A stretch of 57,017 nt of DNA from Candidatus Dormiibacterota bacterium. Its GTDB lineage: Bacteria > Chloroflexota > Dormibacteria > CF-121. Every line of letters begins with the position of its first letter. Position 1 is the stretch's first letter. The notes under the pieces were generated by a model. It was not told where the DNA came from. It saw nothing but the letters and a program-made list of their open reading frames with translations, and made no database searches. Both the position numbers and the translations under genes were made by a program. Shown in pieces: positions 1 to 57,017 of the stretch. The stretch spans positions 1-57,017 of the forward strand of contig DATASI010000182.1 of assembly GCA_036269255.1 (NCBI GenBank), in the 5' to 3' direction.

Positions 1-71
1 AAGACGAGCACAGTCCCGAGCAGCAGCAGTGTGAAGCAGGCTGCGACGAAGGTCCACGCCTGCCATTTCAT
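1..71 (-). CDS. 5' end of a membrane or secreted protein (partial, runs off the window)
   Basis: ATG at 69-71 (reverse complement) reads MKWQAWTFVAACFTLLLLGTVLV..., a hydrophobic helix that stays open to the window edge. Not in the ORF track because there is no stop. Confidence 0.3.
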   Translation of the reverse strand, partial: MKWQAWTFVAACFTLLLLGTVLV

Positions 72-97
72 GGCGGCGAGTCTAGCCAATCCAGCCG

Positions 98-553
98 CTA
101 GGAGAGCAGCTCGTCGATCGAGATGGCACCCGGACCGGTCAGGGCGAGGGTGAGCGCGGCGGCGCCCAGCATCAGCGGAAATTCGTAACCACCCTGGCCG
201 TAGAACCCGTTCTTCCAGTGCGCCTTTCTGATCGCCACGCCCATGTTGAAGGCCAGGGCCAGCGCAACAGGGCGGGTCATGAAGCCGGCGGCAAGCGCGA
301 GTCCGCCGCCCAGCTCGGTGATCGCCGAGGCCTTCGCGGCGAGCTCCGGATAGGGGACGCCCATCTTCTCGAGTCCCGCGACAAAGCCGGGGCCGCTGCG
401 TTCCACCGCGGCCGGATAATTGGGTCCCATCGTCCGGGCGAGCAGCGGATGAGCTTGCTTGCCAGGTCCGCCGAAGAGCTTGGGATAACCGTGGGCGGCG
501 AGCGTCACGCCGGCCACCACTCTCAGGATGAGCAGTCCAAGGTCCTTGATCAT
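98..553 (-). CDS. DoxX family membrane protein
   Basis: MIKDLGLLILRVVAGVTLAAHGYPKLFGG... is a typical DoxX N-terminus, and the protein has 4 hydrophobic segments. I prefer the internal ATG (M23 of the 173-aa ORF) because the longer form would overlap the divergent gene. Confidence 0.8.
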   Translation of the reverse strand: MIKDLGLLILRVVAGVTLAAHGYPKLFGGPGKQAHPLLARTMGPNYPAAVERSGPGFVAGLEKMGVPYPELAAKASAITELGGGLALAAGFMTRPVALALAFNMGVAIRKAHWKNGFYGQGGYEFPLMLGAAALTLALTGPGAISIDELLS

Positions 554-593
554 GTGGGTCGTTGCCACTAGCCTATCCAAGATTGGTGGGCGG

Positions 594-1610
594 ATGGCGC
601 AGCATAAGGGGATGGCCACTCAAGGCGCGAGCCGTCCGCTCATGGTGAGCACCGTCGACTACCACACCGCCGGCGAGCCGTTTCGGATCGTCACCGGCGG
701 CATCCCGGCGCTTCACGGACCGACCATGCTGGAAAAGCGTCGCTATGCTCGCGAGCACCTCGATCATCTCCGGCAGCTGCTCGTTTTCGAACCGCGAGGC
801 CACGCCGACATGTACGGCGGCTTCGTCACCGAGCCGGAAGATGGCGGTGCGCAGCTCGGCGTCGTCTTCTTCCACAACGCCGGCTACAGCACCGCGTGCG
901 GCCACGGGACCATCGCGCTGGTCACCTGGGCGATCGATGCCTCCATCGTCGAAGCGGACGGCCGCACCGTCGACGTGACCGTCGATGTTCCCTCGGGCCG
1001 GCTGAAGACCACGGCCCTCATCGAGGATGGACGAGCCCGCTCGGTTCGCTTCCGCAATATTCCGAGCTTCGTTCTGATCGACGCCCTGCCGGTTCGGGTG
1101 GCCGGACGCAGGGTGGAGGTCGCCGTCGCCTACGGCGGCGCTTTCTATGCGATCGTTCCGGCTGACCGGTTCGAGCTGCCGATCGAGCCGGCGTTCGTCC
1201 CGCGTTTCATCGAGTTGGGTCGTGAAATCAAAGCGGCGATCGAGGCGGACCGGCCGATCGCGCACCCGCTGCAGCCTGACCTGGAAGGCATCTACGGCGT
1301 CATGTTCACGGCAGGCAACCGTAACGTCACCGTCTTCGCCGACGGGGAAGTGGACCGCTCGCCCTGTGGCAGCGGAACCTCGGCGCGGCTGGCCCTGATG
1401 GACCAGCGCGGTGAGCTGGCTCGGGGCCAGACGCTCATGCACGAGAGCGTCATCGGCAGTCGCTTCGCTTCGCGAGTGGTCGCTGAAGCCCGCGTGGGGG
1501 AAAATCCCGCCGTGATTACGGAGGTCGAGGGCAGCGCCCATCTCACGGGCTATCACCAGTTCGTGCTCGCCGCCGACGACCCGATCGGCACCGGCTTCCT
1601 GATTCGCTGA
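594..1610 (+). CDS. Proline racemase family enzyme (proline racemase / 4-hydroxyproline 2-epimerase type)
   Basis: Contains the STVDYHTAGEPFRIVTGG motif and both catalytic Cys motifs (STACGHGT and DRSPCGSGTSA). The start is uncertain (ATG at 594, 612 or 642). Confidence 0.85.
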   Translation: MAQHKGMATQGASRPLMVSTVDYHTAGEPFRIVTGGIPALHGPTMLEKRRYAREHLDHLRQLLVFEPRGHADMYGGFVTEPEDGGAQLGVVFFHNAGYSTACGHGTIALVTWAIDASIVEADGRTVDVTVDVPSGRLKTTALIEDGRARSVRFRNIPSFVLIDALPVRVAGRRVEVAVAYGGAFYAIVPADRFELPIEPAFVPRFIELGREIKAAIEADRPIAHPLQPDLEGIYGVMFTAGNRNVTVFADGEVDRSPCGSGTSARLALMDQRGELARGQTLMHESVIGSRFASRVVAEARVGENPAVITEVEGSAHLTGYHQFVLAADDPIGTGFLIR

Positions 1611-1612
1611 GG

Positions 1613-2206
1613 TCAGCGCGTGGCGATGATCTTGAGAGCGTCGACGATGAACTGCACGGCGATCGCCGAGAGCAGCAATCCCAGCACCCGTGTCAGCAGC
1701 TGGATGATCGACGGGCGTACGAACGTGGCGATGCGGTCGGCGAGCGTCAGGCCGACGGCGATGACGACGACGACGGCGCCGATAGCCAGCACAATCGCGA
1801 GCAGGTCGCCCGGTCCCTGGTAGCGGCGCGTCAGCACCATCACCGCGGCGATCGCTCCCGGGCCAGCCAGCAGGGGCGTGGCCAGCGGAACCAGCGCGAT
1901 GTTGGCGCTCTCCGGTTGCGCCATCTCCTCCCCGCGAAGCATCTGCAGCGCCACCAGGAGCAGCAACATGCCGCCTGCAATCTCGAGGCTCTGCACCGAG
2001 ACGTGCAGGTAATCGAGCACCAACCGGCCGAAGAGCGCGAAGAGCACGATCACGCCACCGGCCGCGAGCGCGGCTTCGATGGCGGCTCGACGGCGTTCCG
2101 CGACGGTCCGCCGTGCCGTCAGCGCAATGAAGATTGGGGCGCTACCCAGGGGATCCATGATGACGACCAGGGTGACGAAAGCCTCGGCAAAGGCTCGCCA
2201 GTTCAT
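1613..2206 (-). CDS. MarC family (UPF0056) integral membrane protein
   Basis: The N-terminus FVTLVVIMDPLGSAPIFIALT is the MarC hallmark. The protein is about 197 aa with six hydrophobic segments. Confidence 0.8.
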   Translation of the reverse strand: MNWRAFAEAFVTLVVIMDPLGSAPIFIALTARRTVAERRRAAIEAALAAGGVIVLFALFGRLVLDYLHVSVQSLEIAGGMLLLLVALQMLRGEEMAQPESANIALVPLATPLLAGPGAIAAVMVLTRRYQGPGDLLAIVLAIGAVVVVIAVGLTLADRIATFVRPSIIQLLTRVLGLLLSAIAVQFIVDALKIIATR

Positions 2207-2241
2207 GCCGACAGCCTAATGGCAGATCGGCCTAGCATCGA

Positions 2242-2631
2242 GTGGTGGCGCAATCGGCCAAGGACCTGCTCTGGAAGATCGCCGAAAGCGACGAGGTCGA
2301 GATCGAGACGCGCCGCGATGCCAGATCGCCGGTTCACCGCACCACGGTCTGGATCGTCCCGACGGAAGACGGCGTGTTCATCCGCTCCTATAAGGGAAAA
2401 CGCGGGCGCTGGTACCAGGAGGCGCTCGCCAATCCGAGGGTCATCATCCGTGTCGGCCGCCGCAAAGTCGCGGCGCGCGCCAAGCCGGAGCACGACCCCA
2501 AGGTGAACCGTGCCGTCAATGCGGCGTACCGCGAGAAATACGGCGAGCGATGGCCCGAAGAGACGGATGCGATGTTGCGCCGCTCCGTGGTGCCGACAAC
2601 CCTGCGCCTGATCCCCGTCGAGGCGAAATAA
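2242..2631 (+). CDS. DUF2255 family protein (small split-barrel-like protein)
   Basis: Recalled DUF2255 pattern: VWIVPTEDGVFIRSYKG..GRWYQEA ... AYREKYG ... TTLRLIP. The ORF is 129 aa with a non-ATG start. Confidence 0.6.
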   Translation: MVAQSAKDLLWKIAESDEVEIETRRDARSPVHRTTVWIVPTEDGVFIRSYKGKRGRWYQEALANPRVIIRVGRRKVAARAKPEHDPKVNRAVNAAYREKYGERWPEETDAMLRRSVVPTTLRLIPVEAK

Positions 2632-2658
2632 AAAAGTCCCGGGTGGGTGGCCCGGGAC
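2630..2658 (-). terminator. Intrinsic terminator of the small membrane-protein gene; the same hairpin also follows the convergent + strand gene
   Basis: GTCCCGGG-tgggtgg-CCCGGGAC stem (2636-2658). On the minus strand it is followed by TTTTTTATTT (2630-2635 and beyond), the only strong T-run terminator I saw in the window. Confidence 0.7.
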
Positions 2659-2682
2659 GTTGGGAAGGGAGGGAGCCTGCGG

Positions 2683-2913
2683 TTAGCGCGGAGCGCGGCT
2701 GAGGCGCGCCGGCGCGAGCTCTGGTGAATGACGCGCCGCTCGAACGGCCCCGCCGATCCCGCCGTACACAGTGCCGGCATAGACACCGCAGGCGAGGAAG
2801 ATCGCGGGTTCGAGCCCGAGCATGACGATGCCCACCAGCCACGCGATGCCGCCACCGAGCAGGCTGCCGAGGGCGGCGCCACCAAAGGCGCCTCGAAGCA
2901 TCCGGTCGTTCAT
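2683..2913 (-). CDS. Small glycine-zipper membrane protein (76 aa), function unknown
   Basis: GGAGG lies 5 nt upstream of the ATG. The hydrophobic G-rich core is GAFGGAALGSLLGGGIAWLVGIVMLG...GVYAGTVYGGIGGAV. It has its own terminator downstream. Confidence 0.65.
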   Translation of the reverse strand: MNDRMLRGAFGGAALGSLLGGGIAWLVGIVMLGLEPAIFLACGVYAGTVYGGIGGAVRAARHSPELAPARLSRAPR

Positions 2914-2955
2914 GAGTCCACCTCCGTCGATTGCGTGAGTTCTGATGGACTCATG
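2911..2955 (-). promoter_or_regulatory. Perfect 10-bp inverted repeat that pairs the start codon of the 76-aa gene; possible translational control element or uORF
   Basis: CATGAGTCCA (2911-2920) and TGGACTCATG (2946-2955). On the mRNA the 3' arm contains the AUG and the loop ends with the SD GGAGG. Confidence 0.35.
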
Positions 2956-2959
2956 ATGC

Positions 2960-2989
2960 GCGCGTCAACCTTTCAATTAGGTGACGCGC
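2960..2989 (-). terminator. Hairpin 8 nt after the response-regulator stop (weak terminator or attenuator candidate)
   Basis: GCGCGTCA-14 nt-TGACGCGC. No U-tract follows it. Confidence 0.3.
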
Positions 2990-2997
2990 AACGATCG

Positions 2998-3669
2998 CTA
3001 GTGAGCCTCTTCCAGCCGGAAGCCGGAGCCACGGACGGTCACGATGCGCACGCCGGCGTTGGCCAGCTTGGCTCGCAGCCGGCTCATCTTGACGTCGATG
3101 ACATTGGAACCGAGCGGCTCGGTCTCGTCGCGCCAGGCATGTTCGGCGATCGCTTTGCGGTCGACAACCGACGGGAAGCGGCGCATCAGTAATTCCGTGA
3201 TGTGAAACTCGGCAGGGGTCAGGTTCAGCAAGCGACCGTCAACCGTTACCTGACGCCGCGCCGGGTCGAGGGACAACCTGCCTCGCGTGAGGACCGGTGA
3301 ATCGACACCGCGAGGTCGCCGCTGCAACGCGCGAACGCGCGCCAGCAGCTCCCCGAAATCGAACGGCTTGACCAGATAATCATCGGCGCCGGCGTCGAGG
3401 CCTTGAATGCGGTCGGGTGGCGCGTCACGTGCCGTCAGCATCAGAATCGCGGTGGGTTTGTCGTGGGTGCGCGCCCAGGAGGCGACCTCGACGCCCTGCA
3501 GGCCCGGCATCCGCCAATCGAGGATCGCGACGTCGTAGTCGTAGAACTTCAGCTGGTCGACGGCATCATCGCCGCGATCGACGGCATCGACGAGATAACC
3601 GGCATCCTCGAGGCCCTGCACCAGCACCTCACGCAGGCCACGATCGTCTTCGGCGACTAGGACTCGCAC
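2998..3669 (-). CDS. OmpR/PhoB family response regulator
   Basis: Receiver domain MRVLVAEDD...DVAILDWRMPG...LTA...KPF plus a winged-helix C-terminus (LTPAEFHITELL...VDVKMSRLRAKL). Confidence 0.9.
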   Translation of the reverse strand: MRVLVAEDDRGLREVLVQGLEDAGYLVDAVDRGDDAVDQLKFYDYDVAILDWRMPGLQGVEVASWARTHDKPTAILMLTARDAPPDRIQGLDAGADDYLVKPFDFGELLARVRALQRRPRGVDSPVLTRGRLSLDPARRQVTVDGRLLNLTPAEFHITELLMRRFPSVVDRKAIAEHAWRDETEPLGSNVIDVKMSRLRAKLANAGVRIVTVRGSGFRLEEAH

Positions 3670-3672
3670 GGA

Positions 3673-4392
3673 TCAGGCCGCCCGCGCCAGGTTGATGGCG
3701 AACTCCATGATGGCGTTGTCCTGCACGCTGACGAAGCCGCCGATGCTCGGTGGCGTCATCCCAAACTCACCGAAGGGAAAGGTAATCGAACCGGCGAGCT
3801 GGACCTGCGAACCACTCAGCCTGGCCTGGATCGGGATGGTCACGGTCTTCGTCACGCCGTGAATGGTGAGCGCGCCGGTGGCCGACACCGTGGCCACCTG
3901 ACCGTTGGCGGTACCGGCTGGAACGGCGATCGGCGTCGCCAGGACGAAGGTGGCCGTCGGGTACTGATTGCTTTGCAATCCCATCGTATGAATCCGCTGA
4001 TCGCGCATCGACCGGTCGCTGGTCAGGGTATTGACGTCAACGGTCAGCGACGCTGCTGAAACGGTGTAGGCCGAGGGCGAGCCGGTAATCGTCACCGTGC
4101 CGTGCACCGATGACGTGCGGCCGACGGCGTCGCTGGGGGCGCCGACGAACGCCAGCGTTTCGCGAACCCGATAACCGGCCTGCGACCCGGACGCCACCGA
4201 CCAGGTGCCGTCGGCCGAGGAACTGCTGGATGCGACCGCGGCTGGCGTCGCCGTCGCCGAGCTCAGCGCGAGCTTCTGGGGAGCCGAGCTGGGGAAGACG
4301 ACGAAATAGAGGATGCCAAGCGCGATCGCGGCCAGAGCCAGGCCGGCGGCGCCGCCAAGCGCGAAGAGCATGTGGCGGTTCTGCAAATGCAT
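3673..4392 (-). CDS. Membrane-anchored YceI family protein
   Basis: N-terminal TM helix followed by a YceI-like domain (GYRVRE...VHGTVTITG...ATFVL...LTIHGVTKTVTIPIQARL). Its stop is 3 nt before the regulator start. Confidence 0.8.
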   Translation of the reverse strand: MHLQNRHMLFALGGAAGLALAAIALGILYFVVFPSSAPQKLALSSATATPAAVASSSSSADGTWSVASGSQAGYRVRETLAFVGAPSDAVGRTSSVHGTVTITGSPSAYTVSAASLTVDVNTLTSDRSMRDQRIHTMGLQSNQYPTATFVLATPIAVPAGTANGQVATVSATGALTIHGVTKTVTIPIQARLSGSQVQLAGSITFPFGEFGMTPPSIGGFVSVQDNAIMEFAINLARAA

Positions 4393-4447
4393 CGGGCTAG
4401 ATGATCCGGCGGATCACCTTTCATTTTCATGAAGATTCTTATTTAGT

Positions 4448-5437
4448 TCATGAGCCAACGGTAAGAACCGCCGCCCCTCGGAAGTGTCCGTGCGCGAGGT
4501 CGTCAAGGGCCCGGTTGGCATCCGAGAGCGGGTAGGGATTGACGTCGGTCCGAACCGGAACGCGTGGGGCGATCTGGAGGAACTCCTCTCCGTCTTTCCG
4601 GGTGAGGTTCGCGACCGAGCGGATTTGCCGCTCCTGCCACAGCCAGTCGTAGGGGAACGATGGAATGTCGCTCATATGAATCCCGGCGCAGACGACGGTG
4701 CCCCCCGGGTCGAGAACCTTGAGCGCGGCCGGGACCAGGGCACCGACCGGCGCGAAGATCAGCGCCGCGTCGAGCGGCTCTGGTGGATTGGTTAGCGAAT
4801 CACCGGCCCATTCGGCGCCGAGACTTCTGGCGAACTCCTGGGTCTTGACGTCACCGGGCGAGGTGAAAGCAAAGACCCGACGGCCCTGGTAGCGCGCCAC
4901 CTGGGCAATGATGTGCGCGGAAGCGCCGAACCCGTAGAGGCCGATCCGCTCGGCGTCACCCGCGAGACGAAGGGCGCGGTAGCCGATCAGCCCGGCGCAG
5001 AGCAATGGCGCTGCCTGGAGATCCTGGTAGGTCTCGGGAATGGTGAGGCAGAACCGCTGGTCGGCGACCATGTACTCTGCGTAACCACCGTCGGTCTGGT
5101 AGCCGGTGAAGCGCGCGTGTTCGCAAAGGTTCTCCTGTCCGCGACGGCAGAAGCGACAGGTTTCGTCGACGTAGCCGAGCCAGGGAACGCCGACCCGCTG
5201 TCCAACCGAGAACCGATCCACGTTCGGTCCGGTGCGCTCGACCCGGCCGACCACCTGGTGACCGATCACCAGCGGCAATTTGGGTTTGGTGAGCTCGCCG
5301 CTGGTGATGTGCAGGTCAGTGCGGCAGACGCCGCAGACCAGGACACGAATCAGGAGTTGGCCCTCGCGGGCTTGCGGAACGGGAAGATCCTCCTCGCGCA
5401 GCGGCTCTCGCGGCGCGAGGAGGACCATCGCCCTCAC
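4448..5437 (-). CDS. Zinc-dependent alcohol dehydrogenase family oxidoreductase
   Basis: VCGVCRTDLH, GHQVVGRV, a structural-zinc Cys cluster (CRFCRRGQENLC) and the GFGASAH Rossmann motif. Confidence 0.9.
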   Translation of the reverse strand: MRAMVLLAPREPLREEDLPVPQAREGQLLIRVLVCGVCRTDLHITSGELTKPKLPLVIGHQVVGRVERTGPNVDRFSVGQRVGVPWLGYVDETCRFCRRGQENLCEHARFTGYQTDGGYAEYMVADQRFCLTIPETYQDLQAAPLLCAGLIGYRALRLAGDAERIGLYGFGASAHIIAQVARYQGRRVFAFTSPGDVKTQEFARSLGAEWAGDSLTNPPEPLDAALIFAPVGALVPAALKVLDPGGTVVCAGIHMSDIPSFPYDWLWQERQIRSVANLTRKDGEEFLQIAPRVPVRTDVNPYPLSDANRALDDLAHGHFRGAAVLTVGS

Positions 5438-5440
5438 GGG

Positions 5441-5881
5441 CTAGGCTCGAACGCCGCTCTTGAGAGTCGCCTTCAGACTGATGGGCGTCGCCGCGAGCGC
5501 CTTTGACACCGGGCAATTCTGCTTGGCGTCTTCGGCGAGTTTGGTGAACGTCGCTTCATCAATGCCCGGCACCACGCCATCGGTCGTCAGCTCGATGCGG
5601 GAAATCCCCCAGCCCTTGTCGCCGCGATCGAAGTGGACAATCGCCGAGGTGTTGATCTCTTGCGGGGCATGGCCCGCCTGGCTCAACCCGTTCGCGAAGG
5701 CCATCGAGAAACAACCGGCGTGCGCGGCGCCGATCAACTCCTCGGGATTCGTGCCGCTCCCGTTCTCCATGCGGCTGGCAAACGAGTAAGACCCCTGAAA
5801 TGCGCCGCTCCCCAACCGCATGGTTCCCGACCCATCTTTCAACGAACCGCGCCACTGTGCCTCGGCCTTGCGCTCAGGCAT
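5441..5881 (-). CDS. OsmC family peroxiredoxin
   Basis: MPERKAEAQWRGSLKDGSG..., with catalytic Cys motifs HAGCFSMA and KQNCPVSKAL. GGAGGTG SD lies upstream of the internal ATG, so I rejected the long N-terminal extension in the ORF track. Confidence 0.9.
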   Translation of the reverse strand: MPERKAEAQWRGSLKDGSGTMRLGSGAFQGSYSFASRMENGSGTNPEELIGAAHAGCFSMAFANGLSQAGHAPQEINTSAIVHFDRGDKGWGISRIELTTDGVVPGIDEATFTKLAEDAKQNCPVSKALAATPISLKATLKSGVRA

Positions 5882-5922
5882 GGTTGCCACCTCCAGGTGA
5901 GTTTGTTGTCCCTTGGCTGATG

Positions 5923-6945
5923 CTAGTGGACCATTGCCGACTGCGCTGCCAGGATCTCGATCGTCTGCAGGCGATGCGCCTGTGTTGGGCCCTCGATCGC
6001 GGCGAGCAGCGTCGTCACGCCGGCCGACGACCATGCGGCGAGCCGCTCGCCCACGTAGTCGGGCGGTCCGGCGATGGCAACGCTGTCGATCAGCTCGGCC
6101 GGGACCTGTCGCATCGCTTCGATTTTCTTGCCGGTGAGATACAGCTCCTGAATGGCTCGCGCGGCATCGGCAAAACCGTAACGCCGGGCGACTTCGTTGT
6201 AGAAGTTCTTTTCTCTGGAGCCCATGCCACCCACATAGAGGGCAGCCCAGGGTCGAAGTGCATCGCGCGCTTTCGCGCGGTCATCCGCGATCAGGATCTG
6301 GACGTGCGGCGCGATCTCGAGGGTGTCGAGGGAGCGGCCCGACTGCCGAGCGCCTTCTTCCAGATAGGGCCGAAAGACGTCCATGTGATCGGGAGAGAAG
6401 AGCGTTGGAATCCAGCCATCAGCAAGCTCCCCGGTCAGCCGTAATCCGCCCGGTGTCAGGGTGGCGAAAAAGATCGGGACCTCAGCCCGCAGCGGCCGAG
6501 CCAGCAGCTTGAGGCCCTGGTCGAGGTGAAAGATCTCACCATCGAATCGAAGCCGTTCCTGGCGAAGGATTTGCCGCACGATGGCCACCGTTTCTCGGAG
6601 CCTCAGCAGTGGACGGTCAAACGGCATGCCGTGCCAGCCTGCGATCACCTGATGGCCGCTGGTGCCGAGCCCGAGGATGAAGCGGCCGTTTGAGAGCAGG
6701 TCGAGGGTGGCGGCAGTTTGTGCGAGAAGCGCCGGCGTCCGGCTGAAGACGTTGACGATGCCGGTGCCGAGCTGGATTCGCTCGGTGCGCGTGGCCAACG
6801 CGCCGAGGACCGAGATCGCGTCTGTGCCCCACGCCTCCGGAACCCACACCGACGCAAAGTCGAGCGCCTCCGCACGCTGCGTCAGCTCGATTGCCTCGGA
6901 AAACGACAGGCCGCCATGATAGGGAAGGATGAGCCCGAGCTTCAT
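5923..6945 (-). CDS. LLM-class (luciferase-like) F420/flavin-dependent oxidoreductase
   Basis: MKLGLILPY... start typical of the class, with LGLGTSG and FATLTPGGLRLTGELADGW motifs. ATGs at 6963 and 6969 are alternative starts. Confidence 0.8.
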   Translation of the reverse strand: MKLGLILPYHGGLSFSEAIELTQRAEALDFASVWVPEAWGTDAISVLGALATRTERIQLGTGIVNVFSRTPALLAQTAATLDLLSNGRFILGLGTSGHQVIAGWHGMPFDRPLLRLRETVAIVRQILRQERLRFDGEIFHLDQGLKLLARPLRAEVPIFFATLTPGGLRLTGELADGWIPTLFSPDHMDVFRPYLEEGARQSGRSLDTLEIAPHVQILIADDRAKARDALRPWAALYVGGMGSREKNFYNEVARRYGFADAARAIQELYLTGKKIEAMRQVPAELIDSVAIAGPPDYVGERLAAWSSAGVTTLLAAIEGPTQAHRLQTIEILAAQSAMVH

Positions 6946-7046
6946 GTGGTCCCAGTATGTCATCGGCATTGATGAACTCGAATGCCGAGCGGTTGCGGCC
7001 TGATCCGTAACAATCAAAGAAGGCCGAAAGGCCGAGGAGGAATTGC

Positions 7047-7925
7047 ATGGCAAGAGACATCACCACGATTACTGCCGCATTGGCCGGAACCATCGACATC
7101 GGCGGCGACCTGCCTGTCAATCGTTTCGGGTTCGGCGCGATGCGGCTCACGGGTGAGGGGATCTGGGGCGAACCGGCGGATCGTGAGGAATGCAAGCGGG
7201 TCCTTCGCCGCGCGATCGAGCTCGGGATCAACTTCATCGATACTGCCGATTCCTACGGCCCGGAGGTCAGCGAGCGCCTGATCGCCGAGACGCTGTATCC
7301 CTACCCTGATGACCTCGTCATCGCGACAAAGGGCGGCTTGCTTCGGCCGGGCCCCGGGCGCTGGGAACCCGATGGGCGGCCCCAGCACCTGCGGGAGGCC
7401 TGCGAGGGCAGCCTTCGACGACTTCGAGTCGATGAGATCGATGTCTACCAGTTCCACCGGCCGGATCCCAAGGTTCCTTTCGAAGAATCGGTCGGCGCGC
7501 TGGTCGAGCTCAAGGACGAGGGCAAAATCCGGCACATCGGGCTCTCGAACGTCACCGTCGAGCAGCTGCAGAAAGCGGAAAAACTCACCCCGATCGTTTC
7601 GATCCAGAACCGGTACAACCTCTTCGATCGCGAATCCGAGCCGGTGCTGGAGGAGTGTTCGTTGCAGGAACTGGCCTTCCTGCCGTGGCGGCCGGTGGGT
7701 GGCGGGGAGATGGGCGGCGAGGCCGTCTTGCGCCAGATCGCCTCGAAATACCAGGCCACCGCGGAGCAGCTGGCCCTGGCCTGGCTGCTGCAGCACTCGC
7801 CTGTCATGCTGCCCATCCCCGGGACCTCAAAGGTGGCGCATCTCGAAGAGAACCTGGCGGCGGTCGCACTGGAGGTTGCTCCCGCCGACCTGGCGGAACT
7901 CGACAAGCTTGCCCCCGAGCCCTGA
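7047..7925 (+). CDS. Aldo/keto reductase
   Basis: FGFGAMRLTG, INFIDTADSYG, IATKGG, HIGLSNV and the IPGTSKVAHLEEN C-terminal motif. Confidence 0.9.
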   Translation: MARDITTITAALAGTIDIGGDLPVNRFGFGAMRLTGEGIWGEPADREECKRVLRRAIELGINFIDTADSYGPEVSERLIAETLYPYPDDLVIATKGGLLRPGPGRWEPDGRPQHLREACEGSLRRLRVDEIDVYQFHRPDPKVPFEESVGALVELKDEGKIRHIGLSNVTVEQLQKAEKLTPIVSIQNRYNLFDRESEPVLEECSLQELAFLPWRPVGGGEMGGEAVLRQIASKYQATAEQLALAWLLQHSPVMLPIPGTSKVAHLEENLAAVALEVAPADLAELDKLAPEP

Positions 7926-7986
7926 GATCGCGGACGACCAGGAGGGCCTGCGCCGAGACGACTATGACGCCCTCGATGAGGCGCTG

Positions 7987-8079
7987 ATGGAGACCTTTCC
8001 GGCGAGCGACCCGATCGCGGTCCAGGATCCGGCCGACGCGGCATCGGTCCGCGAGGCGGCCCGGTTAAGCGACTCTTAG
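7987..8079 (+). CDS. Possible very small ORF with an ETFPASDP motif
   Basis: METFPASDPIAVQDPADAASVREAARLSDS sits in the tail of a long spurious ORF. An upstream CTG at 7948 follows AGGAGG. The only support is my recollection of the FPASDP motif in small proteins. Confidence 0.2.
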   Translation: METFPASDPIAVQDPADAASVREAARLSDS

Positions 8080-8201
8080 ACGATCCTTAGCTGACCTTCA
8101 TCCGGCGTTCAGGGCCCCATGCGACCATGGAACGGGACCGCGGGCGATCGCCCGTTGTTCAGTCCTGCGAACTTTCGGTTCAATCCAACGTGAGCAGCAT
8201 C

Positions 8202-9593
8202 ATGGCCCGACGCGAGCTTCCTGAGCGGCGAGGCAGCCGTGCCATCCAGCCGGCGCCGCGCCGGTTGTTCTTGAGCGCGTCCGACATCGTGGTGATCGTG
8301 GCGATCAACGCGCTGCTGGTCGTCGGGATGTGGATCCGGCACGGCGGGCTGAACCAGCTGGGAAGCGCGTCGGCGAAGTTCACCGCCGCCGGGCAGATCA
8401 CCGCACTGATCGGCACGTACGGCGCACTGGTCCAGATCTTCATGATGTCGCGCAGCCCCTGGCTCGAACGACGCTTCGGCATGGACGGCCTCGCGGTCTG
8501 GCATCGCTGGCTGGGATTCAGCGTTGTGACCCTGATCAGCGCGCATGTGGCGTTCAGCACCATCGGCTATGCGCTCGGCGACGGCAAGTCGATCATGAAC
8601 GAGGGATGGACGCTGATCACAACTTATCCCTACGTGCTGATGGCGACGGTCGCGACCGGGCTGCTGATCATGGTGGCGGTGACGTCACTGCGGGCAGCCC
8701 GGCACCGGATGTCGTGGGAAACCTGGCGCTTTCTGCATCTCTATGCCTATCTCGCGATCGCGCTCGCCTTCGGGCACGAGCTCGCGGTCGGCACCGATTT
8801 CAGTGATGACGGCGTCGCGCGCGCGTACTGGATCGCGCTGTACGTCGCCCTCGGACTCGCCATCCTGGTCTTTCGGGTCGGCGCCCCGCTCTGGTTGAGC
8901 CTACGGCACGATCTGCGGATCGCGGAGATCGCGCCCGAGGCCCCGGGCGTCGTCTCCCTGTACATCACCGGAAAGGACCTCGATCAATTGCGCGCTCAGG
9001 CCGGGCAGTACTTTCGATGGCGATTTCTCACCCGGACCGGTTGGTGGCGCACCCATCCGTTCTCGTTGTCCGCTCCGGCAAGCGCGCGCGCCCTGCGCAT
9101 CACGGTCAAGGGCGTCGGTGATGACAGCCGGGCGCTGCACGGGTTGCACCCGGGAACGGCGGTCGCGATCGAAGGTCCCTACGGCCTATTTACCGCACAG
9201 CGGCAGCGCCGGGCCAGGGTCCTGTTGATTGCCGGGGGCATCGGGATTACGCCGCTGCGCGCCCTGATCGAGGAGATCCGCAGCAAACGCGATGCCATCA
9301 CCCTGATCTATCGCGCGAGGAGCTGGGAGGACGTGGTCTTCAAAGACGAGCTGGAGCAGCTGATGCGTGAGCGGCGCGGCACCATCCACTATCTGATCGG
9401 CCAGCGCGGCAGTGCCGAGCTGCCGGTCGATCCGCTCTCCGCCCAGACGATTCGCCGCCTGGTGCCCGACGCCGCGTCTCGCGACGTTTTCGTCTGCGGA
9501 CCGCCGTCAATGATGGAGCGGGTGGCCGGCATCCTGGGGTCGATCGGCGTTCCGCAAGACCAGATTCATTTCGAGCGCTTCGCGCTGATTTAA
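8202..9593 (+). CDS. Ferric reductase-like (NOX/FRE-type) membrane protein with FAD- and NAD(P)H-binding domains
   Basis: Six-TM N-terminal half with conserved His residues. The C-terminal half has RWRF...HPFSLSA (FAD) and LLIAGGIGITP (NAD). The start is uncertain (8127-8202). Confidence 0.85.
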   Translation: MARRELPERRGSRAIQPAPRRLFLSASDIVVIVAINALLVVGMWIRHGGLNQLGSASAKFTAAGQITALIGTYGALVQIFMMSRSPWLERRFGMDGLAVWHRWLGFSVVTLISAHVAFSTIGYALGDGKSIMNEGWTLITTYPYVLMATVATGLLIMVAVTSLRAARHRMSWETWRFLHLYAYLAIALAFGHELAVGTDFSDDGVARAYWIALYVALGLAILVFRVGAPLWLSLRHDLRIAEIAPEAPGVVSLYITGKDLDQLRAQAGQYFRWRFLTRTGWWRTHPFSLSAPASARALRITVKGVGDDSRALHGLHPGTAVAIEGPYGLFTAQRQRRARVLLIAGGIGITPLRALIEEIRSKRDAITLIYRARSWEDVVFKDELEQLMRERRGTIHYLIGQRGSAELPVDPLSAQTIRRLVPDAASRDVFVCGPPSMMERVAGILGSIGVPQDQIHFERFALI

Positions 9594-9602
9594 AGGAGGA
9601 GC

Positions 9603-10079
9603 ATGCCAACCCGCGCCGCCGTCGCCATCATCGCGACCGTCATAGGAGTCTTTCTGCTGTTCAGCTTCAAGACGCCGGCCCAGGCGCGCCCCAAGACACC
9701 CTCGGCCGACGTGGCCCAGGCGAGCCCATCGCCGGGCGCCTCACCCTCGGGCAGCCCATCGGCGTCGGCGACGACGTCACCCAGCAGTAGCTCCGCCTAC
9801 AAAGATGGGACCTACACCGGGCAGGACGTTCAGAACCAGTTCGGCGACACCCAGGTCAAAATCACGATCTCGGGCGGGAAGATCACCGACGTGCAGGCGA
9901 TTCAATTGCCGTACGACCGCCAGCGCTCCGCCGAGATCAGTCAGTTTGCCGCCCCGCAGTTGCACGACGAGGTGCTGCAGGCGCAGAGCGCGCAAATCGA
10001 TCTCCTCTCCGGTGCCACCTTTACCAGCGACGCCTATGCGCAGTCGGTGCAGTCGGCGCTCGACCAGGCGCATCGGTAA
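9603..10079 (+). CDS. Membrane-anchored FMN-binding domain protein (ApbE flavinylation substrate)
   Basis: AAAGGAGGAG SD, an N-terminal TM helix, a Ser/Pro-rich linker, an FMN_bind fold (VKITISGGKITDV) and the flavinylation-type motif DLLSGATFTS. Confidence 0.85.
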   Translation: MPTRAAVAIIATVIGVFLLFSFKTPAQARPKTPSADVAQASPSPGASPSGSPSASATTSPSSSSAYKDGTYTGQDVQNQFGDTQVKITISGGKITDVQAIQLPYDRQRSAEISQFAAPQLHDEVLQAQSAQIDLLSGATFTSDAYAQSVQSALDQAHR

Positions 10080-10081
10080 GC

Positions 10082-10861
10082 ATGGCGATTCAATCGCTGC
10101 CGGCACGCGATCGCCGGCTGCGGGTCGAGCCGGTGATGGGGACGGTGATTTCGATCGATCTCCGTGACGAAGGCGTTCCGGAGCAGGCGATCGACGACGC
10201 CATCGAATGGTTGCATGCCGTGGACCGGCGGTTCAGCCCGTATATCCACGAGAGTGAGCTCAGTCGCCTCGGCCGGGGCGAGATCACCGTCGACGAGTGC
10301 CACCCCGATCTGCGAACGATCCTCGATCTCTGCGAGGAGCTTCGTCTGGAAAGCGAGGGCGCCTTCAACGCCTGGATGGCGCGAGCCGATGGCCGTCTCG
10401 ATCCCTCCGGGGTCGTCAAGGGATGGGCGGTCGAGCGGGCCGCGCGGATCGTGGCAGAAGCCGGGGGATGGAACTTTGCCATCAGCGCCGGCGGCGACGT
10501 GATCGCCCGAGGCGCGCCCGAGGCCGGACGCAAATGGCAGGTCGGCATCCGCCATCCACATGACCCGAACGCCGTGGCCGCCACGGTTGCCGTGACGGAC
10601 CTGGCGATCGCGACCAGCGGCAGCTATGAACGCGGCGATCACATCCTCGACGGGCGAACCGGCGAGCCGGCTCGTGAGCTCCTCAGCCTGACGGTTGCCG
10701 GGCCGAGCATGATGCTCGCGGATGCCGCCGCCACCGCGGGATTCGCGATGGGTGAGCGGGGGATCGCCTGGGTCGCGAGGCGCGACGGATACGACGCCTA
10801 TGGGATCACGGTCGACGGGCGGGTGCGCTACAGCGACGGATTCGCGCGCCTGATGGCCTAA
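10082..10861 (+). CDS. apbE: FAD:protein FMN transferase (ApbE family)
   Basis: EPVMGTVISI..., SGVVKGWA, ISAGGDV and IATSGSYERG motifs. It starts 2 nt after the upstream stop. No signal peptide or lipobox is visible. Confidence 0.85.
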   Translation: MAIQSLPARDRRLRVEPVMGTVISIDLRDEGVPEQAIDDAIEWLHAVDRRFSPYIHESELSRLGRGEITVDECHPDLRTILDLCEELRLESEGAFNAWMARADGRLDPSGVVKGWAVERAARIVAEAGGWNFAISAGGDVIARGAPEAGRKWQVGIRHPHDPNAVAATVAVTDLAIATSGSYERGDHILDGRTGEPARELLSLTVAGPSMMLADAAATAGFAMGERGIAWVARRDGYDAYGITVDGRVRYSDGFARLMA

Positions 10862-10900
10862 CGTCAATCGGCGCGCATGGGGAGACGCTGGTCGCCAGAA

Positions 10901-13900
10901 TCAGTCGAGGCCCTCGGCGCGGGGCGACCGCTCGTCCACGACCAGCTCGTCGAACGACTGCCACGGCACGCCCCACTCGAACCATCCATGGACCCACGGT
11001 TGGAGCAAGAAGGCCGCGCCGCCGTACAGCATGGGCACAAGGGCGCACTCTTCCTGGACCAGCCGCTTGTCGGCCTGGTGGAAGAGCCCAAGACGCGTCG
11101 GCCCATTGGTTGCGCGGACCGCTTGCTCGATGAGCGCGTCGAGCTCCTCCGATGTCCAGTGCCCGAGATTCGATGAGCTCTTGCTGAAATAGACCCCGCG
11201 CAGGTAATACTCCGGGTCCGGGTAAGCCGCGACCCAGTGCCCGATCATCGCGTGCGCCCACTCGGGGGCCCGCTCGTGCTCCGACGTACTGGCTTGAACG
11301 AGCTGCACCTCGACGCCCAGGACTTCACGCCAGCCCATCACGAGGGGGGACCAGAATTCGGCCATCCCGACGCCGTAAAAGGAGACGACCAGCGGTCCGC
11401 GATCCGATGACTTCGCCAGCTCGGTCCGGGCACGGTCCGGATCGAAGGGCAGCGCGATGTCCGGTGTGTGCCCGATGATGCCAGGCGGGGGAAAGCCGCC
11501 GGACGCAAGGACGTCCGTCTGGAGGACGTGCGGTTTCAGGCGCTGCCGATCCGTCGCATAGGCGATCGCGCGCCGGAAAGGCAGATCTCGAATCATCGTC
11601 TCGCCGGTGAACGCAAGAAAGGTCGATCGGGTGGTCGGCGGAGTCGCAACCTTGAAACGTGGATCGGAGAAGGCGGCCTGTGCCGCCGCGCCGGGCAACC
11701 AGCTGAGAAGGTCCAGCCTGCCCTCGTACATGGCTTTGATCGCGTCGGGTCCAGATTCGACAAATTCGATGGCGCCCACGTTTCCGCTACGCCAGCGTTT
11801 GAACGATGGGTCGCGTTCGATGACGACATGCTGGGGCGTGGCTTCCCGAACGAGGAACGGTCCGCTCGACGCCTGTTTTGACGACGCGGCATAGGCGGGC
11901 CAGCCGAAGAGGTGCAGCAGGTAGGGCGCCTGTTCTTGAAGACGGAATTCGACTGTCTGCCGGTCGAGCGCCCGCACACCGACGTCACTGAAGTCCTCCA
12001 TCTGGCCCTCGACATAGCGATCGGCATTTTCGAGCATCAACGTATTGGCCCTCGCAAGGAATTCATTTGCCGGGGTCATCAGCGCTTTGAGCGTGTTGAC
12101 GACGTCCTCGGCGGTCACCGGTGTGCCATCCGACCTCGATGCCCCTTCCCGTAGATGGATGCGGTAGGTGCGACCGTCGTCACTGACCTCCCAACGGTCG
12201 GCAAGCGCCGGAATCACATAGACGCCCTGCCGAACGTCGACCAGCCGGTCGTAGAGTTGTTGGTGGAGCCGGACGTTCGAGGTATAGAGGGCGTTTAGTG
12301 GATCGAGTTCCCAGGGGACGAGGCCGGGGGCGATCCGGAGGCCGGCATTAGCGACCGGATCGGGTCGGGTGACCGGCTGCCACTGCGCAAAAGCGCGTTG
12401 CCACGTCTCATTGGCCTCCCGATATCGCATGCCAAGGTGCAGGGCAGTCGCCAGCTGGAAGAGCGTCTCGGCAGCCTCCTGGCGCCGGTCCGCGGCTTCG
12501 AGCAGGGGGACGAGCGAGCGAAAGTGCTCAGCGGCCTCATCCAGCGACCACTCAGCAAGCGCTCCGTCGCCGGCGAGCTTTAAATACTCCGCTGCCTTCT
12601 CGCGATCGTCGCTGCCCAGCCAGTGGTGAGCCAGCAGGCCGTAGACCCGTTCGAGCCGGTCGTGATAGTACGTCTCGTACCATTCCGCCGCGCGTCGGTG
12701 CAGCGCCGCGCGTTTCGTGGCGACCAGCGTCTTGTAGGCCGCCTCTTGAATGAGCGCATGCTTGTACCGGTACACTGACCGATCGCCGCCGGCCTCCTCG
12801 CGCAGCAGGTCGAGCCGCAGCAGGTGGTGGATGGCCGCCCGCACGCGGGGTAGGTCGAGCGCCGTAACCGCCTGGACAAGCTCGATGCTGAAGGTTCGCC
12901 CCAGCACCGCCGCCGAGGTCAGCACATCACGCCAGTCCGGCTCGAGGCGGTCGATCCGAGCGATGATGACGGCTTCCAGGCTTTGGGGAAGCTGCACCGT
13001 CGATCCACCGACGACGTTCCAGTGGCCGTTCTCCGGGACGAGCACCCCGCTGTCGATCAGCGAGCGAAGCAACTGCTCGAGGTAGAAGGGGTTGCCCTCC
13101 GCATAGGCAAGCAACTGGTCGACGACCGACTGCGGCAGATGGCGGTTGCCGGCGAGCGATCGCAGCAAGGCTGACTCGGAGTCGGTGGTCAGCGGCTGCA
13201 AATGCAGCTCACGGAACAGGTGCCGATACTCGCGAGCGGCCTTTTCCTTGAGCCGCCACGACGGATGGTCGGTCTCCGGCCGCTGGCTGACGGCCAGCAT
13301 CACCGGCGCCGTTTCCACCAGGCCCAGCAGGCGCTCGGTCAACGCCAGCGAGGTGGCGTCGGCCCAGTGCAGGTCGTCCAGGGCGATAACCACCGGGCGT
13401 TCCGTCGCGAGCCGCTCGAGCATCTCACTGAAGACTTCGAAGGTTCGGTATTGCAGCGATTCCGGCGACAGCTTCTTGAGCTGTTCAGCGGCATCCGGTT
13501 CGAGGGTGACGCCCAGAACGGCGGCCAGGTACGGATAGGCTTGTGCCCCGCGCCCGGGGAAGGCCTCGTCCGTCATCTTGCGCAGCTTTACCCGTACCCG
13601 AAGCTCCGGCTCGGTCGGGCCAATCCCGAGCCAGTTGCGCAACAGGTCGCGATATGGCCAGTAGGGGAGAGCCTCACCGTACGAAACGCATCGCCCCTCA
13701 AGCCAGGCGTACGTTCCGGCTTCCGTCGCCTGCCGTCTCAGCTCGGCGGCCAGGCGGCTCTTGCCAATGCCGGGCTCGCCCACGATGAACAGCACGGCGC
13801 CCCTGCCGCCGGCGAGGCGATCGACCAGGTCGGAAACGGTTCGTAGCTCGGCATCGCGGCCCAGCAAAGGTCCCGATACGGCTTCCGCCTCGTGCGTCTG

Positions 13901-14479
13901 ACTCGGACCGAGCAGCTCGAACGCCGTGACGGCCTGGGCCTTTCCCTTCAGCTCGAGACGTCGCGGCTCTGACCACCGGAACTCGTGTGCGACCTGCCTC
14001 TGGGTCGCCTCTGAAACGACGATGCCATTGCGGGGCGCCGCCGCTTGCAGTCTGGCAGTGGTATTGATGGTGTCGCCAACGACGCCGTATTCGACCGCCG
14101 AGCCCGTCCCCACCAGGCCGACCACGACGTCGCCGGTGTGGATGCCGATCCGCATGGCAAAGTCGCTAACACCCCATCCACGGCGCACCTGCTCGCCGTA
14201 GTCCCTGGCGGAACCGATGATGTCGAGCGCCGCCCGAACCGCCCGCTCGGGATCGTCTTCATGGGCGATGGGAGCGCCGAAGAGCGCCAGGAGGCCGTCG
14301 CCCAACAGGTTGTTGACGCTGCCACCGTAGGCTTCGACGGCCCGGATGGCCCGCCCAATCGCCTCCCCGATCACCAGCTTCGCCTCCTCCGGGCCCAGGG
14401 CTTCGGCGACGGGCGTCGACCCAACGACGTCGGCAAAGAGGGCGGTGACAATCCGGCGCTCGTCGGGAGCGTCAGTCAT
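10901..14479 (-). CDS. Multidomain signalling protein: class III nucleotidyl cyclase + STAND/AAA_16 NTPase + helical TPR-like region + C-terminal family-5 solute-binding-protein (DppA/OppA-like) domain
   Basis: Cyclase region aa 1-195 (ALFADVVGST, LLGDGLLALFG, GDTINTTARL). P-loop VGEPGIGKS and Walker B VVIALDDLHWAD. From about aa 712 to 1192 the sequence reads WEVSDDGRTYRIHLREGASRSDGTPVTAEDVV..., which closely fits the SBP_bac_5 signature region. No TM helix or signal peptide. Confidence 0.85.
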   Translation of the reverse strand: MTDAPDERRIVTALFADVVGSTPVAEALGPEEAKLVIGEAIGRAIRAVEAYGGSVNNLLGDGLLALFGAPIAHEDDPERAVRAALDIIGSARDYGEQVRRGWGVSDFAMRIGIHTGDVVVGLVGTGSAVEYGVVGDTINTTARLQAAAPRNGIVVSEATQRQVAHEFRWSEPRRLELKGKAQAVTAFELLGPSQTHEAEAVSGPLLGRDAELRTVSDLVDRLAGGRGAVLFIVGEPGIGKSRLAAELRRQATEAGTYAWLEGRCVSYGEALPYWPYRDLLRNWLGIGPTEPELRVRVKLRKMTDEAFPGRGAQAYPYLAAVLGVTLEPDAAEQLKKLSPESLQYRTFEVFSEMLERLATERPVVIALDDLHWADATSLALTERLLGLVETAPVMLAVSQRPETDHPSWRLKEKAAREYRHLFRELHLQPLTTDSESALLRSLAGNRHLPQSVVDQLLAYAEGNPFYLEQLLRSLIDSGVLVPENGHWNVVGGSTVQLPQSLEAVIIARIDRLEPDWRDVLTSAAVLGRTFSIELVQAVTALDLPRVRAAIHHLLRLDLLREEAGGDRSVYRYKHALIQEAAYKTLVATKRAALHRRAAEWYETYYHDRLERVYGLLAHHWLGSDDREKAAEYLKLAGDGALAEWSLDEAAEHFRSLVPLLEAADRRQEAAETLFQLATALHLGMRYREANETWQRAFAQWQPVTRPDPVANAGLRIAPGLVPWELDPLNALYTSNVRLHQQLYDRLVDVRQGVYVIPALADRWEVSDDGRTYRIHLREGASRSDGTPVTAEDVVNTLKALMTPANEFLARANTLMLENADRYVEGQMEDFSDVGVRALDRQTVEFRLQEQAPYLLHLFGWPAYAASSKQASSGPFLVREATPQHVVIERDPSFKRWRSGNVGAIEFVESGPDAIKAMYEGRLDLLSWLPGAAAQAAFSDPRFKVATPPTTRSTFLAFTGETMIRDLPFRRAIAYATDRQRLKPHVLQTDVLASGGFPPPGIIGHTPDIALPFDPDRARTELAKSSDRGPLVVSFYGVGMAEFWSPLVMGWREVLGVEVQLVQASTSEHERAPEWAHAMIGHWVAAYPDPEYYLRGVYFSKSSSNLGHWTSEELDALIEQAVRATNGPTRLGLFHQADKRLVQEECALVPMLYGGAAFLLQPWVHGWFEWGVPWQSFDELVVDERSPRAEGLD

Positions 14480-14543
14480 GTCGGGATTGAAGCACAGGCA
14501 GGACTCAGGCGTTTGCCCAGACGGCCGGGACTAAACTGCCGCC

Positions 14544-15017
14544 ATGGCATCTGCAGAGAATCGGGCGCCCATCCCCATGACCGCGGCCGGGATCGAGGCG
14601 CTGAAGGTTGAGCTGGAAGAACTGAAAGCGCGGCGCCCCTCCATGGTCAATGAGGTCGCCAATGCGCGATCGCAGGGCGACCTGAGCGAGAACTTTGCCT
14701 ACCACGATGCGCGCCAGCATTTGGGCATGCTCGATGGACGCATCCAAACGATCGAGAACAGCCTGCGCCGGGCGGAGCTGGTGGTGGAGGTGGGCAGGCA
14801 GGACGCCGTCGGTATCGGTTCCCGGGTGGTGGTGCGCGATGAGTTTGGCGAGTCGACCTATCAGGTGGTGGGACCCACCGAGGGCAACATGGCCAAAGGC
14901 CTGCTCTCGGTCGCCTCGCCGCTCGGCAGCGCCCTCGTCGACCGGCGCCCCGGCGACACGGTCTCGTTCGCGACGCCAGGCGGTCCGCGCCAGGCGACCC
15001 TCGTCAGCATCGGGTAG
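14544..15017 (+). CDS. greA: Transcription elongation factor GreA
   Basis: PMTAAGIEALKVELEELK...GDLSENFAYHDARQ...G, 157 aa. Confidence 0.95.
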   Translation: MASAENRAPIPMTAAGIEALKVELEELKARRPSMVNEVANARSQGDLSENFAYHDARQHLGMLDGRIQTIENSLRRAELVVEVGRQDAVGIGSRVVVRDEFGESTYQVVGPTEGNMAKGLLSVASPLGSALVDRRPGDTVSFATPGGPRQATLVSIG

Positions 15018-15020
15018 CCG

Positions 15021-15920
15021 GTGAGTACGCCTCAGGGCGGGATCTTCGCGCTCGGCACATCGTCGCACGCCTACCTCGAGTTTGACCTCCGTCAAGGCGG
15101 CGATCCACGGGCCCTGGTCAGCGCGCTGGCGGATGTCCGCGAGCCGCGTACCACCATCGGTGGGGTGAACCTGGTCTCCGGCTTCCGGCCGGAGCTCTGG
15201 CGGCGACTCGCACCGGATGCCGGACCCGCTGATCTGGCCGGCTTCAACGGCAACGTCGTCGGCCGCGATGGCTATGTCATGCCCGCCACGCAGCACGACG
15301 CCGTGCTCTGGTTATCCGGGGGCACGTACGACGTCGTCTTCGACGAGTCACGGCAGGCGATCAGTGCCCTCTCCACGGTGGCGACGATCGCCGACGAAAC
15401 GTCCAGCTGGCCGTACCGTCGCTATCGCGACCTGACGGGCTTTGTCGATGGCAGCAAAAATCCGAGCCTGCTCGAGGCGGCCGGCGTTGCCCTCATTCCT
15501 GAAGGGTCGCCCGGCGCAGGCGGAAGCATCCTGCTGCTGCAGCAATGGGCCCACGATGCCACGGCGTGGGAGGCCCTCGCGGAGAAGGGGCAGGAGCAGG
15601 TGATCGGGCGAACCAAGCCCGACAGCGTCGAGCTTGACCCGCAGCCGCGCGATTCCCACGTCGCCCGGACCGATCAGGACGTTTTCGGGAAGATCTTTCG
15701 CCGCAACATGCCCTACGGCACGGTCACCGAGCACGGCACGATGTTCGTCGGCTTCGCCTCCGAGCAGCGCCCGCTCCGGACGATGCTGGAGAGCATGGCG
15801 GGCGTCACCGATGGGGTGCGCGACGCGCTCACCCGCTACACCCGGCCTTTGACCGGCGCCTATTACTTCGTCCCGTCGACGGAGGCCATCCGACGCTTCG
15901 CCAGCCCCCAGCCCGATTAG
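15021..15920 (+). CDS. DyP-type (dye-decolorizing) heme peroxidase
   Basis: GXXDG motif (TGFVDGSKNP), RRNMPYG and MFVGF. GTG start 3 nt after the greA stop. Confidence 0.85.
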   Translation: MSTPQGGIFALGTSSHAYLEFDLRQGGDPRALVSALADVREPRTTIGGVNLVSGFRPELWRRLAPDAGPADLAGFNGNVVGRDGYVMPATQHDAVLWLSGGTYDVVFDESRQAISALSTVATIADETSSWPYRRYRDLTGFVDGSKNPSLLEAAGVALIPEGSPGAGGSILLLQQWAHDATAWEALAEKGQEQVIGRTKPDSVELDPQPRDSHVARTDQDVFGKIFRRNMPYGTVTEHGTMFVGFASEQRPLRTMLESMAGVTDGVRDALTRYTRPLTGAYYFVPSTEAIRRFASPQPD

Positions 15921-16804
15921 CTCGGTATGGAGCTTTCAGAAAATGCGTTGGCGTTATCGGAGACCCACTGGCGAAACGATCGCGGCGGCGACCCGAGGAT
16001 GTCGAACGCCGTCGACGTGATGAAGGCCGGCACTCCCATGGTTGCGTCCCACGCGGCCAAGAGCATGTCGACGGCCGGGCGCGGCCAGCTTCCCTCGGTC
16101 TCGCGTCGAAACTCGTCCGGCGTCAACTCCTGAAACTCGATCGGCCGCCCCAGGACGTCACCGATGATGCTCACCTGCTCTGCCTGACTCAGTGACTCGG
16201 GGCCGGTGAGCACGTAGTCGCCGCCGGCGTATCCGTCCTGAGACAGGATCAGCGCTGCGACGGCTGCCACGTCGCGCTCATCGACCGGTGCCGTTTCGGC
16301 AGCGCCATATGGCCAGCGGACGACTCCGCCGGCGCGAATCACGGGCGCCCACCAGAACAACGCGTTCGACGCGAACATCCCCGGCCGGATGATGGTCGAC
16401 TCGAGCCCGGCGGCCGCGATGAGCCGCTCAATTTCGGCGTAGAGCACCGCCATTGGATTCGGTTGCTGGAAGAAAGGGTGCGGGGTCTGGTGTGGGGCGG
16501 ACAGAAAGACGACGCGCCTGACGTAGGTTGCGAGACGCTCGACAACTGCCGCGGCAGTCGTCGGCGGGGCGGTCCAGACGAGGAAGACGGTGCTGACACC
16601 CTGGAGTCCAGCGTCGAGCGATTCTGGGACGGTGAGGTCGCCGGTGACGACTTCGACGTTTTCCGACAGCGTCGCCGCCGCCTCCGAGCGATGCGTGAGA
16701 GCGCGGACGGGCACGCCCGCCTCGTTGAGGAGGTCGATCACGACCCGCCCGACCCGGCCGGTCGCCCCGGTGACCAGCACCGGAGGCAATTGCGTCCCTG
16801 TCAT
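15917..16804 (-). CDS. NmrA-like / atypical SDR NAD(P)H-binding protein
   Basis: VLVTGATGRVGRVV Rossmann motif, about 295 aa. It has a 4-nt ATGA overlap with the upstream gene. Confidence 0.8.
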   Translation of the reverse strand: MTGTQLPPVLVTGATGRVGRVVIDLLNEAGVPVRALTHRSEAAATLSENVEVVTGDLTVPESLDAGLQGVSTVFLVWTAPPTTAAAVVERLATYVRRVVFLSAPHQTPHPFFQQPNPMAVLYAEIERLIAAAGLESTIIRPGMFASNALFWWAPVIRAGGVVRWPYGAAETAPVDERDVAAVAALILSQDGYAGGDYVLTGPESLSQAEQVSIIGDVLGRPIEFQELTPDEFRRETEGSWPRPAVDMLLAAWDATMGVPAFITSTAFDILGSPPRSFRQWVSDNANAFSESSIPS

Positions 16805-17745
16805 GTGGATCTCGATGGCGCCCGTTGGAGGGCGATGGGACGGCGCGCTTCCAGGAGGTCGCGGTCCCAGCGGCCGAGCCGCGCCGCCATCTCGTAAACA
16901 TGTTCGTAGAACGTCAAGAGCGTCGCCTCGGGATCTTCGCCGGCTCGGACGGCATCGTAGGGAAGGATTGGCTGGCCGAGCCTGCCGTCGTAATAGGCGC
17001 CCTCGGGCTGAAGGGGCTCCTCTCTGAAGCCGGCCGGCTCAGGATAGGCATAGGCGTAGAACGCCGCCTGGCCAAGCCGTACGCCCGCGGCGGTGGGATT
17101 CCCCGGCCAGAATCCGCAGGAGAAGTTTTCCTGATCCTCTGACACCTGCATGAATCGCGGCACGCCCTGCAGCAGTGGCGCCCGCCGTCCGGAAAAGCGG
17201 GTATGCGCGAGGTCGAAGCTGCCCCAGAAGAAGTGAATCGGACTGCTCTTGCCGGCAAAGCCGGAGCGAAAGCGCTCGAGAACGCGCTCGGTCTGCAGCA
17301 GCACCTGCGCCCAACGACCGACGTACTCGGGGTCGTAGCTTGCATGGACGCGATCGAGCTCACAGGAAATCGGATCCGGTACCTCGGTGGGCATCGTGTT
17401 GATCTTGACCTCGATGCCGGCGGCGGCCAGGACGTCCATGAAATCGACATAGAAGTCGGCGACCGGCCGCGAGGTCAGCGCCAGCGCCTTTACCTGCCCA
17501 TCGCTGGTCTGGAGAAACAAATTGTGGTCGATGAAGTCGAAGGTGATTTCGAATGAGCGCCCGCGATAGGGGATCGGGCCGGTGGTCATGCCGCGCGCGG
17601 TCAGGCGAAAGGCGACCTGCCAGTACTCGTTCAGAAACGGGCAGAGAGCCAGCTTGACCTTGCCGACGATCTGGGTCCAGAGGTGGAGCGTGTCGCAGGT
17701 CTCGCTCCATTCGTCGTAGGGCAAGGCCGGCCAGGGTTCGCGCAT
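16801..17745 (-). CDS. DUF5996 family protein
   Basis: LPYDEW..TCDTLHLWTQIVGKVKLA and KSSPIHFFWGSFDLAHTRFSGRRAP match my recollection of the DUF5996 family. Confidence 0.6.
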   Translation of the reverse strand: MREPWPALPYDEWSETCDTLHLWTQIVGKVKLALCPFLNEYWQVAFRLTARGMTTGPIPYRGRSFEITFDFIDHNLFLQTSDGQVKALALTSRPVADFYVDFMDVLAAAGIEVKINTMPTEVPDPISCELDRVHASYDPEYVGRWAQVLLQTERVLERFRSGFAGKSSPIHFFWGSFDLAHTRFSGRRAPLLQGVPRFMQVSEDQENFSCGFWPGNPTAAGVRLGQAAFYAYAYPEPAGFREEPLQPEGAYYDGRLGQPILPYDAVRAGEDPEATLLTFYEHVYEMAARLGRWDRDLLEARRPIALQRAPSRST

Positions 17746-17758
17746 GTGAGCTCCGAGC

Positions 17759-18436
17759 CTACCGCTTTGGCCGTGTTGGCTGGGCGGCCTGCCGGCCCGA
17801 CGCCCAGAGGTAGAAACTGGCCAGACTGCGATTCGGTCGCCATTTCTCGCCGATCACCTCGGCTTCGTTTGGGGTCGGAAGGTGGTCGAGGCGGTAGAGC
17901 CGCTGGATCGCGCTCCGGATCCCGAGGTCACCAACGGGGAGCACGTCCGGCCGCTCGAGGTTGATCAGCAGAAACATATCCGCGGTCCAGCGCCCGAGTC
18001 CCTTGCTCGCCGTGATCTGGGTGCGAACCTCATCATCGGAGAGCGCCTGCAGCCGGTCGACTTGCAACTTACCGGACGTAATCTGCTCGGCGAGCGACCT
18101 CAGATACTCGACCTTCATCCGCGACAGCCCCACTTCCTTGAGCGAGGCGGGGTCCTCGGCGAGGAGCTGCTCGGGCGTTGGCATGCGGCCGCCGTATCGG
18201 TCGGTAAGACGGCCTGCGATCGCTCGCGCGGCGTAGCCCGAGATCTGCTGGCCGATGATGGAATAGACGAGCACGCTGAACGCATCGCCCAGGGGACGGG
18301 CCCGTCGCCATTCTTTAGGATCAATCGGTTCAGTCGAATCGATCAAGCGCGCGAGCCGTCGATCGCTCGCCTTCAACGCCGCCAGGCCAGCGTGCTCTCT
18401 GGACGGTCGGGAGATGGCGGGCACGATCAGCGCCAC
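17759..18436 (-). CDS. HhH-GPD family DNA glycosylase (3-methyladenine glycosylase II / AlkA-like)
   Basis: QQISGYAARAI, the GLSRMKVEYLRSLA helix-hairpin-helix, GLGRWTADMFLL and VLPVGDLG with the catalytic Asp. I chose the GTG start that overlaps the upstream stop. Confidence 0.75.
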   Translation of the reverse strand: MALIVPAISRPSREHAGLAALKASDRRLARLIDSTEPIDPKEWRRARPLGDAFSVLVYSIIGQQISGYAARAIAGRLTDRYGGRMPTPEQLLAEDPASLKEVGLSRMKVEYLRSLAEQITSGKLQVDRLQALSDDEVRTQITASKGLGRWTADMFLLINLERPDVLPVGDLGIRSAIQRLYRLDHLPTPNEAEVIGEKWRPNRSLASFYLWASGRQAAQPTRPKR

Positions 18437-20628
18437 CAGGGAATTCGTGCCGCCTGGACGGCGGAATTGATCGGCTGCTCGAGGTCGGTCTCGAGGCGCC
18501 CAAGGTTCAGCACCCATTCGCTCGCCATCACCACCGCGAGCGCGCCGCGACCCACCTGGTCGCTGTTACGCCATCGTCGCAGGCAATCAACGGCGGCTTC
18601 CCGTAGCCGCCCCTCCGAAACGCCCGGCCAGCTGGAAGCCGAGCCGGCGAGCGCCAGTCGATCCGCGTAGCCGTCCAGGGTTTCGACCACGATATGAACC
18701 TGTCCGCCGACCGTATCGGCGCCCTGAGGGCAGGTCTGGGCCTGGTAGCCCATGCCGGCGAGGATTTCCAGCAGGTCCGCGCCGAGCAGGATGTGATTCC
18801 CCGCCGACAGCAGGAATCCCGCCGTTTCAGGCGAGAGTGGGGACGCCGCCTTCTCATTGACGAAGGCGTCGAACGCCTCGCCGGCGCGCTCCTGGGCGAG
18901 CAGCGCGGTGCGTCGCGCGGGATCGATCTTTGCCGGTGGCTGCCATCCGAGCATCTGATCGAAGGCATGATCGAGATACAGCGCAGCCGCCTGGTAGAAC
19001 CCGGCGAACGCTCGGCCGAGGTCCCGGCGCACCCCGCGTGGCCACAGCGTGAGTCCGATGGCGGCGCCGATGAGGGCCCCGATGGCGACGTCTTCGAAGC
19101 GCACCAGTCCGACCCGCCACCCGGCCGGCGTGATCAGGTTGAAGACGATGATCAGCAGCACGCTGAAGGCCGCCTGGCTCGCGGCGAAGCCGACCGCGGT
19201 GGAGGCATAGGCGGCAATGAAGAACGCGAACGGCAATGCGGCCGAAAGGAGCACGGGATTTGCGCCGGTGACCGCAGCAAACAGGCCACCGAGCACCACG
19301 CCGACCAGGTTGCCCACCAGGGCCTCCACCATAGTGCGGCCGGTGCCAAGTGCATTCGAGCGGAGCACCTGCATCGCGCCAAGCACGACCCAGAATCCGC
19401 GCTGAAGGCCCAGGCTGTCGGCGACCAGCACCGCGACCGCGAGCGCGGCGGCCACACGCAGACTGCCGTGCAGCAGTGTGGAGGACGGATCGAGATGGGT
19501 TCGAACCGTAGAGAGGAGGCGTGCCAGCGTCGGTGCCTCATCGTCTGGCGGTGGCGTGGAGGTGATGCCACTGAACTCGTGATCCGGACGGCGCCCGGCG
19601 GCAATGATGGCGTTGCGCGCAAGCGCGATCGTCAAGTAGGAAATGACGCGCAACGTGTGGTCGGCGTCGAGCCCGTCGAGAACCTGCTCCGCCGGCTGCC
19701 CGCCGCGCAACGCCTCGGCCGCCCATCGGTCCAGGGCGCTCCGGTGCGCCTGGCGTGCCTGGTCGACGGTTCGAACATCTGGCGGAGTCCCTCCGGTGAG
19801 CACATCGGCACTCCCGCGCAGCGCGTTGACGACCGACTGTTTCAGCCGGTCGCTTTCCACGAGCTGCGGGCGGGCCAACGGCCGCTGTTGATGAAACGGC
19901 CGCTCGATCACATCGACGATCCGCTGCAATTCGGTCAAGAGCTGCACGAAGGCTCGGTCCCGGCGCGACGGGCCCGCCGGTCGTTTTGCCGTGGCGGTGT
20001 ATTCCCGACGGGCCTCCTGTTCGGCCTCACGTGCGGCCTTCCGCATCCGTGCCAGGTCGGGGTTCGCCTCGCTCGGGTCATAGCAGTCGACCAGGTCGGC
20101 CACTGCCAGGCATGCCCTCGCGGCTTTCTTGTGCAGCGTTATGTGCTCGAACCGCGGCCAGAGCGTAACGGCCGCAATCGTCGACAGGATACCCGCGATC
20201 AGCAATCCGCCGAGCCGTCCGGGAATCGCCGTCGGCGGCGCGGGAATCGAAACCGCGACGACAAAGGCGAGCAGCATCCCGGTCTGGGCCGCGGCGATGT
20301 AGCCGCCGAAGACGCGCGTGAAGGAGATCACGAGCGCGACCACCAACGTGACCGTGGCCGCGACCAGCGGGTTGAGCGAGACCGCCGTACCGAGCGCCAC
20401 GAACACCGCGGCAACGGCGGTGAACGTGAGGTAAGCCAGGGCGCGTGCCGGCCGAGGTCCTCCGAAGTCGGAGACGATCAGGAGCGCGAAACAGCCAAAG
20501 ACGATGAAGATGATGTTCTGAACGTCGTGGAGGACGAGCATCCCGAAGGCAAAGGCGAGCGGAATCACGATCGCGGCGCGGGCGGCGCGCCGGAGAGCGG
20601 CGAACCCTGGATCCGGCGGCGGCTTCAT
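18427..20628 (-). CDS. FUSC family (fusaric-acid-resistance / aromatic acid exporter-like) membrane protein
   Basis: Two multi-TM blocks separated by a charged cytoplasmic region, about 733 aa. The ATG at 20628 forms a TGATG overlap with the upstream stop. Confidence 0.7.
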   Translation of the reverse strand: MKPPPDPGFAALRRAARAAIVIPLAFAFGMLVLHDVQNIIFIVFGCFALLIVSDFGGPRPARALAYLTFTAVAAVFVALGTAVSLNPLVAATVTLVVALVISFTRVFGGYIAAAQTGMLLAFVVAVSIPAPPTAIPGRLGGLLIAGILSTIAAVTLWPRFEHITLHKKAARACLAVADLVDCYDPSEANPDLARMRKAAREAEQEARREYTATAKRPAGPSRRDRAFVQLLTELQRIVDVIERPFHQQRPLARPQLVESDRLKQSVVNALRGSADVLTGGTPPDVRTVDQARQAHRSALDRWAAEALRGGQPAEQVLDGLDADHTLRVISYLTIALARNAIIAAGRRPDHEFSGITSTPPPDDEAPTLARLLSTVRTHLDPSSTLLHGSLRVAAALAVAVLVADSLGLQRGFWVVLGAMQVLRSNALGTGRTMVEALVGNLVGVVLGGLFAAVTGANPVLLSAALPFAFFIAAYASTAVGFAASQAAFSVLLIIVFNLITPAGWRVGLVRFEDVAIGALIGAAIGLTLWPRGVRRDLGRAFAGFYQAAALYLDHAFDQMLGWQPPAKIDPARRTALLAQERAGEAFDAFVNEKAASPLSPETAGFLLSAGNHILLGADLLEILAGMGYQAQTCPQGADTVGGQVHIVVETLDGYADRLALAGSASSWPGVSEGRLREAAVDCLRRWRNSDQVGRGALAVVMASEWVLNLGRLETDLEQPINSAVQAARIPWWR

Positions 20629-21860
20629 CAGAACAATTGTGTCCGGATGATGCGCCACAAGAATCCGGGCTGGTCGATGGAATAGGTCGTTTGCAGCGGC
20701 ATCTGCGTGGTGTGCTCGCCCACCTGGATCGTCAAGCTGCCGGCGTGCGAGCCGGACGGCGAAGGCGCCCTGAGTGTCGGCGCATCGATGTGAAGATGGA
20801 GCGTCATGCCGTCGTAGACGACGAGGTTGACGTCCTGCTGCGAAAAGACATAGGCGTTATCGCCCCAGGGCGCCTGGTATTCGACGAGCGTCTGCAGCGT
20901 CGACACCAGCGTGCGGTAATGGAGCCTCGGGCTGATCGCCTCGATCAGGCTTCTGGCTGCGGTGAAGGCGTCGTCGAGCGTCGGCAAACCCATCACGACG
21001 CCGAAGATTCGTGCCGGTTGCTCGTCCGCCGTGACATCCGCGGCGAACACCAGGCAGGCGCCGGCGGCTGACGTCGACCCCGTCTTGACGCCGATGATGC
21101 CGTTTTGGCCGAGGTCCGCGTTGACATTGAAGACATGGCCGGCGACGGGGAGCGTCGCGTCTGGCATGGCGACAATCTGCGCAAATACCGGATCGTGCAT
21201 CGCTACCTCGGCGATGGCGATCAGATCGCGCGGCGATCCGGTCGTGCCGCTGGAGACGCCGGTCACGTCCGCATAGTGCGTCTGTCCCAGGCCCAGTTTG
21301 GCCGCCTGCGCATTCATCTTGGCAACAAACGCGACGGTCGACCCGGCATCCCAGTTGGCGAGCAGATCGGCGACGTTGTTGCCCGAAGGGATCAACAGGG
21401 CCTGGAGTGCCTGATACTCGGTGAGCTGCTCGCCCGTGACAACCGGAAACACCGATTGCCCATCGGCTTTCTCGCTCTGATAGGTGGCAACATCGGCCGG
21501 TGTGACCGGTACCAGCGGGCCCTGCTGTGCGAGCTGGAGCGGAGCATCCTGCAGCAGCAGCAAGGCGGTCATGATTTTCGCCGTGCTGGCCAGCGGCTGC
21601 GGAGTTTGCAGGCCGAAGCTGCCAACGGTTCCGAGATTCTCGATCGCTACCGCGGCGCTGCCGCGCTGCGGCCAGGGGAACGCCGGGGGTGTGGGGCCGA
21701 GCTGCGAGCTGCTGGGCTGAAGAATGGTCGGCGTGATCATGGGCGGTGGTCGAACGATCTGAAAGGCGAAGAGCGCCGAGAGCAGCGCGATGCCCAGCCC
21801 CGCCGCCAGCGCGGGCCAGAACTGCTCGCGCCCTGCCAGCCGGCCGGCCATGGCCTTCAT
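20628..21860 (-). CDS. D-alanyl-D-alanine carboxypeptidase (S11 serine peptidase, low-MW PBP)
   Basis: N-terminal TM or signal anchor, SxxK (ASTAKIM), SxN (PSGNN) and KTG (VKTGST) motifs. Confidence 0.85.
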   Translation of the reverse strand: MKAMAGRLAGREQFWPALAAGLGIALLSALFAFQIVRPPPMITPTILQPSSSQLGPTPPAFPWPQRGSAAVAIENLGTVGSFGLQTPQPLASTAKIMTALLLLQDAPLQLAQQGPLVPVTPADVATYQSEKADGQSVFPVVTGEQLTEYQALQALLIPSGNNVADLLANWDAGSTVAFVAKMNAQAAKLGLGQTHYADVTGVSSGTTGSPRDLIAIAEVAMHDPVFAQIVAMPDATLPVAGHVFNVNADLGQNGIIGVKTGSTSAAGACLVFAADVTADEQPARIFGVVMGLPTLDDAFTAARSLIEAISPRLHYRTLVSTLQTLVEYQAPWGDNAYVFSQQDVNLVVYDGMTLHLHIDAPTLRAPSPSGSHAGSLTIQVGEHTTQMPLQTTYSIDQPGFLWRIIRTQLF

Positions 21861-21960
21861 CTGCGCCTAGCATCGCGCAGGCTGCGCGATCCGACAAGGG
21901 AGGGCACCGTCACTCGATTGGCTCGGGTCGCGCCAGCCGGGAGTTCGTTAAAGTCAGGCA

Positions 21961-22692
21961 ATGGTCTCAACCGGCGTTGTTCCCGTCCTGATCACCACCT
22001 TTCTGGCTTCCGCCGTCGAGGCGATCGAGATGGTCACGATCGTCGTGGGCGTAGGCGCCACCCGAGGCTGGCGATCGACGATCATCGGCACGGCGAGCGG
22101 CTTCGGCGTGCTGGCCGTAGTGATTGCCATCCTGGGCGCGGCGCTCAAGGCGGTACCCATCGGCCCCCTACGCCTGGTGGTCGGCGCCTTGCTCCTGATC
22201 TTTGGTCTGCAGTGGTTCCGTAAAGGGATCGTGAGGGTCGCGGCCCGCGGGTTTGCCGGGATCGCCGGCGACGATCAGGAGGAGGCTGCCGAGTGGACCG
22301 GTCCGGGCATGGATTGGACAGCCTGGTTTCTCGCCTTCAAGGGCGTGGTTCTCGAGGGGCTCGAAGTGGCTTTCATCGTCGTTGCCTTTGGCGCCGGTGC
22401 CAACCAGCTTGGTCCCGCGATCATTGGCGGCGTCGGCGCAATCATCGTGATCGGCGGGATCGGGCTGGCGCTGCATCAGACGGTGAGGAGGATCCCGCGC
22501 AGCTTCCTGCAGTTGATCGTGGGCACGCTGCTGACGACCTTCGGGACTTTCTGGTCGCTGGAAGGGCTGGGCGTCGACTGGCCCGGCAGCGATGCCGCCA
22601 TCCTCGGACTCCTGATTCTCTACGCCGCGACGGCGGCGATCTACATCACGCTGGAGCGCCGCCGGGCGTTCGGACTGCGGGCGGTCGCCTGA
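21961..22692 (+). CDS. Internally duplicated polytopic membrane protein (COG4280-like), function unknown
   Basis: Two homologous halves each start with an acidic helix, VEAIEMVTIVVGVGA and LEGLEVAFIVVAFGA. Confidence 0.6.
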   Translation: MVSTGVVPVLITTFLASAVEAIEMVTIVVGVGATRGWRSTIIGTASGFGVLAVVIAILGAALKAVPIGPLRLVVGALLLIFGLQWFRKGIVRVAARGFAGIAGDDQEEAAEWTGPGMDWTAWFLAFKGVVLEGLEVAFIVVAFGAGANQLGPAIIGGVGAIIVIGGIGLALHQTVRRIPRSFLQLIVGTLLTTFGTFWSLEGLGVDWPGSDAAILGLLILYAATAAIYITLERRRAFGLRAVA

Positions 22693-22693
22693 T

Positions 22694-22903
22694 ATGGATC
22701 GACCTTTGTCCTGGATCCTTGCTCCCTTCCGCTTCCTCTATCACTTCATCGTCGGTGACGATTGGACGGTGGCAGCGGCGGTCTTCATTGGCCTTGCGAT
22801 CTGCGGCGTGCTCAACGCCAATCACATCATCGCCTGGTGGCTGATTCCCCTGCTTGCCATTGCGATGACGGGCGTCAGCCTCCGGCGCCACCGCGCCCGC
22901 TGA
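22694..22903 (+). CDS. Small two-helix membrane protein (69 aa)
   Basis: Starts 1 nt after the upstream stop, and its stop overlaps the gnd ATG (TGATG). It has two hydrophobic segments. Confidence 0.5.
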   Translation: MDRPLSWILAPFRFLYHFIVGDDWTVAAAVFIGLAICGVLNANHIIAWWLIPLLAIAMTGVSLRRHRAR

Positions 22904-24336
22904 TGAGTGTCATCGGCGTCGTGGGACTGGGGACGATGGGCCAGAACCTGGCCCGCAACTTCGCGCACAAGGGGTTCAGCGTCTCGGTTTACAACCGCAC
23001 AACCTCCCGCGTCGACGCCTTCATGAAACAGTTCGGGAGCGAAGGAGCGTTCACGCCGGCCTCCTCACCCGATGAGCTGGTGCAGCAGCTGGAACCGCCT
23101 CGCGTCGTGCTGATGATGGTGACGGCCGGTCCCGCGGTCGATGAGACGATCGACCATCTGGCCCCGTCGCTCAAGACGGGAGACATCCTGATCGACGGCG
23201 GGAACTCGTACTACCTGGACACCGTCCGCCGCGGAAAAGCGCTCGAGGCGAAGGGGCTTCGATTCATCGGTGCCGGCGTGTCCGGTGGGGAAGAAGGAGC
23301 GCTGAACGGCCCCAGCATCATGCCGGGCGGCCAGTGGGAGGCATACGAGCGCGTCGAGCCGATGCTGACGAAGATCAGCGCGCACGTCGACGGCGAGCCC
23401 TGCTGCACCTACATCGGGCCTGGTGGCGCAGGCCACTACGTCAAGATGGTCCACAACGGCATCGAGTACGCGGACATCCAGCTGATCGCCGAAGCCTACG
23501 ACCTCCTTTCGCACGCCCTCGGACTCGATGCGGTCGAACTCGCAAAAGTCTTTGCCCGCTGGAACCAGGGCGACCTGGACTCATACCTGATCCAGATCAC
23601 GGCCGAGGTGCTGGCCAAACGCGATCGCGCGACCGGCAAAGCGCTGGTCGATGTCATCCTCGACGAGGCACAGCAAAAAGGAACCGGCAAGTGGGCCTCG
23701 CAATCGGCGCTCGACCTCGGCATCCCGCTGACCGCGATCACCGAAGCGGTGTTTGCCCGCTTCCTCTCGGCGTTGAAAGCCGATCGACAGCTCGCCTCAA
23801 CCATGCTTCCCGGACCGAACGGCGCGGTCCGTTCTGAGGCGCCCGAGTCACTGATCGACGATGTGCGGAGCGCACTCTATGCCTCGAAAGTGGTGGCCTA
23901 CGCGCAGGGATTCGAACAGATGCAGGCGGCATCGAATGAGAACGGATGGAATTTGCAGCTGGGGTCGATTGCCCGCATCTGGCGCGGCGGCTGCATCATC
24001 CGCGCCCGCTTTCTGAACCGCATCACCGATGCGTACGGCGCCGATCCGAAGGTCAAGAACTTGCTGCTCGTCCCCTATTTCAGGGATGCGATGGCGGAGG
24101 CCCAGGTTGCCTGGCGCCGCGTGATCAGCGTGGCGGTCGAGCGGGGCATTCCCGTTCCCGCCTTCAGTTCCTCGCTGGCCTATTACGACGCCTACCGGCG
24201 GGAGCGCTTACCGGCGAATCTCGTCCAGGGACTGCGCGATTACTTCGGGGCGCACACCTACCGGCGCATCGACCGCGGGGGATCGTTTCATACCCGCTGG
24301 GCGCAGGACGGGGAAGAGGTCCCGGTGCAGCACTAG
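22903..24336 (+). CDS. gnd: 6-phosphogluconate dehydrogenase (decarboxylating)
   Basis: MSVIGVVGLGTMGQNLARN, DGGNS, GVSGGEEGA, HYVKMVHNGIEY, GTGKW and RDYFGAHTY motifs. I rejected the long N-terminal extension in the track. Confidence 0.95.
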   Translation: MSVIGVVGLGTMGQNLARNFAHKGFSVSVYNRTTSRVDAFMKQFGSEGAFTPASSPDELVQQLEPPRVVLMMVTAGPAVDETIDHLAPSLKTGDILIDGGNSYYLDTVRRGKALEAKGLRFIGAGVSGGEEGALNGPSIMPGGQWEAYERVEPMLTKISAHVDGEPCCTYIGPGGAGHYVKMVHNGIEYADIQLIAEAYDLLSHALGLDAVELAKVFARWNQGDLDSYLIQITAEVLAKRDRATGKALVDVILDEAQQKGTGKWASQSALDLGIPLTAITEAVFARFLSALKADRQLASTMLPGPNGAVRSEAPESLIDDVRSALYASKVVAYAQGFEQMQAASNENGWNLQLGSIARIWRGGCIIRARFLNRITDAYGADPKVKNLLLVPYFRDAMAEAQVAWRRVISVAVERGIPVPAFSSSLAYYDAYRRERLPANLVQGLRDYFGAHTYRRIDRGGSFHTRWAQDGEEVPVQH

Positions 24337-25238
24337 GCGATCACCCGCTGCTTTGCCTCGGTGCTCTGGACATAGAGGTTGCGGCCGCGACGCATGCCGG
24401 CCAGCGTGACCGCGATCGGCGCCACGAAGAGAAGGCCGGCGCCGATGATGCGTGCCGGCGAAAAGGCGTTGCCCTGCAGGAGCACGCCGAACAGCACCGC
24501 CCATGCCGGTTCGGTCAGCAGTACAACCGCCGCCGGGGTTGCCGGGAGCTTTTCCTGGGCCCAGGCCTGTACCAGGAAGCCGATGGCGGTCGCGAAGATG
24601 GCGGTGAAGGCGACGGCCGGCCGGATGGACGACGGAGGCAGGGCCATGCCACCGCCCGGCGGCGTCAGCGCCACGACGATAAACACCGCGGCGGCGCCGA
24701 TCATCAAGCCCAGCGTGAGGGAGCCGGTCGGGTGCTGCGGCGCGCGAGCCGAGAGCATGATGATCTGCCCCGCAAACCCGAGGGCGCTGATGCCCACCAG
24801 CAGATCGCCGATCGCCAGCTGACGCGGCATTCCGCCGACCAGCAGGACCAGGCCAAGGAGGGCGACCAGCAGGCCGGCAAGCGTTGGGCGTGAGACCCCC
24901 ATCCGCCACAGCAACCACTCGATCAGAGGGACGAACACTACGGAAAGGCCGGTGATCAATCCGGTGTCACTGGCGAGCGTCAGTCGCAACCCCATGGTCT
25001 GCACGATGAAGGCGCCGCCCATCAGCAGGCCGATCGGGATGCCGGCGCGAACCCCGGGCCACTCGATCCGGCGGACCATCGGCAGGAAGAGGAGGGTCGC
25101 GAGCAGGAAGCGGTAGGCGAAAAAGCCGGCGACCGGGTAGGCGCTGACCGCATCCTTGACCGTCACAAAGGTGCCGCCCCAGATCGCCGTGACGGCAATC
25201 AGCGACAGCAATCGAACCGGGATGCCCGAGCGCTGCAT
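24333..25238 (-). CDS. DMT superfamily (EamA-like) transporter
   Basis: Ten hydrophobic segments with an IWGGTFVTVK start of EamA repeat 1. The internal ATG at 25238 overlaps the upstream stop (TGATG). Confidence 0.8.
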   Translation of the reverse strand: MQRSGIPVRLLSLIAVTAIWGGTFVTVKDAVSAYPVAGFFAYRFLLATLLFLPMVRRIEWPGVRAGIPIGLLMGGAFIVQTMGLRLTLASDTGLITGLSVVFVPLIEWLLWRMGVSRPTLAGLLVALLGLVLLVGGMPRQLAIGDLLVGISALGFAGQIIMLSARAPQHPTGSLTLGLMIGAAAVFIVVALTPPGGGMALPPSSIRPAVAFTAIFATAIGFLVQAWAQEKLPATPAAVVLLTEPAWAVLFGVLLQGNAFSPARIIGAGLLFVAPIAVTLAGMRRGRNLYVQSTEAKQRVIA

Positions 25239-25780
25239 CAGGCTGCCCTTCGACGGAAGCGCCGGACCCGCTGCCGGTTGCCGCAGGTTGCCGACTCGCA
25301 CCACTGCCGGCTGCGATTCTTCGAGCGATCGATGAACAGCCATCGACACTGATCGTTGCCACAGCGTTTGATGCGGTCGGCCTCTCCTCGCAGCTCGACC
25401 AGTGCGATCAGGAGGGCGTCGATCAACCCATCGCAGCCGGGGCGCAGCGGGACCAGGCGGCCCTCGGCATCCAGCTGGAAGCGAGCGCCGTGGAGGAGCT
25501 GGCTGACGCGACGCGCGTTGGCCCGCTGGTTGGTGGCAAACAGCTGGGCGGCCTCGCGAATTTCTCGCAACGAGGCAAGCTGGCGGCTGTGGGGCCGCTC
25601 GGCGAGCCGAAGTCCGTGCCGGCCCAGGTACGCCATCGCCTCTTGCGGCGTCTCGAGGTGATCGTGCGCCGGAAGCCACTTCGCGCCGTTGCCATCACCC
25701 GGTTCACGAGCCTCCGGCTGGTGATAGCTGTTGGCGACGGCGAGCAGCGCGTCGACCGACACCGCGCCTGTAATGGTCAT
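25238..25780 (-). CDS. CGNR zinc-finger (ABATE domain) putative regulator
   Basis: C-terminal RIKRCGNDQCRWLFIDRSKNRSRQWCESATCGNRQRVRRFR is the canonical CGNR zinc finger. Confidence 0.85.
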   Translation of the reverse strand: MTITGAVSVDALLAVANSYHQPEAREPGDGNGAKWLPAHDHLETPQEAMAYLGRHGLRLAERPHSRQLASLREIREAAQLFATNQRANARRVSQLLHGARFQLDAEGRLVPLRPGCDGLIDALLIALVELRGEADRIKRCGNDQCRWLFIDRSKNRSRQWCESATCGNRQRVRRFRRRAA

Positions 25781-25845
25781 AATGCACTTTGCATATTACC
25801 AGGCCGCCGGCGCCGCCCAGGGCCCACCTTTGAAAGACTTAGGGC

Positions 25846-26526
25846 ATGCGGGAGGTGCGTCCGGCATTTCTGTTCGATCTCGACGGCACATTGGTCGACA
25901 GCGTCTATCAGCATGTGCTCGCCTGGCACGAGGTGCTGGGCGAGGCCGGCATCAATCTCTCGGTCTGGCGCATCCATCGCCGCATCGGCATGAGCGGCGG
26001 TCTCTTCGTCAACGCGCTGATGCGGGAGACCGGCAAACACCTCAGCGCCGACCAGGCCAAGCAACTCCGTGACAAACATGCGCAGGCGTTCGTGCGCCGG
26101 AGCCGCGAGGTCCACCCGCTGCCCGGCGCCCACGACCTGCTGAGCACGCTGACCCGCCTCGATGTCCCCTGGGCCATCGCCACCAGCGGCAGCCCGACGA
26201 CGGCAGGCCCGACCATCGCGATGCTTCGGGTGGAGCCGAAGGCCGTGATCACCCGAGAAGACGTCAGGCATGCCAAGCCGGACCCCGATCTCTTCCTGGC
26301 GGCCGCGGATCGGCTGGGCGTCGACATTGGCCAGTGCATCGTGGTTGGTGACAGCGTTTGGGACCTGCTGGCAGCGCAGCGGGCCCGCTCGCTCGGTGTC
26401 GGCCTGCTCTCGGGCGGCTACGGGCGCGAGGAGTTGCAGCAGGCCGGCGCCTATCGCGTCTACGAGGATCCGCGAGACCTGCACGAGCATCTCGACGAGG
26501 TCGGCGTGCGAGATTCACCGAGCTGA
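25846..26526 (+). CDS. HAD-IA family hydrolase (phosphatase)
   Basis: FLFDLDGTLVDS (motif I), ATSG (motif II), K...VGDSVWD (motifs III/IV). Confidence 0.85.
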   Translation: MREVRPAFLFDLDGTLVDSVYQHVLAWHEVLGEAGINLSVWRIHRRIGMSGGLFVNALMRETGKHLSADQAKQLRDKHAQAFVRRSREVHPLPGAHDLLSTLTRLDVPWAIATSGSPTTAGPTIAMLRVEPKAVITREDVRHAKPDPDLFLAAADRLGVDIGQCIVVGDSVWDLLAAQRARSLGVGLLSGGYGREELQQAGAYRVYEDPRDLHEHLDEVGVRDSPS

Positions 26527-26612
26527 GCTCCCACTCCGACCCTGCCCCGCAAGCGGGGGAGGGAGAGACGCCGCGCGTTTCGCCCCTCATTTACCTCGGC
26601 CCATTCGCCACC

Positions 26613-27749
26613 ATGGCCGACCGGTTCGCGGTGGCGCCGCTGCTGATCCCGATCTCGGTGAGCCTTCACGTCTCTCTCGCCGCCGCCTCAGGAGCGGCAA
26701 GCCTCTATTACCTGGCCTACGGCGTGTTCCCTGCCGGCTATGGCATGCTCGCCGATCGCTACGGCCGCGTTCGGATCATGCGTGTCGCACTGGCCGGGAC
26801 GGCGGTGGCCGACCTGCTCTCATCGTTCTCTCCCAACCTCGTTTTCCTCCTGATTGCGCGCTTTGTCACCGGTGCCCTTGCCTGCGGCGTGTTGCCGACC
26901 GTCCTGGTGTACGTCGGCGATCGGTTCGCGTTCCGGGTGCGGCAGGCTGCGGTCGCGAATGTCCAGACCTTTGTCGCGATGGGCACGGCGGTCGGGACGC
27001 TCGGCGCCGGCCTGACCGCCCATTTCCTGAGCTGGCGCATCTTCTTTTTCTTCCCGGGCGCCGCCGCCGCGCTGCTCGCCATCTTTCTCGGTCGTGTACC
27101 TGAGTCGCTAAGCAACCGATCAACGCAGAACCCGCTGGCGCAGGTGGCCCTGGTGCTCCGCAACCGCTGGTCCCTTTTGGTTCTGGGACTTGGCATCCTG
27201 GTCGGCGCCGTCATGTTCGGCTTTGTTACGTTTCTGGCGCCGTCACTCGAAGCGAACGGAGAATCGGCGGCGGTCGCGGGCACTGTCGTGGCCAGCTACG
27301 GGCTCTCCGTGCTCCTGTGCAGCCGGCTGCTTCACCTGGTCGCTCGGGTGGTTTCGGTTCCCCTCATCCTGGCGGGTGGCGCGGCGCTGCTGTTGCTCGG
27401 CTATGTGGCCGCGTCGGTAGCGCAGAGCCTGCTGGTTATCCTGCTGACGAGCGTGCTCGCCGGCGCCGCCTATGCCTTCATGCAGTCGACGTTCCAGACG
27501 TGGGCGACGGACGTCGTGCCGGAGGCTCGGGCAACCTCCACGGCGCTGTTCGCCAGCACGATCTTCGCCGGCGCGGCGCTTGCGACCGCCACGGTGGCGG
27601 GACTCGCCGCGGCGCACCAGTATTCCACCCTGTTCTTGATCGCGGCCCTGGTCACCCTACCGGTGTTGATCGCGGGCAGCATCGGCCGCTGGCGCTATCC
27701 GGGGTCAGAAATCCTCGACGATCCTCAGCGGGGCAGCCAAATCGGCTGA
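26613..27749 (+). CDS. MFS transporter (start codon problematic)
   Basis: GMLADRYGRVRIM loop 2-3 motif and 11-12 hydrophobic segments. The first canonical start (ATG 26613) appears to cut TM1, and in-frame upstream sequence (..RVSPLIYLGPFAT) has no ATG, GTG or TTG. Confidence 0.7.
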   Translation: MADRFAVAPLLIPISVSLHVSLAAASGAASLYYLAYGVFPAGYGMLADRYGRVRIMRVALAGTAVADLLSSFSPNLVFLLIARFVTGALACGVLPTVLVYVGDRFAFRVRQAAVANVQTFVAMGTAVGTLGAGLTAHFLSWRIFFFFPGAAAALLAIFLGRVPESLSNRSTQNPLAQVALVLRNRWSLLVLGLGILVGAVMFGFVTFLAPSLEANGESAAVAGTVVASYGLSVLLCSRLLHLVARVVSVPLILAGGAALLLLGYVAASVAQSLLVILLTSVLAGAAYAFMQSTFQTWATDVVPEARATSTALFASTIFAGAALATATVAGLAAAHQYSTLFLIAALVTLPVLIAGSIGRWRYPGSEILDDPQRGSQIG

Positions 27750-28429
27750 TGGCGCTGGGCTTCGATCGCCCAGCGAAGCGTCTCGACCACGCCGCTCAGA
27801 TGCTCCCGCATCGCGTCCTCGCTCCCATTCGGGTCGCGGGCGGCAAGCGCCTCCAGGATGCGCTCGTGTTCGCGCAGCGATTGCTCCGTTCGTCCGGGCC
27901 GGAGAATCGTCCGGTACTGGAACCGCAGGCTCTGCGACTTCAGATTCGCGAGCAGCCGCGCCGCCGTTTCGTGGTCGGCGATCCGCCAGATCCGCTGGTG
28001 GAATTCGGCGTTGAGCTCCGAATACCCCATGGGATTGCCTTCGTCGAGCCGCCGCCGCATCTCATCGATCGAGCGGCGGAGATCGCGCAGGTCGACGGCG
28101 CTGGCGCGCTGCGCGGCGTGCCGGACGATCAGCTGCTCGAGCACGACTCGGACCTCTTCGATTTCGAGCGCCTCGCGGTCTGAAACCAGCCGGACGCGAG
28201 CCCCCCGATTGGGCTCGAGGACGACAAGGCCTTCCTGGTCCAGCCGGACGAACGCGGCGCGAATGGCGCTCCGGCCGGCGCTCAGGCGCCGTGCCAGGTC
28301 GGCCTCGATCAGGCGTTCGTTGGGGTGGAAGCGCCCGCTGACGATCTCGTTACGCAACTGCTGATAGCAGTCACCGCGGCGTTCTGACGTCGCTTCCGAA
28401 GTACCTGGCTGCGCTACCGATGTTTCCAC
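27725..28429 (-). CDS. GntR family transcriptional regulator (FadR/FCD subfamily)
   Basis: N-terminal winged HTH (LIEADLARRLSAGRSAIRAAFVRLDQEGLV) and a helical FCD-like C-terminus. GTG start. Divergent from the ABC operon. Confidence 0.85.
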   Translation of the reverse strand: METSVAQPGTSEATSERRGDCYQQLRNEIVSGRFHPNERLIEADLARRLSAGRSAIRAAFVRLDQEGLVVLEPNRGARVRLVSDREALEIEEVRVVLEQLIVRHAAQRASAVDLRDLRRSIDEMRRRLDEGNPMGYSELNAEFHQRIWRIADHETAARLLANLKSQSLRFQYRTILRPGRTEQSLREHERILEALAARDPNGSEDAMREHLSGVVETLRWAIEAQRHQPIWLPR

Positions 28430-28458
28430 TTGTCGCCTGCCCCAGAATTATGCAGAAT

Positions 28459-28470
28459 ATTGTCCACAAT
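28459..28470. promoter_or_regulatory. Candidate GntR operator in an AT-rich divergent promoter region
   Basis: ATTGTCCACAAT is the inverted repeat ATTGT-NN-ACAAT and fits the GntR-family GT-Nx-AC core. A further GACAAT half-site lies at 28476-28481. Confidence 0.4.
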
Positions 28471-28513
28471 CGGGGAGACAATTATTAGAGATCCTCAAGG
28501 GAGGGGAATCGTG

Positions 28514-29830
28514 ATGACAAAAATGCGGTGGCCTCGTTTCCTCGCGGTACCCGCCGTTGCCCTGGTGCTGGCGGCATGTGGTACCGGCAACAACGCGACC
28601 GGCGGAGGGCTTGGTTCTGGCGATCTTCTCGTCGGGGTCCTCGCGCCGTTCAGCGGGGCGGACGCAAACCTCGGTCCCGCCTACTACGCGGCCTGCCTGG
28701 CGGCAGCGCCGGAGATCAACAACAACGGCGGTGTGGGCGGACGGCACGTGACCTGCCAGAAATTCGACACTCGAGGTGAGCCGGCGGACGCGGCACCTGC
28801 AGCCAACCAGATGATCGCCAGCAACTCGAACTTGATGGCGGTTGTCGGCTGCACGTCGGACGAAGCCTCGGCGGTGGCGAAGATCGTCGACAAGGCGCAT
28901 ATCCCGATGTTCTGCATGACCGGGCAGTCGGAGTTCAACAAAACGAAATTGCCCTATTTCCACCGCCTGGTCCCGGCGGACATCTTTGATGCCTATGCCA
29001 TGGTCGGCTGGATCATCTACGGTCCCAGCCACCCGACCTGGAACAAGGTGGCGCTCGTCTTCGGCGACGACATCGGCTCCCAGGCCTTCGTCACACCCGC
29101 GACCAACGCCCTCAAGCACTTCGGCAAGACGGTCCAGAATTTCCCGATTCACCTGGGCGCGTCCTCCTTCCGGACCGAGGTCCAGGGCATGCTGAACTTC
29201 AAGCCAGACGTGATCCTGACCGAGGCCCTGGGATCGGCCGGCACCTACCTCGGCGAGGTGAAGGTTCAGAATGGCGGACAGACGATTCCCTTCATCGGGA
29301 CCTCGGCGACAATCGACCCAGCCTGGTTCGCGGACGTGAAGTCCACCATCGGGGTGAACGACGTGGTCCAGTACTACCGGGGCGTCGATCTCGGATACAC
29401 CTTCTCGGGAACCGCGTATGACGAGTTCAAGGCAAATCTCCAGACCGCATCCTCGACCTTTGCGGACGCCTCGAAGTACGGGCAGCGCGGATCGACGCTG
29501 CACCTCTACGACGGCATCGTCATGACCGCCCTCGCCATGGTCGCGACCAACAGCAAGGATCCGACCGTCTACAACCCGAAGATCAAGGAGATCGCAAATG
29601 GCACCTCCGGTGCCACGGACGTCCACACCTACAAGGAGGGACTCGACGCGCTACACGCTGGAAAGTCAATCCGCTACGTGGGCGCCGCCGGCGTGAACAA
29701 CTTCGATCAGTACAACAACTCGCAGTCGGGTTACATCCTGGTCAAGTACGACGCGCAGGGCAACGAGGTCCAGCTTGCCACGCTGACGCCCGACCAGACC
29801 AAGAAGCTGAGCGACGCAGGAGGCATCTAG
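28514..29830 (+). CDS. ABC transporter substrate-binding lipoprotein (LivJ-like, Peripla_BP_6 type)
   Basis: AGGGAGGGG SD and a lipobox LVLAAC after a basic or hydrophobic signal. LLVGVLAPFSGADANLGP is typical of branched-chain-amino-acid-type SBPs. Confidence 0.85.
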   Translation: MTKMRWPRFLAVPAVALVLAACGTGNNATGGGLGSGDLLVGVLAPFSGADANLGPAYYAACLAAAPEINNNGGVGGRHVTCQKFDTRGEPADAAPAANQMIASNSNLMAVVGCTSDEASAVAKIVDKAHIPMFCMTGQSEFNKTKLPYFHRLVPADIFDAYAMVGWIIYGPSHPTWNKVALVFGDDIGSQAFVTPATNALKHFGKTVQNFPIHLGASSFRTEVQGMLNFKPDVILTEALGSAGTYLGEVKVQNGGQTIPFIGTSATIDPAWFADVKSTIGVNDVVQYYRGVDLGYTFSGTAYDEFKANLQTASSTFADASKYGQRGSTLHLYDGIVMTALAMVATNSKDPTVYNPKIKEIANGTSGATDVHTYKEGLDALHAGKSIRYVGAAGVNNFDQYNNSQSGYILVKYDAQGNEVQLATLTPDQTKKLSDAGGI

Positions 29831-29854
29831 GGTAACGATCGTTTCGCGGGAAGG

Positions 29855-30751
29855 GTGCCGGACGCCGTGAGCCTACTGATCGCGGCGTTCGGCTTCGGGC
29901 TCGTCAGCATGTCGGTGATCGCGCTCGCCGCGGTCGGCTTCACGATGCAGTTCGGCATTACGAACATGATCAACCTCGCGTACGGTGAAGTCATGATCAC
30001 CTCCGCGTTTGTTGCGTATTACCTCAACCGGATGGGCATAAGCATCTGGATCGCCATGCTGGCTGGCGCCGTGTTCGGCGCGGCCTTCTCCTTCCTGATC
30101 AACCGGTTCATCTACACGCCGTTCCAGCGAAAGAACACCGGACTGCTTGGCATGGTGATCGTATCGCTCGCCGTCTCCTTGATGATCGCCAACATCATGC
30201 TGCCCATCGTTGGCTACTTCAGCGTCTCCTATCGCGAGCGGTTCAGCCGCTTGCTGCGGGTTGGAGACCTCGCGTTGACCGTCAACCAGATCACGATCAT
30301 GGTCCTCGCGGTCGTGGTCATGCTGGCCGTCCATGCGCTCCTACGGTATACCCGGCTCGGGAAGGCCATGCGTGCGACCGCGGCGAACCCGACGCTCGCC
30401 CGCAACTGCGGGGTTAAGACGCAACGCGTGATCGACATCGTCTGGCTGATTACCGGCGCGCTGTGCGGGTTGGCCGGCGTCGTGGCCGCGCTCGACGCCG
30501 ACTCGTTCACGATTTCAAGCGGTGCTGTCTTTCTGATCACGGCCCTGGCCGCTGCCGTGCTTGGCGGCGCCGGCCAGCCGTACGGGGCGATGATCGGCGC
30601 GGTCGTCATCGGTCTCGTCACGGAGTTGAGCGCGGCGGTCTGGTCCCCGGACTACAAGCAAGTCGTCGCCTTTGCGATCCTGGTGCTGGTGATGGTGCTG
30701 CGCCCGCAAGGGCTGCTTGCGCGCCGCGGGGCGCTGGCGGCGGCCGGATGA
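29855..30751 (+). CDS. ABC transporter permease (LivH-like)
   Basis: FGITNMINLAYGE... and LGKAMRATAANP motifs. Confidence 0.85.
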   Translation: MPDAVSLLIAAFGFGLVSMSVIALAAVGFTMQFGITNMINLAYGEVMITSAFVAYYLNRMGISIWIAMLAGAVFGAAFSFLINRFIYTPFQRKNTGLLGMVIVSLAVSLMIANIMLPIVGYFSVSYRERFSRLLRVGDLALTVNQITIMVLAVVVMLAVHALLRYTRLGKAMRATAANPTLARNCGVKTQRVIDIVWLITGALCGLAGVVAALDADSFTISSGAVFLITALAAAVLGGAGQPYGAMIGAVVIGLVTELSAAVWSPDYKQVVAFAILVLVMVLRPQGLLARRGALAAAG

Positions 30752-31752
30752 ACACCTATTACCTCGCGAACGTGCTCATCTTCGCCGGCGTGGATATCAT
30801 CGCCTGTCTCGCGCTCAACCTCCAGTTCGGCGTCTCCGGCATCGTCAACTTCAGCTTCATCATCTTCCAGGCGGCTGGGGCCTACGCGGCAGCGATCCTC
30901 TCGCTGCCACCGCATACGTCGCCGGACTACAGCTTCGAGATCTACCTGGGTGGGTACCAGTTGCCCTTCCCCCTGCCGTGGATCGGTGGCGCGGTGGTTG
31001 GCGGGCTGCTGGCCATCCCGATAGGCTTGGTTGCGCTCCGGAAGCTGCGCGCCGATTACCAGGCGATCGCGCTGCTGGTCACTTCGATCATCGCCAACAC
31101 GGTGATCAACAATGCGCGGCCGCTGCTCAATGGCGCGGCCGGGCTTGCGAATGTGCCGCAGCCGCTGGACGGCCTGGTCGACACCAGTACCAGCGGCTAC
31201 CAGTACCTCTACATCGGCCTGACCGCCGTCTGCGTCGCACTGGTCTGGTTCGTCTCGGCCCGCATCGTCAACTCGCCCTACGGCCGCACGCTGCGGGCGA
31301 TGCGTGACCACGAGCTCGCCGCCACCGCCCTGGGGAAGAACCCGGTGGCCCTGAAAATGACGATCTTCGTCGTCGGCGGCGCGATCGCCGGGTTGTCAGG
31401 TGCCATCCTCGTCGGCTTCCTGCAGATCTGGGCGCCCTCGACCTGGCTGTATCCGGAGACGATCATCCTGTTCGCCGCCGTCATCGTCGGCGGAAGAGGC
31501 AACAACCTCGGGGCCATCTTCGGCGCCCTCCTGGTCCCAGTGGGATTCGAGGAATCAACGCGGCTCTTGGGAGGCCTCAACATCGGCAATCCAAACCTGA
31601 TCCCCGGCCTGGAATGGGTTTGCATCGGTCTCCTTATCCTTGGTTTCCTCTGGTTCAGGCCCAAGGGGGTCCTGCCTGAGCCGCGGCGCGTCTTCCCCGG
31701 CGGACCAGTTAAAGAAGAAACACGGTGGGTCGGGAGCGCCGGTGCCGGTTAG
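30748..31752 (+). CDS. ABC transporter permease (LivM-like)
   Basis: The internal ATG makes an ATGA overlap with the upstream stop. LALNLQFGVSG and YGRTLRAMRDHELAA motifs. Confidence 0.85.
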   Translation: MNTYYLANVLIFAGVDIIACLALNLQFGVSGIVNFSFIIFQAAGAYAAAILSLPPHTSPDYSFEIYLGGYQLPFPLPWIGGAVVGGLLAIPIGLVALRKLRADYQAIALLVTSIIANTVINNARPLLNGAAGLANVPQPLDGLVDTSTSGYQYLYIGLTAVCVALVWFVSARIVNSPYGRTLRAMRDHELAATALGKNPVALKMTIFVVGGAIAGLSGAILVGFLQIWAPSTWLYPETIILFAAVIVGGRGNNLGAIFGALLVPVGFEESTRLLGGLNIGNPNLIPGLEWVCIGLLILGFLWFRPKGVLPEPRRVFPGGPVKEETRWVGSAGAG

Positions 31753-31759
31753 CGAACCG

Positions 31760-32509
31760 ATGCTGGTCGCTCGAGACGTCCACCGGCACTTCGAGGGCAT
31801 GCACGCGGTAGACGGGGTGTCGATCGAGGTCATGCCCGGACGGATCACCGGGCTGATCGGACCGAATGGCGCCGGCAAGTCGACCTTCATGGCCGTGCTC
31901 GCCGGAACGCTGCCAGCGTCGGCGGGCAGCGTCATCTTCCAGGGTGAGGCCATCACACGGATGCCCGCATACCAGCGGGCTCGCCGCGGACTGGTGCGGA
32001 CGTTTCAGCTTCCTTCCGAATTTGCGCAGCTCACGGTGCTGGAGAACCTCCTCGTCGCCGCCCCCGACAATCGGGGCGAATCCTTGCTTGGCGCGCTGCT
32101 CGGCAAGCGGTACTGGATGCCGGACGAAACGCGGCTGGTGGCGCAGGCACGCGGCTTGCTCAAGCGTTTCGGCATGCTGGCCAAGGAATCGGATTACGCC
32201 GGGACGCTGAGCGGCGGGCAAAAGCGGCTGGTCGAGATCATGCGGGCGCTGATGCTGCGGCCCCGGCTGCTGCTGCTCGACGAACCGATGTCCGGTGTGC
32301 ACCCGTCGATTGTCAACGAGATCGCCGGCTATCTCGAGACGCTGCGCGACGATGGGCTGACGATCTTGATGGTGGAGCACGAGCTGCACATGGTCGAGCG
32401 GCTGTGTGATCCGGTCATCGTGATGGCGCAGGGCAAAGTGATCGGGCAGGGCGGCATGGCGCTGCTGCGCAAGCAGCCCGAAATCGTCGAGGCCTACCTT
32501 GTCGGCTAA
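31760..32509 (+). CDS. ABC transporter ATP-binding protein (LivG-like)
   Basis: GPNGAGKST Walker A, LSGGQKRLVEI signature and LLLLDEP Walker B. GTG at 31742 is an alternative start. Confidence 0.9.
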   Translation: MLVARDVHRHFEGMHAVDGVSIEVMPGRITGLIGPNGAGKSTFMAVLAGTLPASAGSVIFQGEAITRMPAYQRARRGLVRTFQLPSEFAQLTVLENLLVAAPDNRGESLLGALLGKRYWMPDETRLVAQARGLLKRFGMLAKESDYAGTLSGGQKRLVEIMRALMLRPRLLLLDEPMSGVHPSIVNEIAGYLETLRDDGLTILMVEHELHMVERLCDPVIVMAQGKVIGQGGMALLRKQPEIVEAYLVG

Positions 32510-32519
32510 CGGGTCGATA

Positions 32520-33341
32520 ATGGCGTCTCGGGATGACGCCGCGCCATTGGGCCGGCCGGCGCCGGCGCTGCGGGCGGAGGCCGTCACCTCCGGCTATGGC
32601 GGCGTTCCGGTTGTCCGCGACGTCTCGATCGCGGTCGGGCCAGGCGAGATCGTCGCCATCATCGGGCCGAACGGCGCGGGCAAGAGCACGCTGCTCAAGA
32701 CCCTGGTCGGCATCCTGCATGTCGACAGCGGCCGGGTCTTCGTCGGCAGCGATGACGTCACCAATCATGCGCCCGAGGACCTCGCAAGGCGAGGCGTCGG
32801 CTACGTGCCCCAGGTCAATGACATCTTCGAGCCGCTGACGGTTCACGAAAACCTCGAGATGGGAGGCTACCTGCTCGCCGCATCGAAGATCGGGGATCGC
32901 ATCGAGGAGGTCATCCGGGTCTTCCCGGCGCTGGCGCCGATGCTCAAGCGGCGCGCCGATAAGCTGAGCGGCGGGGAGCGGAAGATGCTGGCCATCGCGC
33001 GGGTGCTGATGCTCGACCCGGCGATCTTGATCCTCGACGAGCCGACCGCCAACCTCTCGCCGAAGCTGGCGGACAGCCTGCTTCGCGATCACGTTCGGCG
33101 ACTGGCCAATCTGGACAAAGCGGTGTTGCTGGTGGAACAGCGGGCGCGTGCAGCGCTGCAGATCGCCGCCTGGACCATGGTGCTGGTGTCGGGGGCGACC
33201 AGGCTGGAAGGGCGCCCCGGCGAACTCCTCGAGCGCCAGGACTTCGAGGAATTGTTCTTGGGAGCCGGAACCGGCCCGACGCCGCCGGCCCCCACCGTTC
33301 CCTCACCCCGAGGGGAAGATCAGGAGGTACACAAGGGATGA
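32520..33341 (+). CDS. ABC transporter ATP-binding protein (LivF-like) with a Pro-rich C-terminal tail
   Basis: GPNGAGKSTLL, LSGGERKMLAI and ILILDEP. TTG at 32499 is an alternative start. Confidence 0.9.
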   Translation: MASRDDAAPLGRPAPALRAEAVTSGYGGVPVVRDVSIAVGPGEIVAIIGPNGAGKSTLLKTLVGILHVDSGRVFVGSDDVTNHAPEDLARRGVGYVPQVNDIFEPLTVHENLEMGGYLLAASKIGDRIEEVIRVFPALAPMLKRRADKLSGGERKMLAIARVLMLDPAILILDEPTANLSPKLADSLLRDHVRRLANLDKAVLLVEQRARAALQIAAWTMVLVSGATRLEGRPGELLERQDFEELFLGAGTGPTPPAPTVPSPRGEDQEVHKG

Positions 33342-34249
33342 GACTGTTGATGTTCCGGCACGGTAGTGAGCGGCGACTGGGCGTGTTGCGCGAAGGGAGT
33401 CAGGATGAGGTTATCGATCTCGCCGACCTTAGCCGGTCAGATGGCGGGACCCCGCCCGACCTCCTGACCTTGATCGAGCAAGGCCCTTCGGCGCTCAGTC
33501 AACTGCGCCAACGGCTGAGCTCGTCAAAGGCCGCCACCCGCCGCCTGGCGGAGCTGACCCTGTTGTCCCCGCTCGATCCGCCCCGAGGCAACGTCCTTGC
33601 CATCGGGCGCAACTACCAGGAGCACGCCAAAGAGAGCGCGCGCGCATGGGGAGAAGAGATCAAACCTCCAACGGTCTTCACGAAAGCGCAAACGTCGGTC
33701 GCGGGCCCATATGAGGACATTCCGATCGACCCAGGAGTCAGCGAGAAGATCGACTGGGAGGCGGAACTGGGCGTCGTGATCGGGAAGGCCGGGATCAACA
33801 TCAAGCCTGAAGACGCCATGAGCCACGTCTTTGGCTACACGGTGATCAACGACGTCAGCGCGCGAGACATCCAGAACGGCTGGGGCGGCCAGTTCTTCAA
33901 GGGCAAGAGCCTGGACAAGTACTGCCCGATGGGCCCGTGGGTGGTGACCGCCGATGAGATTCCCGATCCGCAGAACCTGCGGCTCACCCTGAAGGTCAAT
34001 GGCGTCACCAAGCAGGCCGGGAATACGAGGAACATGATCAATTCGGTCGAGCAGCTGATCGTGTGGCTGTCGATCGGCATGACGCTACTGCCCGGCAACG
34101 TGATCGCGACCGGGACCCCGGACGGTGTCGGCTTCGCGCGCACCCCGCCGGAGTTCCTGAAGCCGGGCGACGTCATGGAGACAGAGGTTGAAGGCGTCGG
34201 GTTGCTGCGCAACAAGATGGTCAGCGCCAAGGTCCCGGCGGCGCGCTAG
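33338..34249 (+). CDS. Fumarylacetoacetate hydrolase (FAH) family protein
   Basis: AIGRNYQEHAKE, DWEAELGVVIGK, GYTVINDVSARD and PGNVIATGTPDGVG. ATGA overlap with the upstream ATPase gene. Confidence 0.9.
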   Translation: MRLLMFRHGSERRLGVLREGSQDEVIDLADLSRSDGGTPPDLLTLIEQGPSALSQLRQRLSSSKAATRRLAELTLLSPLDPPRGNVLAIGRNYQEHAKESARAWGEEIKPPTVFTKAQTSVAGPYEDIPIDPGVSEKIDWEAELGVVIGKAGINIKPEDAMSHVFGYTVINDVSARDIQNGWGGQFFKGKSLDKYCPMGPWVVTADEIPDPQNLRLTLKVNGVTKQAGNTRNMINSVEQLIVWLSIGMTLLPGNVIATGTPDGVGFARTPPEFLKPGDVMETEVEGVGLLRNKMVSAKVPAAR

Positions 34250-34267
34250 CGAAGCCCGCTCGGCCTG

Positions 34268-34645
34268 CTAGAGCAGCTGGCCGATTCCGAGCAGATTGCC
34301 CTCGCTGTCTTTGAACCAGGCGGCGCGCGCGTAACCGAGGTCCGCGATCGCGTCCACCGTTTTCAAGCGCGGAGAATCGTAGTGCTCGAAGCGAAGGCCT
34401 CGCGCGCTCAGGTCGGTGACGACGCGCCGAATGTCATCGACCATGAAGGCCAGCTGCGTATGTGATCCAGAAGCGCTGCCGGCGCTGCGGAACAGCCGAA
34501 AGCGCGTGCCATCCGGCATCTGGAATCGAATCCCGACCGGCCCCTCACTCGTCGGGGTCAGTCCGAGGCGGTCAACGTAAAAGGCTCGGGCTCGATCGAG
34601 ATCTTGAGCAGGAAGGGTCGCCTCGGCGGTCGCATCCTTGAGCAT
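34268..34645 (-). CDS. VOC family (glyoxalase/bleomycin-resistance fold) protein
   Basis: A single VOC module. I prefer the ATG preceded by GGGAGGGAGGTG over the TTG start used in the track. Confidence 0.75.
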   Translation of the reverse strand: MLKDATAEATLPAQDLDRARAFYVDRLGLTPTSEGPVGIRFQMPDGTRFRLFRSAGSASGSHTQLAFMVDDIRRVVTDLSARGLRFEHYDSPRLKTVDAIADLGYARAAWFKDSEGNLLGIGQLL

Positions 34646-34698
34646 CAGCACCTCCCTCCCGGCCAATCATACGGCTGGGGGCGCGTCATAATCTGAGT

Positions 34699-35637
34699 GT
34701 GGCGCGAGCAGTCTGGACCGGCACGATGGGCTTCGGGCTGGTCAGCGTACCAGTCCGGCTCTACCCGGCGACCAGGCGCAAAGACGTCCGTTTCCACGAG
34801 ATCGATCGGAGCAGCGGCCGCCGCATCCACCATCAGCGCGTCGTCGAAGAGCCGACCCCCATCCCGGCCCCCACACTGAGAGGAAGGGAAAGTCTTGCGA
34901 GCGGCCTCCCAACCATCCCCGTAAGTCACGCGCGTAGCCTGCCGCTGCCGTTGGAACCCGGCAGCGGGCCGCCGGTCAGGATGGTCGCCTCCCCCGATGT
35001 TCTCAAGGGATTCGAAGTTGCGAAGGATCGCTATATCGCGGTCGGACGGGAGGAACTCGAGGAGCTCGCCCCAGAGCGAAGCCGGAGCATTGACGTCGAG
35101 CAGTTCGTCGACGCCTCATCGCTGGACCCCATCTATTTCGATACCTCGTATTACGTCGTCCCCGAACGAGACCACGAGCGTGCCTTCGGGTTGCTGGTCG
35201 ATGCCATGCAGGAAACGCGTCGGGTGGCGATCAGCTGGTTCGTCCTCAGGCGCAAACGCTACCTGGCTGCGCTGCGGCCGCACGGCCGGCTGATGGTGCT
35301 CTCGACGATGTTCCACGCTGATGAGATCCTGCCAATCGCCGAGCTCGAGCCGGCGCCGCCACGTGACCTGCGCAAGAAGGAGCGCGAAATGGCGGCACTC
35401 CTGCTGAATACGCTCTCCGGGCCGTTCGAACCGGAGCGCTACCCCGATGCCTATCGCCAGCGCCTGACCGCGTTGATCGAGGGACGAGCGGAGGAGGCCA
35501 GGCCGGCACCGTCCGAAGTCTTGACCGGGACAGGCGTGCAGGATCTGATGGCGGCATTGCAAGCCAGCGTCGAACGGGCGAGAGCCGCGAAGAAGGGAAC
35601 CAGGACGACGGCCCGTCGCAAGCGGAAATCCGCCTGA
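34699..35637 (+). CDS. ku: Ku protein (non-homologous end-joining DNA-end-binding protein)
   Basis: AVWTGTMGFGLVSVPVRLYPA..., FVD...LDPIYFDTSYYVVP, and a basic C-terminal tail (KKGTRTTARRKRKSA). GTG start. It contains an extra Pro-rich segment of about 40 aa. Confidence 0.9.
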   Translation: MARAVWTGTMGFGLVSVPVRLYPATRRKDVRFHEIDRSSGRRIHHQRVVEEPTPIPAPTLRGRESLASGLPTIPVSHARSLPLPLEPGSGPPVRMVASPDVLKGFEVAKDRYIAVGREELEELAPERSRSIDVEQFVDASSLDPIYFDTSYYVVPERDHERAFGLLVDAMQETRRVAISWFVLRRKRYLAALRPHGRLMVLSTMFHADEILPIAELEPAPPRDLRKKEREMAALLLNTLSGPFEPERYPDAYRQRLTALIEGRAEEARPAPSEVLTGTGVQDLMAALQASVERARAAKKGTRTTARRKRKSA

Positions 35638-35672
35638 CGGCGTGTAACCGGACGGCGTAGGCTCAGCCAGAG

Positions 35673-36710
35673 GTGGCTGGCTCGGTCAGGATCGCGGCGC
35701 TCGCGACGGCCACACCCGTGGTGGAGGCGAGCCTGGATCAGGTTTGGGCGGCGCTTGGCGAGGCGCGCGGCCGCCGGATGCCTCGCCTGTCGGCGACGGA
35801 AGGCGCGCGAGTTCGGCATCTGGCCGAGCCGCTGAGCTCGTTGGTGGCGACCCGGACGCAGACGCAGCAAACCGACGCCTACCTGCTCCATGCGCGGGCC
35901 CTGGCGCGCAAGGTCTGCTGCGACGCGCTCGACCGAAGCCGAATTGCACGGGAACGGATCGGCCTCGTGGTTGGCGTCTCGTGCACGGGCGTCGTGCTGC
36001 CCTCGCTCGACGCCGAGCTGATTCCCGTGCTCGGCCTCGACCGGGCCGTTGCCCGGCTCCCGATCACCGAGCTCGGGTGCGGGGGCGGCGTCGCGGGGCT
36101 TGCGCGTGGCGTTGACTACCTGCGGGCCTATCCCGATCAGGCGGTCCTCCTGTTTGCCGTGGAGCTCCCGTCGTTGACGTTTCAGCCGGCCGATCATTCG
36201 ATCGATAACCTGATCGCGGCCATGGTTTTTGGCGACGGGGCCGGTGCCATGGTGCTCGAGTCCGCCGACGCGGCGTCTGGGTGGATGGTGGACCATTGCG
36301 GGACGCACCTGATTCCCGAAGCAGCCGGGCGGCTCGGTTTCGAATTGCGCGACGGCGGCCTGCGGGTGGTGCTGAGCCGTGATCTTCCGGATGTCGTCGA
36401 AGCCAACCTGCGCCAGGCGGTCGACTCGTTCCTCGACGGCACCGGAACCCGCCGCCAAGACCTTGCCCTGCTGGCGCTCCATCCGGGTGGCCCGCGGATT
36501 TTCGAAGCGGTCGCGCGTGCCCTCGATGTCGACCCCGGAATGCTCGCGCCCTCGCGGCGAGTCTTCGAGCGTTACGGCAATGCGTCGAGCGCTGGGATCT
36601 TCTTCGTCCTCGAGGAGCTGCTCACCACCCGGCCTGACGGCAAGGTGCTCGCGATCGCGTTCGGGCCGGGCCTGTCGATTGAAATGGCGCTGATGCGCGT
36701 GACGCCGTAG
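35673..36710 (+). CDS. Type III polyketide synthase (chalcone/stilbene synthase superfamily)
   Basis: Cys-His-Asn triad in context: VGVSCTGVVLPSLD, LALHPGGPRI, YGNASSAGIFFVL. GFGPGLS C-terminal motif. GTG start. Confidence 0.85.
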   Translation: MAGSVRIAALATATPVVEASLDQVWAALGEARGRRMPRLSATEGARVRHLAEPLSSLVATRTQTQQTDAYLLHARALARKVCCDALDRSRIARERIGLVVGVSCTGVVLPSLDAELIPVLGLDRAVARLPITELGCGGGVAGLARGVDYLRAYPDQAVLLFAVELPSLTFQPADHSIDNLIAAMVFGDGAGAMVLESADAASGWMVDHCGTHLIPEAAGRLGFELRDGGLRVVLSRDLPDVVEANLRQAVDSFLDGTGTRRQDLALLALHPGGPRIFEAVARALDVDPGMLAPSRRVFERYGNASSAGIFFVLEELLTTRPDGKVLAIAFGPGLSIEMALMRVTP

Positions 36711-36779
36711 CGCCCGGCGAGCGCGTATGCCGAATACGCAATTGCCAAGGCGGCCATCCTTTTTGTCAAACTGATCGGC

Positions 36780-37070
36780 ATGTGTCGAAGCATCAAGGTC
36801 CTCCGTCGCGCCGATAGCCAGCCGAGCGAACAGGAAATCCACGAGGCGGCGCTGCAGTTCGTCCGAAAGATCAGTGGCTACCGTGTTCCATCGCAAGCCA
36901 ACACCGTGGTCTTCGAGGCGGCCGTCCGTGATGTCACGGCCAGCTCGCAGCGCTTGCTCGAGGAGCTGACTACGCGGCCGGGAGGCGCAGCGCGAAGCTC
37001 GAGCCCTTCCCCGGGTCGCTCCGCTCGAGCAACAACGACCCGCCCATCTGCTCGGCGAGCCCGCGGCTGA
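36780..37070 (+). CDS. DUF2277 family protein
   Basis: MCRSIKVLRR...EIHEAALQFVRKISGYRVPSQAN is the conserved DUF2277 N-terminus. The 3' 101 nt overlap the convergent kinase gene. Confidence 0.65.
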   Translation: MCRSIKVLRRADSQPSEQEIHEAALQFVRKISGYRVPSQANTVVFEAAVRDVTASSQRLLEELTTRPGGAARSSSPSPGRSARATTTRPSARRARG

Positions 37071-38724
37071 CGTAAAGGCCCAGCCCGGTCCCCGGCTTTT
37101 CCAGCACGCGGCGGTCGGTGCCGCGTGTGAAACGAGAAAAGATTCGCGATCGGTCTTCCGGTGACACCCCGATGCCGCTGTCCTTGACCGTCACCGCGAT
37201 CTGATCTCCCTCCCGGGTCGCCGAAACCTCGATCTTCGGCTCCGCATCGACGTAAGTCAATGCATTGTTGAGCAAGTTGTCGAGAATCTTTCCCACCTGT
37301 GTTGCGTCGGCAACCGCCTCCAGTCCGGGCGCGACCTGCACCTCGAGCCTGGCCTTGGCCAGTTCCGCCCGAGGCCGTGCCCGATTCACGGCATCCTCGA
37401 CCGCAGCGCTGATCGAGACCTTGTCTTTCTTCGGGGTCAGGACCTTGCCCTCGAGCCGCGCCACAGTCAGCAGCTCCTCGGCCAGCGCCTTGGCTTCTTC
37501 GGACTTACGCTGGGCGATGGCCAGCACGTCACGCAAAGCCTTCGGCAACTCGCCGAACCCACCTTCGAGGGCCATCCCGATGTAGCCGCTTGTCACGGTC
37601 AGCGGCGCGCGCAACTCGTGGACCGCAAAGCTCATGAACTCGCTCTTGGCCCGCTCGGCTTCTTTGGCCTGGTCGATCAGCCGCGCGTTGCGAAGGAGCA
37701 GCGCGCCCAGCGCCGAGAACTGCTGGAGCGATTGGATCGCGGCTGGATCGAATGGCCGGTCGTCGCGCCGGCCGATCGCCAGCAGGCCGATCGTCTCGCC
37801 GCCGACGATCAGCGGAGCGACCAGGAAGCGGCCATACGGCTGGACAATCGGTTCGAGGCCCTGGGGCGTTCCGGTGTACTCGGGGGCCGAGAGCTCGACG
37901 GGCCGTCCGCGACGAATCCCCGCCAGCACCTTGGGCGCCAGCGGCCAGCGGCTCCCGACGCCGGAGCCGCTGATGGTGGCCTCGATCACCATCTCGCTGC
38001 CATCCACGCGGGCGAGTGAAGCGCCATCCGCGCCCACCGAGTCGCACGCCCCCTGCAGCAGATGGATCAGCACCTCGTTGAGCTGCGTCTGGCTGGCCAC
38101 TTCCTCGGCGGCCTCCACCGCGATCCGCAATCGCGACGCCGTCTGATCGGCGCGCTTGCGCGCCGCCAGCACCTCGTCATAGAGGCGCGCGTTGCGCAGG
38201 GCAAGGCCCGAGATGGCGCCGACCAGCGTCAAGGTCGAGCGATCGTGCGGGCCGAATGGCCGGTCCTCGTAGCGGCTGAGAACCAGCAGTCCGACGGCCT
38301 TTCCCCCGTGGACCAGCGGCAGCGCGGCGACCTGCTTGACATCCGTCAGCGCCGCCCGGAACTCCGGCGCGGCGTTCTCCAGCGCCAGCTGTCCACCGTA
38401 CGCCGGCTCCAGCGTGTCGATCGCCTTCTTGACCAGCGGCTGCCCGGCGAAATAGTCGACCGAATAGCGCTGGCCAACCCAGGTGACGCTTCCCGCGCGC
38501 CCGATGGTGGCCTCGATCACCACCTCGTTCTCGATCAGGCTGGAGAGCGTGGCGCGATCCGCCTGCAGCGCGTGGACGCCGCGCTCGAGGATGCGCGTGA
38601 TGACCTGGCGCGGCTCCAGCGAGCCGGCGACATCCAGGGCAATCTGGACCAGTTCATCAAGGTCCTCGTCCGGCTCGGCGGGCCGGGGGGAGCGGGCTAT
38701 CGCCGTAGTGCGCTCCGGGGGCAT
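36970..38724 (-). CDS. Cytoplasmic GAF-GAF sensor histidine kinase
   Basis: Two GAF-like modules, H-box FAVHELRAPLT, and HATPase N/G boxes (LNNALTY, DSGIGV, GTGLGL). No TM segment and no adjacent response regulator. Confidence 0.85.
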   Translation of the reverse strand: MPPERTTAIARSPRPAEPDEDLDELVQIALDVAGSLEPRQVITRILERGVHALQADRATLSSLIENEVVIEATIGRAGSVTWVGQRYSVDYFAGQPLVKKAIDTLEPAYGGQLALENAAPEFRAALTDVKQVAALPLVHGGKAVGLLVLSRYEDRPFGPHDRSTLTLVGAISGLALRNARLYDEVLAARKRADQTASRLRIAVEAAEEVASQTQLNEVLIHLLQGACDSVGADGASLARVDGSEMVIEATISGSGVGSRWPLAPKVLAGIRRGRPVELSAPEYTGTPQGLEPIVQPYGRFLVAPLIVGGETIGLLAIGRRDDRPFDPAAIQSLQQFSALGALLLRNARLIDQAKEAERAKSEFMSFAVHELRAPLTVTSGYIGMALEGGFGELPKALRDVLAIAQRKSEEAKALAEELLTVARLEGKVLTPKKDKVSISAAVEDAVNRARPRAELAKARLEVQVAPGLEAVADATQVGKILDNLLNNALTYVDAEPKIEVSATREGDQIAVTVKDSGIGVSPEDRSRIFSRFTRGTDRRVLEKPGTGLGLYVSRGLAEQMGGSLLLERSDPGKGSSFALRLPAA

Positions 38725-38854
38725 AACGACGCCATACTGGCCGAAAGATTACCGCAGGTGGCGAGGGTCTGCCATATGCGGGGCTAGCGGCCGACCTCCT
38801 GTCAGCCTCGCCATAGAGAGGAACCTTTCGGTCGTTCGCTGAGTAATAGGAGCA

Positions 38855-39394
38855 ATGAAAGAAGCATCGCTCCTGGTCCTCGCCGTGGTGCTGGCCGCCT
38901 GCTCCCCACAAGCGACGGGATCGACCAGGAGCTCGATCAGCACTGCGCCGGCGACCGCCACGCAGGCGGCCTCGTCGCAACCGTCGATTACGTCGACCGG
39001 CTGCGGATCTACGGCCGTCCTCGCGGGCGGGATTCCGCAATGGCTCAATGATGCCGGCGGCCACAACAACCCGCTTGGTGTTCCATATGTGATCGCACAG
39101 CCGCCGCTGGCGGCGGGGTTTCTATTCGGTTACCCGCTTCACGCCGGGCATCCGAACAATCCGTCGAACAAGATCCTCTGGGTGGTCCGAACGGCGCGCA
39201 ATGGCCCACTGACAATCGACGCGCATCCCCTTACCGCGACATCGCCGGTCGTCCATCAAGTGTTTCCTGACAACGCCGGACCAGGGGAGATCTATCCCAG
39301 CGGTGTCGATGTGCCGACAGCCGGCTGCTGGCAGCTCGACCTGCGCTGGGCCGGCAGCCATACCGAGGTCGAACTGAGCTACGTCTCGCCGTAG
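38855..39394 (+). CDS. Lipoprotein of unknown function
   Basis: AGGAG SD, lipobox LAAC after MKEASLLVLAVV, and a Ser/Thr-rich linker. I recognised no family. Confidence 0.6.
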   Translation: MKEASLLVLAVVLAACSPQATGSTRSSISTAPATATQAASSQPSITSTGCGSTAVLAGGIPQWLNDAGGHNNPLGVPYVIAQPPLAAGFLFGYPLHAGHPNNPSNKILWVVRTARNGPLTIDAHPLTATSPVVHQVFPDNAGPGEIYPSGVDVPTAGCWQLDLRWAGSHTEVELSYVSP

Positions 39395-39404
39395 CTAAGC
39401 CGCG

Positions 39405-40787
39405 TCAGCGCAGGGGCGCGTGCCTGTCAGGGCCGAGGTTGCGTACCGCTTCGCCAACGCCGCGATAGAAGGTCGGATAGGCATAGATCATGTGCCGGAG
39501 TTCGTCGGTCGGAACCTGGTTCTTGATCGCCAGCTCGAAGACGCCGAGGACGTCGCCGCCACGCGGCCCCATCGCCGTCGCTCCGACCAGCACGCCCCGG
39601 TCGGCATCCTCGACAACCTTGATGAAGCCGTCGTTGCCGGGGCCGTGGATCCATCCCCGCGACGTGACCGATGTCTTCTGGATCCCGGTCCGCACCTTGA
39701 TGCCTTTCTTCCTGGCTTGCTCCTCGGTGAGCCCGGCGGCCCCCACCTCGGGATCGGTGAAGGTCACGCGCGGCTTGGCGCGGTAGTCGGCGGCCGGTCC
39801 GCGCGTCTCCAGGACTTCGTTGACCACGATGTCGGCGTGATAGATCGCCATATGCGTGAAGCCACCGTTGGGAGTCACATCGCCCACCGCCCAGGTGCGC
39901 TCGGCAACGCGCAGGTAGGGATCCGCCTCCAGAAAACGCGCCGACGGATCGAGTCCGATCGTCTCCAGGCCGATGTCTTTGAGATTCGTGCTCCGTCCGG
40001 TTGCCACCAGCAACTTCTCGCCTCGAACGTCTTCGCCGCTGTCCAGCTCGACGACGACCGCGCCACCGTCAGCGTGGACTGAGCGCGCGTGCACTCCGAG
40101 ATAGAGCTGGATGCCGTCCCGCCGGAGCACATCGCCAAGAACGGCACCGGCTTCCGGCTCCTCCATCGCCAGGACGTGGCTCATGCCCTCGATGATGCTG
40201 ACCTTGACACCAAACCGGGCGAACGCCTGCGACAGCTCCAATCCAATCGCGCCACCTCCGAGCACCACCAGCGAGCCGGGTAGCTCTTCGACCTTGACGG
40301 CTTCGCGGTTCGTCCAGTACGGAACATCCGCGAGGCCCGCAATCGGTGGGATCGCCGGCGCGGTTCCGGTGGCGATCACCACCGCTCGTCTTGCCTCGAA
40401 GGTCGTGCCGTCAACCGCGACCTTGCCGACTCCGGCCAGGCGGCCGAAGCCGCGGATGAGGCGCCCGCCTTTCTTTTCGAAGCGTTCCACCGCGGCGCGA
40501 TCGTCCCAGTTGTCGGTGGCGACCTCGCGTATCCGTCGCGCCACCGGGCTCCAGTCCGGTGAGACTGTCGACGACCCGGCCAATTCCGGGATCCGCCGCC
40601 CCTCGGCGAGCGTCTCGGCGGCGCGGTACATCATCTTGGTCGGCACGCACCCGTAATAGGGACACTCGCCGCCGACCAGGTGGTGCTCGATGCCGACCAC
40701 CTTGAGCCCGTTGCTTGCCAGGCATTCGGCGACCTCTTCGCCGCCCACGCCCATGCCGAGCACGATGGCGTCGACCTGTTCGGTCAT
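39405..40787 (-). CDS. Class I pyridine nucleotide-disulfide oxidoreductase (LipDH/MerA-core-like, CxxxxC)
   Basis: GMGVGG FAD motif, redox-active GGECPYYGCVPTK, GGGAIGLE NAD motif, and a dimerisation domain with YAYPTF...GE in place of HPT..E. Confidence 0.85.
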   Translation of the reverse strand: MTEQVDAIVLGMGVGGEEVAECLASNGLKVVGIEHHLVGGECPYYGCVPTKMMYRAAETLAEGRRIPELAGSSTVSPDWSPVARRIREVATDNWDDRAAVERFEKKGGRLIRGFGRLAGVGKVAVDGTTFEARRAVVIATGTAPAIPPIAGLADVPYWTNREAVKVEELPGSLVVLGGGAIGLELSQAFARFGVKVSIIEGMSHVLAMEEPEAGAVLGDVLRRDGIQLYLGVHARSVHADGGAVVVELDSGEDVRGEKLLVATGRSTNLKDIGLETIGLDPSARFLEADPYLRVAERTWAVGDVTPNGGFTHMAIYHADIVVNEVLETRGPAADYRAKPRVTFTDPEVGAAGLTEEQARKKGIKVRTGIQKTSVTSRGWIHGPGNDGFIKVVEDADRGVLVGATAMGPRGGDVLGVFELAIKNQVPTDELRHMIYAYPTFYRGVGEAVRNLGPDRHAPLR

Positions 40788-40788
40788 C

Positions 40789-43437
40789 TCAATTTGCCGC
40801 CGGCGCCGGTGGCTTGTTCGCGGCGGCCAGCGCTTCCTGCAGGGCCTCCTCGATGGTCAGCCTTTGCCCTTCGGCCAAGGCGCGCGCGGCCTCCGCCTCG
40901 GACAGTCCCTCACGGCCCGTCCGTCCTTCTTGTTTGCTCAGGAGTGCGCCGAGGCTGGCCCCGGTCGCTGCCTGGAGGGTCTTGCCGGCGCTGGCCAGCC
41001 GTGCTCCCCTGTACGGGTCGCCGTCGCGCCGAATCACCTCGGCCAGGTTGTCCAGTTGCAACACGATGCCGGACAGGTCGTTGGCCTCCTGGAACAGCGT
41101 GACCGCCTCCATGAAGCTGCGCCGCGCGCCATCGACATCACCGAGCTTCAGCAGCACCTGTCCGGTGCTGTGCAGGCACCAGGCGAGGCCGAATCGGTCA
41201 TCCAGCTTTCGAAACAACGCCTCCGATTCCTTCATCAACGTCCGCGCCTCCAGGTCGCGGTGCTGGAAGTGATAGGTGTTCGCAGTCGTCCACAGGGTTC
41301 GAGCGACGCCGCCCTGGTCGTTGAGGCTCCGGTAAATGGGCAGCGCTTCTTCGAGCAACCGGCGCGAGCGTTCGACGTCGGTCACGGTGATGGTGGATGG
41401 GAAGGCGGCATTGTAGAGGGCGTGGGCGAGCGCCGCCGGATTGTCCATCCGCCGGGTCAGCTCCAGACACTGGTCGTACAGTGTCTGGGCGGTTTCCATG
41501 TCGGCCTGCCAGTAGGCCAGGCTGCCGGCGGCTTCAAGTGCCTCCAGGCGTTCCATCGAGAAGGCGTCGCCGCCGCGAACGCCGAGCACGATGGTCAGCC
41601 GGGCACGGCCCTCATCGATGTGCCCGCGCATCTGCCAGAAGCGCCACAGGCAGGCGGCGAGCTGCATGGCGTTTCTCGAGTCACCCGACGTGATCGTCCA
41701 GTCGAGAGCGGCGCGAAAGTTGTCTTGCTCAATCGCCAGCCGATCCAGCCAGGCTTTGCGCTCGCTGCCAAAGAGGTGGGGCTGGGCCTCCCGCGCGAGC
41801 GCAAGATAGGCCTTGACGTGGCGGTCCTTGATGCTCGCAGCTTCGCCTCCGACCTCGAGCCGGTCGGCTGCGAACTCTCGGATCGTTTGCAGCATCAGGA
41901 AACGCGGCTCGTCGAACTCGGGGACGCGCCGGAGCAAGCTTTGATCAGCCAGCTGATCAAGGCGGTCGAGCACCTCGCCGCCGATTTCCATCGTCGGGCC
42001 GCAGACCTGCTCAGCCTGCAGCAGACTGGCCCCGCGGCCGAAGACGGAAAATCGTTCAAACACGCGGCGGCCGGCGTCGTCCAACAGGTCGTGACTCCAT
42101 TGAATCGCTCCACGCAGCGTTTGTTGCCGGGTTGGAAGATCGCGAGCGCCGGTGCCGAGCGCGGTCAACGTTTTTTCCAGCCGGCCCAGCAACGCCTGCG
42201 GCGAAAAGAGCCTGACCCGCGCGGCAGCAAGCTCGATCGCAAGCGGCAGGCCATCGACCCGCTCGCAGATCCCCGCGATCGCGGGCGCGTTCGCGTTGGT
42301 TGCCTGGAAATCTGGCTTGGCGGCAACGGCGCGCTCGATGAACAGCCGGACAGCCTCGAATTGGGATAGCGCTGCCGCTGTCGGTTGGGTCCCGGTGTCT
42401 GGCAGGCCGAGCGGGGGAACGGGAAACTCCTGCTCGCCGTAAACACGAAGCACGGCCCGGCTGCTGACGACGAGTCGCAAATCGGGACTGGCCTCCAACA
42501 ACGTGGTCGTGACCGGCGCGGCGGCAAGCAGCTGCTCGAAGTTGTCCAGCACCAGCAGGGTCCGCTTGTCGTGCAGGTAATCGAGCAGGACGTCGATCGG
42601 CCGCCGAGTGCCGGTCGACTGTACCGCGAGCGCCTGCGCGATCGCGGAGGGCACCAGCTCAGGATCTGTGACGGCTGCCAGTGGGACGAAGAAGACGCCG
42701 TCGGGGAACTGGTCAAGCACGTCGGTCGCGAGCTGCAGGCTCAAGCGCGTCTTTCCCGTCCCGCCGGGGCCCGTCAGCGTCAACAGCCGGCTGCGACCCA
42801 GCAGCGCCTTCGCCTCGCGGACCTGGTCGTCGCGCCCGATGAAGCTGGTCATCTGCGTCGGCAAATTGTTGGGGGTCGCCTCCAGTGTTCGCAGCGCCGG
42901 AAACTCGCTGGGCAAGCCCTCGATGGTGAGCTGGAAGAGACGTTCGGGCCGGGCCAGGTCCTTGAGCCGGTGCACGCCGAGGTCCTTGATCGACAGGCCT
43001 GCCGGTAACGCACTCCCGACCAGCGTTCGGGTCGTTTCCGACAGGAGGACCTGGCCGCCGTTCGCCGCGCCCGCCACCCTGGCGGCTCGATGAACGTCGA
43101 TCCCCAGATACTCGTTGCCAACCAGCGTCGCCTCGCCGGTATGCAGCCCGACGCGGACCAGGACCTTTGATCCCGCCGGCCAATCATGCTCGGCGAGCAG
43201 CTTCTGCACGGCGGCGGCCCCGGCGCAAGCCCTGACCGCGCTGTCGAAGACGACGAAGAACGAGTCGCCCTCCGTGCGCAGCTCATGGCCGCCGTTGGCC
43301 GCCAGCGCCTGGCGCTGGATCGCATGATGCGCGAGCAAGGCGTCGGGGTACTCGGAGCCGAGTTGCTGGATGAGCCTGGTCGAGCCCGCGATGTCGCTGA
43401 AGAAGAAGGTGATGGTGCCGGTTGGCAGCTCGCTCAT
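40789..43437 (-). CDS. Class III nucleotidyl cyclase domain + STAND (NB-ARC-like) NTPase + TPR repeats
   Basis: TFFFSDIAGSTRL, TEGDSFFVVF and GIDVHRAARV (cyclase fold). NLPTQMTSFIGRD, the P-loop TGPGGTGKT and LLVLDNFEQ. The C-terminal third has TPR-like repeats. Confidence 0.85.
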   Translation of the reverse strand: MSELPTGTITFFFSDIAGSTRLIQQLGSEYPDALLAHHAIQRQALAANGGHELRTEGDSFFVVFDSAVRACAGAAAVQKLLAEHDWPAGSKVLVRVGLHTGEATLVGNEYLGIDVHRAARVAGAANGGQVLLSETTRTLVGSALPAGLSIKDLGVHRLKDLARPERLFQLTIEGLPSEFPALRTLEATPNNLPTQMTSFIGRDDQVREAKALLGRSRLLTLTGPGGTGKTRLSLQLATDVLDQFPDGVFFVPLAAVTDPELVPSAIAQALAVQSTGTRRPIDVLLDYLHDKRTLLVLDNFEQLLAAAPVTTTLLEASPDLRLVVSSRAVLRVYGEQEFPVPPLGLPDTGTQPTAAALSQFEAVRLFIERAVAAKPDFQATNANAPAIAGICERVDGLPLAIELAAARVRLFSPQALLGRLEKTLTALGTGARDLPTRQQTLRGAIQWSHDLLDDAGRRVFERFSVFGRGASLLQAEQVCGPTMEIGGEVLDRLDQLADQSLLRRVPEFDEPRFLMLQTIREFAADRLEVGGEAASIKDRHVKAYLALAREAQPHLFGSERKAWLDRLAIEQDNFRAALDWTITSGDSRNAMQLAACLWRFWQMRGHIDEGRARLTIVLGVRGGDAFSMERLEALEAAGSLAYWQADMETAQTLYDQCLELTRRMDNPAALAHALYNAAFPSTITVTDVERSRRLLEEALPIYRSLNDQGGVARTLWTTANTYHFQHRDLEARTLMKESEALFRKLDDRFGLAWCLHSTGQVLLKLGDVDGARRSFMEAVTLFQEANDLSGIVLQLDNLAEVIRRDGDPYRGARLASAGKTLQAATGASLGALLSKQEGRTGREGLSEAEAARALAEGQRLTIEEALQEALAAANKPPAPAAN

Positions 43438-44948
43438 GCTGGCATCGCCGCCGCCGTCAGGACCGGCGCCAGGATGTCCTCCATCTGGCGTGGATACTCT
43501 CCCCCACGGAAATCAAGGAGCGGATGTGGGGCCATGAGATGTTCCAGCATGGCGCCGTCTTTGCGGACGTAGACCGCGGGATAGGGATTGCCCTGCCCAT
43601 TCGATTCCAGGGTCACCGCGATCGCGTTGGGACCTCCGGCATCGAGAAAGTGGGCGAGCGGCCAGATTCCTGCATCGGTGATGCCGCGGTCTCGGTCGAG
43701 GTTGACCACGCGCGCGAGGTAGGAGCGCTGGTGCCAGAGCTCAGGACCCTCGCTGAGCTCGTTGAGCAGGTGGGAGACCAACCGATCGGGTGCGATCGCC
43801 GACGCTTGCAGCTGTTTGCCGAATCGCGTCTTGGCAAGATGGCGTGCCAGGACGCGCGCGTTGTAGCGATGACCCTGTACCGCGCCGGAATTGCTGGGAA
43901 TCCCGTGCTTCTTCAGTCCGGCCGACCCCTGGGTAATGGTGCCGGCAAAGAAGATGCCGGGAACCGTTGCACTTTCCCAGAAGGCGGTTTGCGCCGGAAG
44001 CCGGCTCTGGCCAAAGGTCGCCACCCCAAGCTTGGGAAGGTCGCCCAGCGGACAGGTAAAACCGGTGGCGGCAATGACGTCGTCGACCTCGACCGTAAGC
44101 GCCGACCCGTCGGGATTCCGGGTCCGGACGGCAAAACCATTCCCGGACCGGTCCACGCCTTCGATCGTCGTGTCGAGGATGATCACCCCGCCGGCGAGGG
44201 CCGCATCTTCATAGGGCTGCACGTAGCGGGCGCGCACGCCGACCAGGGTATGGGTGTTGACCGACAGCTTGGTCGGGCTCGGCGAGGCCAGGATCAGCTG
44301 TCGCGCCCAGGGCAGCAGCCCGGTCGCGATCTCGAAGCCCGAGTTCTGCTTGCCGATGATGAAGACGCGCCGGTCCCGATAGGTCTCCACCGGACGGAAA
44401 TCCCCGTAATGGGGCAGCCCCTCCAGACCCTGGATCGCGGGCCGGTACGGCTGCGCCACGCCCACGGCGAAGACCAGCGCGGGAGCACGGTATTCCCCGT
44501 CCGATGTGCCGACAACGAAGTCATCCTTGTCTTTGCCCGTCGATTGCCACTCGCACTCGAATCGAACCTCCGTCCCCGTCCGCTCGGCGAAGGTTTCGAG
44601 ACCGCGCTGCATTTCGGGTCGCGAGGGGAAGTATGAGGTGCCGTCCATCAGCGCCGGCATCACCGCCCGGTGATCCGCTTCCTCGCCAATCAGGCTGTTC
44701 CAGTCGTAACGCTCATACGCCCGCGCGTTGTGGTCGAGACCACTGAACGGCTTGGTCCAGCTCAGCATTCGCTGGAAGATGGGCCAGCGGCGGAACATTC
44801 CGCCTGGCGCCTCGTCTTGCGAAAGGAGGGCGTGCTCGATCCCCAGCCGGGTCAACGAGTAGCTGAGCTGGAGGCCCCCGGGTCCGCTCCCAACGACAAT
44901 CAGCGGATAACGGCCCGGCGGAAAGGGCTTGCCGGCCTGCCCAGTCAC
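43434..44948 (-). CDS. FAD/NAD(P)-binding flavoprotein (FMO / Pyr_redox_3-like) with a C-terminal extension of about 130 aa of unknown function
   Basis: VVGSGPGGL and IIGKQNSGFE dinucleotide motifs, and ATGF near the end of the flavoprotein core. GTG start 10 nt after the upstream stop. ATGA overlap with the cyclase gene. Confidence 0.75.
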   Translation of the reverse strand: MTGQAGKPFPPGRYPLIVVGSGPGGLQLSYSLTRLGIEHALLSQDEAPGGMFRRWPIFQRMLSWTKPFSGLDHNARAYERYDWNSLIGEEADHRAVMPALMDGTSYFPSRPEMQRGLETFAERTGTEVRFECEWQSTGKDKDDFVVGTSDGEYRAPALVFAVGVAQPYRPAIQGLEGLPHYGDFRPVETYRDRRVFIIGKQNSGFEIATGLLPWARQLILASPSPTKLSVNTHTLVGVRARYVQPYEDAALAGGVIILDTTIEGVDRSGNGFAVRTRNPDGSALTVEVDDVIAATGFTCPLGDLPKLGVATFGQSRLPAQTAFWESATVPGIFFAGTITQGSAGLKKHGIPSNSGAVQGHRYNARVLARHLAKTRFGKQLQASAIAPDRLVSHLLNELSEGPELWHQRSYLARVVNLDRDRGITDAGIWPLAHFLDAGGPNAIAVTLESNGQGNPYPAVYVRKDGAMLEHLMAPHPLLDFRGGEYPRQMEDILAPVLTAAAMPA

Positions 44949-44958
44949 CGGACTCGCG

Positions 44959-45381
44959 TCAGCTCACCCATTTCGTGGTGTGCTTCAGCTTTCGAGCCTC
45001 GCGCTGCAGCAGGCGGTACATGATGCGTGGGTGCTTCAAAAGGAATGCCTCGAGCTGGGCGCAGGGAAGGATAAGGCAGCGAAGCGGCTGGGTTGCCACG
45101 ATATCGGCCACCGGCTGATCGCCGACCAGGCACGAGATTTCACCGAAGAAGTCGCCGGCCTTGAGCGGCGCCCGGTCCACGCCGTCCACCCGGATGACGG
45201 CGGCCCCTTCGACGATCACGTAAAAACCGGATCCCGTGACCCCCTGCCGGAGGATGCGCTCGCCCTGACCGAACCAGGCTTCGTCGAAGGTATGGGCGAT
45301 GGCCTCGAGCTCCGGCCCGCTGAGATCGGCAAACAGCGCGAAGCCGGCGATGGTCTCGACGACGTCGCTATGGACCGCCAT
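44959..45381 (-). CDS. Stand-alone cyclic-nucleotide-binding (CAP/CNB-fold) domain protein, 140 aa
   Basis: FADLSGPELEAIA..., GERILRQG..GSGFYVIVEG and GDFFGEISCL (FGE of the phosphate-binding cassette). No DNA-binding or other domain. Confidence 0.8.
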   Translation of the reverse strand: MAVHSDVVETIAGFALFADLSGPELEAIAHTFDEAWFGQGERILRQGVTGSGFYVIVEGAAVIRVDGVDRAPLKAGDFFGEISCLVGDQPVADIVATQPLRCLILPCAQLEAFLLKHPRIMYRLLQREARKLKHTTKWVS

Positions 45382-46979
45382 CAGGCTGTGTCTCTCGCGG
45401 CCTGAGTTGGTGCGCCGGACTGAGCGCTTTCACCCGCAATCGATCGTCGTGGGTTTCGGATCCCAACGGCATTGACCAGCGCTCCGGCGAGCAATAGCGC
45501 GGCACCGACCATGACCGCCAGGTGGAAGGCGTCGGTTGAGGCGGTCCTCACCAGCGCGGCCAACGACGGAATCCCAGACGGGTTCAGCGGGCTGACGCGC
45601 TGCCTGAAGCTGGGTGAATTGACATCGATGCCAACCAGCCCGGCGTGAGCCGCGATCGCCGCGTAGAAGCTGTTGGTGATGAGGATGAAGATCAGCGCTC
45701 CGGCGAGCTGGGGCCCGACGCGCGAGATCGCATTGTTGATGGCCGAGGCCAAGCCGGAGTTATGCGCCGGCACCGACGTCATGAGGGCCGTCGTCAGCGG
45801 GGCGACCGTGATCATGATTCCGATCCCGAACAGCAGCAATCCGGGCAGGAAGTCGGTCAGATAGGAGAGCGGAGGCACGAACGTCGAAGGGTTGCTCAGC
45901 TGCAGATGCCAGGCGGCGCTGGTCGCGGGCGTTCGGGTGTACCAGAGCACGCCAAGCGCCATGATCAGCGGGCCTACAGCCATGAACCAGCGTGGACCGA
46001 TGCGGCTGGCGAGTCCGCCGAAGCGTGACGAACCGAAAATCAGGAAGAGACTTCCGGGAAGGCCCATCAATCCGGCGGCCGCCGCCGTGTAGCCGAGCGT
46101 CCCCTGGACGAAGAGCCCGAGGTAGTAGAAGGTCACATAGAGTGCGCCATAGATCAGGAAGGTGGAGATGTTGGTGACCGTGAAATTTCGCGATTTGAAC
46201 AGCCGGGGAGGGATCAGCGGATGCGGTGCCCGCAGCATCCAGATCGGCAGAATCGCGGTGAAGATCGCGCCGACGGCGAGCCCGATGAACCCGAGCGGGT
46301 CCTGCCAGTTTCGTTGTGCCCCGAAGATCGCGCCGAACGACAGGCCGCCCACTGCCAGCGCGACGATCGCGGCGCCCAACCAGTCGAAATGCGGGCTCGC
46401 CTCTTCGTCTCGGCTCTCCGGGACATGCGCCGAGGTCGCCCAGAGCGCAATCGCAATCAGCGGGATATTGATGAGAAAAGCCGCGCGCCAGGAAATCGAA
46501 TCGACCAGCAGGCCGCCGACCAGGGGCCCCAGAATCGTGGTTGCCCCGGACGCTCCGGCCCAGACGCCGAAGGCTCGGCCCTGTGCTTCGCCCTCGAAGT
46601 TGGAGGTGATCAAGGCCAGCGACCCGGGCACCAAGAATGCTCCGGCCGCGCCCTGGAGGATGCGAAACAGCACCAGGAGCTCCATGTTTGGCGCCAGCCC
46701 GCAAAGAACGGACGTCAGGCCAAAACCGGCCAGGCCGAGCATGAAGGTTCGCTTCCGGCCGTAGTAATCGGTCAGGGCGCCGGCCAGGATCAGCAGCGCG
46801 GAGAGGGTGAGGAGGTAGGCGTTGTAGACGTAGGACTGGCCCTCGAGCGTGCCCATGAACAGCCGTGGAAGATCGCGCCCGATCCGTGGCAGGGCGACAT
46901 TGACGACCGTCGAATCGAGGAACACGATGCCGGACCCGAGCACGGCGGCAATCAGGATCCAGCGGCGCCGTTCAGCCAT
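45381..46979 (-). CDS. MFS transporter, 14-TMS DHA2 (EmrB/QacA-like) drug:H+ antiporter type
   Basis: LDSTVVNVALPRI, GALTDYYGRKR and 14 hydrophobic segments. GGAGGGG SD lies inside the 3' end of the upstream gene. Confidence 0.85.
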   Translation of the reverse strand: MAERRRWILIAAVLGSGIVFLDSTVVNVALPRIGRDLPRLFMGTLEGQSYVYNAYLLTLSALLILAGALTDYYGRKRTFMLGLAGFGLTSVLCGLAPNMELLVLFRILQGAAGAFLVPGSLALITSNFEGEAQGRAFGVWAGASGATTILGPLVGGLLVDSISWRAAFLINIPLIAIALWATSAHVPESRDEEASPHFDWLGAAIVALAVGGLSFGAIFGAQRNWQDPLGFIGLAVGAIFTAILPIWMLRAPHPLIPPRLFKSRNFTVTNISTFLIYGALYVTFYYLGLFVQGTLGYTAAAAGLMGLPGSLFLIFGSSRFGGLASRIGPRWFMAVGPLIMALGVLWYTRTPATSAAWHLQLSNPSTFVPPLSYLTDFLPGLLLFGIGIMITVAPLTTALMTSVPAHNSGLASAINNAISRVGPQLAGALIFILITNSFYAAIAAHAGLVGIDVNSPSFRQRVSPLNPSGIPSLAALVRTASTDAFHLAVMVGAALLLAGALVNAVGIRNPRRSIAGESAQSGAPTQAARDTA

Positions 46980-49023
46980 GGTCCCCTCCTGCGGATACGG
47001 ACTGCGCCGATTCTAGGCCGCGATCGGTTGCGACTTGCTCTCCAATCGGAATTTTGTCCAGTCGCACGGCGCCCCAAGCTTGCGTCAGGTGTGGATCGAC
47101 GCGCAGCCTCCCATCGACGATGTCGAGACCCATCACGGTGCGCAAGGCCATCAGGGGCGCGCCCGCCGCCCAGGCCTGGGGCCGAGACGCCGTCGGGTAC
47201 TCGACCGGTGCGCCGGTCTCCTCCCGCGAAAAACCGGCGAACACCTCTGGCAGTCGGTAGTCGAAGGCCTCAGCGGCCTGGACCAGCATCAACGCGAGGT
47301 GCGAGGCGTGATCGCGCTGTCCATACCTGCGCATGCCCTCGGCGATGAACGCTGTGTCGTGCGGCCAGACGGTGCCGTTGTGGTATTCGATCGGGTTGTA
47401 TCCGGCATCATCGGCAGACATGGTGCGAATACCCCAGCCGGTGAACATCTCGGATGACATCAGGCGGTGGGTCAGCAGGGCGGCTCGGTCCTCGGGAACG
47501 ATGCCAGACCAGAGCAGGTGTCCAACGTTGGATGTCATGGCGTCGACCTGGCGCTTGTCGCCGTCGAGTGCGAGCGCATAATACCCGCGCGTATCGATCC
47601 AGAAATCGCGATTGAACCGCTCGCGCAGCGCGGCCGCATCGCGTTCCAGCCGCTGTGCCAGGTCCTGGTCGGCCCATACTTCACGAGCCAGTCGCGCCAT
47701 CCGCACTCGGGCGTCGTATGCATAGCCCTGGATCTCGCAGGTGGCGACCGGTCCTATCGCCACCCTGCCGTCGTGGAAGAGGATCGAGTTCCACGAGTCC
47801 TTCCAGCACTGATTGGCCAGCCCCTTGGGCGATCGGGTCTCGTATTCGAGGTAACCGTCGTGATCGCGGTCGCCGTCGCCCTCGATCCAGGCCAGGGCTT
47901 TCATGGCGGCGGGCTTCAGGCTTCGCACGAAGTCTGAATCGCCGGCCCAGCGCTGGTACTCATCGAGCAGGATCAGGAACAGTGGCGTTGCGTCGTGCGT
48001 GCCGTAGTAGGGGCCATGGGGACGCTCGCCGAGGGCGGTCAGCTCGCCCAGTCGCAGCTCGTGGAGGATCTTTCCCGGCTCCGCGTCGCGAAAGTCATCG
48101 CGCTCTTGCGCCTGCCACGCCGTCAAAGCCTCGAGCGTCGTGCGCGCCAGGTGTGGCTGGAACGGCAGAGCCTGGTAGGCCGTGATCAGGCTGTCTCGGC
48201 CGAAGAGGGCCATGAACCAGGGCAGACCGGCCGCCGGCAGCGAAAAGGAGAGCGTCTTCAGCGGCCGGAACCGAAGAGCCGCGAGGTCGATCAGGCTGCA
48301 TCGGTAGGTATGTGCCAGGACGTCGTTGTCGGTGGTGAGCGTCGGTGCCTGCGCCATCCACTGTTCAAAGCTGGTTGGCATGTCTGGTTTGGGATTACCG
48401 AATGTTCGATCGCCGTGTTCGAGGTGATTGACCTCTCCGTCTCGCACCGGCATCACGTCGATACAGGTCTGCCAGCGGCCACGGGGTTCCAGCTGCAGCT
48501 CGACGTGGGCGCGATCGGGCGTGACCGAGAACATGTGACTGAATTGGATGATTGTCGAGCGGCGGAAGTCGCCGCGTGAGTACATCAGCGTTGCCCCGCG
48601 TTCGGCAACTTCCGTTTCGAGTTCCCCTCGTTTGGGCGTGTGGTCCTTGACTTCAAACAGGTCGGCGAAGTCACTGCCGTACTCGATATCGATCGTCAGA
48701 TGCTGTGGCTGGTCGCTGTGGTTTTGAACCGTAAGGTCTTCGTGGACGCCGCGCGCGACAAAGCGGTCGCGCCGGATTGAAATCGGCGGGTTCTCGCCGA
48801 CGCTGACACTCCCGAGCGTGGCGAATATCGCCGCCGAATAGTAATCGACTGTGCGGCTGGTCAGGACGTGGGTCGGGTGGCCGTTGACCAGCAGGCGCCA
48901 TCTCGAAAGATGGCGCATGTCGGCGTGGAAAAAGCCGTTTGGCATCGGGCTGGGCTCGACGTCGCCGGCGGGGTCCGAGACAAAGAAAGTATTCCCGTCC
49001 AGCACGGTCAGGTCGCCCGCCAT
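46972..49023 (-). CDS. Amylo-alpha-1,6-glucosidase / glycogen debranching enzyme family (GDE_C with bacterial-archaeal N-domain)
   Basis: LTVLDGNTFFVSDPAGDV N-terminal motif, GLPWFMALFGRDS, and an (alpha/alpha)6-type C-terminal half (GYLEY..., WKDSW, YHNGTVWPHD). AAGGGAGGGG SD. Confidence 0.85.
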   Translation of the reverse strand: MAGDLTVLDGNTFFVSDPAGDVEPSPMPNGFFHADMRHLSRWRLLVNGHPTHVLTSRTVDYYSAAIFATLGSVSVGENPPISIRRDRFVARGVHEDLTVQNHSDQPQHLTIDIEYGSDFADLFEVKDHTPKRGELETEVAERGATLMYSRGDFRRSTIIQFSHMFSVTPDRAHVELQLEPRGRWQTCIDVMPVRDGEVNHLEHGDRTFGNPKPDMPTSFEQWMAQAPTLTTDNDVLAHTYRCSLIDLAALRFRPLKTLSFSLPAAGLPWFMALFGRDSLITAYQALPFQPHLARTTLEALTAWQAQERDDFRDAEPGKILHELRLGELTALGERPHGPYYGTHDATPLFLILLDEYQRWAGDSDFVRSLKPAAMKALAWIEGDGDRDHDGYLEYETRSPKGLANQCWKDSWNSILFHDGRVAIGPVATCEIQGYAYDARVRMARLAREVWADQDLAQRLERDAAALRERFNRDFWIDTRGYYALALDGDKRQVDAMTSNVGHLLWSGIVPEDRAALLTHRLMSSEMFTGWGIRTMSADDAGYNPIEYHNGTVWPHDTAFIAEGMRRYGQRDHASHLALMLVQAAEAFDYRLPEVFAGFSREETGAPVEYPTASRPQAWAAGAPLMALRTVMGLDIVDGRLRVDPHLTQAWGAVRLDKIPIGEQVATDRGLESAQSVSAGGDHG

Positions 49024-49086
49024 CGAGGTCCCCTCCCTTCGGTGATCCGCCTGCCGCTAGAGTACTCGCCGAGGAAAGGAGGTTTT

Positions 49087-49638
49087 ATGGCCGTCAATAT
49101 TCGGGAACGGCAGGCACCGATTCGGGAACGCTACAAGGCGAATCGTGATGCCGCGCACATTATTTTGAAGGTGCATAGCGGCAACAGCGATCTCAAGGAC
49201 CCGTTGCACTGCCTGGTCGTGCCGGACGCCGCACCCGCGCATGCCTGGCCCTCCGGCGCTCATCCCGCCGTGGGCGGCGCCGGCGACGTTCCCTGTTCCG
49301 GCGACCTCTTGCTCGGCGCCCTGGCGGCTTGCCAGGAAACGACAATCCGAATGGTGGCGGCCAACATGGGGATCCAGCTTGAGTCCCTGGACATCAGGGT
49401 CGAAGGCGACTGGGATGCTCGGGGCACCCTGGCCATGGGCGATTACCCGATCGGGCTTACCGCGGTTCGATGCGCGACGGCGGTCAAGGTTGCCGGCGAC
49501 GTGAACGGCGACCGGGCGGCCCGGCTGCTTCGCAGCGCGGAAAAATACTGTGTCGTCTTGAACACGCTCCGCGGCGGTGTCCAGGTGGAGTCGAGCTTCG
49601 ACCTCCAGCAGGAGCCAGCGACGAACCGCCCGCGTTAG
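49087..49638 (+). CDS. OsmC family protein
   Basis: AGGAGG SD and Cys motifs LGALAACQ and AEKYCVV. I rejected the upstream extension in the track. Confidence 0.8.
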   Translation: MAVNIRERQAPIRERYKANRDAAHIILKVHSGNSDLKDPLHCLVVPDAAPAHAWPSGAHPAVGGAGDVPCSGDLLLGALAACQETTIRMVAANMGIQLESLDIRVEGDWDARGTLAMGDYPIGLTAVRCATAVKVAGDVNGDRAARLLRSAEKYCVVLNTLRGGVQVESSFDLQQEPATNRPR

Positions 49639-50303
49639 GCTTCCGGCTCGCCTGGTGCCACGAGCCTGGATTCATAGGCCGCGACCACGGCCTGTGCACG
49701 GTTATCGACCTGGAGCTTCTCCAGGACGTGCGCAACGTGGGTTTTGACGGTCGCCTCGCTGACGCTGAGGCGCTCGGCGATCTCGGTGTTTCCAAGCCCG
49801 CGCGCCATTAGCCGGAGGACGTCAAGCTCGCGAGGCGTGAGCTCGGACAGGTCGCGGCTGAGCCCGCTTGGTGAGTCTCGCGTCGCGTAGCGCTCGATCA
49901 ACCGTCGAGTGATCGACGGCGCCAGCAGGGCGTCTCCGGCGTTGACCAACCGAACCGAGGCGATCAACTGCTCGGGCGTCACATCCTTCAGTAAAAAGCC
50001 GCAGGCGCCGGCGCGCAGCGCGGCATAGACGTACTCATCCAGGTCGAAGGTCGTCAGCATCACGATCCGGCATGCACTCGAGCCGTTTCCCAGGATTCGG
50101 CGCGTCGCCTCCAGGCCGTCGAGCCTGGGCATGCGGATGTCCATCAAGATGACGTCGGGCCGGTGGCGGCGGGTCATTGCGACCGCCTCCTCGCCATCCT
50201 GTGCCTCGGCGACGACCTCGAAATCGGGTTGCGATTCGAGGATCAGGCGAAACCCGGCACGAACCAATGACTGGTCGTCGGCGATCAGGACCCTGGTGCT
50301 CAC
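49635..50303 (-). CDS. NarL/FixJ (LuxR-type HTH) response regulator
   Basis: VLIADDQ, DVILMDIRMPRLDG and LTPRELDVLRLMARGLGNTEIAERLSVSEATVKTHV. Confidence 0.9.
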   Translation of the reverse strand: MSTRVLIADDQSLVRAGFRLILESQPDFEVVAEAQDGEEAVAMTRRHRPDVILMDIRMPRLDGLEATRRILGNGSSACRIVMLTTFDLDEYVYAALRAGACGFLLKDVTPEQLIASVRLVNAGDALLAPSITRRLIERYATRDSPSGLSRDLSELTPRELDVLRLMARGLGNTEIAERLSVSEATVKTHVAHVLEKLQVDNRAQAVVAAYESRLVAPGEPEA

Positions 50304-51475
50304 TCGGGCAAGCTCAGCGGCAAATGGGCGCGCACCGCATACCCCTGGGTCGGGCGCTTCCCCGCGTCGATTGTGCCGCCGAAGAGCGCCACGCGCTCGC
50401 GCATCCCGACCAGGCCGCGCCCGATGCCGTCGGCCGGGGAGGCGACCATCCCTTGATCGGCAATCTCGATGTCGAGCGCATCGGGCAAATACCGAACGAG
50501 GACATTGGTCTGCGCACCCCCCGCGTACTTCAAGGCGTTGGTGAGCGCCTCCTGGACGATCCGATACGCGGCGACATCGACGCCCGGCGCCAGTGGCCTC
50601 GCCTCCCCTTGCACCTCGAGGCTGACCGGCAGTCCCGCATCTTTGACCCGCTCGACCAGTGACGTGAGGTCACCCATGCTGGGCTGCGGGACCAACGGTG
50701 GCTCGCTGCCGTTCGCACCAAGCACGCCAAGCAACCGGCGAAGCTCGTCCATCGCCTCGTGACCAACCGTCTCCACGTTCTCGAGTGACTCGCGCGCCGC
50801 ATCCGGCTTCTCGGCCAGTACCTTGCGGGCGGCGCCGGCCTGCACCACCATCACGCTGACGCTGTGGGCGACGACATCGTGCAACTCGCGCGCGATGTGC
50901 TGGCGCTCGGCCTCGGCTGCGGCTTTGATCGCCGCCTCGCGCTCCGAGTTCAGCCGGGCGCTCAGCCTCCGCTCCTCGTTGAGCTGCTTCTGGCGTGCTC
51001 CAATCTCGCGTCCGGCCAGGTACGCGGCACCTAATAGCAGAAAGGGCAGCACGGCGCCGGGGACCGGCAATGTCGACGTCGGGCCGTGGCCAAACTCAAT
51101 CGCGATAAAGAGCGATGCGACGGCGACGGCTGCAAGCGCCAGGTTTTGATGCCGCGAGTGCAGCCCGACCGACACGCAGGCGACGAGGCCACCGATTAGC
51201 GCGGCCAGGACGGTGGCATTGCCGGCTAGACCGTAGCCCGCTACATCGAGGGCCAGGACGGCGACGGGATAGCGTCTCCGTACCAGCAACGGGATCGTGT
51301 TGAGCAGGACGGCAGGCGAAGTAGGCTGGGAGTCCTGCGTGGTGCTTTCGACCACCGCCCAAATCGACAGGCCCACGGCCAGGACAACGTCAATCCAGTG
51401 AATATCGAGGCGGCGCGCGATCATGGTGATCTGCCGCACGCTTAGGACTCTACCGATCAGCGCCTGAACTCGCAT
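50300..51475 (-). CDS. HisKA_3-type sensor histidine kinase with a multi-TM N-terminal domain
   Basis: ERQHIARELHDVVAHSVSVM H-box and HATPase motifs (EALTNALKYA, DQG, GRGLVGMRERV). The start is uncertain (51424-51478). ATGA-type overlap with the regulator gene. Confidence 0.85.
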   Translation of the reverse strand: MRVQALIGRVLSVRQITMIARRLDIHWIDVVLAVGLSIWAVVESTTQDSQPTSPAVLLNTIPLLVRRRYPVAVLALDVAGYGLAGNATVLAALIGGLVACVSVGLHSRHQNLALAAVAVASLFIAIEFGHGPTSTLPVPGAVLPFLLLGAAYLAGREIGARQKQLNEERRLSARLNSEREAAIKAAAEAERQHIARELHDVVAHSVSVMVVQAGAARKVLAEKPDAARESLENVETVGHEAMDELRRLLGVLGANGSEPPLVPQPSMGDLTSLVERVKDAGLPVSLEVQGEARPLAPGVDVAAYRIVQEALTNALKYAGGAQTNVLVRYLPDALDIEIADQGMVASPADGIGRGLVGMRERVALFGGTIDAGKRPTQGYAVRAHLPLSLPE

Positions 51476-51633
51476 CATTCTCCGGGATGAGCCCCGCTCG
51501 CCCGCCTGGGTGAGTCGCTCCCTGATCACCCCGCTGATCGAGATCAATTCACGCGTGGGGCCGACGACGGCGAACCACGCGTGCCCGCATGCTGCGGCCA
51601 TCAAGGGCCACGCCGGCCACAAGGAGCGTGCCG

Positions 51634-52344
51634 ATGGACGCCATCGTCCAACTCACCGACGTCAGCAAGGTCTACAACGACGGCCGACAGTTCGCGGCGC
51701 TCGATGACATCTCGATCGCGCTCAGGCCCGGCGAAGCGGCGGCGATCATGGGGCCTTCAGGGAGCGGCAAATCGACCTTGCTCAACCTGATCGGCGGACT
51801 CGACCGGCCCACCCGCGGAACCGTGACCGTGGACGGCGCCAACCTCGGCCGGCTGAGCGAGGGCGGACTGGCGCGCTTTCGGCGCCAACGCGTCGGTATC
51901 GTCTTCCAGTTCTTCAACCTGCTCAACAATCTGACCGCGCTGGACAACGTCCTGATTCCGGCTCAGCTTGCTGGAGCCCACGGCAACCAGGCCCGCCGGC
52001 GTGCGGAAGAACTGCTCGAACGGCTGGGCGTGGCGGCGCTTAGAAACAGCTACCCGGCCAGACTGAGCGGGGGAGAGCGCCAGCGGGTCGCAATCGCGCG
52101 GGCCCTCATCAACAATCCGCCCCTGCTGCTCGCCGACGAACCGACGGGCGCTCTCGACACGCACAACGGCGACGAGGTCATGGCGATTTTTGCCGATCTC
52201 AATCGCAGCGGGCAGACCATTGTGCTCGTCACCCACGACGAGCGCCTGGCGCGTGCCAATGCCACGCGGGTTCTTCAGCTGGTCGATGGGGCCATCGCGG
52301 TCGACCGCGGCGACTCCACGCTCGGCGTGGTGCAGGCCAAATGA
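51634..52344 (+). CDS. ABC transporter ATP-binding protein (MacB/LolD/FtsE-like)
   Basis: AAGGAG SD, GPSGSGKSTLLN, LSGGERQRVAIARAL and LLLADEPTGALD. Confidence 0.9.
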   Translation: MDAIVQLTDVSKVYNDGRQFAALDDISIALRPGEAAAIMGPSGSGKSTLLNLIGGLDRPTRGTVTVDGANLGRLSEGGLARFRRQRVGIVFQFFNLLNNLTALDNVLIPAQLAGAHGNQARRRAEELLERLGVAALRNSYPARLSGGERQRVAIARALINNPPLLLADEPTGALDTHNGDEVMAIFADLNRSGQTIVLVTHDERLARANATRVLQLVDGAIAVDRGDSTLGVVQAK

Positions 52345-54713
52345 GCGCCGTCATTCGCAAGAGCCTTGCCGACCTCCGGCGCCGCAAGGTACAGACCGCC
52401 GTCATTGCCTTCGTGCTCTTTCTCTCAAGCCTCGCCGGCATCCTGGCGCTGACGCTCCTGGTCGAGTCCGACGCGCCGTTCGACCACGCCTTCGCGCAGG
52501 CGCAGGGCGCTCATCTGACGATGAGCTTTGCGGGATCGGCCGTCACCCAAGCCAAGGTTCGCGCCACCGGCTCGACGGCGGGCGTCAGCGCGTACGCCGG
52601 GCCGTGGGCGGTTTTTCCCTGGGCCGTCGACATGGGCGGAGGCCGGATCGAGCTTCATCCGCTCGCCGGTCGCGACGGCCCGGGCGGCTCCGTCGACCGT
52701 CTGACGATGATTGCCGGCCGTTGGTCGCAGAAGACCAACGAGGTCGTGATTTCGCGGCAGCTGGCTGATGATTCCGGGCTCAACATCGGGGACACGGTTG
52801 CGGCAAGCAGTGACAACCCGTTGCCCCCCATGACCGTGGTCGGGATCGCCGCTGGCGTCGGTGATGACCTGGCTGCCTGGATCCTCCCCGCAGGCATTCC
52901 GACGGCCGCCACAGACAAACTGCCGCTGATGTACCAGATGGCTTATCGGCTCACGCACGCCGCCACGGTAAACGAGGTCACGACCGTGGCGAACGCCATC
53001 ACGGCTTCGCTTCCGCAGGGCGCCGTCATGGACAGCAGCAACTACCTGGACCTCAAACTCAACGCGGATCGGACGACCGCCGTGATGATTCCGTTCCTGC
53101 TCGCCTTCAGCGGCTTCGCCATGCTCGCATCGACACTCATCATCGGCAACCTCGTGAGCGGAGCCGTCATCGCGGGGACGCGCGATATCGGGGTGATGAA
53201 GTCAGTTGGCTTCACCCCAGCGCAAGTTGTTGCCGTTTTTGCCGGCCAGATGCTGATCCCGGCGCTGGTTGGCTGTTTCGTCGGTGTGCCGGTCGCGATT
53301 CTCGCCAGCCAACCGTTTCTCGCCGATACCGCGCACGCCTTCAACCTGCCGCAGACCTTCGGCGTCGCGCCAATTCCGGATGCCCTGGCCGTCGCAGCGA
53401 TTCTCGGGGTCGTCGTGGCGACGGCGGTGCTGGCATCTTTGCGTGGGGGGCGGATGTCGGCGGCATCGGCGATCGCAAGCGGGAGCGCGCCCACGTCCGG
53501 GCGTGGTTATCGTGTTGCGAGACTGGCCGCGGCGATCCATCTGCCTCGGCCACTGACACTTGGCGCCGCCGAGGCCTTCGCCAGGCCAGTGCGATCGGCA
53601 ATGACCATGTTGGCGATTGTGATCGGGGTCGCCACCATCAGCTTCAGTCTCGGGTTGACCCGATCGCTTTCGGACGTCAAGGCGGGTATCACACGCGATC
53701 AACAGGTCCAGGTCACGCTCTATCACCAGGGCTGGCCCGCCAAAGGAGCGACAACGGCCACGGCCCAGCCTGCATCACCAGGACCAACGACAACCAGCGA
53801 GTTGAGTGACCAACAGGTGTCGACCCTGATTGCGGCGCAACCTGGAACCACGCGCTTCACGGCCGAGCGGCAGGACGATGTCACGATCGCCGGAGTCGCG
53901 CATCCGGTGCCCATCACGGCCTACCGAGGAGACTCCTCATGGCTCGGCTACGCCATCATCAGCGGCCGCTGGTTCAACGGCGTCGGCGAGGCGGTCGCCC
54001 CGACCGCCTTCTTCACGACCACGGGCCACCACATCGGTGATCATCTCAGCGTCAGCCTGAATGGGCAGAACATTCGACTAGTCCTGGTCGGTGAAATCTT
54101 CGATACCCAGGGCGATGGCATGCTGCTCCGGACGAGCCTCGCCACGTTGCCGGGCAATCGTCAGCCAGACCTTTATGAGATCGCCGTAAAACCCGGCACG
54201 GACATCGATCGCTACGCCGCGGCTTTGGCCGATCCGACCCATGGACTGGATGCGCGGACGAACCGTGAAAACGGGACGGACACGGCCTTCCTCCTGATCA
54301 CTGGCACGCTCGCAGGGCTGGCGTTGATCCTCACGCTGATCGCGCTCGCCGGTGTCTTCAACACCGTGATTTTGAATACCCGAGAGAAGGCTCGCGAAAT
54401 CGCCATTGTGAAAGCGGTGGGAATGACGCCCGCACAGGTGGTGGTGATGGTGCTGACCTCGGTAGCGGTGCTGGGGGTGATCGCGGCAGTCGTCGGCATC
54501 CCGGCCGGGATGCTGCTGCATCGCTACATCCTGACCGTCATGGGTCAGATCGCGTCGGCCACGAATGTCCCGAACCAGTACTTCAACGTCTACGATCCCA
54601 TTGCCTTGATCGGGTTGGCGGCCGCCGCGGTGCTCATTGCCATGGTGGGCGCGATGATTCCGGCGCAATGGGCCGGGCGGTCGGGCGTGACAGAGGTGCT
54701 GCAAACGGAATAG
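52341..54713 (+). CDS. ABC transporter permease with two FtsX domains (MacB-type, 790 aa)
   Basis: Duplicated FtsX cores (GVMKSVGFTPAQVVAVF and IAIVKAVGMTPAQVVVMV), each preceded by a large extracytoplasmic segment. ATGA overlap with the ATPase gene. Confidence 0.85.
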   Translation: MSAVIRKSLADLRRRKVQTAVIAFVLFLSSLAGILALTLLVESDAPFDHAFAQAQGAHLTMSFAGSAVTQAKVRATGSTAGVSAYAGPWAVFPWAVDMGGGRIELHPLAGRDGPGGSVDRLTMIAGRWSQKTNEVVISRQLADDSGLNIGDTVAASSDNPLPPMTVVGIAAGVGDDLAAWILPAGIPTAATDKLPLMYQMAYRLTHAATVNEVTTVANAITASLPQGAVMDSSNYLDLKLNADRTTAVMIPFLLAFSGFAMLASTLIIGNLVSGAVIAGTRDIGVMKSVGFTPAQVVAVFAGQMLIPALVGCFVGVPVAILASQPFLADTAHAFNLPQTFGVAPIPDALAVAAILGVVVATAVLASLRGGRMSAASAIASGSAPTSGRGYRVARLAAAIHLPRPLTLGAAEAFARPVRSAMTMLAIVIGVATISFSLGLTRSLSDVKAGITRDQQVQVTLYHQGWPAKGATTATAQPASPGPTTTSELSDQQVSTLIAAQPGTTRFTAERQDDVTIAGVAHPVPITAYRGDSSWLGYAIISGRWFNGVGEAVAPTAFFTTTGHHIGDHLSVSLNGQNIRLVLVGEIFDTQGDGMLLRTSLATLPGNRQPDLYEIAVKPGTDIDRYAAALADPTHGLDARTNRENGTDTAFLLITGTLAGLALILTLIALAGVFNTVILNTREKAREIAIVKAVGMTPAQVVVMVLTSVAVLGVIAAVVGIPAGMLLHRYILTVMGQIASATNVPNQYFNVYDPIALIGLAAAAVLIAMVGAMIPAQWAGRSGVTEVLQTE

Positions 54714-54715
54714 CG

Positions 54716-54751
54716 GCGATGGGGTGGGGTGGGGAATTCCCCACCCATCGC
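54716..54751. terminator. GC-rich hairpin between convergent genes (bidirectional terminator candidate)
   Basis: The GGGGTGGG(G) / CCCCACCC arms flank AATT, giving a core stem of 8 bp extendable with a bulge to GCGAT/ATCGC. No U-tract on either strand. Confidence 0.4.
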
Positions 54752-56182
54752 TCAGGGAAGTTGGACCAGGTGCCAGTGCGCGCCGCCGTCGGTCGTTCGC
54801 AACAGGATGTTGGTGTTGTCGGGCCCGGTGATCGCCTCGGCCCAGCCGTGCTGTGCGTCGGTAAAGCTCAGTTGAAGAATGGTCGGCGCGCTCTTGTCGT
54901 AAAAGACCTGCCAGTTCTTGCCACCATCGGTGGTCCTGGCCACGCCGGGAGCGGCCTGCGCGACCGGTTCGCCGGCCGACCGCTGGTTGGTCGTCGTGAA
55001 CCACCAGTGCTTTGGGTCGAGGTAGAAGTTTTGCCACTCATTTCCGGTTGGCTCCAGTCCGTTCGCTCGCAGCGGTTGCGGATCGCTCCAGCTGGAACCG
55101 GAGTTCGAACTCGAATAAAGGTAGTGGTGGTCAATCGAGAAGGTGTTGATGTCCGTCCGCAGTCCGAAGAAGACCGGGAGCAAAGCCTGACCGTTGCCCA
55201 GCAGGATCGGGTACCCCAGGACGGCTTTCTCGCCGGTCATTGCCGCCGGGACCTGAACCGTGACGTCGTGCCAGGTCCTTCCGCCGTCGGTCGTCTCCAA
55301 CAGCCCGCCGGAACCGCCGGTTCCCTCGAGACCGGTGGCCAGCCAGCCACGATTGGCGTCGGCGAATTCGAAGTTGGTCTCACCAACCCCCGAGGTATGA
55401 CCCCAGATCCCGCCTGAGAGCGCCATGCCGGTGAGCTGAGGGAGGTCAGCGACTTTCGTCCAGGTCGCGCCGGCGTCATTGGTCCGGAATAGGGTTGCGG
55501 CGTTCACGGGTTGTCCGACTCGATCCAGTTGGGTCAACACCCAGCCATCGGCACCGTTGAAGTAGACGTCGGCGAACATCCCGAACACCTGATCGGGATG
55601 CTGCGCCCAGTGCGCGCCGCCATCGCTCGTCGAGGAGAAGCTGTAGATCCGGCTCGGGGCAATGGTGCAGCTCTTCGCGGTTGGCCCGCAGGGCATCGTG
55701 TCCTGGAAGGCCCAGATGACGCCGATCCGCCCGTTGTCGCTCCAGCTCATGCCTTCGTAGATGCCGTCGAAGTGCAGCCGATCCTGCCAGCTGAGACCCC
55801 CGTCTGAGGTTTGATACAGGGCGTTCTGCGTCGGCTGTGAAAGGCGCGTCGGGCTGCCGGAATCGATGCCACGCACGACGATCCAGTTCCCGCCCCCCTG
55901 GGTTCCAATCGAAAGTGCGGTCGTGCGCTGCACCGGCCCGGGTCCCTGCGCGGGTTGCGGATGGGCGCGGAGGTACGCGACGCTCCCGGCGAGCCCGATG
56001 CCGACGACGGCCACCGCGGCGGCGGCGAGCAGCTGCCCGGGTAGCGTCAGCGCCGGAGCGTGCGCGGGCTCCTCCTGAACCGCGCGCAGGATCCGGTTTT
56101 CGAGAGCAGCGATCTGCTGGTTGCGGTCATGCTCTTCGAGGTACCGAGATAAGCGAGCTTCGAGCGGGTCTTTGTCAATCAT
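54752..56182 (-). CDS. Single-pass membrane protein with an extracytoplasmic BNR/Asp-box beta-propeller; probable anti-sigma factor or sensor partner of the ECF sigma
   Basis: A 40-aa cytoplasmic N-terminus and one TM helix (LLAAAAVAVVGIGLAGSVAYL). Seven S/T-x-D-x-G-x-(T/S)-W boxes (SDGGLSW, SDGGAHW, NDAGATW, TDGGRTW, SNSGSSW, TDGGKNW, TDGGAHW). 8-nt overlap with the sigma gene. Confidence 0.75.
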   Translation of the reverse strand: MIDKDPLEARLSRYLEEHDRNQQIAALENRILRAVQEEPAHAPALTLPGQLLAAAAVAVVGIGLAGSVAYLRAHPQPAQGPGPVQRTTALSIGTQGGGNWIVVRGIDSGSPTRLSQPTQNALYQTSDGGLSWQDRLHFDGIYEGMSWSDNGRIGVIWAFQDTMPCGPTAKSCTIAPSRIYSFSSTSDGGAHWAQHPDQVFGMFADVYFNGADGWVLTQLDRVGQPVNAATLFRTNDAGATWTKVADLPQLTGMALSGGIWGHTSGVGETNFEFADANRGWLATGLEGTGGSGGLLETTDGGRTWHDVTVQVPAAMTGEKAVLGYPILLGNGQALLPVFFGLRTDINTFSIDHHYLYSSSNSGSSWSDPQPLRANGLEPTGNEWQNFYLDPKHWWFTTTNQRSAGEPVAQAAPGVARTTDGGKNWQVFYDKSAPTILQLSFTDAQHGWAEAITGPDNTNILLRTTDGGAHWHLVQLP

Positions 56183-56660
56183 GGGTTAGCTCCTGTCGCA
56201 GGGATGTCAAGGCGCGAGCGAGGTGAGAGCGGGCGGTGCCAGGCCGGCAACCCATCAAGCGGGCGCACTCGTCAAGGGAGTAGCCGTCTCGATAGTGCAG
56301 CCGGATCACCGCCCGCTGATGCCGGGACAATCGCCGAAAGGCACGATCCAGATCGGGGTCGGCAGTGGCCAGGTCGCGGGGGTCGCGATCCTGCTCGGTC
56401 ACGGGCAGCAGGCCGAACCGCCGGCGTTTGGCGCGAAGGCAGCGGCGAACGCAGATTTGCTTAAGCCAGGCCCCGCGGCGATCGGGATCCCGGAGCGACG
56501 TCCACGATCGCCAGGCAAGCATCATCGTGTCCTGCACCGCGTCTTCCGCTTCCTGTTGGTCACCGAGGATCGACCGCGCCAGACCCAACAGCCGCCGGCT
56601 GTGCGACCGGACCGCCTCATCGAACGCCGTATGGTCGTCGACGGCCGCCCCCGAGACCAT
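56175..56660 (-). CDS. ECF-type RNA polymerase sigma-70 family factor
   Basis: Region 2 (EAEDAVQDTMMLAWRSW) and region 4 (LSRHQRAVIRLHYRDGYSLDECARLMGCRPGTARSHLARA). The start is uncertain (56660 or 56666). Confidence 0.85.
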   Translation of the reverse strand: MVSGAAVDDHTAFDEAVRSHSRRLLGLARSILGDQQEAEDAVQDTMMLAWRSWTSLRDPDRRGAWLKQICVRRCLRAKRRRFGLLPVTEQDRDPRDLATADPDLDRAFRRLSRHQRAVIRLHYRDGYSLDECARLMGCRPGTARSHLARALTSLRQELTHD

Positions 56661-56718
56661 GGCCACATACAGTAGAGGCCTCGCGTCTCCAATTGGTTTA
56701 CGCTGCTTTGGGCGAGGT

Positions 56719-57017
56719 ATGGGGGAAAAGTTCGTCTCGCGTGGCTTTTTCGGCAAACGCCGTCACCCGGAAGAGGCAGGCCGCCTTCCGCCGGGCCAGT
56801 ATCAGGTCGACGACTGGCCGGTGCTGTCAGCAGGAGCGACGCCGCGGATCAAGCCAGAGCAGTGGAGCTTCACCATCGAAGGGCTGGTCGGCCAGCCGAA
56901 ACGCTGGACCTGGGATGAGTTTCTCGCGCTGCCGTCCAAAACCTACACGGTTGACATCAGCTGCGTCACGAAGTGGACGAAGCTCGACATGACCTGGCAG
57001 GGCGTCAGTGTCGACAC
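56719..57017 (+). CDS. Molybdopterin-dependent oxidoreductase (sulfite oxidase / YedY-MsrP-like fold), 5' part, runs off the window
   Basis: My own translation from ATG 56719 gives MGEKFVSRGFFGKRRHPEEAGRLPPGQYQVDDWPVLSAGATPRIKPEQWSFTIEGLVGQPKRWTWDEFLALPSKTYTVDISCVTKWTKLDMTWQGVSVD. The W.F.I.G.V..P...T..EL and CVT.WS-type motifs are typical of the Oxidored_molyb domain. It is absent from the ORF track because no stop is reached. Confidence 0.7.
   Translation, partial: MGEKFVSRGFFGKRRHPEEAGRLPPGQYQVDDWPVLSAGATPRIKPEQWSFTIEGLVGQPKRWTWDEFLALPSKTYTVDISCVTKWTKLDMTWQGVSVD

Follow-up and report, generated by a model that had tools for sequence, protein, structure and literature searches.

The window, a stretch of 57,017 nucleotides from Candidatus Dormiibacterota bacterium (GCA_036269255.1, DATASI010000182.1:1-57017), contains a complete CDS at 10901-14479 on the minus strand, which starts with ATG and encodes a single polypeptide of 1192 aa plus the stop codon. 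The ORF is already the longest possible reading frame, so that an N-terminal extension is impossible. The GC3 of the CDS is 0.80, in the usual range for the genes of the window, and its GC content is uniform with that of the flanks. Three Pfam matches were found in the protein, Guanylate_cyc (PF00211), AAA_16 (PF13191), and SBP_bac_5 (PF00496), all of which exceed the gathering cut-offs. The cyclase-STAND-SBP_bac_5 architecture proposed in a preliminary description of this DNA was thus borne out; the nucleotide ranges given there for the modules were right within a few codons, and the peptide motifs quoted are present. No signal peptide, lipobox, or hydrophobic segment was found in the 1192 residues, and the N-terminus is strand 1 of the cyclase. 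A TM helix is predicted to be absent, because the Kyte-Doolittle maximum is 1.46 (19-residue windows). The fusion protein is cytoplasmic, as had been claimed, and probably soluble. In comparison with a 97%-identical homologue (L089), dN/dS was 0.21 for the whole gene, and 0.15, 0.16, and 0.26 for the cyclase, the STAND module, and the SBP domain, respectively; purifying selection acts on all three parts. AlphaFold2 models were obtained for the full-length protein (pLDDT 87.8, pTM 0.70) and for aa 1-705 (pLDDT 87.9).

The N-terminal class III nucleotidyl cyclase catalytic domain comprises aa 10-185 (13925-14452, minus strand; PF00211, E 1.5e-18, 67.5 bits, with the cut-off at 21.9). Among PDB sequences it matches Cya2 best (2w01, E 2.8e-28), and a Foldseek search with the model of aa 1-705 gave TM scores of 0.87-0.91 to the class III cyclases CyaC, Cya2, and CyaB. 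The domain has the metal-binding residues D17 and D61, and the transition-state residues N139 and R143, none of which varies among 64 relatives (45-76% identity). The purine-specifying pair is canonically Lys/Asp in adenylyl cyclases and Glu/Cys (or Glu/Gly) in guanylyl cyclases. N57 and G132 occupy these positions here, which is neither of the canonical pairs; within the family, Asp (43 sequences) and Asn (14) are found at position 57, and Gly (43), Ala (12), and Ser (8) at position 132. With a non-canonical pair, the nucleotide product is not assignable from sequence. By likeness to Rv0386, whose substrate-specifying residues Castro et al. reportedly found in 2005 to be non-canonical too, cAMP is the probable product; synthesis of cGMP, or a mixed specificity, may also be considered. 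The cNMP label of the switch proposed earlier is tentative, with Asn-57/Gly-132 in place of the Lys/Asp of adenylyl cyclases. A flexible linker (aa 186-204; 13868-13924, minus strand), with pLDDT below 50 at residues 195-201 in both models, joins the cyclase to the ATPase.

The STAND ATPase, including its winged-helix/TPR arm, spans aa 205-699. The AAA_16 P-loop nucleotide-binding domain (aa 205-395; 13295-13867, minus strand) matches PF13191 with E 1.1e-30 and 107.7 bits, against a cut-off of 32.6. The Walker A motif is GEPGIGKS (aa 234-241; nt 13757-13780, minus strand), and the Walker B motif is VIALDD (aa 364-369; nt 13373-13390, minus strand); G234, G237, G239, and K240 of the former and D369 of the latter show no variation among the 64 relatives. 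DSSP analysis of the models placed the helical and winged-helix arm of the nucleotide-binding oligomerisation module at aa 396-586 (12722-13294, minus strand). The model of aa 1-705 aligned with ADP-bound Apaf-1 (1z6t) over 528 columns in Foldseek (E 2e-10). The arm is followed by a TPR-like segment (aa 587-699; 12383-12721, minus strand), modelled with pLDDT above 90 as six helices (587-604, 609/613-622, 626-642, 646-662, 666-682, and 686-699). No TPR family matched the window protein at E 0.1 or better in the Pfam scan; in relatives, TPR_12 and TPR_MalT match at the position of this segment. A short conserved tether (aa 700-711; 12347-12382, minus strand), with the family consensus ..ANETWQRAFxxWxPP..TLR.., connects the last TPR helix to the first SBP strand, and the pLDDT drops to 74 there.

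The C-terminal part (aa 712-1192; 10904-12346, minus strand) is a complete OppA-like (cluster C) SBP_bac_5 domain that lacks an export signal; true secreted SBP relatives, unlike the fused domain, do carry lipoboxes. The PF00496 match covers aa 755-1103 (E 1.9e-44, 152.7 bits) and profile positions 2-367 of 368. OppA/MppA were aligned with the SBP part end to end by phmmer (E 4e-24, residues 38-498 of 517), and E. coli OppA was matched by BLASTP with 24% identity (E 6e-29). In the models, the domain superimposes on liganded OppA, MppA, and DppE with Foldseek TM scores of 0.83-0.85 over about 510 columns. Both the completeness of the domain and its SBP fold, as put forward in the preliminary description, were therefore confirmed.

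The best 120 relatives (45-97% identity), drawn from JGI, ENA, NCBI, and Logan assemblies, are 1165-1250 aa long and have the identical three Pfam domains; the exceptions are three shorter entries (909-1077 aa), in one of which the cyclase match is missing. The linker sequence at the SBP junction is conserved among them. A frameshift or assembly fusion around 12300-12400, which had been named as a possible source of error, is ruled out: over 120 full-length relatives that share the architecture come from assemblies made independently. The source names of the relatives in NCBI and JGI read 'ABC transporter substrate-binding protein', and it might be asked whether the domain is an ordinary component of a transporter. 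One lineage (L084/L085), the only one with an adjoining Opp-like operon, has its fusion gene divergent to OppC/SBP/OppB-like genes; however, the free SBP of this operon shares only about 22% identity with the fused domain. In the window, no permease or ATPase genes adjoin the fusion gene, and no other SBP_bac_5 genes were found. Moreover, the SBP domain begins at residue 712 of a cytoplasmic enzyme without signal peptide, lipobox, or TM helix, and its codons are in frame and under purifying selection. An ordinary ABC-transporter SBP or an artefactual fusion of two genes is hardly credible, and was rejected on the grounds of the cytoplasmic context, the conserved junction, and the in-frame selection.

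The STAND and SBP_bac_5 block (AAA_16-TPR-SBP_bac_5) is not confined to cyclases. It is also joined to Pkinase, to Trans_reg_C and BTAD (SARP), or to both, and the number of SBP copies in such proteins is one, two, or four. A signalling module would be expected to look like this, with exchangeable outputs on a single sensor chassis. In cultured homologues (Rhizobium, Paraburkholderia, Tolypothrix, and Kribbella), a long TPR_12/TPR_MalT array is found where the SBP domain sits. The proposal that the SBP domain acts as the STAND sensor fits this replacement of the distal TPR array, and also the block being common to cyclase, kinase, and SARP outputs; the sensor role itself is suggested by these comparisons. 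The preliminary description knew of no characterised example. No published account of the cyclase-STAND-SBP_bac_5 architecture was found in the literature within reach of our search, so that this part of the claim held; the architecture is nevertheless common in metagenomes, which tempers its rarity. The fusion protein belongs to a large, apparently unstudied group of putative receptors of uncultured soil bacteria.

These features are best explained, at a probability of roughly 0.6, by a one-component, ligand-gated oligomerising cyclase of the MalT/AfsR/PknK/Rv0386 type. In proteins of this type, a STAND (AAA_16) ATPase is flanked by an output domain at the N-terminus and a sensor at the C-terminus. 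In the resting state, ADP would be bound, with the arm, the TPR segment, and the SBP domain keeping the ATPase closed, and the cyclase domains would be monomeric and inactive. A cytoplasmic ligand would enter the cleft of the OppA-like domain, and closure of the latter, in the manner of a Venus flytrap, would be transmitted via the short tether and via the TPR arm, enabling the exchange of ADP for ATP and oligomerisation of the protein. Class III cyclases have complete active sites in the dimer form only; the oligomer would pair the N-terminal cyclase domains as dimers, which could then produce the cyclic nucleotide. We infer the binding of a small ligand by the SBP domain, the gating of the ATPase by this ligand, and the activation of the cyclase by oligomerisation. 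The general STAND mechanism was reportedly established on MalT (Danot, 2015). SgrR/DsvR provide a precedent for SBP_bac_5 as a cytoplasmic sensor (PMC13060122).

The cleft was compared with those of known binding proteins. In OppA, Asp-419 and Arg-413 anchor the peptide termini (PMC3173086). A1085 and I1079 align with these residues in an alignment of about 20-24% identity, in which the columns are approximate, and in 60 of the 64 sequences of the clade the Asp-419 equivalent is replaced by Gly, His, or Ala. The columns of NikA Arg-97, Arg-137, and His-416 correspond to E806, A862, and F1098, with the same approximation (about 20-24% identity); the ligand residues Arg-97 and Arg-137 are not conserved in the aligned clade. 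Peptide, opine, or metal had been suggested as the ligand class, and for the window protein none of these is supported by the residues at the OppA anchors (Ala-1085/Ile-1079) or at the NikA positions. From the sequence, the ligand is probably not a peptide gripped by its free termini. The SBP domain has the lowest conservation of the modules (0.57, against 0.67-0.72 elsewhere), and the cleft is less conserved still: the OppA-contact-equivalent positions, which we take from the OppA literature and place by an alignment of about 22% identity, score 0.42 against 0.57 for the domain (resampling p about 0.003). Since the cleft is variable and Asp-419/Arg-413 are replaced, one defined ligand across the family may not fit it.

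It is therefore worth considering whether the SBP domain is intact but ligand-free, serving as an auto-inhibitory lid, or as a surface for oligomerisation or protein-protein interaction, while the signal enters elsewhere (the TPR arm, a partner protein, or ATP/ADP levels). The lost terminal anchors and the cleft varying more than the domain average are in agreement with this, as is the SBP domain being the fastest to diverge (42% identity to the homologue P0020, against 59% over the whole protein). However, the three-lobed fold is fully retained, is modelled with high confidence, and resembles closed, liganded SBPs, and the dN/dS of 0.26 is that of a domain under constraint. Of 119 SBP domains in the wider STAND-fused set, 87 retain the Asp that binds the peptide alpha-amino group, which argues for use of the cleft in the majority. 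Nor is a variable pocket unusual for OppA-type proteins, in which main-chain atoms are read instead of side chains (PMC3173086). A ligand-free SBP domain thus seems rather unlikely, and the ligand-gated cyclase is preferred.

The fusion gene is neighboured in the window by greA and by a ferric reductase/FMN_bind/ApbE operon. Across lineages the neighbours vary, and none that is conserved, for example a gene for a cNMP receptor or a transporter, was found to indicate a pathway. This context bears on a possible role in conflict, in which the protein would be an NLR/Avs-like anti-phage or stress-alarm sensor: the SBP domain, evolving fast, would detect a peptide or protein that is foreign or derived from damage, and the cyclase would synthesise an alarm nucleotide, as in Pycsar or CBASS. 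Bacterial NLR-like proteins have the same layout, with an N-terminal effector, STAND, and a C-terminal sensor; the cleft of the sensor is hypervariable, tandem SBP arrays occur in relatives, and PADLOC PycC models match the cyclase (best E 3.8e-17). However, the PycC matches are no stronger than that of the generic Pfam cyclase (60.5 against 67.5 bits), and the PADLOC STAND models gave no match. No gene for a cNMP-activated effector adjoins the fusion, the other outputs are kinases and SARP DNA-binding domains rather than toxic effectors, no plasmid or phage records bearing the fusion were found, and the GC content matches the flanks. In Pycsar, the gene of a PycC-type cyclase adjoins that of an effector with a cNMP-binding domain; assignment to this system was rejected, given that the PycC models match the cyclase only by its generic fold, and given these neighbours. 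A conflict sensor in general appears quite improbable.

A broader reading is offered as a tentative conjecture, against which the odds are considerable. The STAND-SBP_bac_5 proteins might form a large, unrecognised class of intracellular receptors of Chloroflexota, Actinomycetota, and Dormibacterota. Their hypervariable OppA-type clefts, sometimes arrayed two or four times, would monitor the cytoplasm for peptides or metabolites resembling them (such as products of proteolysis, muropeptides, or peptides of foreign origin), and signal through cyclase, kinase, or transcriptional outputs via NLR-like oligomerisation. If true, these receptors would be a bacterial counterpart of peptide-sensing innate receptors.

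STAND ATPases (MalT, AfsR, PknK, Apaf-1, NLRs, and Avs) are central switches. To our knowledge, the activating ligand of most bacterial members is not known, one reason being that helical-repeat sensors are hard to read. OppA-type domains are among the best understood and most tractable binding folds; they often co-purify with ligand, and show a large, measurable closure. In a STAND protein with an OppA-type sensor, the coupling of ligand to oligomerisation would therefore be directly testable. The analysis also corrects the systematic misannotation of the relatives as transporter components. Soil phyla that have been little studied are rich in this modular chassis, which combines cyclase, kinase, or SARP outputs with one to four SBP copies and could be turned into a biosensor scaffold.

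Among known systems, the Mclx proteins (Rv0386, Rv1358, and Rv2488c) and the widespread cyclase-AAA_16-TPR proteins of rhizobia, Burkholderiales, and cyanobacteria have the N-terminal class III cyclase, the STAND ATPase, and the helical arm in common with the window protein; the homology extends from aa 7 to about 700, with 30-35% identity. The C-termini are different: a LuxR HTH in Mclx, a long TPR array in the rhizobial and cyanobacterial proteins, and SBP_bac_5 here. Mclx proteins are defined by a cyclase homology domain, NB-ARC/AAA, and a LuxR HTH at the C-terminus (PMC4452763); no GerE/LuxR match was found in the window protein with Pfam, which places it outside this group. The TOMM system kinase/cyclase fusion protein (TIGR03903) was also rejected, with 280 bits against an equivalog cut-off of 705.75, profile positions 280-935 only, and no kinase domain. 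A similar logic of output domain, P-loop NOD, arm, and C-terminal sensor is used by MalT, AfsR/large SARPs, and PknK; their sensor is a helical repeat (TPR/Sel1-like), whereas the window protein has an SBP fold and a cyclase output. We know of no described signal-transduction STAND member with a sensor of the periplasmic-binding-protein fold.

The SBP domain matches the whole fold of OppA, MppA, and DppE, which serve ABC importers for oligopeptides and murein peptides; unlike these, it forms part of a cytoplasmic enzyme by fusion, is not exported, and lacks permease genes as partners. The only described cytoplasmic SBP_bac_5 sensor found is SgrR/DsvR (HTH and SBP_bac_5; PMC13060122). In SgrR, the output is direct binding to DNA, and there is no STAND ATPase; the HTH is absent from the window protein, and pairwise similarity to E. 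coli SgrR was undetectable by BLASTP (best E 1.2). The recruitment of SBP_bac_5 was therefore independent of SgrR, so that the fold of family-5 SBPs has been taken into the cytoplasm a second time. The GC-A cyclase domain is among the structural matches of the window cyclase. In the natriuretic-peptide receptor guanylyl cyclases and the trypanosome receptor adenylyl cyclases, a Venus-flytrap domain controls a class III cyclase, as is proposed here; the PBP-fold sensors of these two groups are extracellular, of PBP type I, and coupled across a membrane without a STAND ATPase.

The cyclase-STAND-SBP gene lies at 10901-14479 on the reverse strand of the window, and has 1192 codons with an ATG start. 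This is the longest frame possible between stops, so there is no hidden N-terminal extension, and the first cyclase strand stands at the very N-terminus of the protein. The GC3 of the ORF (0.80) is the same as that of the other genes in the window (66% GC). Three Pfam domains were matched above their curated cut-offs: Guanylate_cyc (aa 10-185, E 1.5e-18), AAA_16 (aa 205-395, E 1.1e-30), and SBP_bac_5 (aa 755-1103, E 1.9e-44, profile positions 2-367 of 368). The module coordinates and peptide motifs of the preliminary description agree with the ORF translation and these matches. No NCBIfam model matched the protein at its cut-off; the TOMM kinase/cyclase model gave a partial match (280 vs 705.75 bits needed), and the OppA, SapA, and NikA models scored far under threshold. 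A Kyte-Doolittle scan over 19 residues found no hydrophobic segment (maximum 1.46). In the 64 bp between the ATG and the greA start (14480-14543), no sigma-70 consensus was found, and no Shine-Dalgarno-like purine run is visible 5' of the ATG at 14479; the scan for promoter and terminator consensus gave no informative signal in this sequence of 66% GC.

The preliminary description had raised the question of an artefactual fusion around 12300-12400. The best 120 database relatives share 45-97% identity with the window protein, and come from JGI, ENA, NCBI, and Logan assemblies. Lengths of 1165-1250 aa are found in 117 of them, and the same three Pfam domains in all but one. The alignment of 64 of these relatives showed that the sequence joining the last TPR helix to the first SBP strand is conserved, and that each of the three modules contains invariant residues. 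Those of the SBP domain include Y772, N900, H1004, W1050, D1088, R1129, H1134, and D1137. The contig of the 97%-identical homologue (L089) is syntenic with the window, and comparison with this homologue gave dN/dS values for each module (cyclase 0.15, STAND part 0.16, SBP domain 0.26). Substitutions are few, but in-frame constraint is evident on each of the three parts. An assembly or frameshift fusion is therefore ruled out by more than 120 independent full-length homologues, the conserved junction, and the low dN/dS throughout. Among the named relatives, Candidatus Dormibacteraeota MAGs are the closest (58-59% identity).

In the cyclase module, all 64 relatives share D17 and D61, which bind metal, and the transition-state residues N139 and R143. 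By sequence, the closest solved structure is that of the guanylyl cyclase Cya2 (2w01, E 2.8e-28), with CyaC next, and the predicted model superposes on CyaC, Cya2, and CyaB with TM scores of 0.87-0.91. The cyclase looks catalytically competent from its sequence. Its product is not readable in this way, because the substrate-specifying pair (N57 and G132) is non-canonical. At position 57, 43 of the 64 relatives have Asp and 14 have Asn, and at position 132 they have Gly, Ala, or Ser; the aligned residues are Glu and Gly in Cya2, and Lys at the first position in CyaC. Residues 56-57 (14309-14314), which immediately precede the second metal Asp, seem to co-vary pairwise in the same alignment: Lys-Asp in about 43 of 64, and Asn-Asn in 14-15, including the window protein (Asp-Lys in CyaC). 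These pairs may mark two nucleotide-specificity subtypes in the clade.

The STAND module contains intact and conserved Walker A (GEPGIGKS, aa 234-241) and Walker B (VIALDD, aa 364-369) motifs. The AlphaFold2 model of aa 1-705, which is confident (pLDDT 87.9), aligned with ADP-bound Apaf-1 (1z6t) over 528 columns (E 2e-10), and aa 587-699 form six TPR-like helices. Homologues from cultured bacteria (Rhizobium, Paraburkholderia, Tolypothrix, and Kribbella) align only to aa 7 to ~700, as do those on Sinorhizobium and Cupriavidus plasmids. Pfam scans of four cultured homologues found an SBP domain in none of them, and a TPR_12 or TPR_MalT match downstream of the ATPase in three. The SBP domain thus stands where the distal sensor repeats would otherwise be.

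The SBP domain alone was searched against 1.84 billion cluster representatives, and 358 matched with E <= 1e-30. The best 150 of these are mostly long proteins with a C-terminal SBP part, and local domain mapping and Pfam scans placed a Walker-A STAND module upstream in at least 74 of them. The N-terminal outputs include class III cyclases (~20), SARP DNA-binding domains (Trans_reg_C+BTAD, ~20-24), Ser/Thr kinases (~16-19), BTAD with kinase (~3), and BTAD with cyclase (~1). A Pkinase-AAA_16-TPR-SBP_bac_5 protein of Candidatus Aquidulcis (Chloroflexota) matches aa 203-1163 of the window protein with 30% identity; the STAND-SBP block is therefore passed on as a unit, and the outputs are exchanged. 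In a rough neighbour-joining tree without support values, the outputs are intermixed, and four of six secreted lipoprotein SBPs fall outside the STAND-linked group. The number of SBP copies in the STAND-SBP proteins is one, two, or four. Tandem arrays of two or four complete SBP_bac_5 domains were observed in the relatives P0121 (2843 aa), P0146 (2704 aa), P0176, P0184, P0200, P0217, P0229, and P0233; these arrays lie mostly downstream of a STAND module, which was not detected in P0146, and P0121 reads BTAD-AAA_16-SBPx4. Classical STAND sensors are repeat arrays as well, whereas the repeated units here are whole binding proteins. Several database proteins of 540-580 aa (P0138, P0192, P0198, P0201, P0209, and P0251) start with 'MKLGLTY...', a stretch within the last TPR helix that leads into the SBP domain. 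These are perhaps cut-off gene calls, or else genuine short TPR-SBP proteins without the ATPase. Among GTDB species representatives, the full-length cyclase-type members are only MAGs, from Actinomycetota (Gaiellaceae, Thermoleophilia), Dormibacteraeota, and Chloroflexota (Anaerolineae, Caldilineae).

The SBP domain aligns end to end with OppA/MppA (phmmer, E 4e-24), and shares 24% identity with E. coli OppA (BLASTP, E 6e-29). In the full-length model (pLDDT 87.8, pTM 0.70), this domain superposes on liganded OppA, MppA, and DppE with TM scores of 0.83-0.85 over ~510 columns; the fit to open MppA is poorer (TM 0.64). The one described cytoplasmic case of the SBP_bac_5 fold found in the literature is SgrR/DsvR (PMC13060122). 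A relationship to SgrR was rejected, since the SBP domain of E. coli SgrR shows no detectable similarity to the one in the window protein; the recruitment was therefore independent here.

A peptide bound by OppA is anchored at its alpha-ammonium by Asp-419 and at its C-terminal carboxylate by Arg-413 (PMC3173086). The equivalent residues in the window protein are A1085 and I1079, and of the 64 relatives, 40 have Gly at the Asp-419 position, 16 His, 4 Ala, and only 1 Asp. The OppA-type Asp is kept in 87 of 119 fused SBP domains of the wider set. Judged by this residue, the ligands of many wider-set receptors probably carry a free amino group, and the clade of the window protein is a derived or early-branching exception. 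The SBP domain is the least conserved module (0.57 vs 0.67-0.72 in the others), and 19 OppA-contact-equivalent positions are significantly less conserved than the SBP average (0.42 vs 0.57, resampling p ~0.003), a comparison limited by the ~22% identity of the alignment and by its dependence on a contact list from the OppA literature. One main rival explanation, that the SBP domain is now a ligand-free regulatory or interaction module, is supported by the loss of the anchor residues and by the variability of the cleft. A metal or metallophore ligand had also been considered in the preliminary description; NikA-like binding of this kind is not supported, as the key NikA Arg residues are absent. 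In a weak alignment (~20% identity), a His in 49 of 64 relatives matches NikA His-416, the Ni-coordinating residue; the window protein has Phe at this position (aa 1098, 11186-11188), and lacks the remaining NikA ligand residues.

The fusion gene stands alone in the window. On one side it converges with a ferric reductase/FMN_bind/ApbE operon, and on the other it is divergent from greA, from which 64 bp separate it. The three genes of the operon (8127-10861, forward strand) encode a ferric-reductase-like membrane flavocytochrome (Ferric_reduct with FAD/NAD binding), a protein of the FMN_bind type, and ApbE, a flavin transferase. This cluster, syntenic in L089, looks like an extracytoplasmic flavin-based electron-transfer module. 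Six further contexts have no neighbour in common save the syntenic L089; no conserved operon partner or cNMP receptor was identified beyond close synteny in the seven contexts including the window. A true transporter SBP is ruled out by the lack of an export signal and of permease genes. In one Dormibacter-like lineage (contigs L084, 3325-6886, and L085, 3322-6933), the fusion gene is divergent to an operon in which the gene for a free lipoprotein SBP_bac_5 lies between those for OppC-like and OppB-like permeases. A recent duplicate of a neighbouring transporter SBP was rejected, because the free and fused SBPs share only ~22% identity and the adjacency is restricted to this one lineage. The arrangement could hint at a transporter-receptor pairing in this lineage.

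The domain layout and the variability of the sensor support an NLR-like conflict sensor, the other main rival, but the genomic context and the nature of the alternative outputs argue against it. PADLOC returned only generic PycC matches, no stronger than the Pfam cyclase match, and the full-length fusion was found in none of 72,556 plasmids or 50,697 phage records. A defence system was rejected on these grounds, and nothing suggests a mobile element or defence island.

Of the readings considered, a cytoplasmic one-component STAND switch has the best support, given the observed architecture, motifs, predicted folds, selection, and modularity of the window protein. By analogy with MalT-type STAND proteins and class III cyclases, a ligand in the SBP domain would relieve auto-inhibition. 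The STAND ATPase might then exchange ADP for ATP and oligomerise, and the cyclase domains would be brought together as active dimers.

LacI, LysR, and SgrR are familiar examples of PBP-fold sensors in the cytoplasm; what specialists would find noteworthy is the choice of sensor and the size of the hidden family. The relatives P0020, P0025, P0050, P0060, and P0091 and JGI entries, which are cytoplasmic proteins of ~1200 aa, are named by public pipelines either 'ABC transporter substrate-binding protein' or 'ABC-type oligopeptide transport system substrate-binding subunit/class 3 adenylate cyclase', a systematic misannotation that masks the family. NCBIfam has no model for the cyclase-STAND-SBP architecture. 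The open-access papers and bioRxiv preprints searched contain no mention of SBP_bac_5 together with AAA_16 or Guanylate_cyc, and no description of STAND proteins linked to OppA-type domains. Reviews of SBP signalling treat free SBPs that dock onto membrane receptors (PMC8050422). A STAND ATPase with a cyclase output is already known from Rv0386/Mclx (PMC4452763), which resembles the window protein in these two parts but differs in the sensor. The kind of system is therefore known, and the sensor is new.

Follow-up and report, generated by a model that had tools for sequence, protein, structure and literature searches.

The window, by which we mean the whole 57,017-nt stretch of DNA analyzed, carries six ORFs on its minus strand at coordinates identical, in the ORF listing, to those given in an earlier note on this DNA (Table 1). 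The near-zero spacing and the junctions described there also match the sequence, and Pfam found the domains that had been assigned to all six proteins. Reading in the direction of transcription, the GDE and MFS genes overlap by 8 nt (ATGGCTGA, 46972-46979), the MFS and CNB genes meet in a TGATG with base 45381 common to both, CNB and FP are separated by a 10-nt gap (44949-44958), FP and the cyclase gene share an ATGA (43434-43437), and the cyclase and PNDR genes lie 1 nt apart (40788). While the GDE/MFS overlap is as described in the earlier note, the GGAGGGG said to be embedded in it is not there; instead, a Shine-Dalgarno sequence, AGGAGGGG, is located at 46983-46990, which places it within the GDE coding sequence, a short way upstream of the overlap.

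Table 1. Features of the operon and its upstream region (window coordinates).
Feature	Position	Strand	Length	Basis
PNDR, group-1 flavoprotein disulfide-reductase-like	39405-40787	minus	460 aa	Pfam Pyr_redox_2 9e-47, Pyr_redox_dim 5e-25
Cyclase-STAND-TPR protein	40789-43437	minus	882 aa	Pfam Guanylate_cyc 1e-10, NB-ARC 1e-5, AAA_22 5e-7, TPR_12 2e-13
FP, FAD protein (GTG start)	43434-44948	minus	504 aa	Pfam Pyr_redox_3 3e-32
CNB, stand-alone CNB-fold protein	44959-45381	minus	140 aa	Pfam cNMP_binding 8e-13
MFS, DHA2-type efflux permease	45381-46979	minus	532 aa	Pfam MFS_1 1e-45
GDE, GDE_N_bis / MGH1-like (alpha/alpha)6 glycoside hydrolase	46972-49023	minus	683 aa	Pfam GDE_N_bis 1e-45, MGH1-like_GH 3e-16, GDE_C 5e-12
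Divergent intergenic region, between GDE start and OsmC start	49024-49086		63 nt	read from sequence

The GDE start is preceded by a Shine-Dalgarno sequence (GAAGGGAGGGG), and the divergent gene on the plus strand, identified by Pfam as OsmC, begins with an ATG at 49087. The region between them is the sole space for a presumed operon promoter; a consensus scan found no sigma-70-like site in it. Within the operon, the same scan, which is weak for the host phylum, did not show promoter-like or terminator-like sites to be in excess, and this result together with the conserved overlaps supports a compact operon. This is not a chance run of ORFs: the gene set and its overlaps are found again in relatives at 68-81% identity. 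No compositional anomaly was found at the locus.

The cyclase-STAND-TPR protein consists of a class III nucleotide cyclase domain (residues 1 to ~170), a STAND NTPase of the NB-ARC type (~195-450) and TPR repeats (~630-870). Alignment to Ma1120 (4wp3) and GRESAG4.1 indicated that the cyclase keeps the metal-binding Asp15 and Asp58 and the transition-state Arg120, with Arg54 in place of Lys, Glu109 in place of Asp and His116 in place of the catalytic Asn. These residues, the substitutions, Walker A (GPGGTGKT) and Walker B (LLVLDNFEQ) are all conserved in six orthologues. From these sequence features we propose that the protein is the putative signal generator of the module, with the reservation, which counts against our main reading, that cyclase activity is only predicted and its product not fixed because His occupies the catalytic Asn position and Arg and Glu the specificity positions.

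The CNB cassette is non-canonical (FGE-x8-P90-x-A92-D93). When aligned to the CNB domains of PKG and PKA, Pro90 falls at the position of the PBC Arg and Asp93 at that of the Thr/Ser. Both are near-invariant in 20 Dormibacterota-type CNB sequences, and in 76/77 sequences from Dormibacterota-type loci and Gaiellales together they stand where the phosphate-binding Arg and Thr/Ser would be. CNB folds without the clamp Arg are generally cAMP-insensitive (PMC11550324, PMC10959531); such folds bind other ligands in the Family 2B encapsulin CBD, CooA, CprK, NtcA and KCNH (PMC11550324), and the Arg-less kinetoplastid PKA-R binds nucleosides (PMC10959531). Loss of the phosphate clamp usually means no cAMP binding, and the claim that CNB is a cyclic-nucleotide "reader" needs revision. 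A ribose-containing ligand is still likely, since all 77 sequences retain the Gly80-Glu81 that contacts ribose and the barrel glycines typical of true CNB domains. CNB also weakly matches the mycobacterial Pat model (3.5e-7). We propose that it is a regulatory or sensor subunit of FP.

FP belongs to the two-dinucleotide-binding-domain superfamily and lies near the FMO, YpdA and TrxR-like FNR enzymes, with no NCBIfam model reaching its cut-off. Sequence and profile matches in the PDB (7a76, Bdr; 2zbw and 3ab1, TrxR-like FNR; 4usq, 4a9w and 3d1c, small FMOs) span only residues ~14-363, and include neither the full length nor the C-terminal domain of ~135 aa, for which the predicted model has a pLDDT of 82.7 and a Foldseek search of the PDB returned no solved structural relative (best E not below 0.36). 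Residues ~47-113 form a conserved family-specific insert. The motifs GSGPGG, GK(Q/R/M)NS(G/A)FE and ATGF are present. In the second of these, the second Rossmann motif, Gln, Arg or Met replaces the second Gly of GxGxxG, so NAD(P)H use by FP is only putative, and we counted this against our main reading. Neither a CxxC nor an invariant Cys was found in the sequence and family alignment, so FP is not a thiol-disulfide reductase, and a thiol redox role for it is not supported. Distant relatives of FP are located in NRPS and ATP-grasp biosynthetic clusters. We propose that FP is the catalytic output of the module.

PNDR is MerA/PRK06370-like, with the redox motif C42-PYYG-C47. Its best NCBIfam scores (PRK06370.1-3, 283 bits; MerA, 282; lipoamide dehydrogenase, 278) are all far under cut-off, at less than half the required values. 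Alignment to the LpdA structure 2eq6 showed YAYPTFYR in place of HPHPTLSE, so that the His-Glu dyad is missing, and the C-terminal Cys pair of MerA was not found. No PNDR gene occurs within 10 kb of the CNB-FP pair in any of the 80 Gaiellales loci. PNDR is a Dormibacterota-specific accessory; given the missing dyad and the lack of a tie to CNB outside Dormibacterota, its suggested role as a possible output is not supported. The MFS permease scores 217.5 bits against TIGR00711 (EmrB/DHA2), just under the cut-off of 230.2. By a crude hydropathy count it has 13 clear peaks, so of the 14 transmembrane segments claimed for it the fourteenth is only probable. GDE is translationally coupled to MFS in the window, yet it lies outside the conserved core.

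This distinction emerges from the related loci. MFS, CNB, FP, the cyclase-STAND-TPR gene and PNDR are kept together in 5/5 complete Dormibacterota-type relatives, every Dormibacterota-type locus has MFS directly upstream of CNB, and the ATGA shared by FP and the cyclase gene is retained by each of these five relatives as well as by the window; the contig of a sixth relative (L086) breaks off 0.3 kb beyond FP and shows a cyclase-like start. GDE is present in L001, L086 and L089 and absent from L004 and L005, L087 has a GH15/TREH_N gene in its place, and a Na+/H+ exchanger gene lies between GDE and MFS in L001 and L086. Gene order alone within this set is weak evidence because the relatives share wider synteny, including OsmC, sigma factor, GAF kinase and ArsR/AHSA1 genes. 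Every Dormibacterota-type locus long enough to show it has a syntenic GAF-GAF histidine kinase gene 0.5-2 kb downstream. No plasmid-borne close relatives were found.

The CNB-FP pair is present in all seven Dormibacterota-type loci and, in a second phylum, CNB lies directly upstream of FP in 77/80 loci from Gaiellales (Actinomycetota), the other three being cut by contig edges. In nearly all paired Gaiellales loci the genes overlap or abut, and no more than ~20 nt separate the CNB stop from the inferred FP start. Between the two phyla CNB and FP are 45-60% identical, with many invariant residues and strong constraint. No other neighbor is conserved across the Gaiellales loci: MFS, cyclase and PNDR are without linkage to the pair in most of them, and the MFS genes near the pair, at 29-33% identity, occur only in a subset. 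CNB-FP is therefore a genetic unit, and the neighborhood check suggested for these two genes bears out a functional one, while the six genes as a unit do not stand. CNB-FP fusions apparent in databases proved to be frameshift artefacts.

A class III cyclase is the immediate neighbor of the pair in 16/80 Gaiellales loci. These cyclases have at least four architectures, in several gene orders: a TM adenylate cyclase with the canonical Lys, Asp, Asn and Arg (12 loci, four arrangements), a cyclase-AAA_16-TPR gene 6 nt upstream (L070), a divergently upstream Zn-ribbon-cyclase-AAA_16-TPR gene (L036, L027 and L064) and another TM cyclase (L075). At the cyclase density measured in distal flanks (one per 82 kb), chance would yield ~2 adjacent cases; the naive binomial tail is 9e-11, for loci that are not phylogenetically independent. 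Since 12 of the 16 cases fall in a single FP clade, they represent perhaps four to six independent events. Of the Gaiellales loci, at least half have no cyclase domain in the stretch analyzed, which in many extends 10 kb to either side. The recurrent adjacency gives independent support for a cyclic-nucleotide connection, and a link between cyclase and CNB-FP, as the earlier note had it, is plausible.

Taken together, CNB-FP is a real, uncharacterized CNB-flavoenzyme module: an older two-gene core in which a stand-alone CNB-fold protein is translationally coupled to an FMO/YpdA-like FAD enzyme. It is probably under cyclase control. The operon, whose host is probably a Dormibacterota soil bacterium, comprises MFS, CNB, FP, cyclase-STAND-TPR and PNDR, with a variable glycosidase gene coupled to its head in the window. 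The reading of the whole as a five-gene operon around the older module, in which a cyclase signal gates FP through CNB, is one that we hold tentatively, with confidence falling a little short of even. The TPR array of the STAND protein would sense a cue, and ATP-dependent oligomerization, as in the STAND family, would bring the N-terminal cyclase domains into active dimers, a step favored by the intact Walker A/B, catalytic metal and Arg residues. The cyclase would then make a cyclic nucleotide, its specificity residues being Arg/Glu rather than Lys/Asp, and CNB, in complex with FP, may gate FP upon that nucleotide or a close derivative through its non-canonical cassette. That CNB and FP are genetically coupled is demonstrated; complex formation and ligand binding are predicted. 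Judging from its fold class and the biosynthetic clusters of its distant relatives, FP may oxidize or reduce a small molecule, and in Dormibacterota the MFS pump and MerA-like PNDR could handle substrate, product or collateral oxidants. The model originally put forward for the operon is thus partly supported. Many genomes of soil bacteria carry the pair, frequently next to genes for enzymes producing cyclic-nucleotide signals, which suggests an undescribed signal-controlled redox enzyme.

A serious, if somewhat less than likely, alternative is that CNB and FP form a two-subunit flavoenzyme in which CNB binds a small molecule other than a cyclic nucleotide (a nucleoside, a substrate or product of FP, a thiol) or plays a constitutive structural role; the cyclases would then reflect shared stress co-regulation or serve other receptors, such as the tandem-GAF kinase. 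The Pro90/Asp93 replacement in 76/77 sequences speaks for it, as do the Arg-less precedents without cAMP binding (PMC11550324) or with nucleosides (PMC10959531), the cyclase-free Gaiellales loci and the syntenic position of the GAF-GAF kinase in Dormibacterota-type loci. However, cyclase adjacency in at least four architectures and several gene orders would be difficult to account for if cyclase and pair had no direct functional connection, and the invariant Gly80-Glu81 and barrel glycines make a ribose-containing ligand likely.

We regard as improbable that the operon merely collects unrelated stress or detoxification genes (an efflux pump, two oxidoreductases and a signaling protein) held by vertical synteny in Dormibacterota without mutual signaling. 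Although the 68-81% identity and wider synteny of all Dormibacterota-type relatives examined would permit this, and MFS, PNDR and GDE are unlinked to CNB-FP in most Gaiellales loci, the pair persists in a second phylum among otherwise unrelated neighbors, cyclases have independently re-associated with it there, and the FP/cyclase and MFS/CNB stop/start overlaps are exactly conserved. Antiphage defense of the Pycsar or Avs type, with the STAND sensor and cyclase signaling infection and CNB relaying to toxic effectors, is very unlikely. The combination of cyclase and CNB follows Pycsar-like logic, STAND-TPR proteins include antiviral Avs sensors, and CNB has weak PADLOC matches to the CNB part of PycTIR effectors (8e-9 and 2e-9); yet PADLOC gave neither a PycC match for the cyclase, in agreement with the earlier rejection of Pycsar, nor an Avs match for the STAND protein, Pfam found no TIR, TM-toxin or nuclease effector among the operon genes, and in all relatives the locus occupies one syntenic position and is conserved in a housekeeping-like manner, with no compositional anomaly and no close plasmid relatives.

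Among known systems, the window cyclase resembles the mycobacterial cyclase-ATPase-TPR(-HTH) proteins of the Rv0386, Rv1358 and Rv2488c type, with which it shares its domain order (class III cyclase at the N-terminus, then NB-ARC/STAND ATPase, then TPR repeats) as well as non-canonical substrate-specifying residues. It differs in having no C-terminal LuxR HTH detected by Pfam and in its Arg54/Glu109 specificity pair with His116 at the Asn position, and we know of no description of a mycobacterial gene of this type that overlaps a flavoprotein gene as the window gene does. PNDR shares the CxxxxC center and the FAD, NAD and dimerization domains of the MerA, RclA and PRK06370 type. MerA, like PNDR, has Tyr in place of the catalytic His; PNDR differs from it in lacking the NmerA domain and the C-terminal Cys pair and in its unusual CPYYGC motif, and from LpdA, GR and mycothione reductase in lacking their His-Glu dyad. 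FP shares the two-Rossmann FAD/NAD(P)H fold class and ATGF linker of YpdA/Bdr, TrxR-like FNR and small type II FMOs, which are its best PDB sequence, profile and Foldseek matches, but it is far below family cut-offs and is set apart by its 47-113 insert, the replaced NAD(P)H-motif Gly, the unmatched 135-aa C-terminal domain and an obligatory CNB partner gene.

Like Pycsar, which pairs PycC with a CNB-fused TIR/TM effector, the window co-encodes a cyclase and a CNB protein, but without a PycC match or a TIR or TM effector, and at a chromosomal, syntenic locus. Comparable in logic are Xanthomonas XC_0250, a cGMP cyclase encoded beside the CNB-GGDEF protein XC_0249 (PMC3770947), and the CNB-GNAT acetyltransferase Pat (Rv0998 type): the likeness lies in a cyclase beside a CNB-controlled enzyme, with CNB as the allosteric switch, whereas the window CNB is a separate 140-aa protein, partners a flavoenzyme and has a cassette without the phosphate-binding Arg. 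In this last respect it joins kinetoplastid PKA-R (PMC10959531) and the Family 2B encapsulin CBD (PMC11550324), keeping the barrel and the Gly-Glu ribose contact with the PBC Arg replaced, which suggests a different ligand. Compared with those Arg-less folds its pattern is new, with Pro at the Arg position, Asp at Thr/Ser and Ser rather than Glu at PKA Ala202, and it alone has recurrently adjacent cyclase genes.

All six minus-strand open reading frames lie exactly where the earlier note had reported them, and Pfam and NCBIfam upheld each of its domain calls. The junctions it described also match the sequence: GDE, a glycogen-debranching-type glucosidase, and MFS, a transporter, overlap by 8 nt; MFS and CNB, a 140-aa stand-alone CNB-fold protein, share TGATG; the 504-aa FAD flavoprotein FP and the cyclase-STAND-TPR protein share ATGA; a single nucleotide parts the cyclase from PNDR, a 460-aa pyridine-nucleotide disulfide-reductase-like enzyme; and the 10-nt gap after CNB is followed by the GTG start of FP. 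The exception was the Shine-Dalgarno AGGAGGGG, which had been placed within the GDE/MFS overlap and lies just upstream of it, at 46983-46990. A consensus scan found no excess of promoter- or terminator-like sites inside the operon, in line with the proposed coupling of the genes. Base composition is even in the window, at ~65% G+C, and no Rfam family matched anywhere in it.

Coordinates of the operon genes and their neighbours in the window
Feature	Position	Strand	Remark
Ku-domain (NHEJ) gene	34699-35637	+	few kb downstream of operon region
Tandem-GAF histidine kinase (GAF-GAF-HisKA-HATPase)	36970-38724	-	downstream of PNDR
179-aa lipoprotein-like ORF	38855-39394	+	convergent, abuts PNDR stop; signal peptide, lipobox-like VLAAC
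PNDR	39405-40787	-	
Cyclase-STAND-TPR protein	40789-43437	-	
FP	43434-44948	-	
CNB	44959-45381	-	
MFS	45381-46979	-	
GDE	46972-49023	-	
OsmC-family (peroxiredoxin-like) gene	49087-49638	+	divergent from operon over 63-nt spacer from GDE start
LuxR-type response regulator, HisKA_3 kinase, MacB-like ABC transporter (ATPase and FtsX permease)	49635-54713		upstream of OsmC

Several of these neighbours recur in homologous loci (L-numbers). The head-to-head OsmC-GDE pair is found again in L001, L086 and L089, and the LuxR regulator/HisKA_3 kinase/MacB-like block sits directly before MFS in L004. The 179-aa ORF had no Pfam match; a counterpart (66% identity) occupies the same place in L004 and is apparently frameshifted in L001-L003.

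Metagenomic relatives of FP run into the thousands; the best 120 are 71-98% identical and ~504 aa long, and the few named entries among these 120 belong to Candidatus Dormibacteraeota, Chloroflexi or Acidoferrum MAGs, which makes Dormibacterota (AD3) the probable source of the window. We compared six independent contigs, each with an FP 71-75% identical to the window's; five of them extend far enough for the full operon. MFS, CNB, FP, the cyclase-STAND-TPR gene and PNDR follow in the same order in all five, bearing out the gene-order conservation on which the earlier reading depended, with products 68-81% identical to those of the window. The coupling is kept as well: MFS and CNB abut or share one base, FP and the cyclase overlap by 4 nt, and the cyclase and PNDR either overlap or are separated by 1-37 nt. 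At its head the operon has a GDE-like gene in the window and L089, GDE with an inserted Na+/H+ exchanger in L001 and L086, a GH15/TREH_N hydrolase in L087, and no glycosidase in L004 and L005. Since the head gene varies, the conserved unit of this Dormibacterota-type lineage comprises five genes; the six-gene unit first proposed holds as a set of compact, co-ordered genes but not in its extent, and GDE in the window appears, from this comparison, to be a co-translated passenger. A Na+/H+ exchanger lies between GDE and MFS (L001, 6774-8009; L086, 4756-6000), and one also sits directly 5' of a Laceyella gene distantly related to FP (L090, 5583-6857), a recurrence that may be coincidence or a link of the FP family to cation transport.

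A deeper core emerged from Actinomycetota. Searching 50%-identity cluster representatives with FP returned only 281 relatives below 1e-30, many of them frameshifted translations; indeed, many "representatives" of this high-GC family are Arg/Ala/Pro-rich mistranslations (protein entries P0258, P0269, P0281, P0305, P0342, P0385 and others) that inflate its apparent diversity and yield false domain fusions. When one genome for each GTDB species was scanned with a profile, at least 557 FP relatives emerged, from which we took the best 80, obtained with a 46%-identical query and all from Gaiellaceae/Thermoleophilia MAGs (hereafter Gaiellales loci). A CNB homologue (136-143 aa, 45-61% identical) lies directly 5' of FP in 77 of these 80 best loci; in the remaining three a contig edge cuts off the CNB position. 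The CNB stop is at most ~20 nt from the inferred FP start in nearly all of the 77 pairs. No PNDR gene lies closer than 10 kb to the pair in any of the 80, MFS (29-33% identical to the window's) is near it in only a subset, and clustering all neighbouring ORFs of these loci revealed no further conserved neighbour. This constancy of CNB beside FP amid unconserved neighbours points to the two genes as the evolutionarily stable unit, and it strongly supports the earlier proposal that CNB and the flavoprotein work together. In one Gaiellales clade (L007, L009-L013, L015, L016, L018, L020), an HxlR-family regulator on the opposite strand and an MFS gene with 29-33% identity to that of the window lie ~0-2 kb 3' of FP.

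The earlier note had also pointed to CNB-thioredoxin reductase fusions in other phyla. A literature search on such fusions or on Dormibacterota cyclases found no paper, and the apparent CNB-FP fusions in P0285, P0312, P0265, P0302, L066 and L020 are frameshift artefacts in which out-of-frame Arg/Ala/Pro-rich junk runs on from the CNB C-terminal helix. Because they break frame at the CNB C-terminus, they provide no Rosetta-stone evidence for the pair.

The 140-aa protein is a clear member of the CNB fold (PF00027, 48.5 bits against a cut-off of 27.5). Gly50, Gly59, Gly76 and Phe79-Gly80-Glu81 are invariant in 77 CNB sequences from both phyla, so that the barrel glycines and the ribose contact (Gly80-Glu81) are kept. 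The phosphate-binding cassette (PBC) differs. In HMMER alignments with PKG and PKA CNB domains, Pro90 falls on the phosphate-clamping Arg (R209 of PKA RI-alpha, R82 of CAP), in agreement with the Pfam consensus spacing, and Asp93 falls on the Thr/Ser that follows Arg-x-Ala. The resulting cassette, F79-G80-E81-x8-P90-x-A92-D93, has Pro90 and Asp93 in 76/77 sequences each, and no conserved Arg is obviously placed to substitute for the clamp among the 77. The "reader" of the earlier note therefore needs revision: with Pro90/Asp93 in place of the clamp Arg and Thr/Ser, CNB is predicted not to be a canonical cNMP receptor. CNB folds that lack the Arg have been reported as cAMP-insensitive with other ligands, namely the Family 2B encapsulin CBD, CooA, CprK, NtcA and KCNH (PMC11550324), and in the kinetoplastid PKA regulatory subunit nucleosides are bound in place of cAMP (PMC10959531); the Pro/Asp cassette is unlike both the encapsulin and the kinetoplastid solutions. 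A Cys84-Cys102 redox switch in CNB was ruled out by the Ala, Val, Leu or Ile at position 84 in Gaiellales. Cys102 itself (LRCL strand, window ~45076-45078) is present in 76/77 CNB proteins of both phyla, whereas FP has no invariant Cys.

A role for FP as a thiol-disulfide reductase was not supported either. Its only two cysteines, C132 and C299, are neither in a CxxC nor invariant, and a catalytic role for Cys132 was rejected on finding Thr or Ser there in 5/81 sequences. FP is not a low-Mr thioredoxin reductase (no CxxC; TIGR01292, 21 bits against a cut-off of 343) or a YpdA/Bdr bacillithiol-disulfide reductase (TIGR04018, 39.5 against 339.9), and no NCBIfam model reached its cut-off on FP. 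The best Pfam match is Pyr_redox_3, and the ArsO FMO model scores 54.8 bits against 425. FP has a GSGPGG motif for FAD and an ATGF linker; in its NAD(P)H motif, GK(Q/R/M)NS(G/A)FE, the second Gly of the fingerprint is replaced, and HY...Y stands where a clean FMO motif (FxGxxxHxxxY) is absent. Bdr/YpdA, TrxR-like FNRs and small FMOs are all equally distant from FP, with similarity confined to residues ~14-363. Both phyla keep the GK(Q/R/M)NS(G/A)FE and ATGF motifs, an FP-specific segment at residues 47-113 (PGGMFxxxPxxxRxxxWT...DxNSL...PxRxEM) and a C-terminal domain of ~135 aa. This domain was modelled at a pLDDT of 82.7 and had no match in the PDB by Foldseek (best E = 0.36); the full-length AlphaFold model was poor (mean pLDDT 61.7) and was used solely to confirm the fold class. 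The domain is weakly common to a broad set of ~520-aa proteins annotated as "NAD(P)-binding domain-containing", whose identity to FP is 30-35%. Distant relatives in Laceyella, Vibrio and Bradyrhizobium (L090, L091, L092) have no CNB neighbour and belong to NRPS or ATP-grasp/radical-SAM clusters; others at 30-35% identity (P0362, P0363) carry a fused A-PCP loading module or indoleamine-2,3-dioxygenase (IDO) domain. The wider family looks like one of secondary-metabolism tailoring enzymes. Because of the missing CxxC, the family assignments and these biosynthetic relatives, an oxidoreductase or monooxygenase acting on a small molecule is a likelier identity for FP than a thiol-disulfide reductase.

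The cyclase-STAND-TPR protein is probably an active cyclase, judging from its residues. By comparison with Ma1120 (4wp3) and GRESAG4.1, the metal-binding Asp15 (FSDIAGST) and Asp58 (EGDSF) are kept, as they are in six orthologues, and so is the transition-state Arg120. His116 stands at the Asn position (DVHRAAR) in all six orthologues; Ma1120, an active cyclase, likewise lacks Asn at the aligned position (VAMAAR). The Lys/Asp specificity pair of adenylate cyclases is absent, with Arg54 for Lys and Glu109 for Asp conserved in the six orthologues, and the same alignment gave no Glu/Cys-type guanylate cyclase pair in the window protein. A Walker A motif (GPGGTGKT, residue 223), a Walker B motif (LLVLDNFEQ) and NB-ARC, AAA_22 and nSTAND matches identify the STAND part, and TPRs occupy the C-terminus (TPR_12 at residues 711-784). 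We take this architecture to be the known actinobacterial cyclase-ATPase-TPR type, from which the window protein differs in that no HTH domain was detected.

Cyclases in the Gaiellales loci were found by neighbour clustering and then with a cyclase-domain HMM over all loci, with architectures assigned by Pfam; tblastn with the window cyclase was insensitive and missed most of them. A class III cyclase gene immediately adjoins CNB-FP in 16 of the 80 best loci. Twelve of these 16 cases, all in one FP clade, involve a TM adenylate cyclase with the canonical Lys, Asp, Asn and Arg. Its gene occurs in four arrangements: upstream of the pair it is either divergent or co-directional (36-44 nt gap), and downstream either convergent (0-27 nt gap) or co-directional. 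Other architectures adjoin the pair elsewhere: a cyclase-AAA_16-TPR gene ends 6 nt before CNB in L070, a Zn-ribbon-cyclase-AAA_16-TPR gene lies divergently upstream in L036, L027 and L064, and a different TM cyclase lies downstream in L075. From the cyclase density of the distal flanks (1 per 82 kb), ~2 adjacent cases would be expected in the 80 loci against the 16 observed; the naive binomial tail is 9e-11, with loci that are not phylogenetically independent, so that the independent events number perhaps four to six. The loci speak both ways on the link between cyclase and CNB, with recurrent adjacency in several architectures on one side and, on the other, no cyclase domain in the whole locus examined (many to 10 kb each side) in at least half of the best Gaiellales loci. 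Missing adjacency does not refute the link, since cyclic nucleotides diffuse. Taken together, the Gaiellales adjacency and the invariant Dormibacterota FP/cyclase overlap lend real comparative support to a predicted connection from cyclase to CNB-FP.

The remaining operon products were classified from their motifs. MFS is DHA2-like. PNDR is a group-1 FDR with a C42-PYYG-C47 redox centre, and all its NCBIfam equivalog scores are below cut-off. It was rejected as an LpdA, GR or mycothione reductase because the His-Glu dyad is missing (HPHPTLSE of LpdA aligns with YAYPTFYR, giving His to Tyr and Glu to Arg), and as MerA because its C-terminus (...NLGPDRHAPLR) has no Cys pair, it has no N-terminal HMA domain (NmerA) and its TIGR02053 score, 282 bits, is below the cut-off of 454. 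OsmC is divergent from the operon in 4/7 Dormibacterota-type loci, and ArsR/AHSA1 genes lie downstream. HxlR/DUF24 regulators often sense electrophiles, and OsmC, ArsR/AHSA1 and the HxlR-MFS arrangement of the one Gaiellales clade are weak pointers to a setting of oxidants or electrophiles.

The main conflict is that the genomic evidence points toward cyclases and the predicted pocket points against a cyclic phosphate. The mechanism that we consider most likely, tentatively and as nearly an even call, is that the product of the cyclase would be bound by the CNB subunit, which would in turn gate the flavoenzyme FP. Its chief rival, that CNB reads a different ligand, is a serious possibility of lower standing: it would fit the loss of the clamp Arg and Thr/Ser and sits less easily with the cyclase genes found beside the pair. 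The most economical reconciliation would be a ligand that contains ribose and is bound in a novel manner. The cyclase could also have an alternative or additional reader, since cNMPs can also be sensed by GAF domains and the tandem-GAF kinase is syntenic 0.5-2 kb 3' of PNDR, behind varying intervening genes, in all Dormibacterota-type loci that are long enough. Its positions in relatives include L001 17380-19116, L087 14209-15933 and L089 14977-16719.

A role in defence has been suggested by the superficial likeness of a cyclase with a CNB protein to Pycsar. PADLOC gave no PycC, Avs or effector match for the operon and only a generic CNB-region match for the 140-aa protein, and no TIR or TM effector is fused to CNB, in keeping with the earlier judgement that this is not Pycsar. 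A plasmid search returned no close FP relatives. A Pycsar-like or Avs-like role is unlikely given the negative PADLOC result, the synteny and vertical conservation of the locus, and the lack of close plasmid relatives of FP. Overall, the observation that led to the earlier model was confirmed and its interpretation upheld in part.

Known cNMP receptors are far fewer than bacterial class III cyclases, notably in Actinomycetota and other soil phyla. The comparisons made here reveal a CNB-fold/flavoenzyme gene pair that is uncharacterised, spread widely across two soil phyla and repeatedly tied to class III cyclases; in Dormibacterota the pair sits in a five-gene operon with a predicted efflux pump, a putatively STAND-gated cyclase and a MerA-like oxidoreductase. 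If gating is correct, nucleotides would directly control redox chemistry across the soil phyla Dormibacterota and Actinomycetota (Gaiellales), adding an enzymatic/redox output to cNMP signalling through a stand-alone CNB and a flavoenzyme; the cassette, with Pro and Asp in place of Arg and Thr, would be a new one for ligand binding, and the pair would offer a first functional way into a flavoprotein family with a novel-looking C-terminal fold in hundreds of uncultured soil bacteria. Even with a ligand other than a cyclic nucleotide, CNB-FP would be a well-defined, experimentally tractable two-protein system. No described system matching the CNB-FP module was found. That CNB(P-x-A-D)-FP represents a new type of second-messenger effector, in which a non-canonical cassette reads the product of the adjacent class III cyclase, or a compound derived from that product, so as to switch a flavin-dependent oxidoreductase or monooxygenase, is a more doubtful proposition; as a kind, the module is classed with the known CNB-domain-regulated enzymes.
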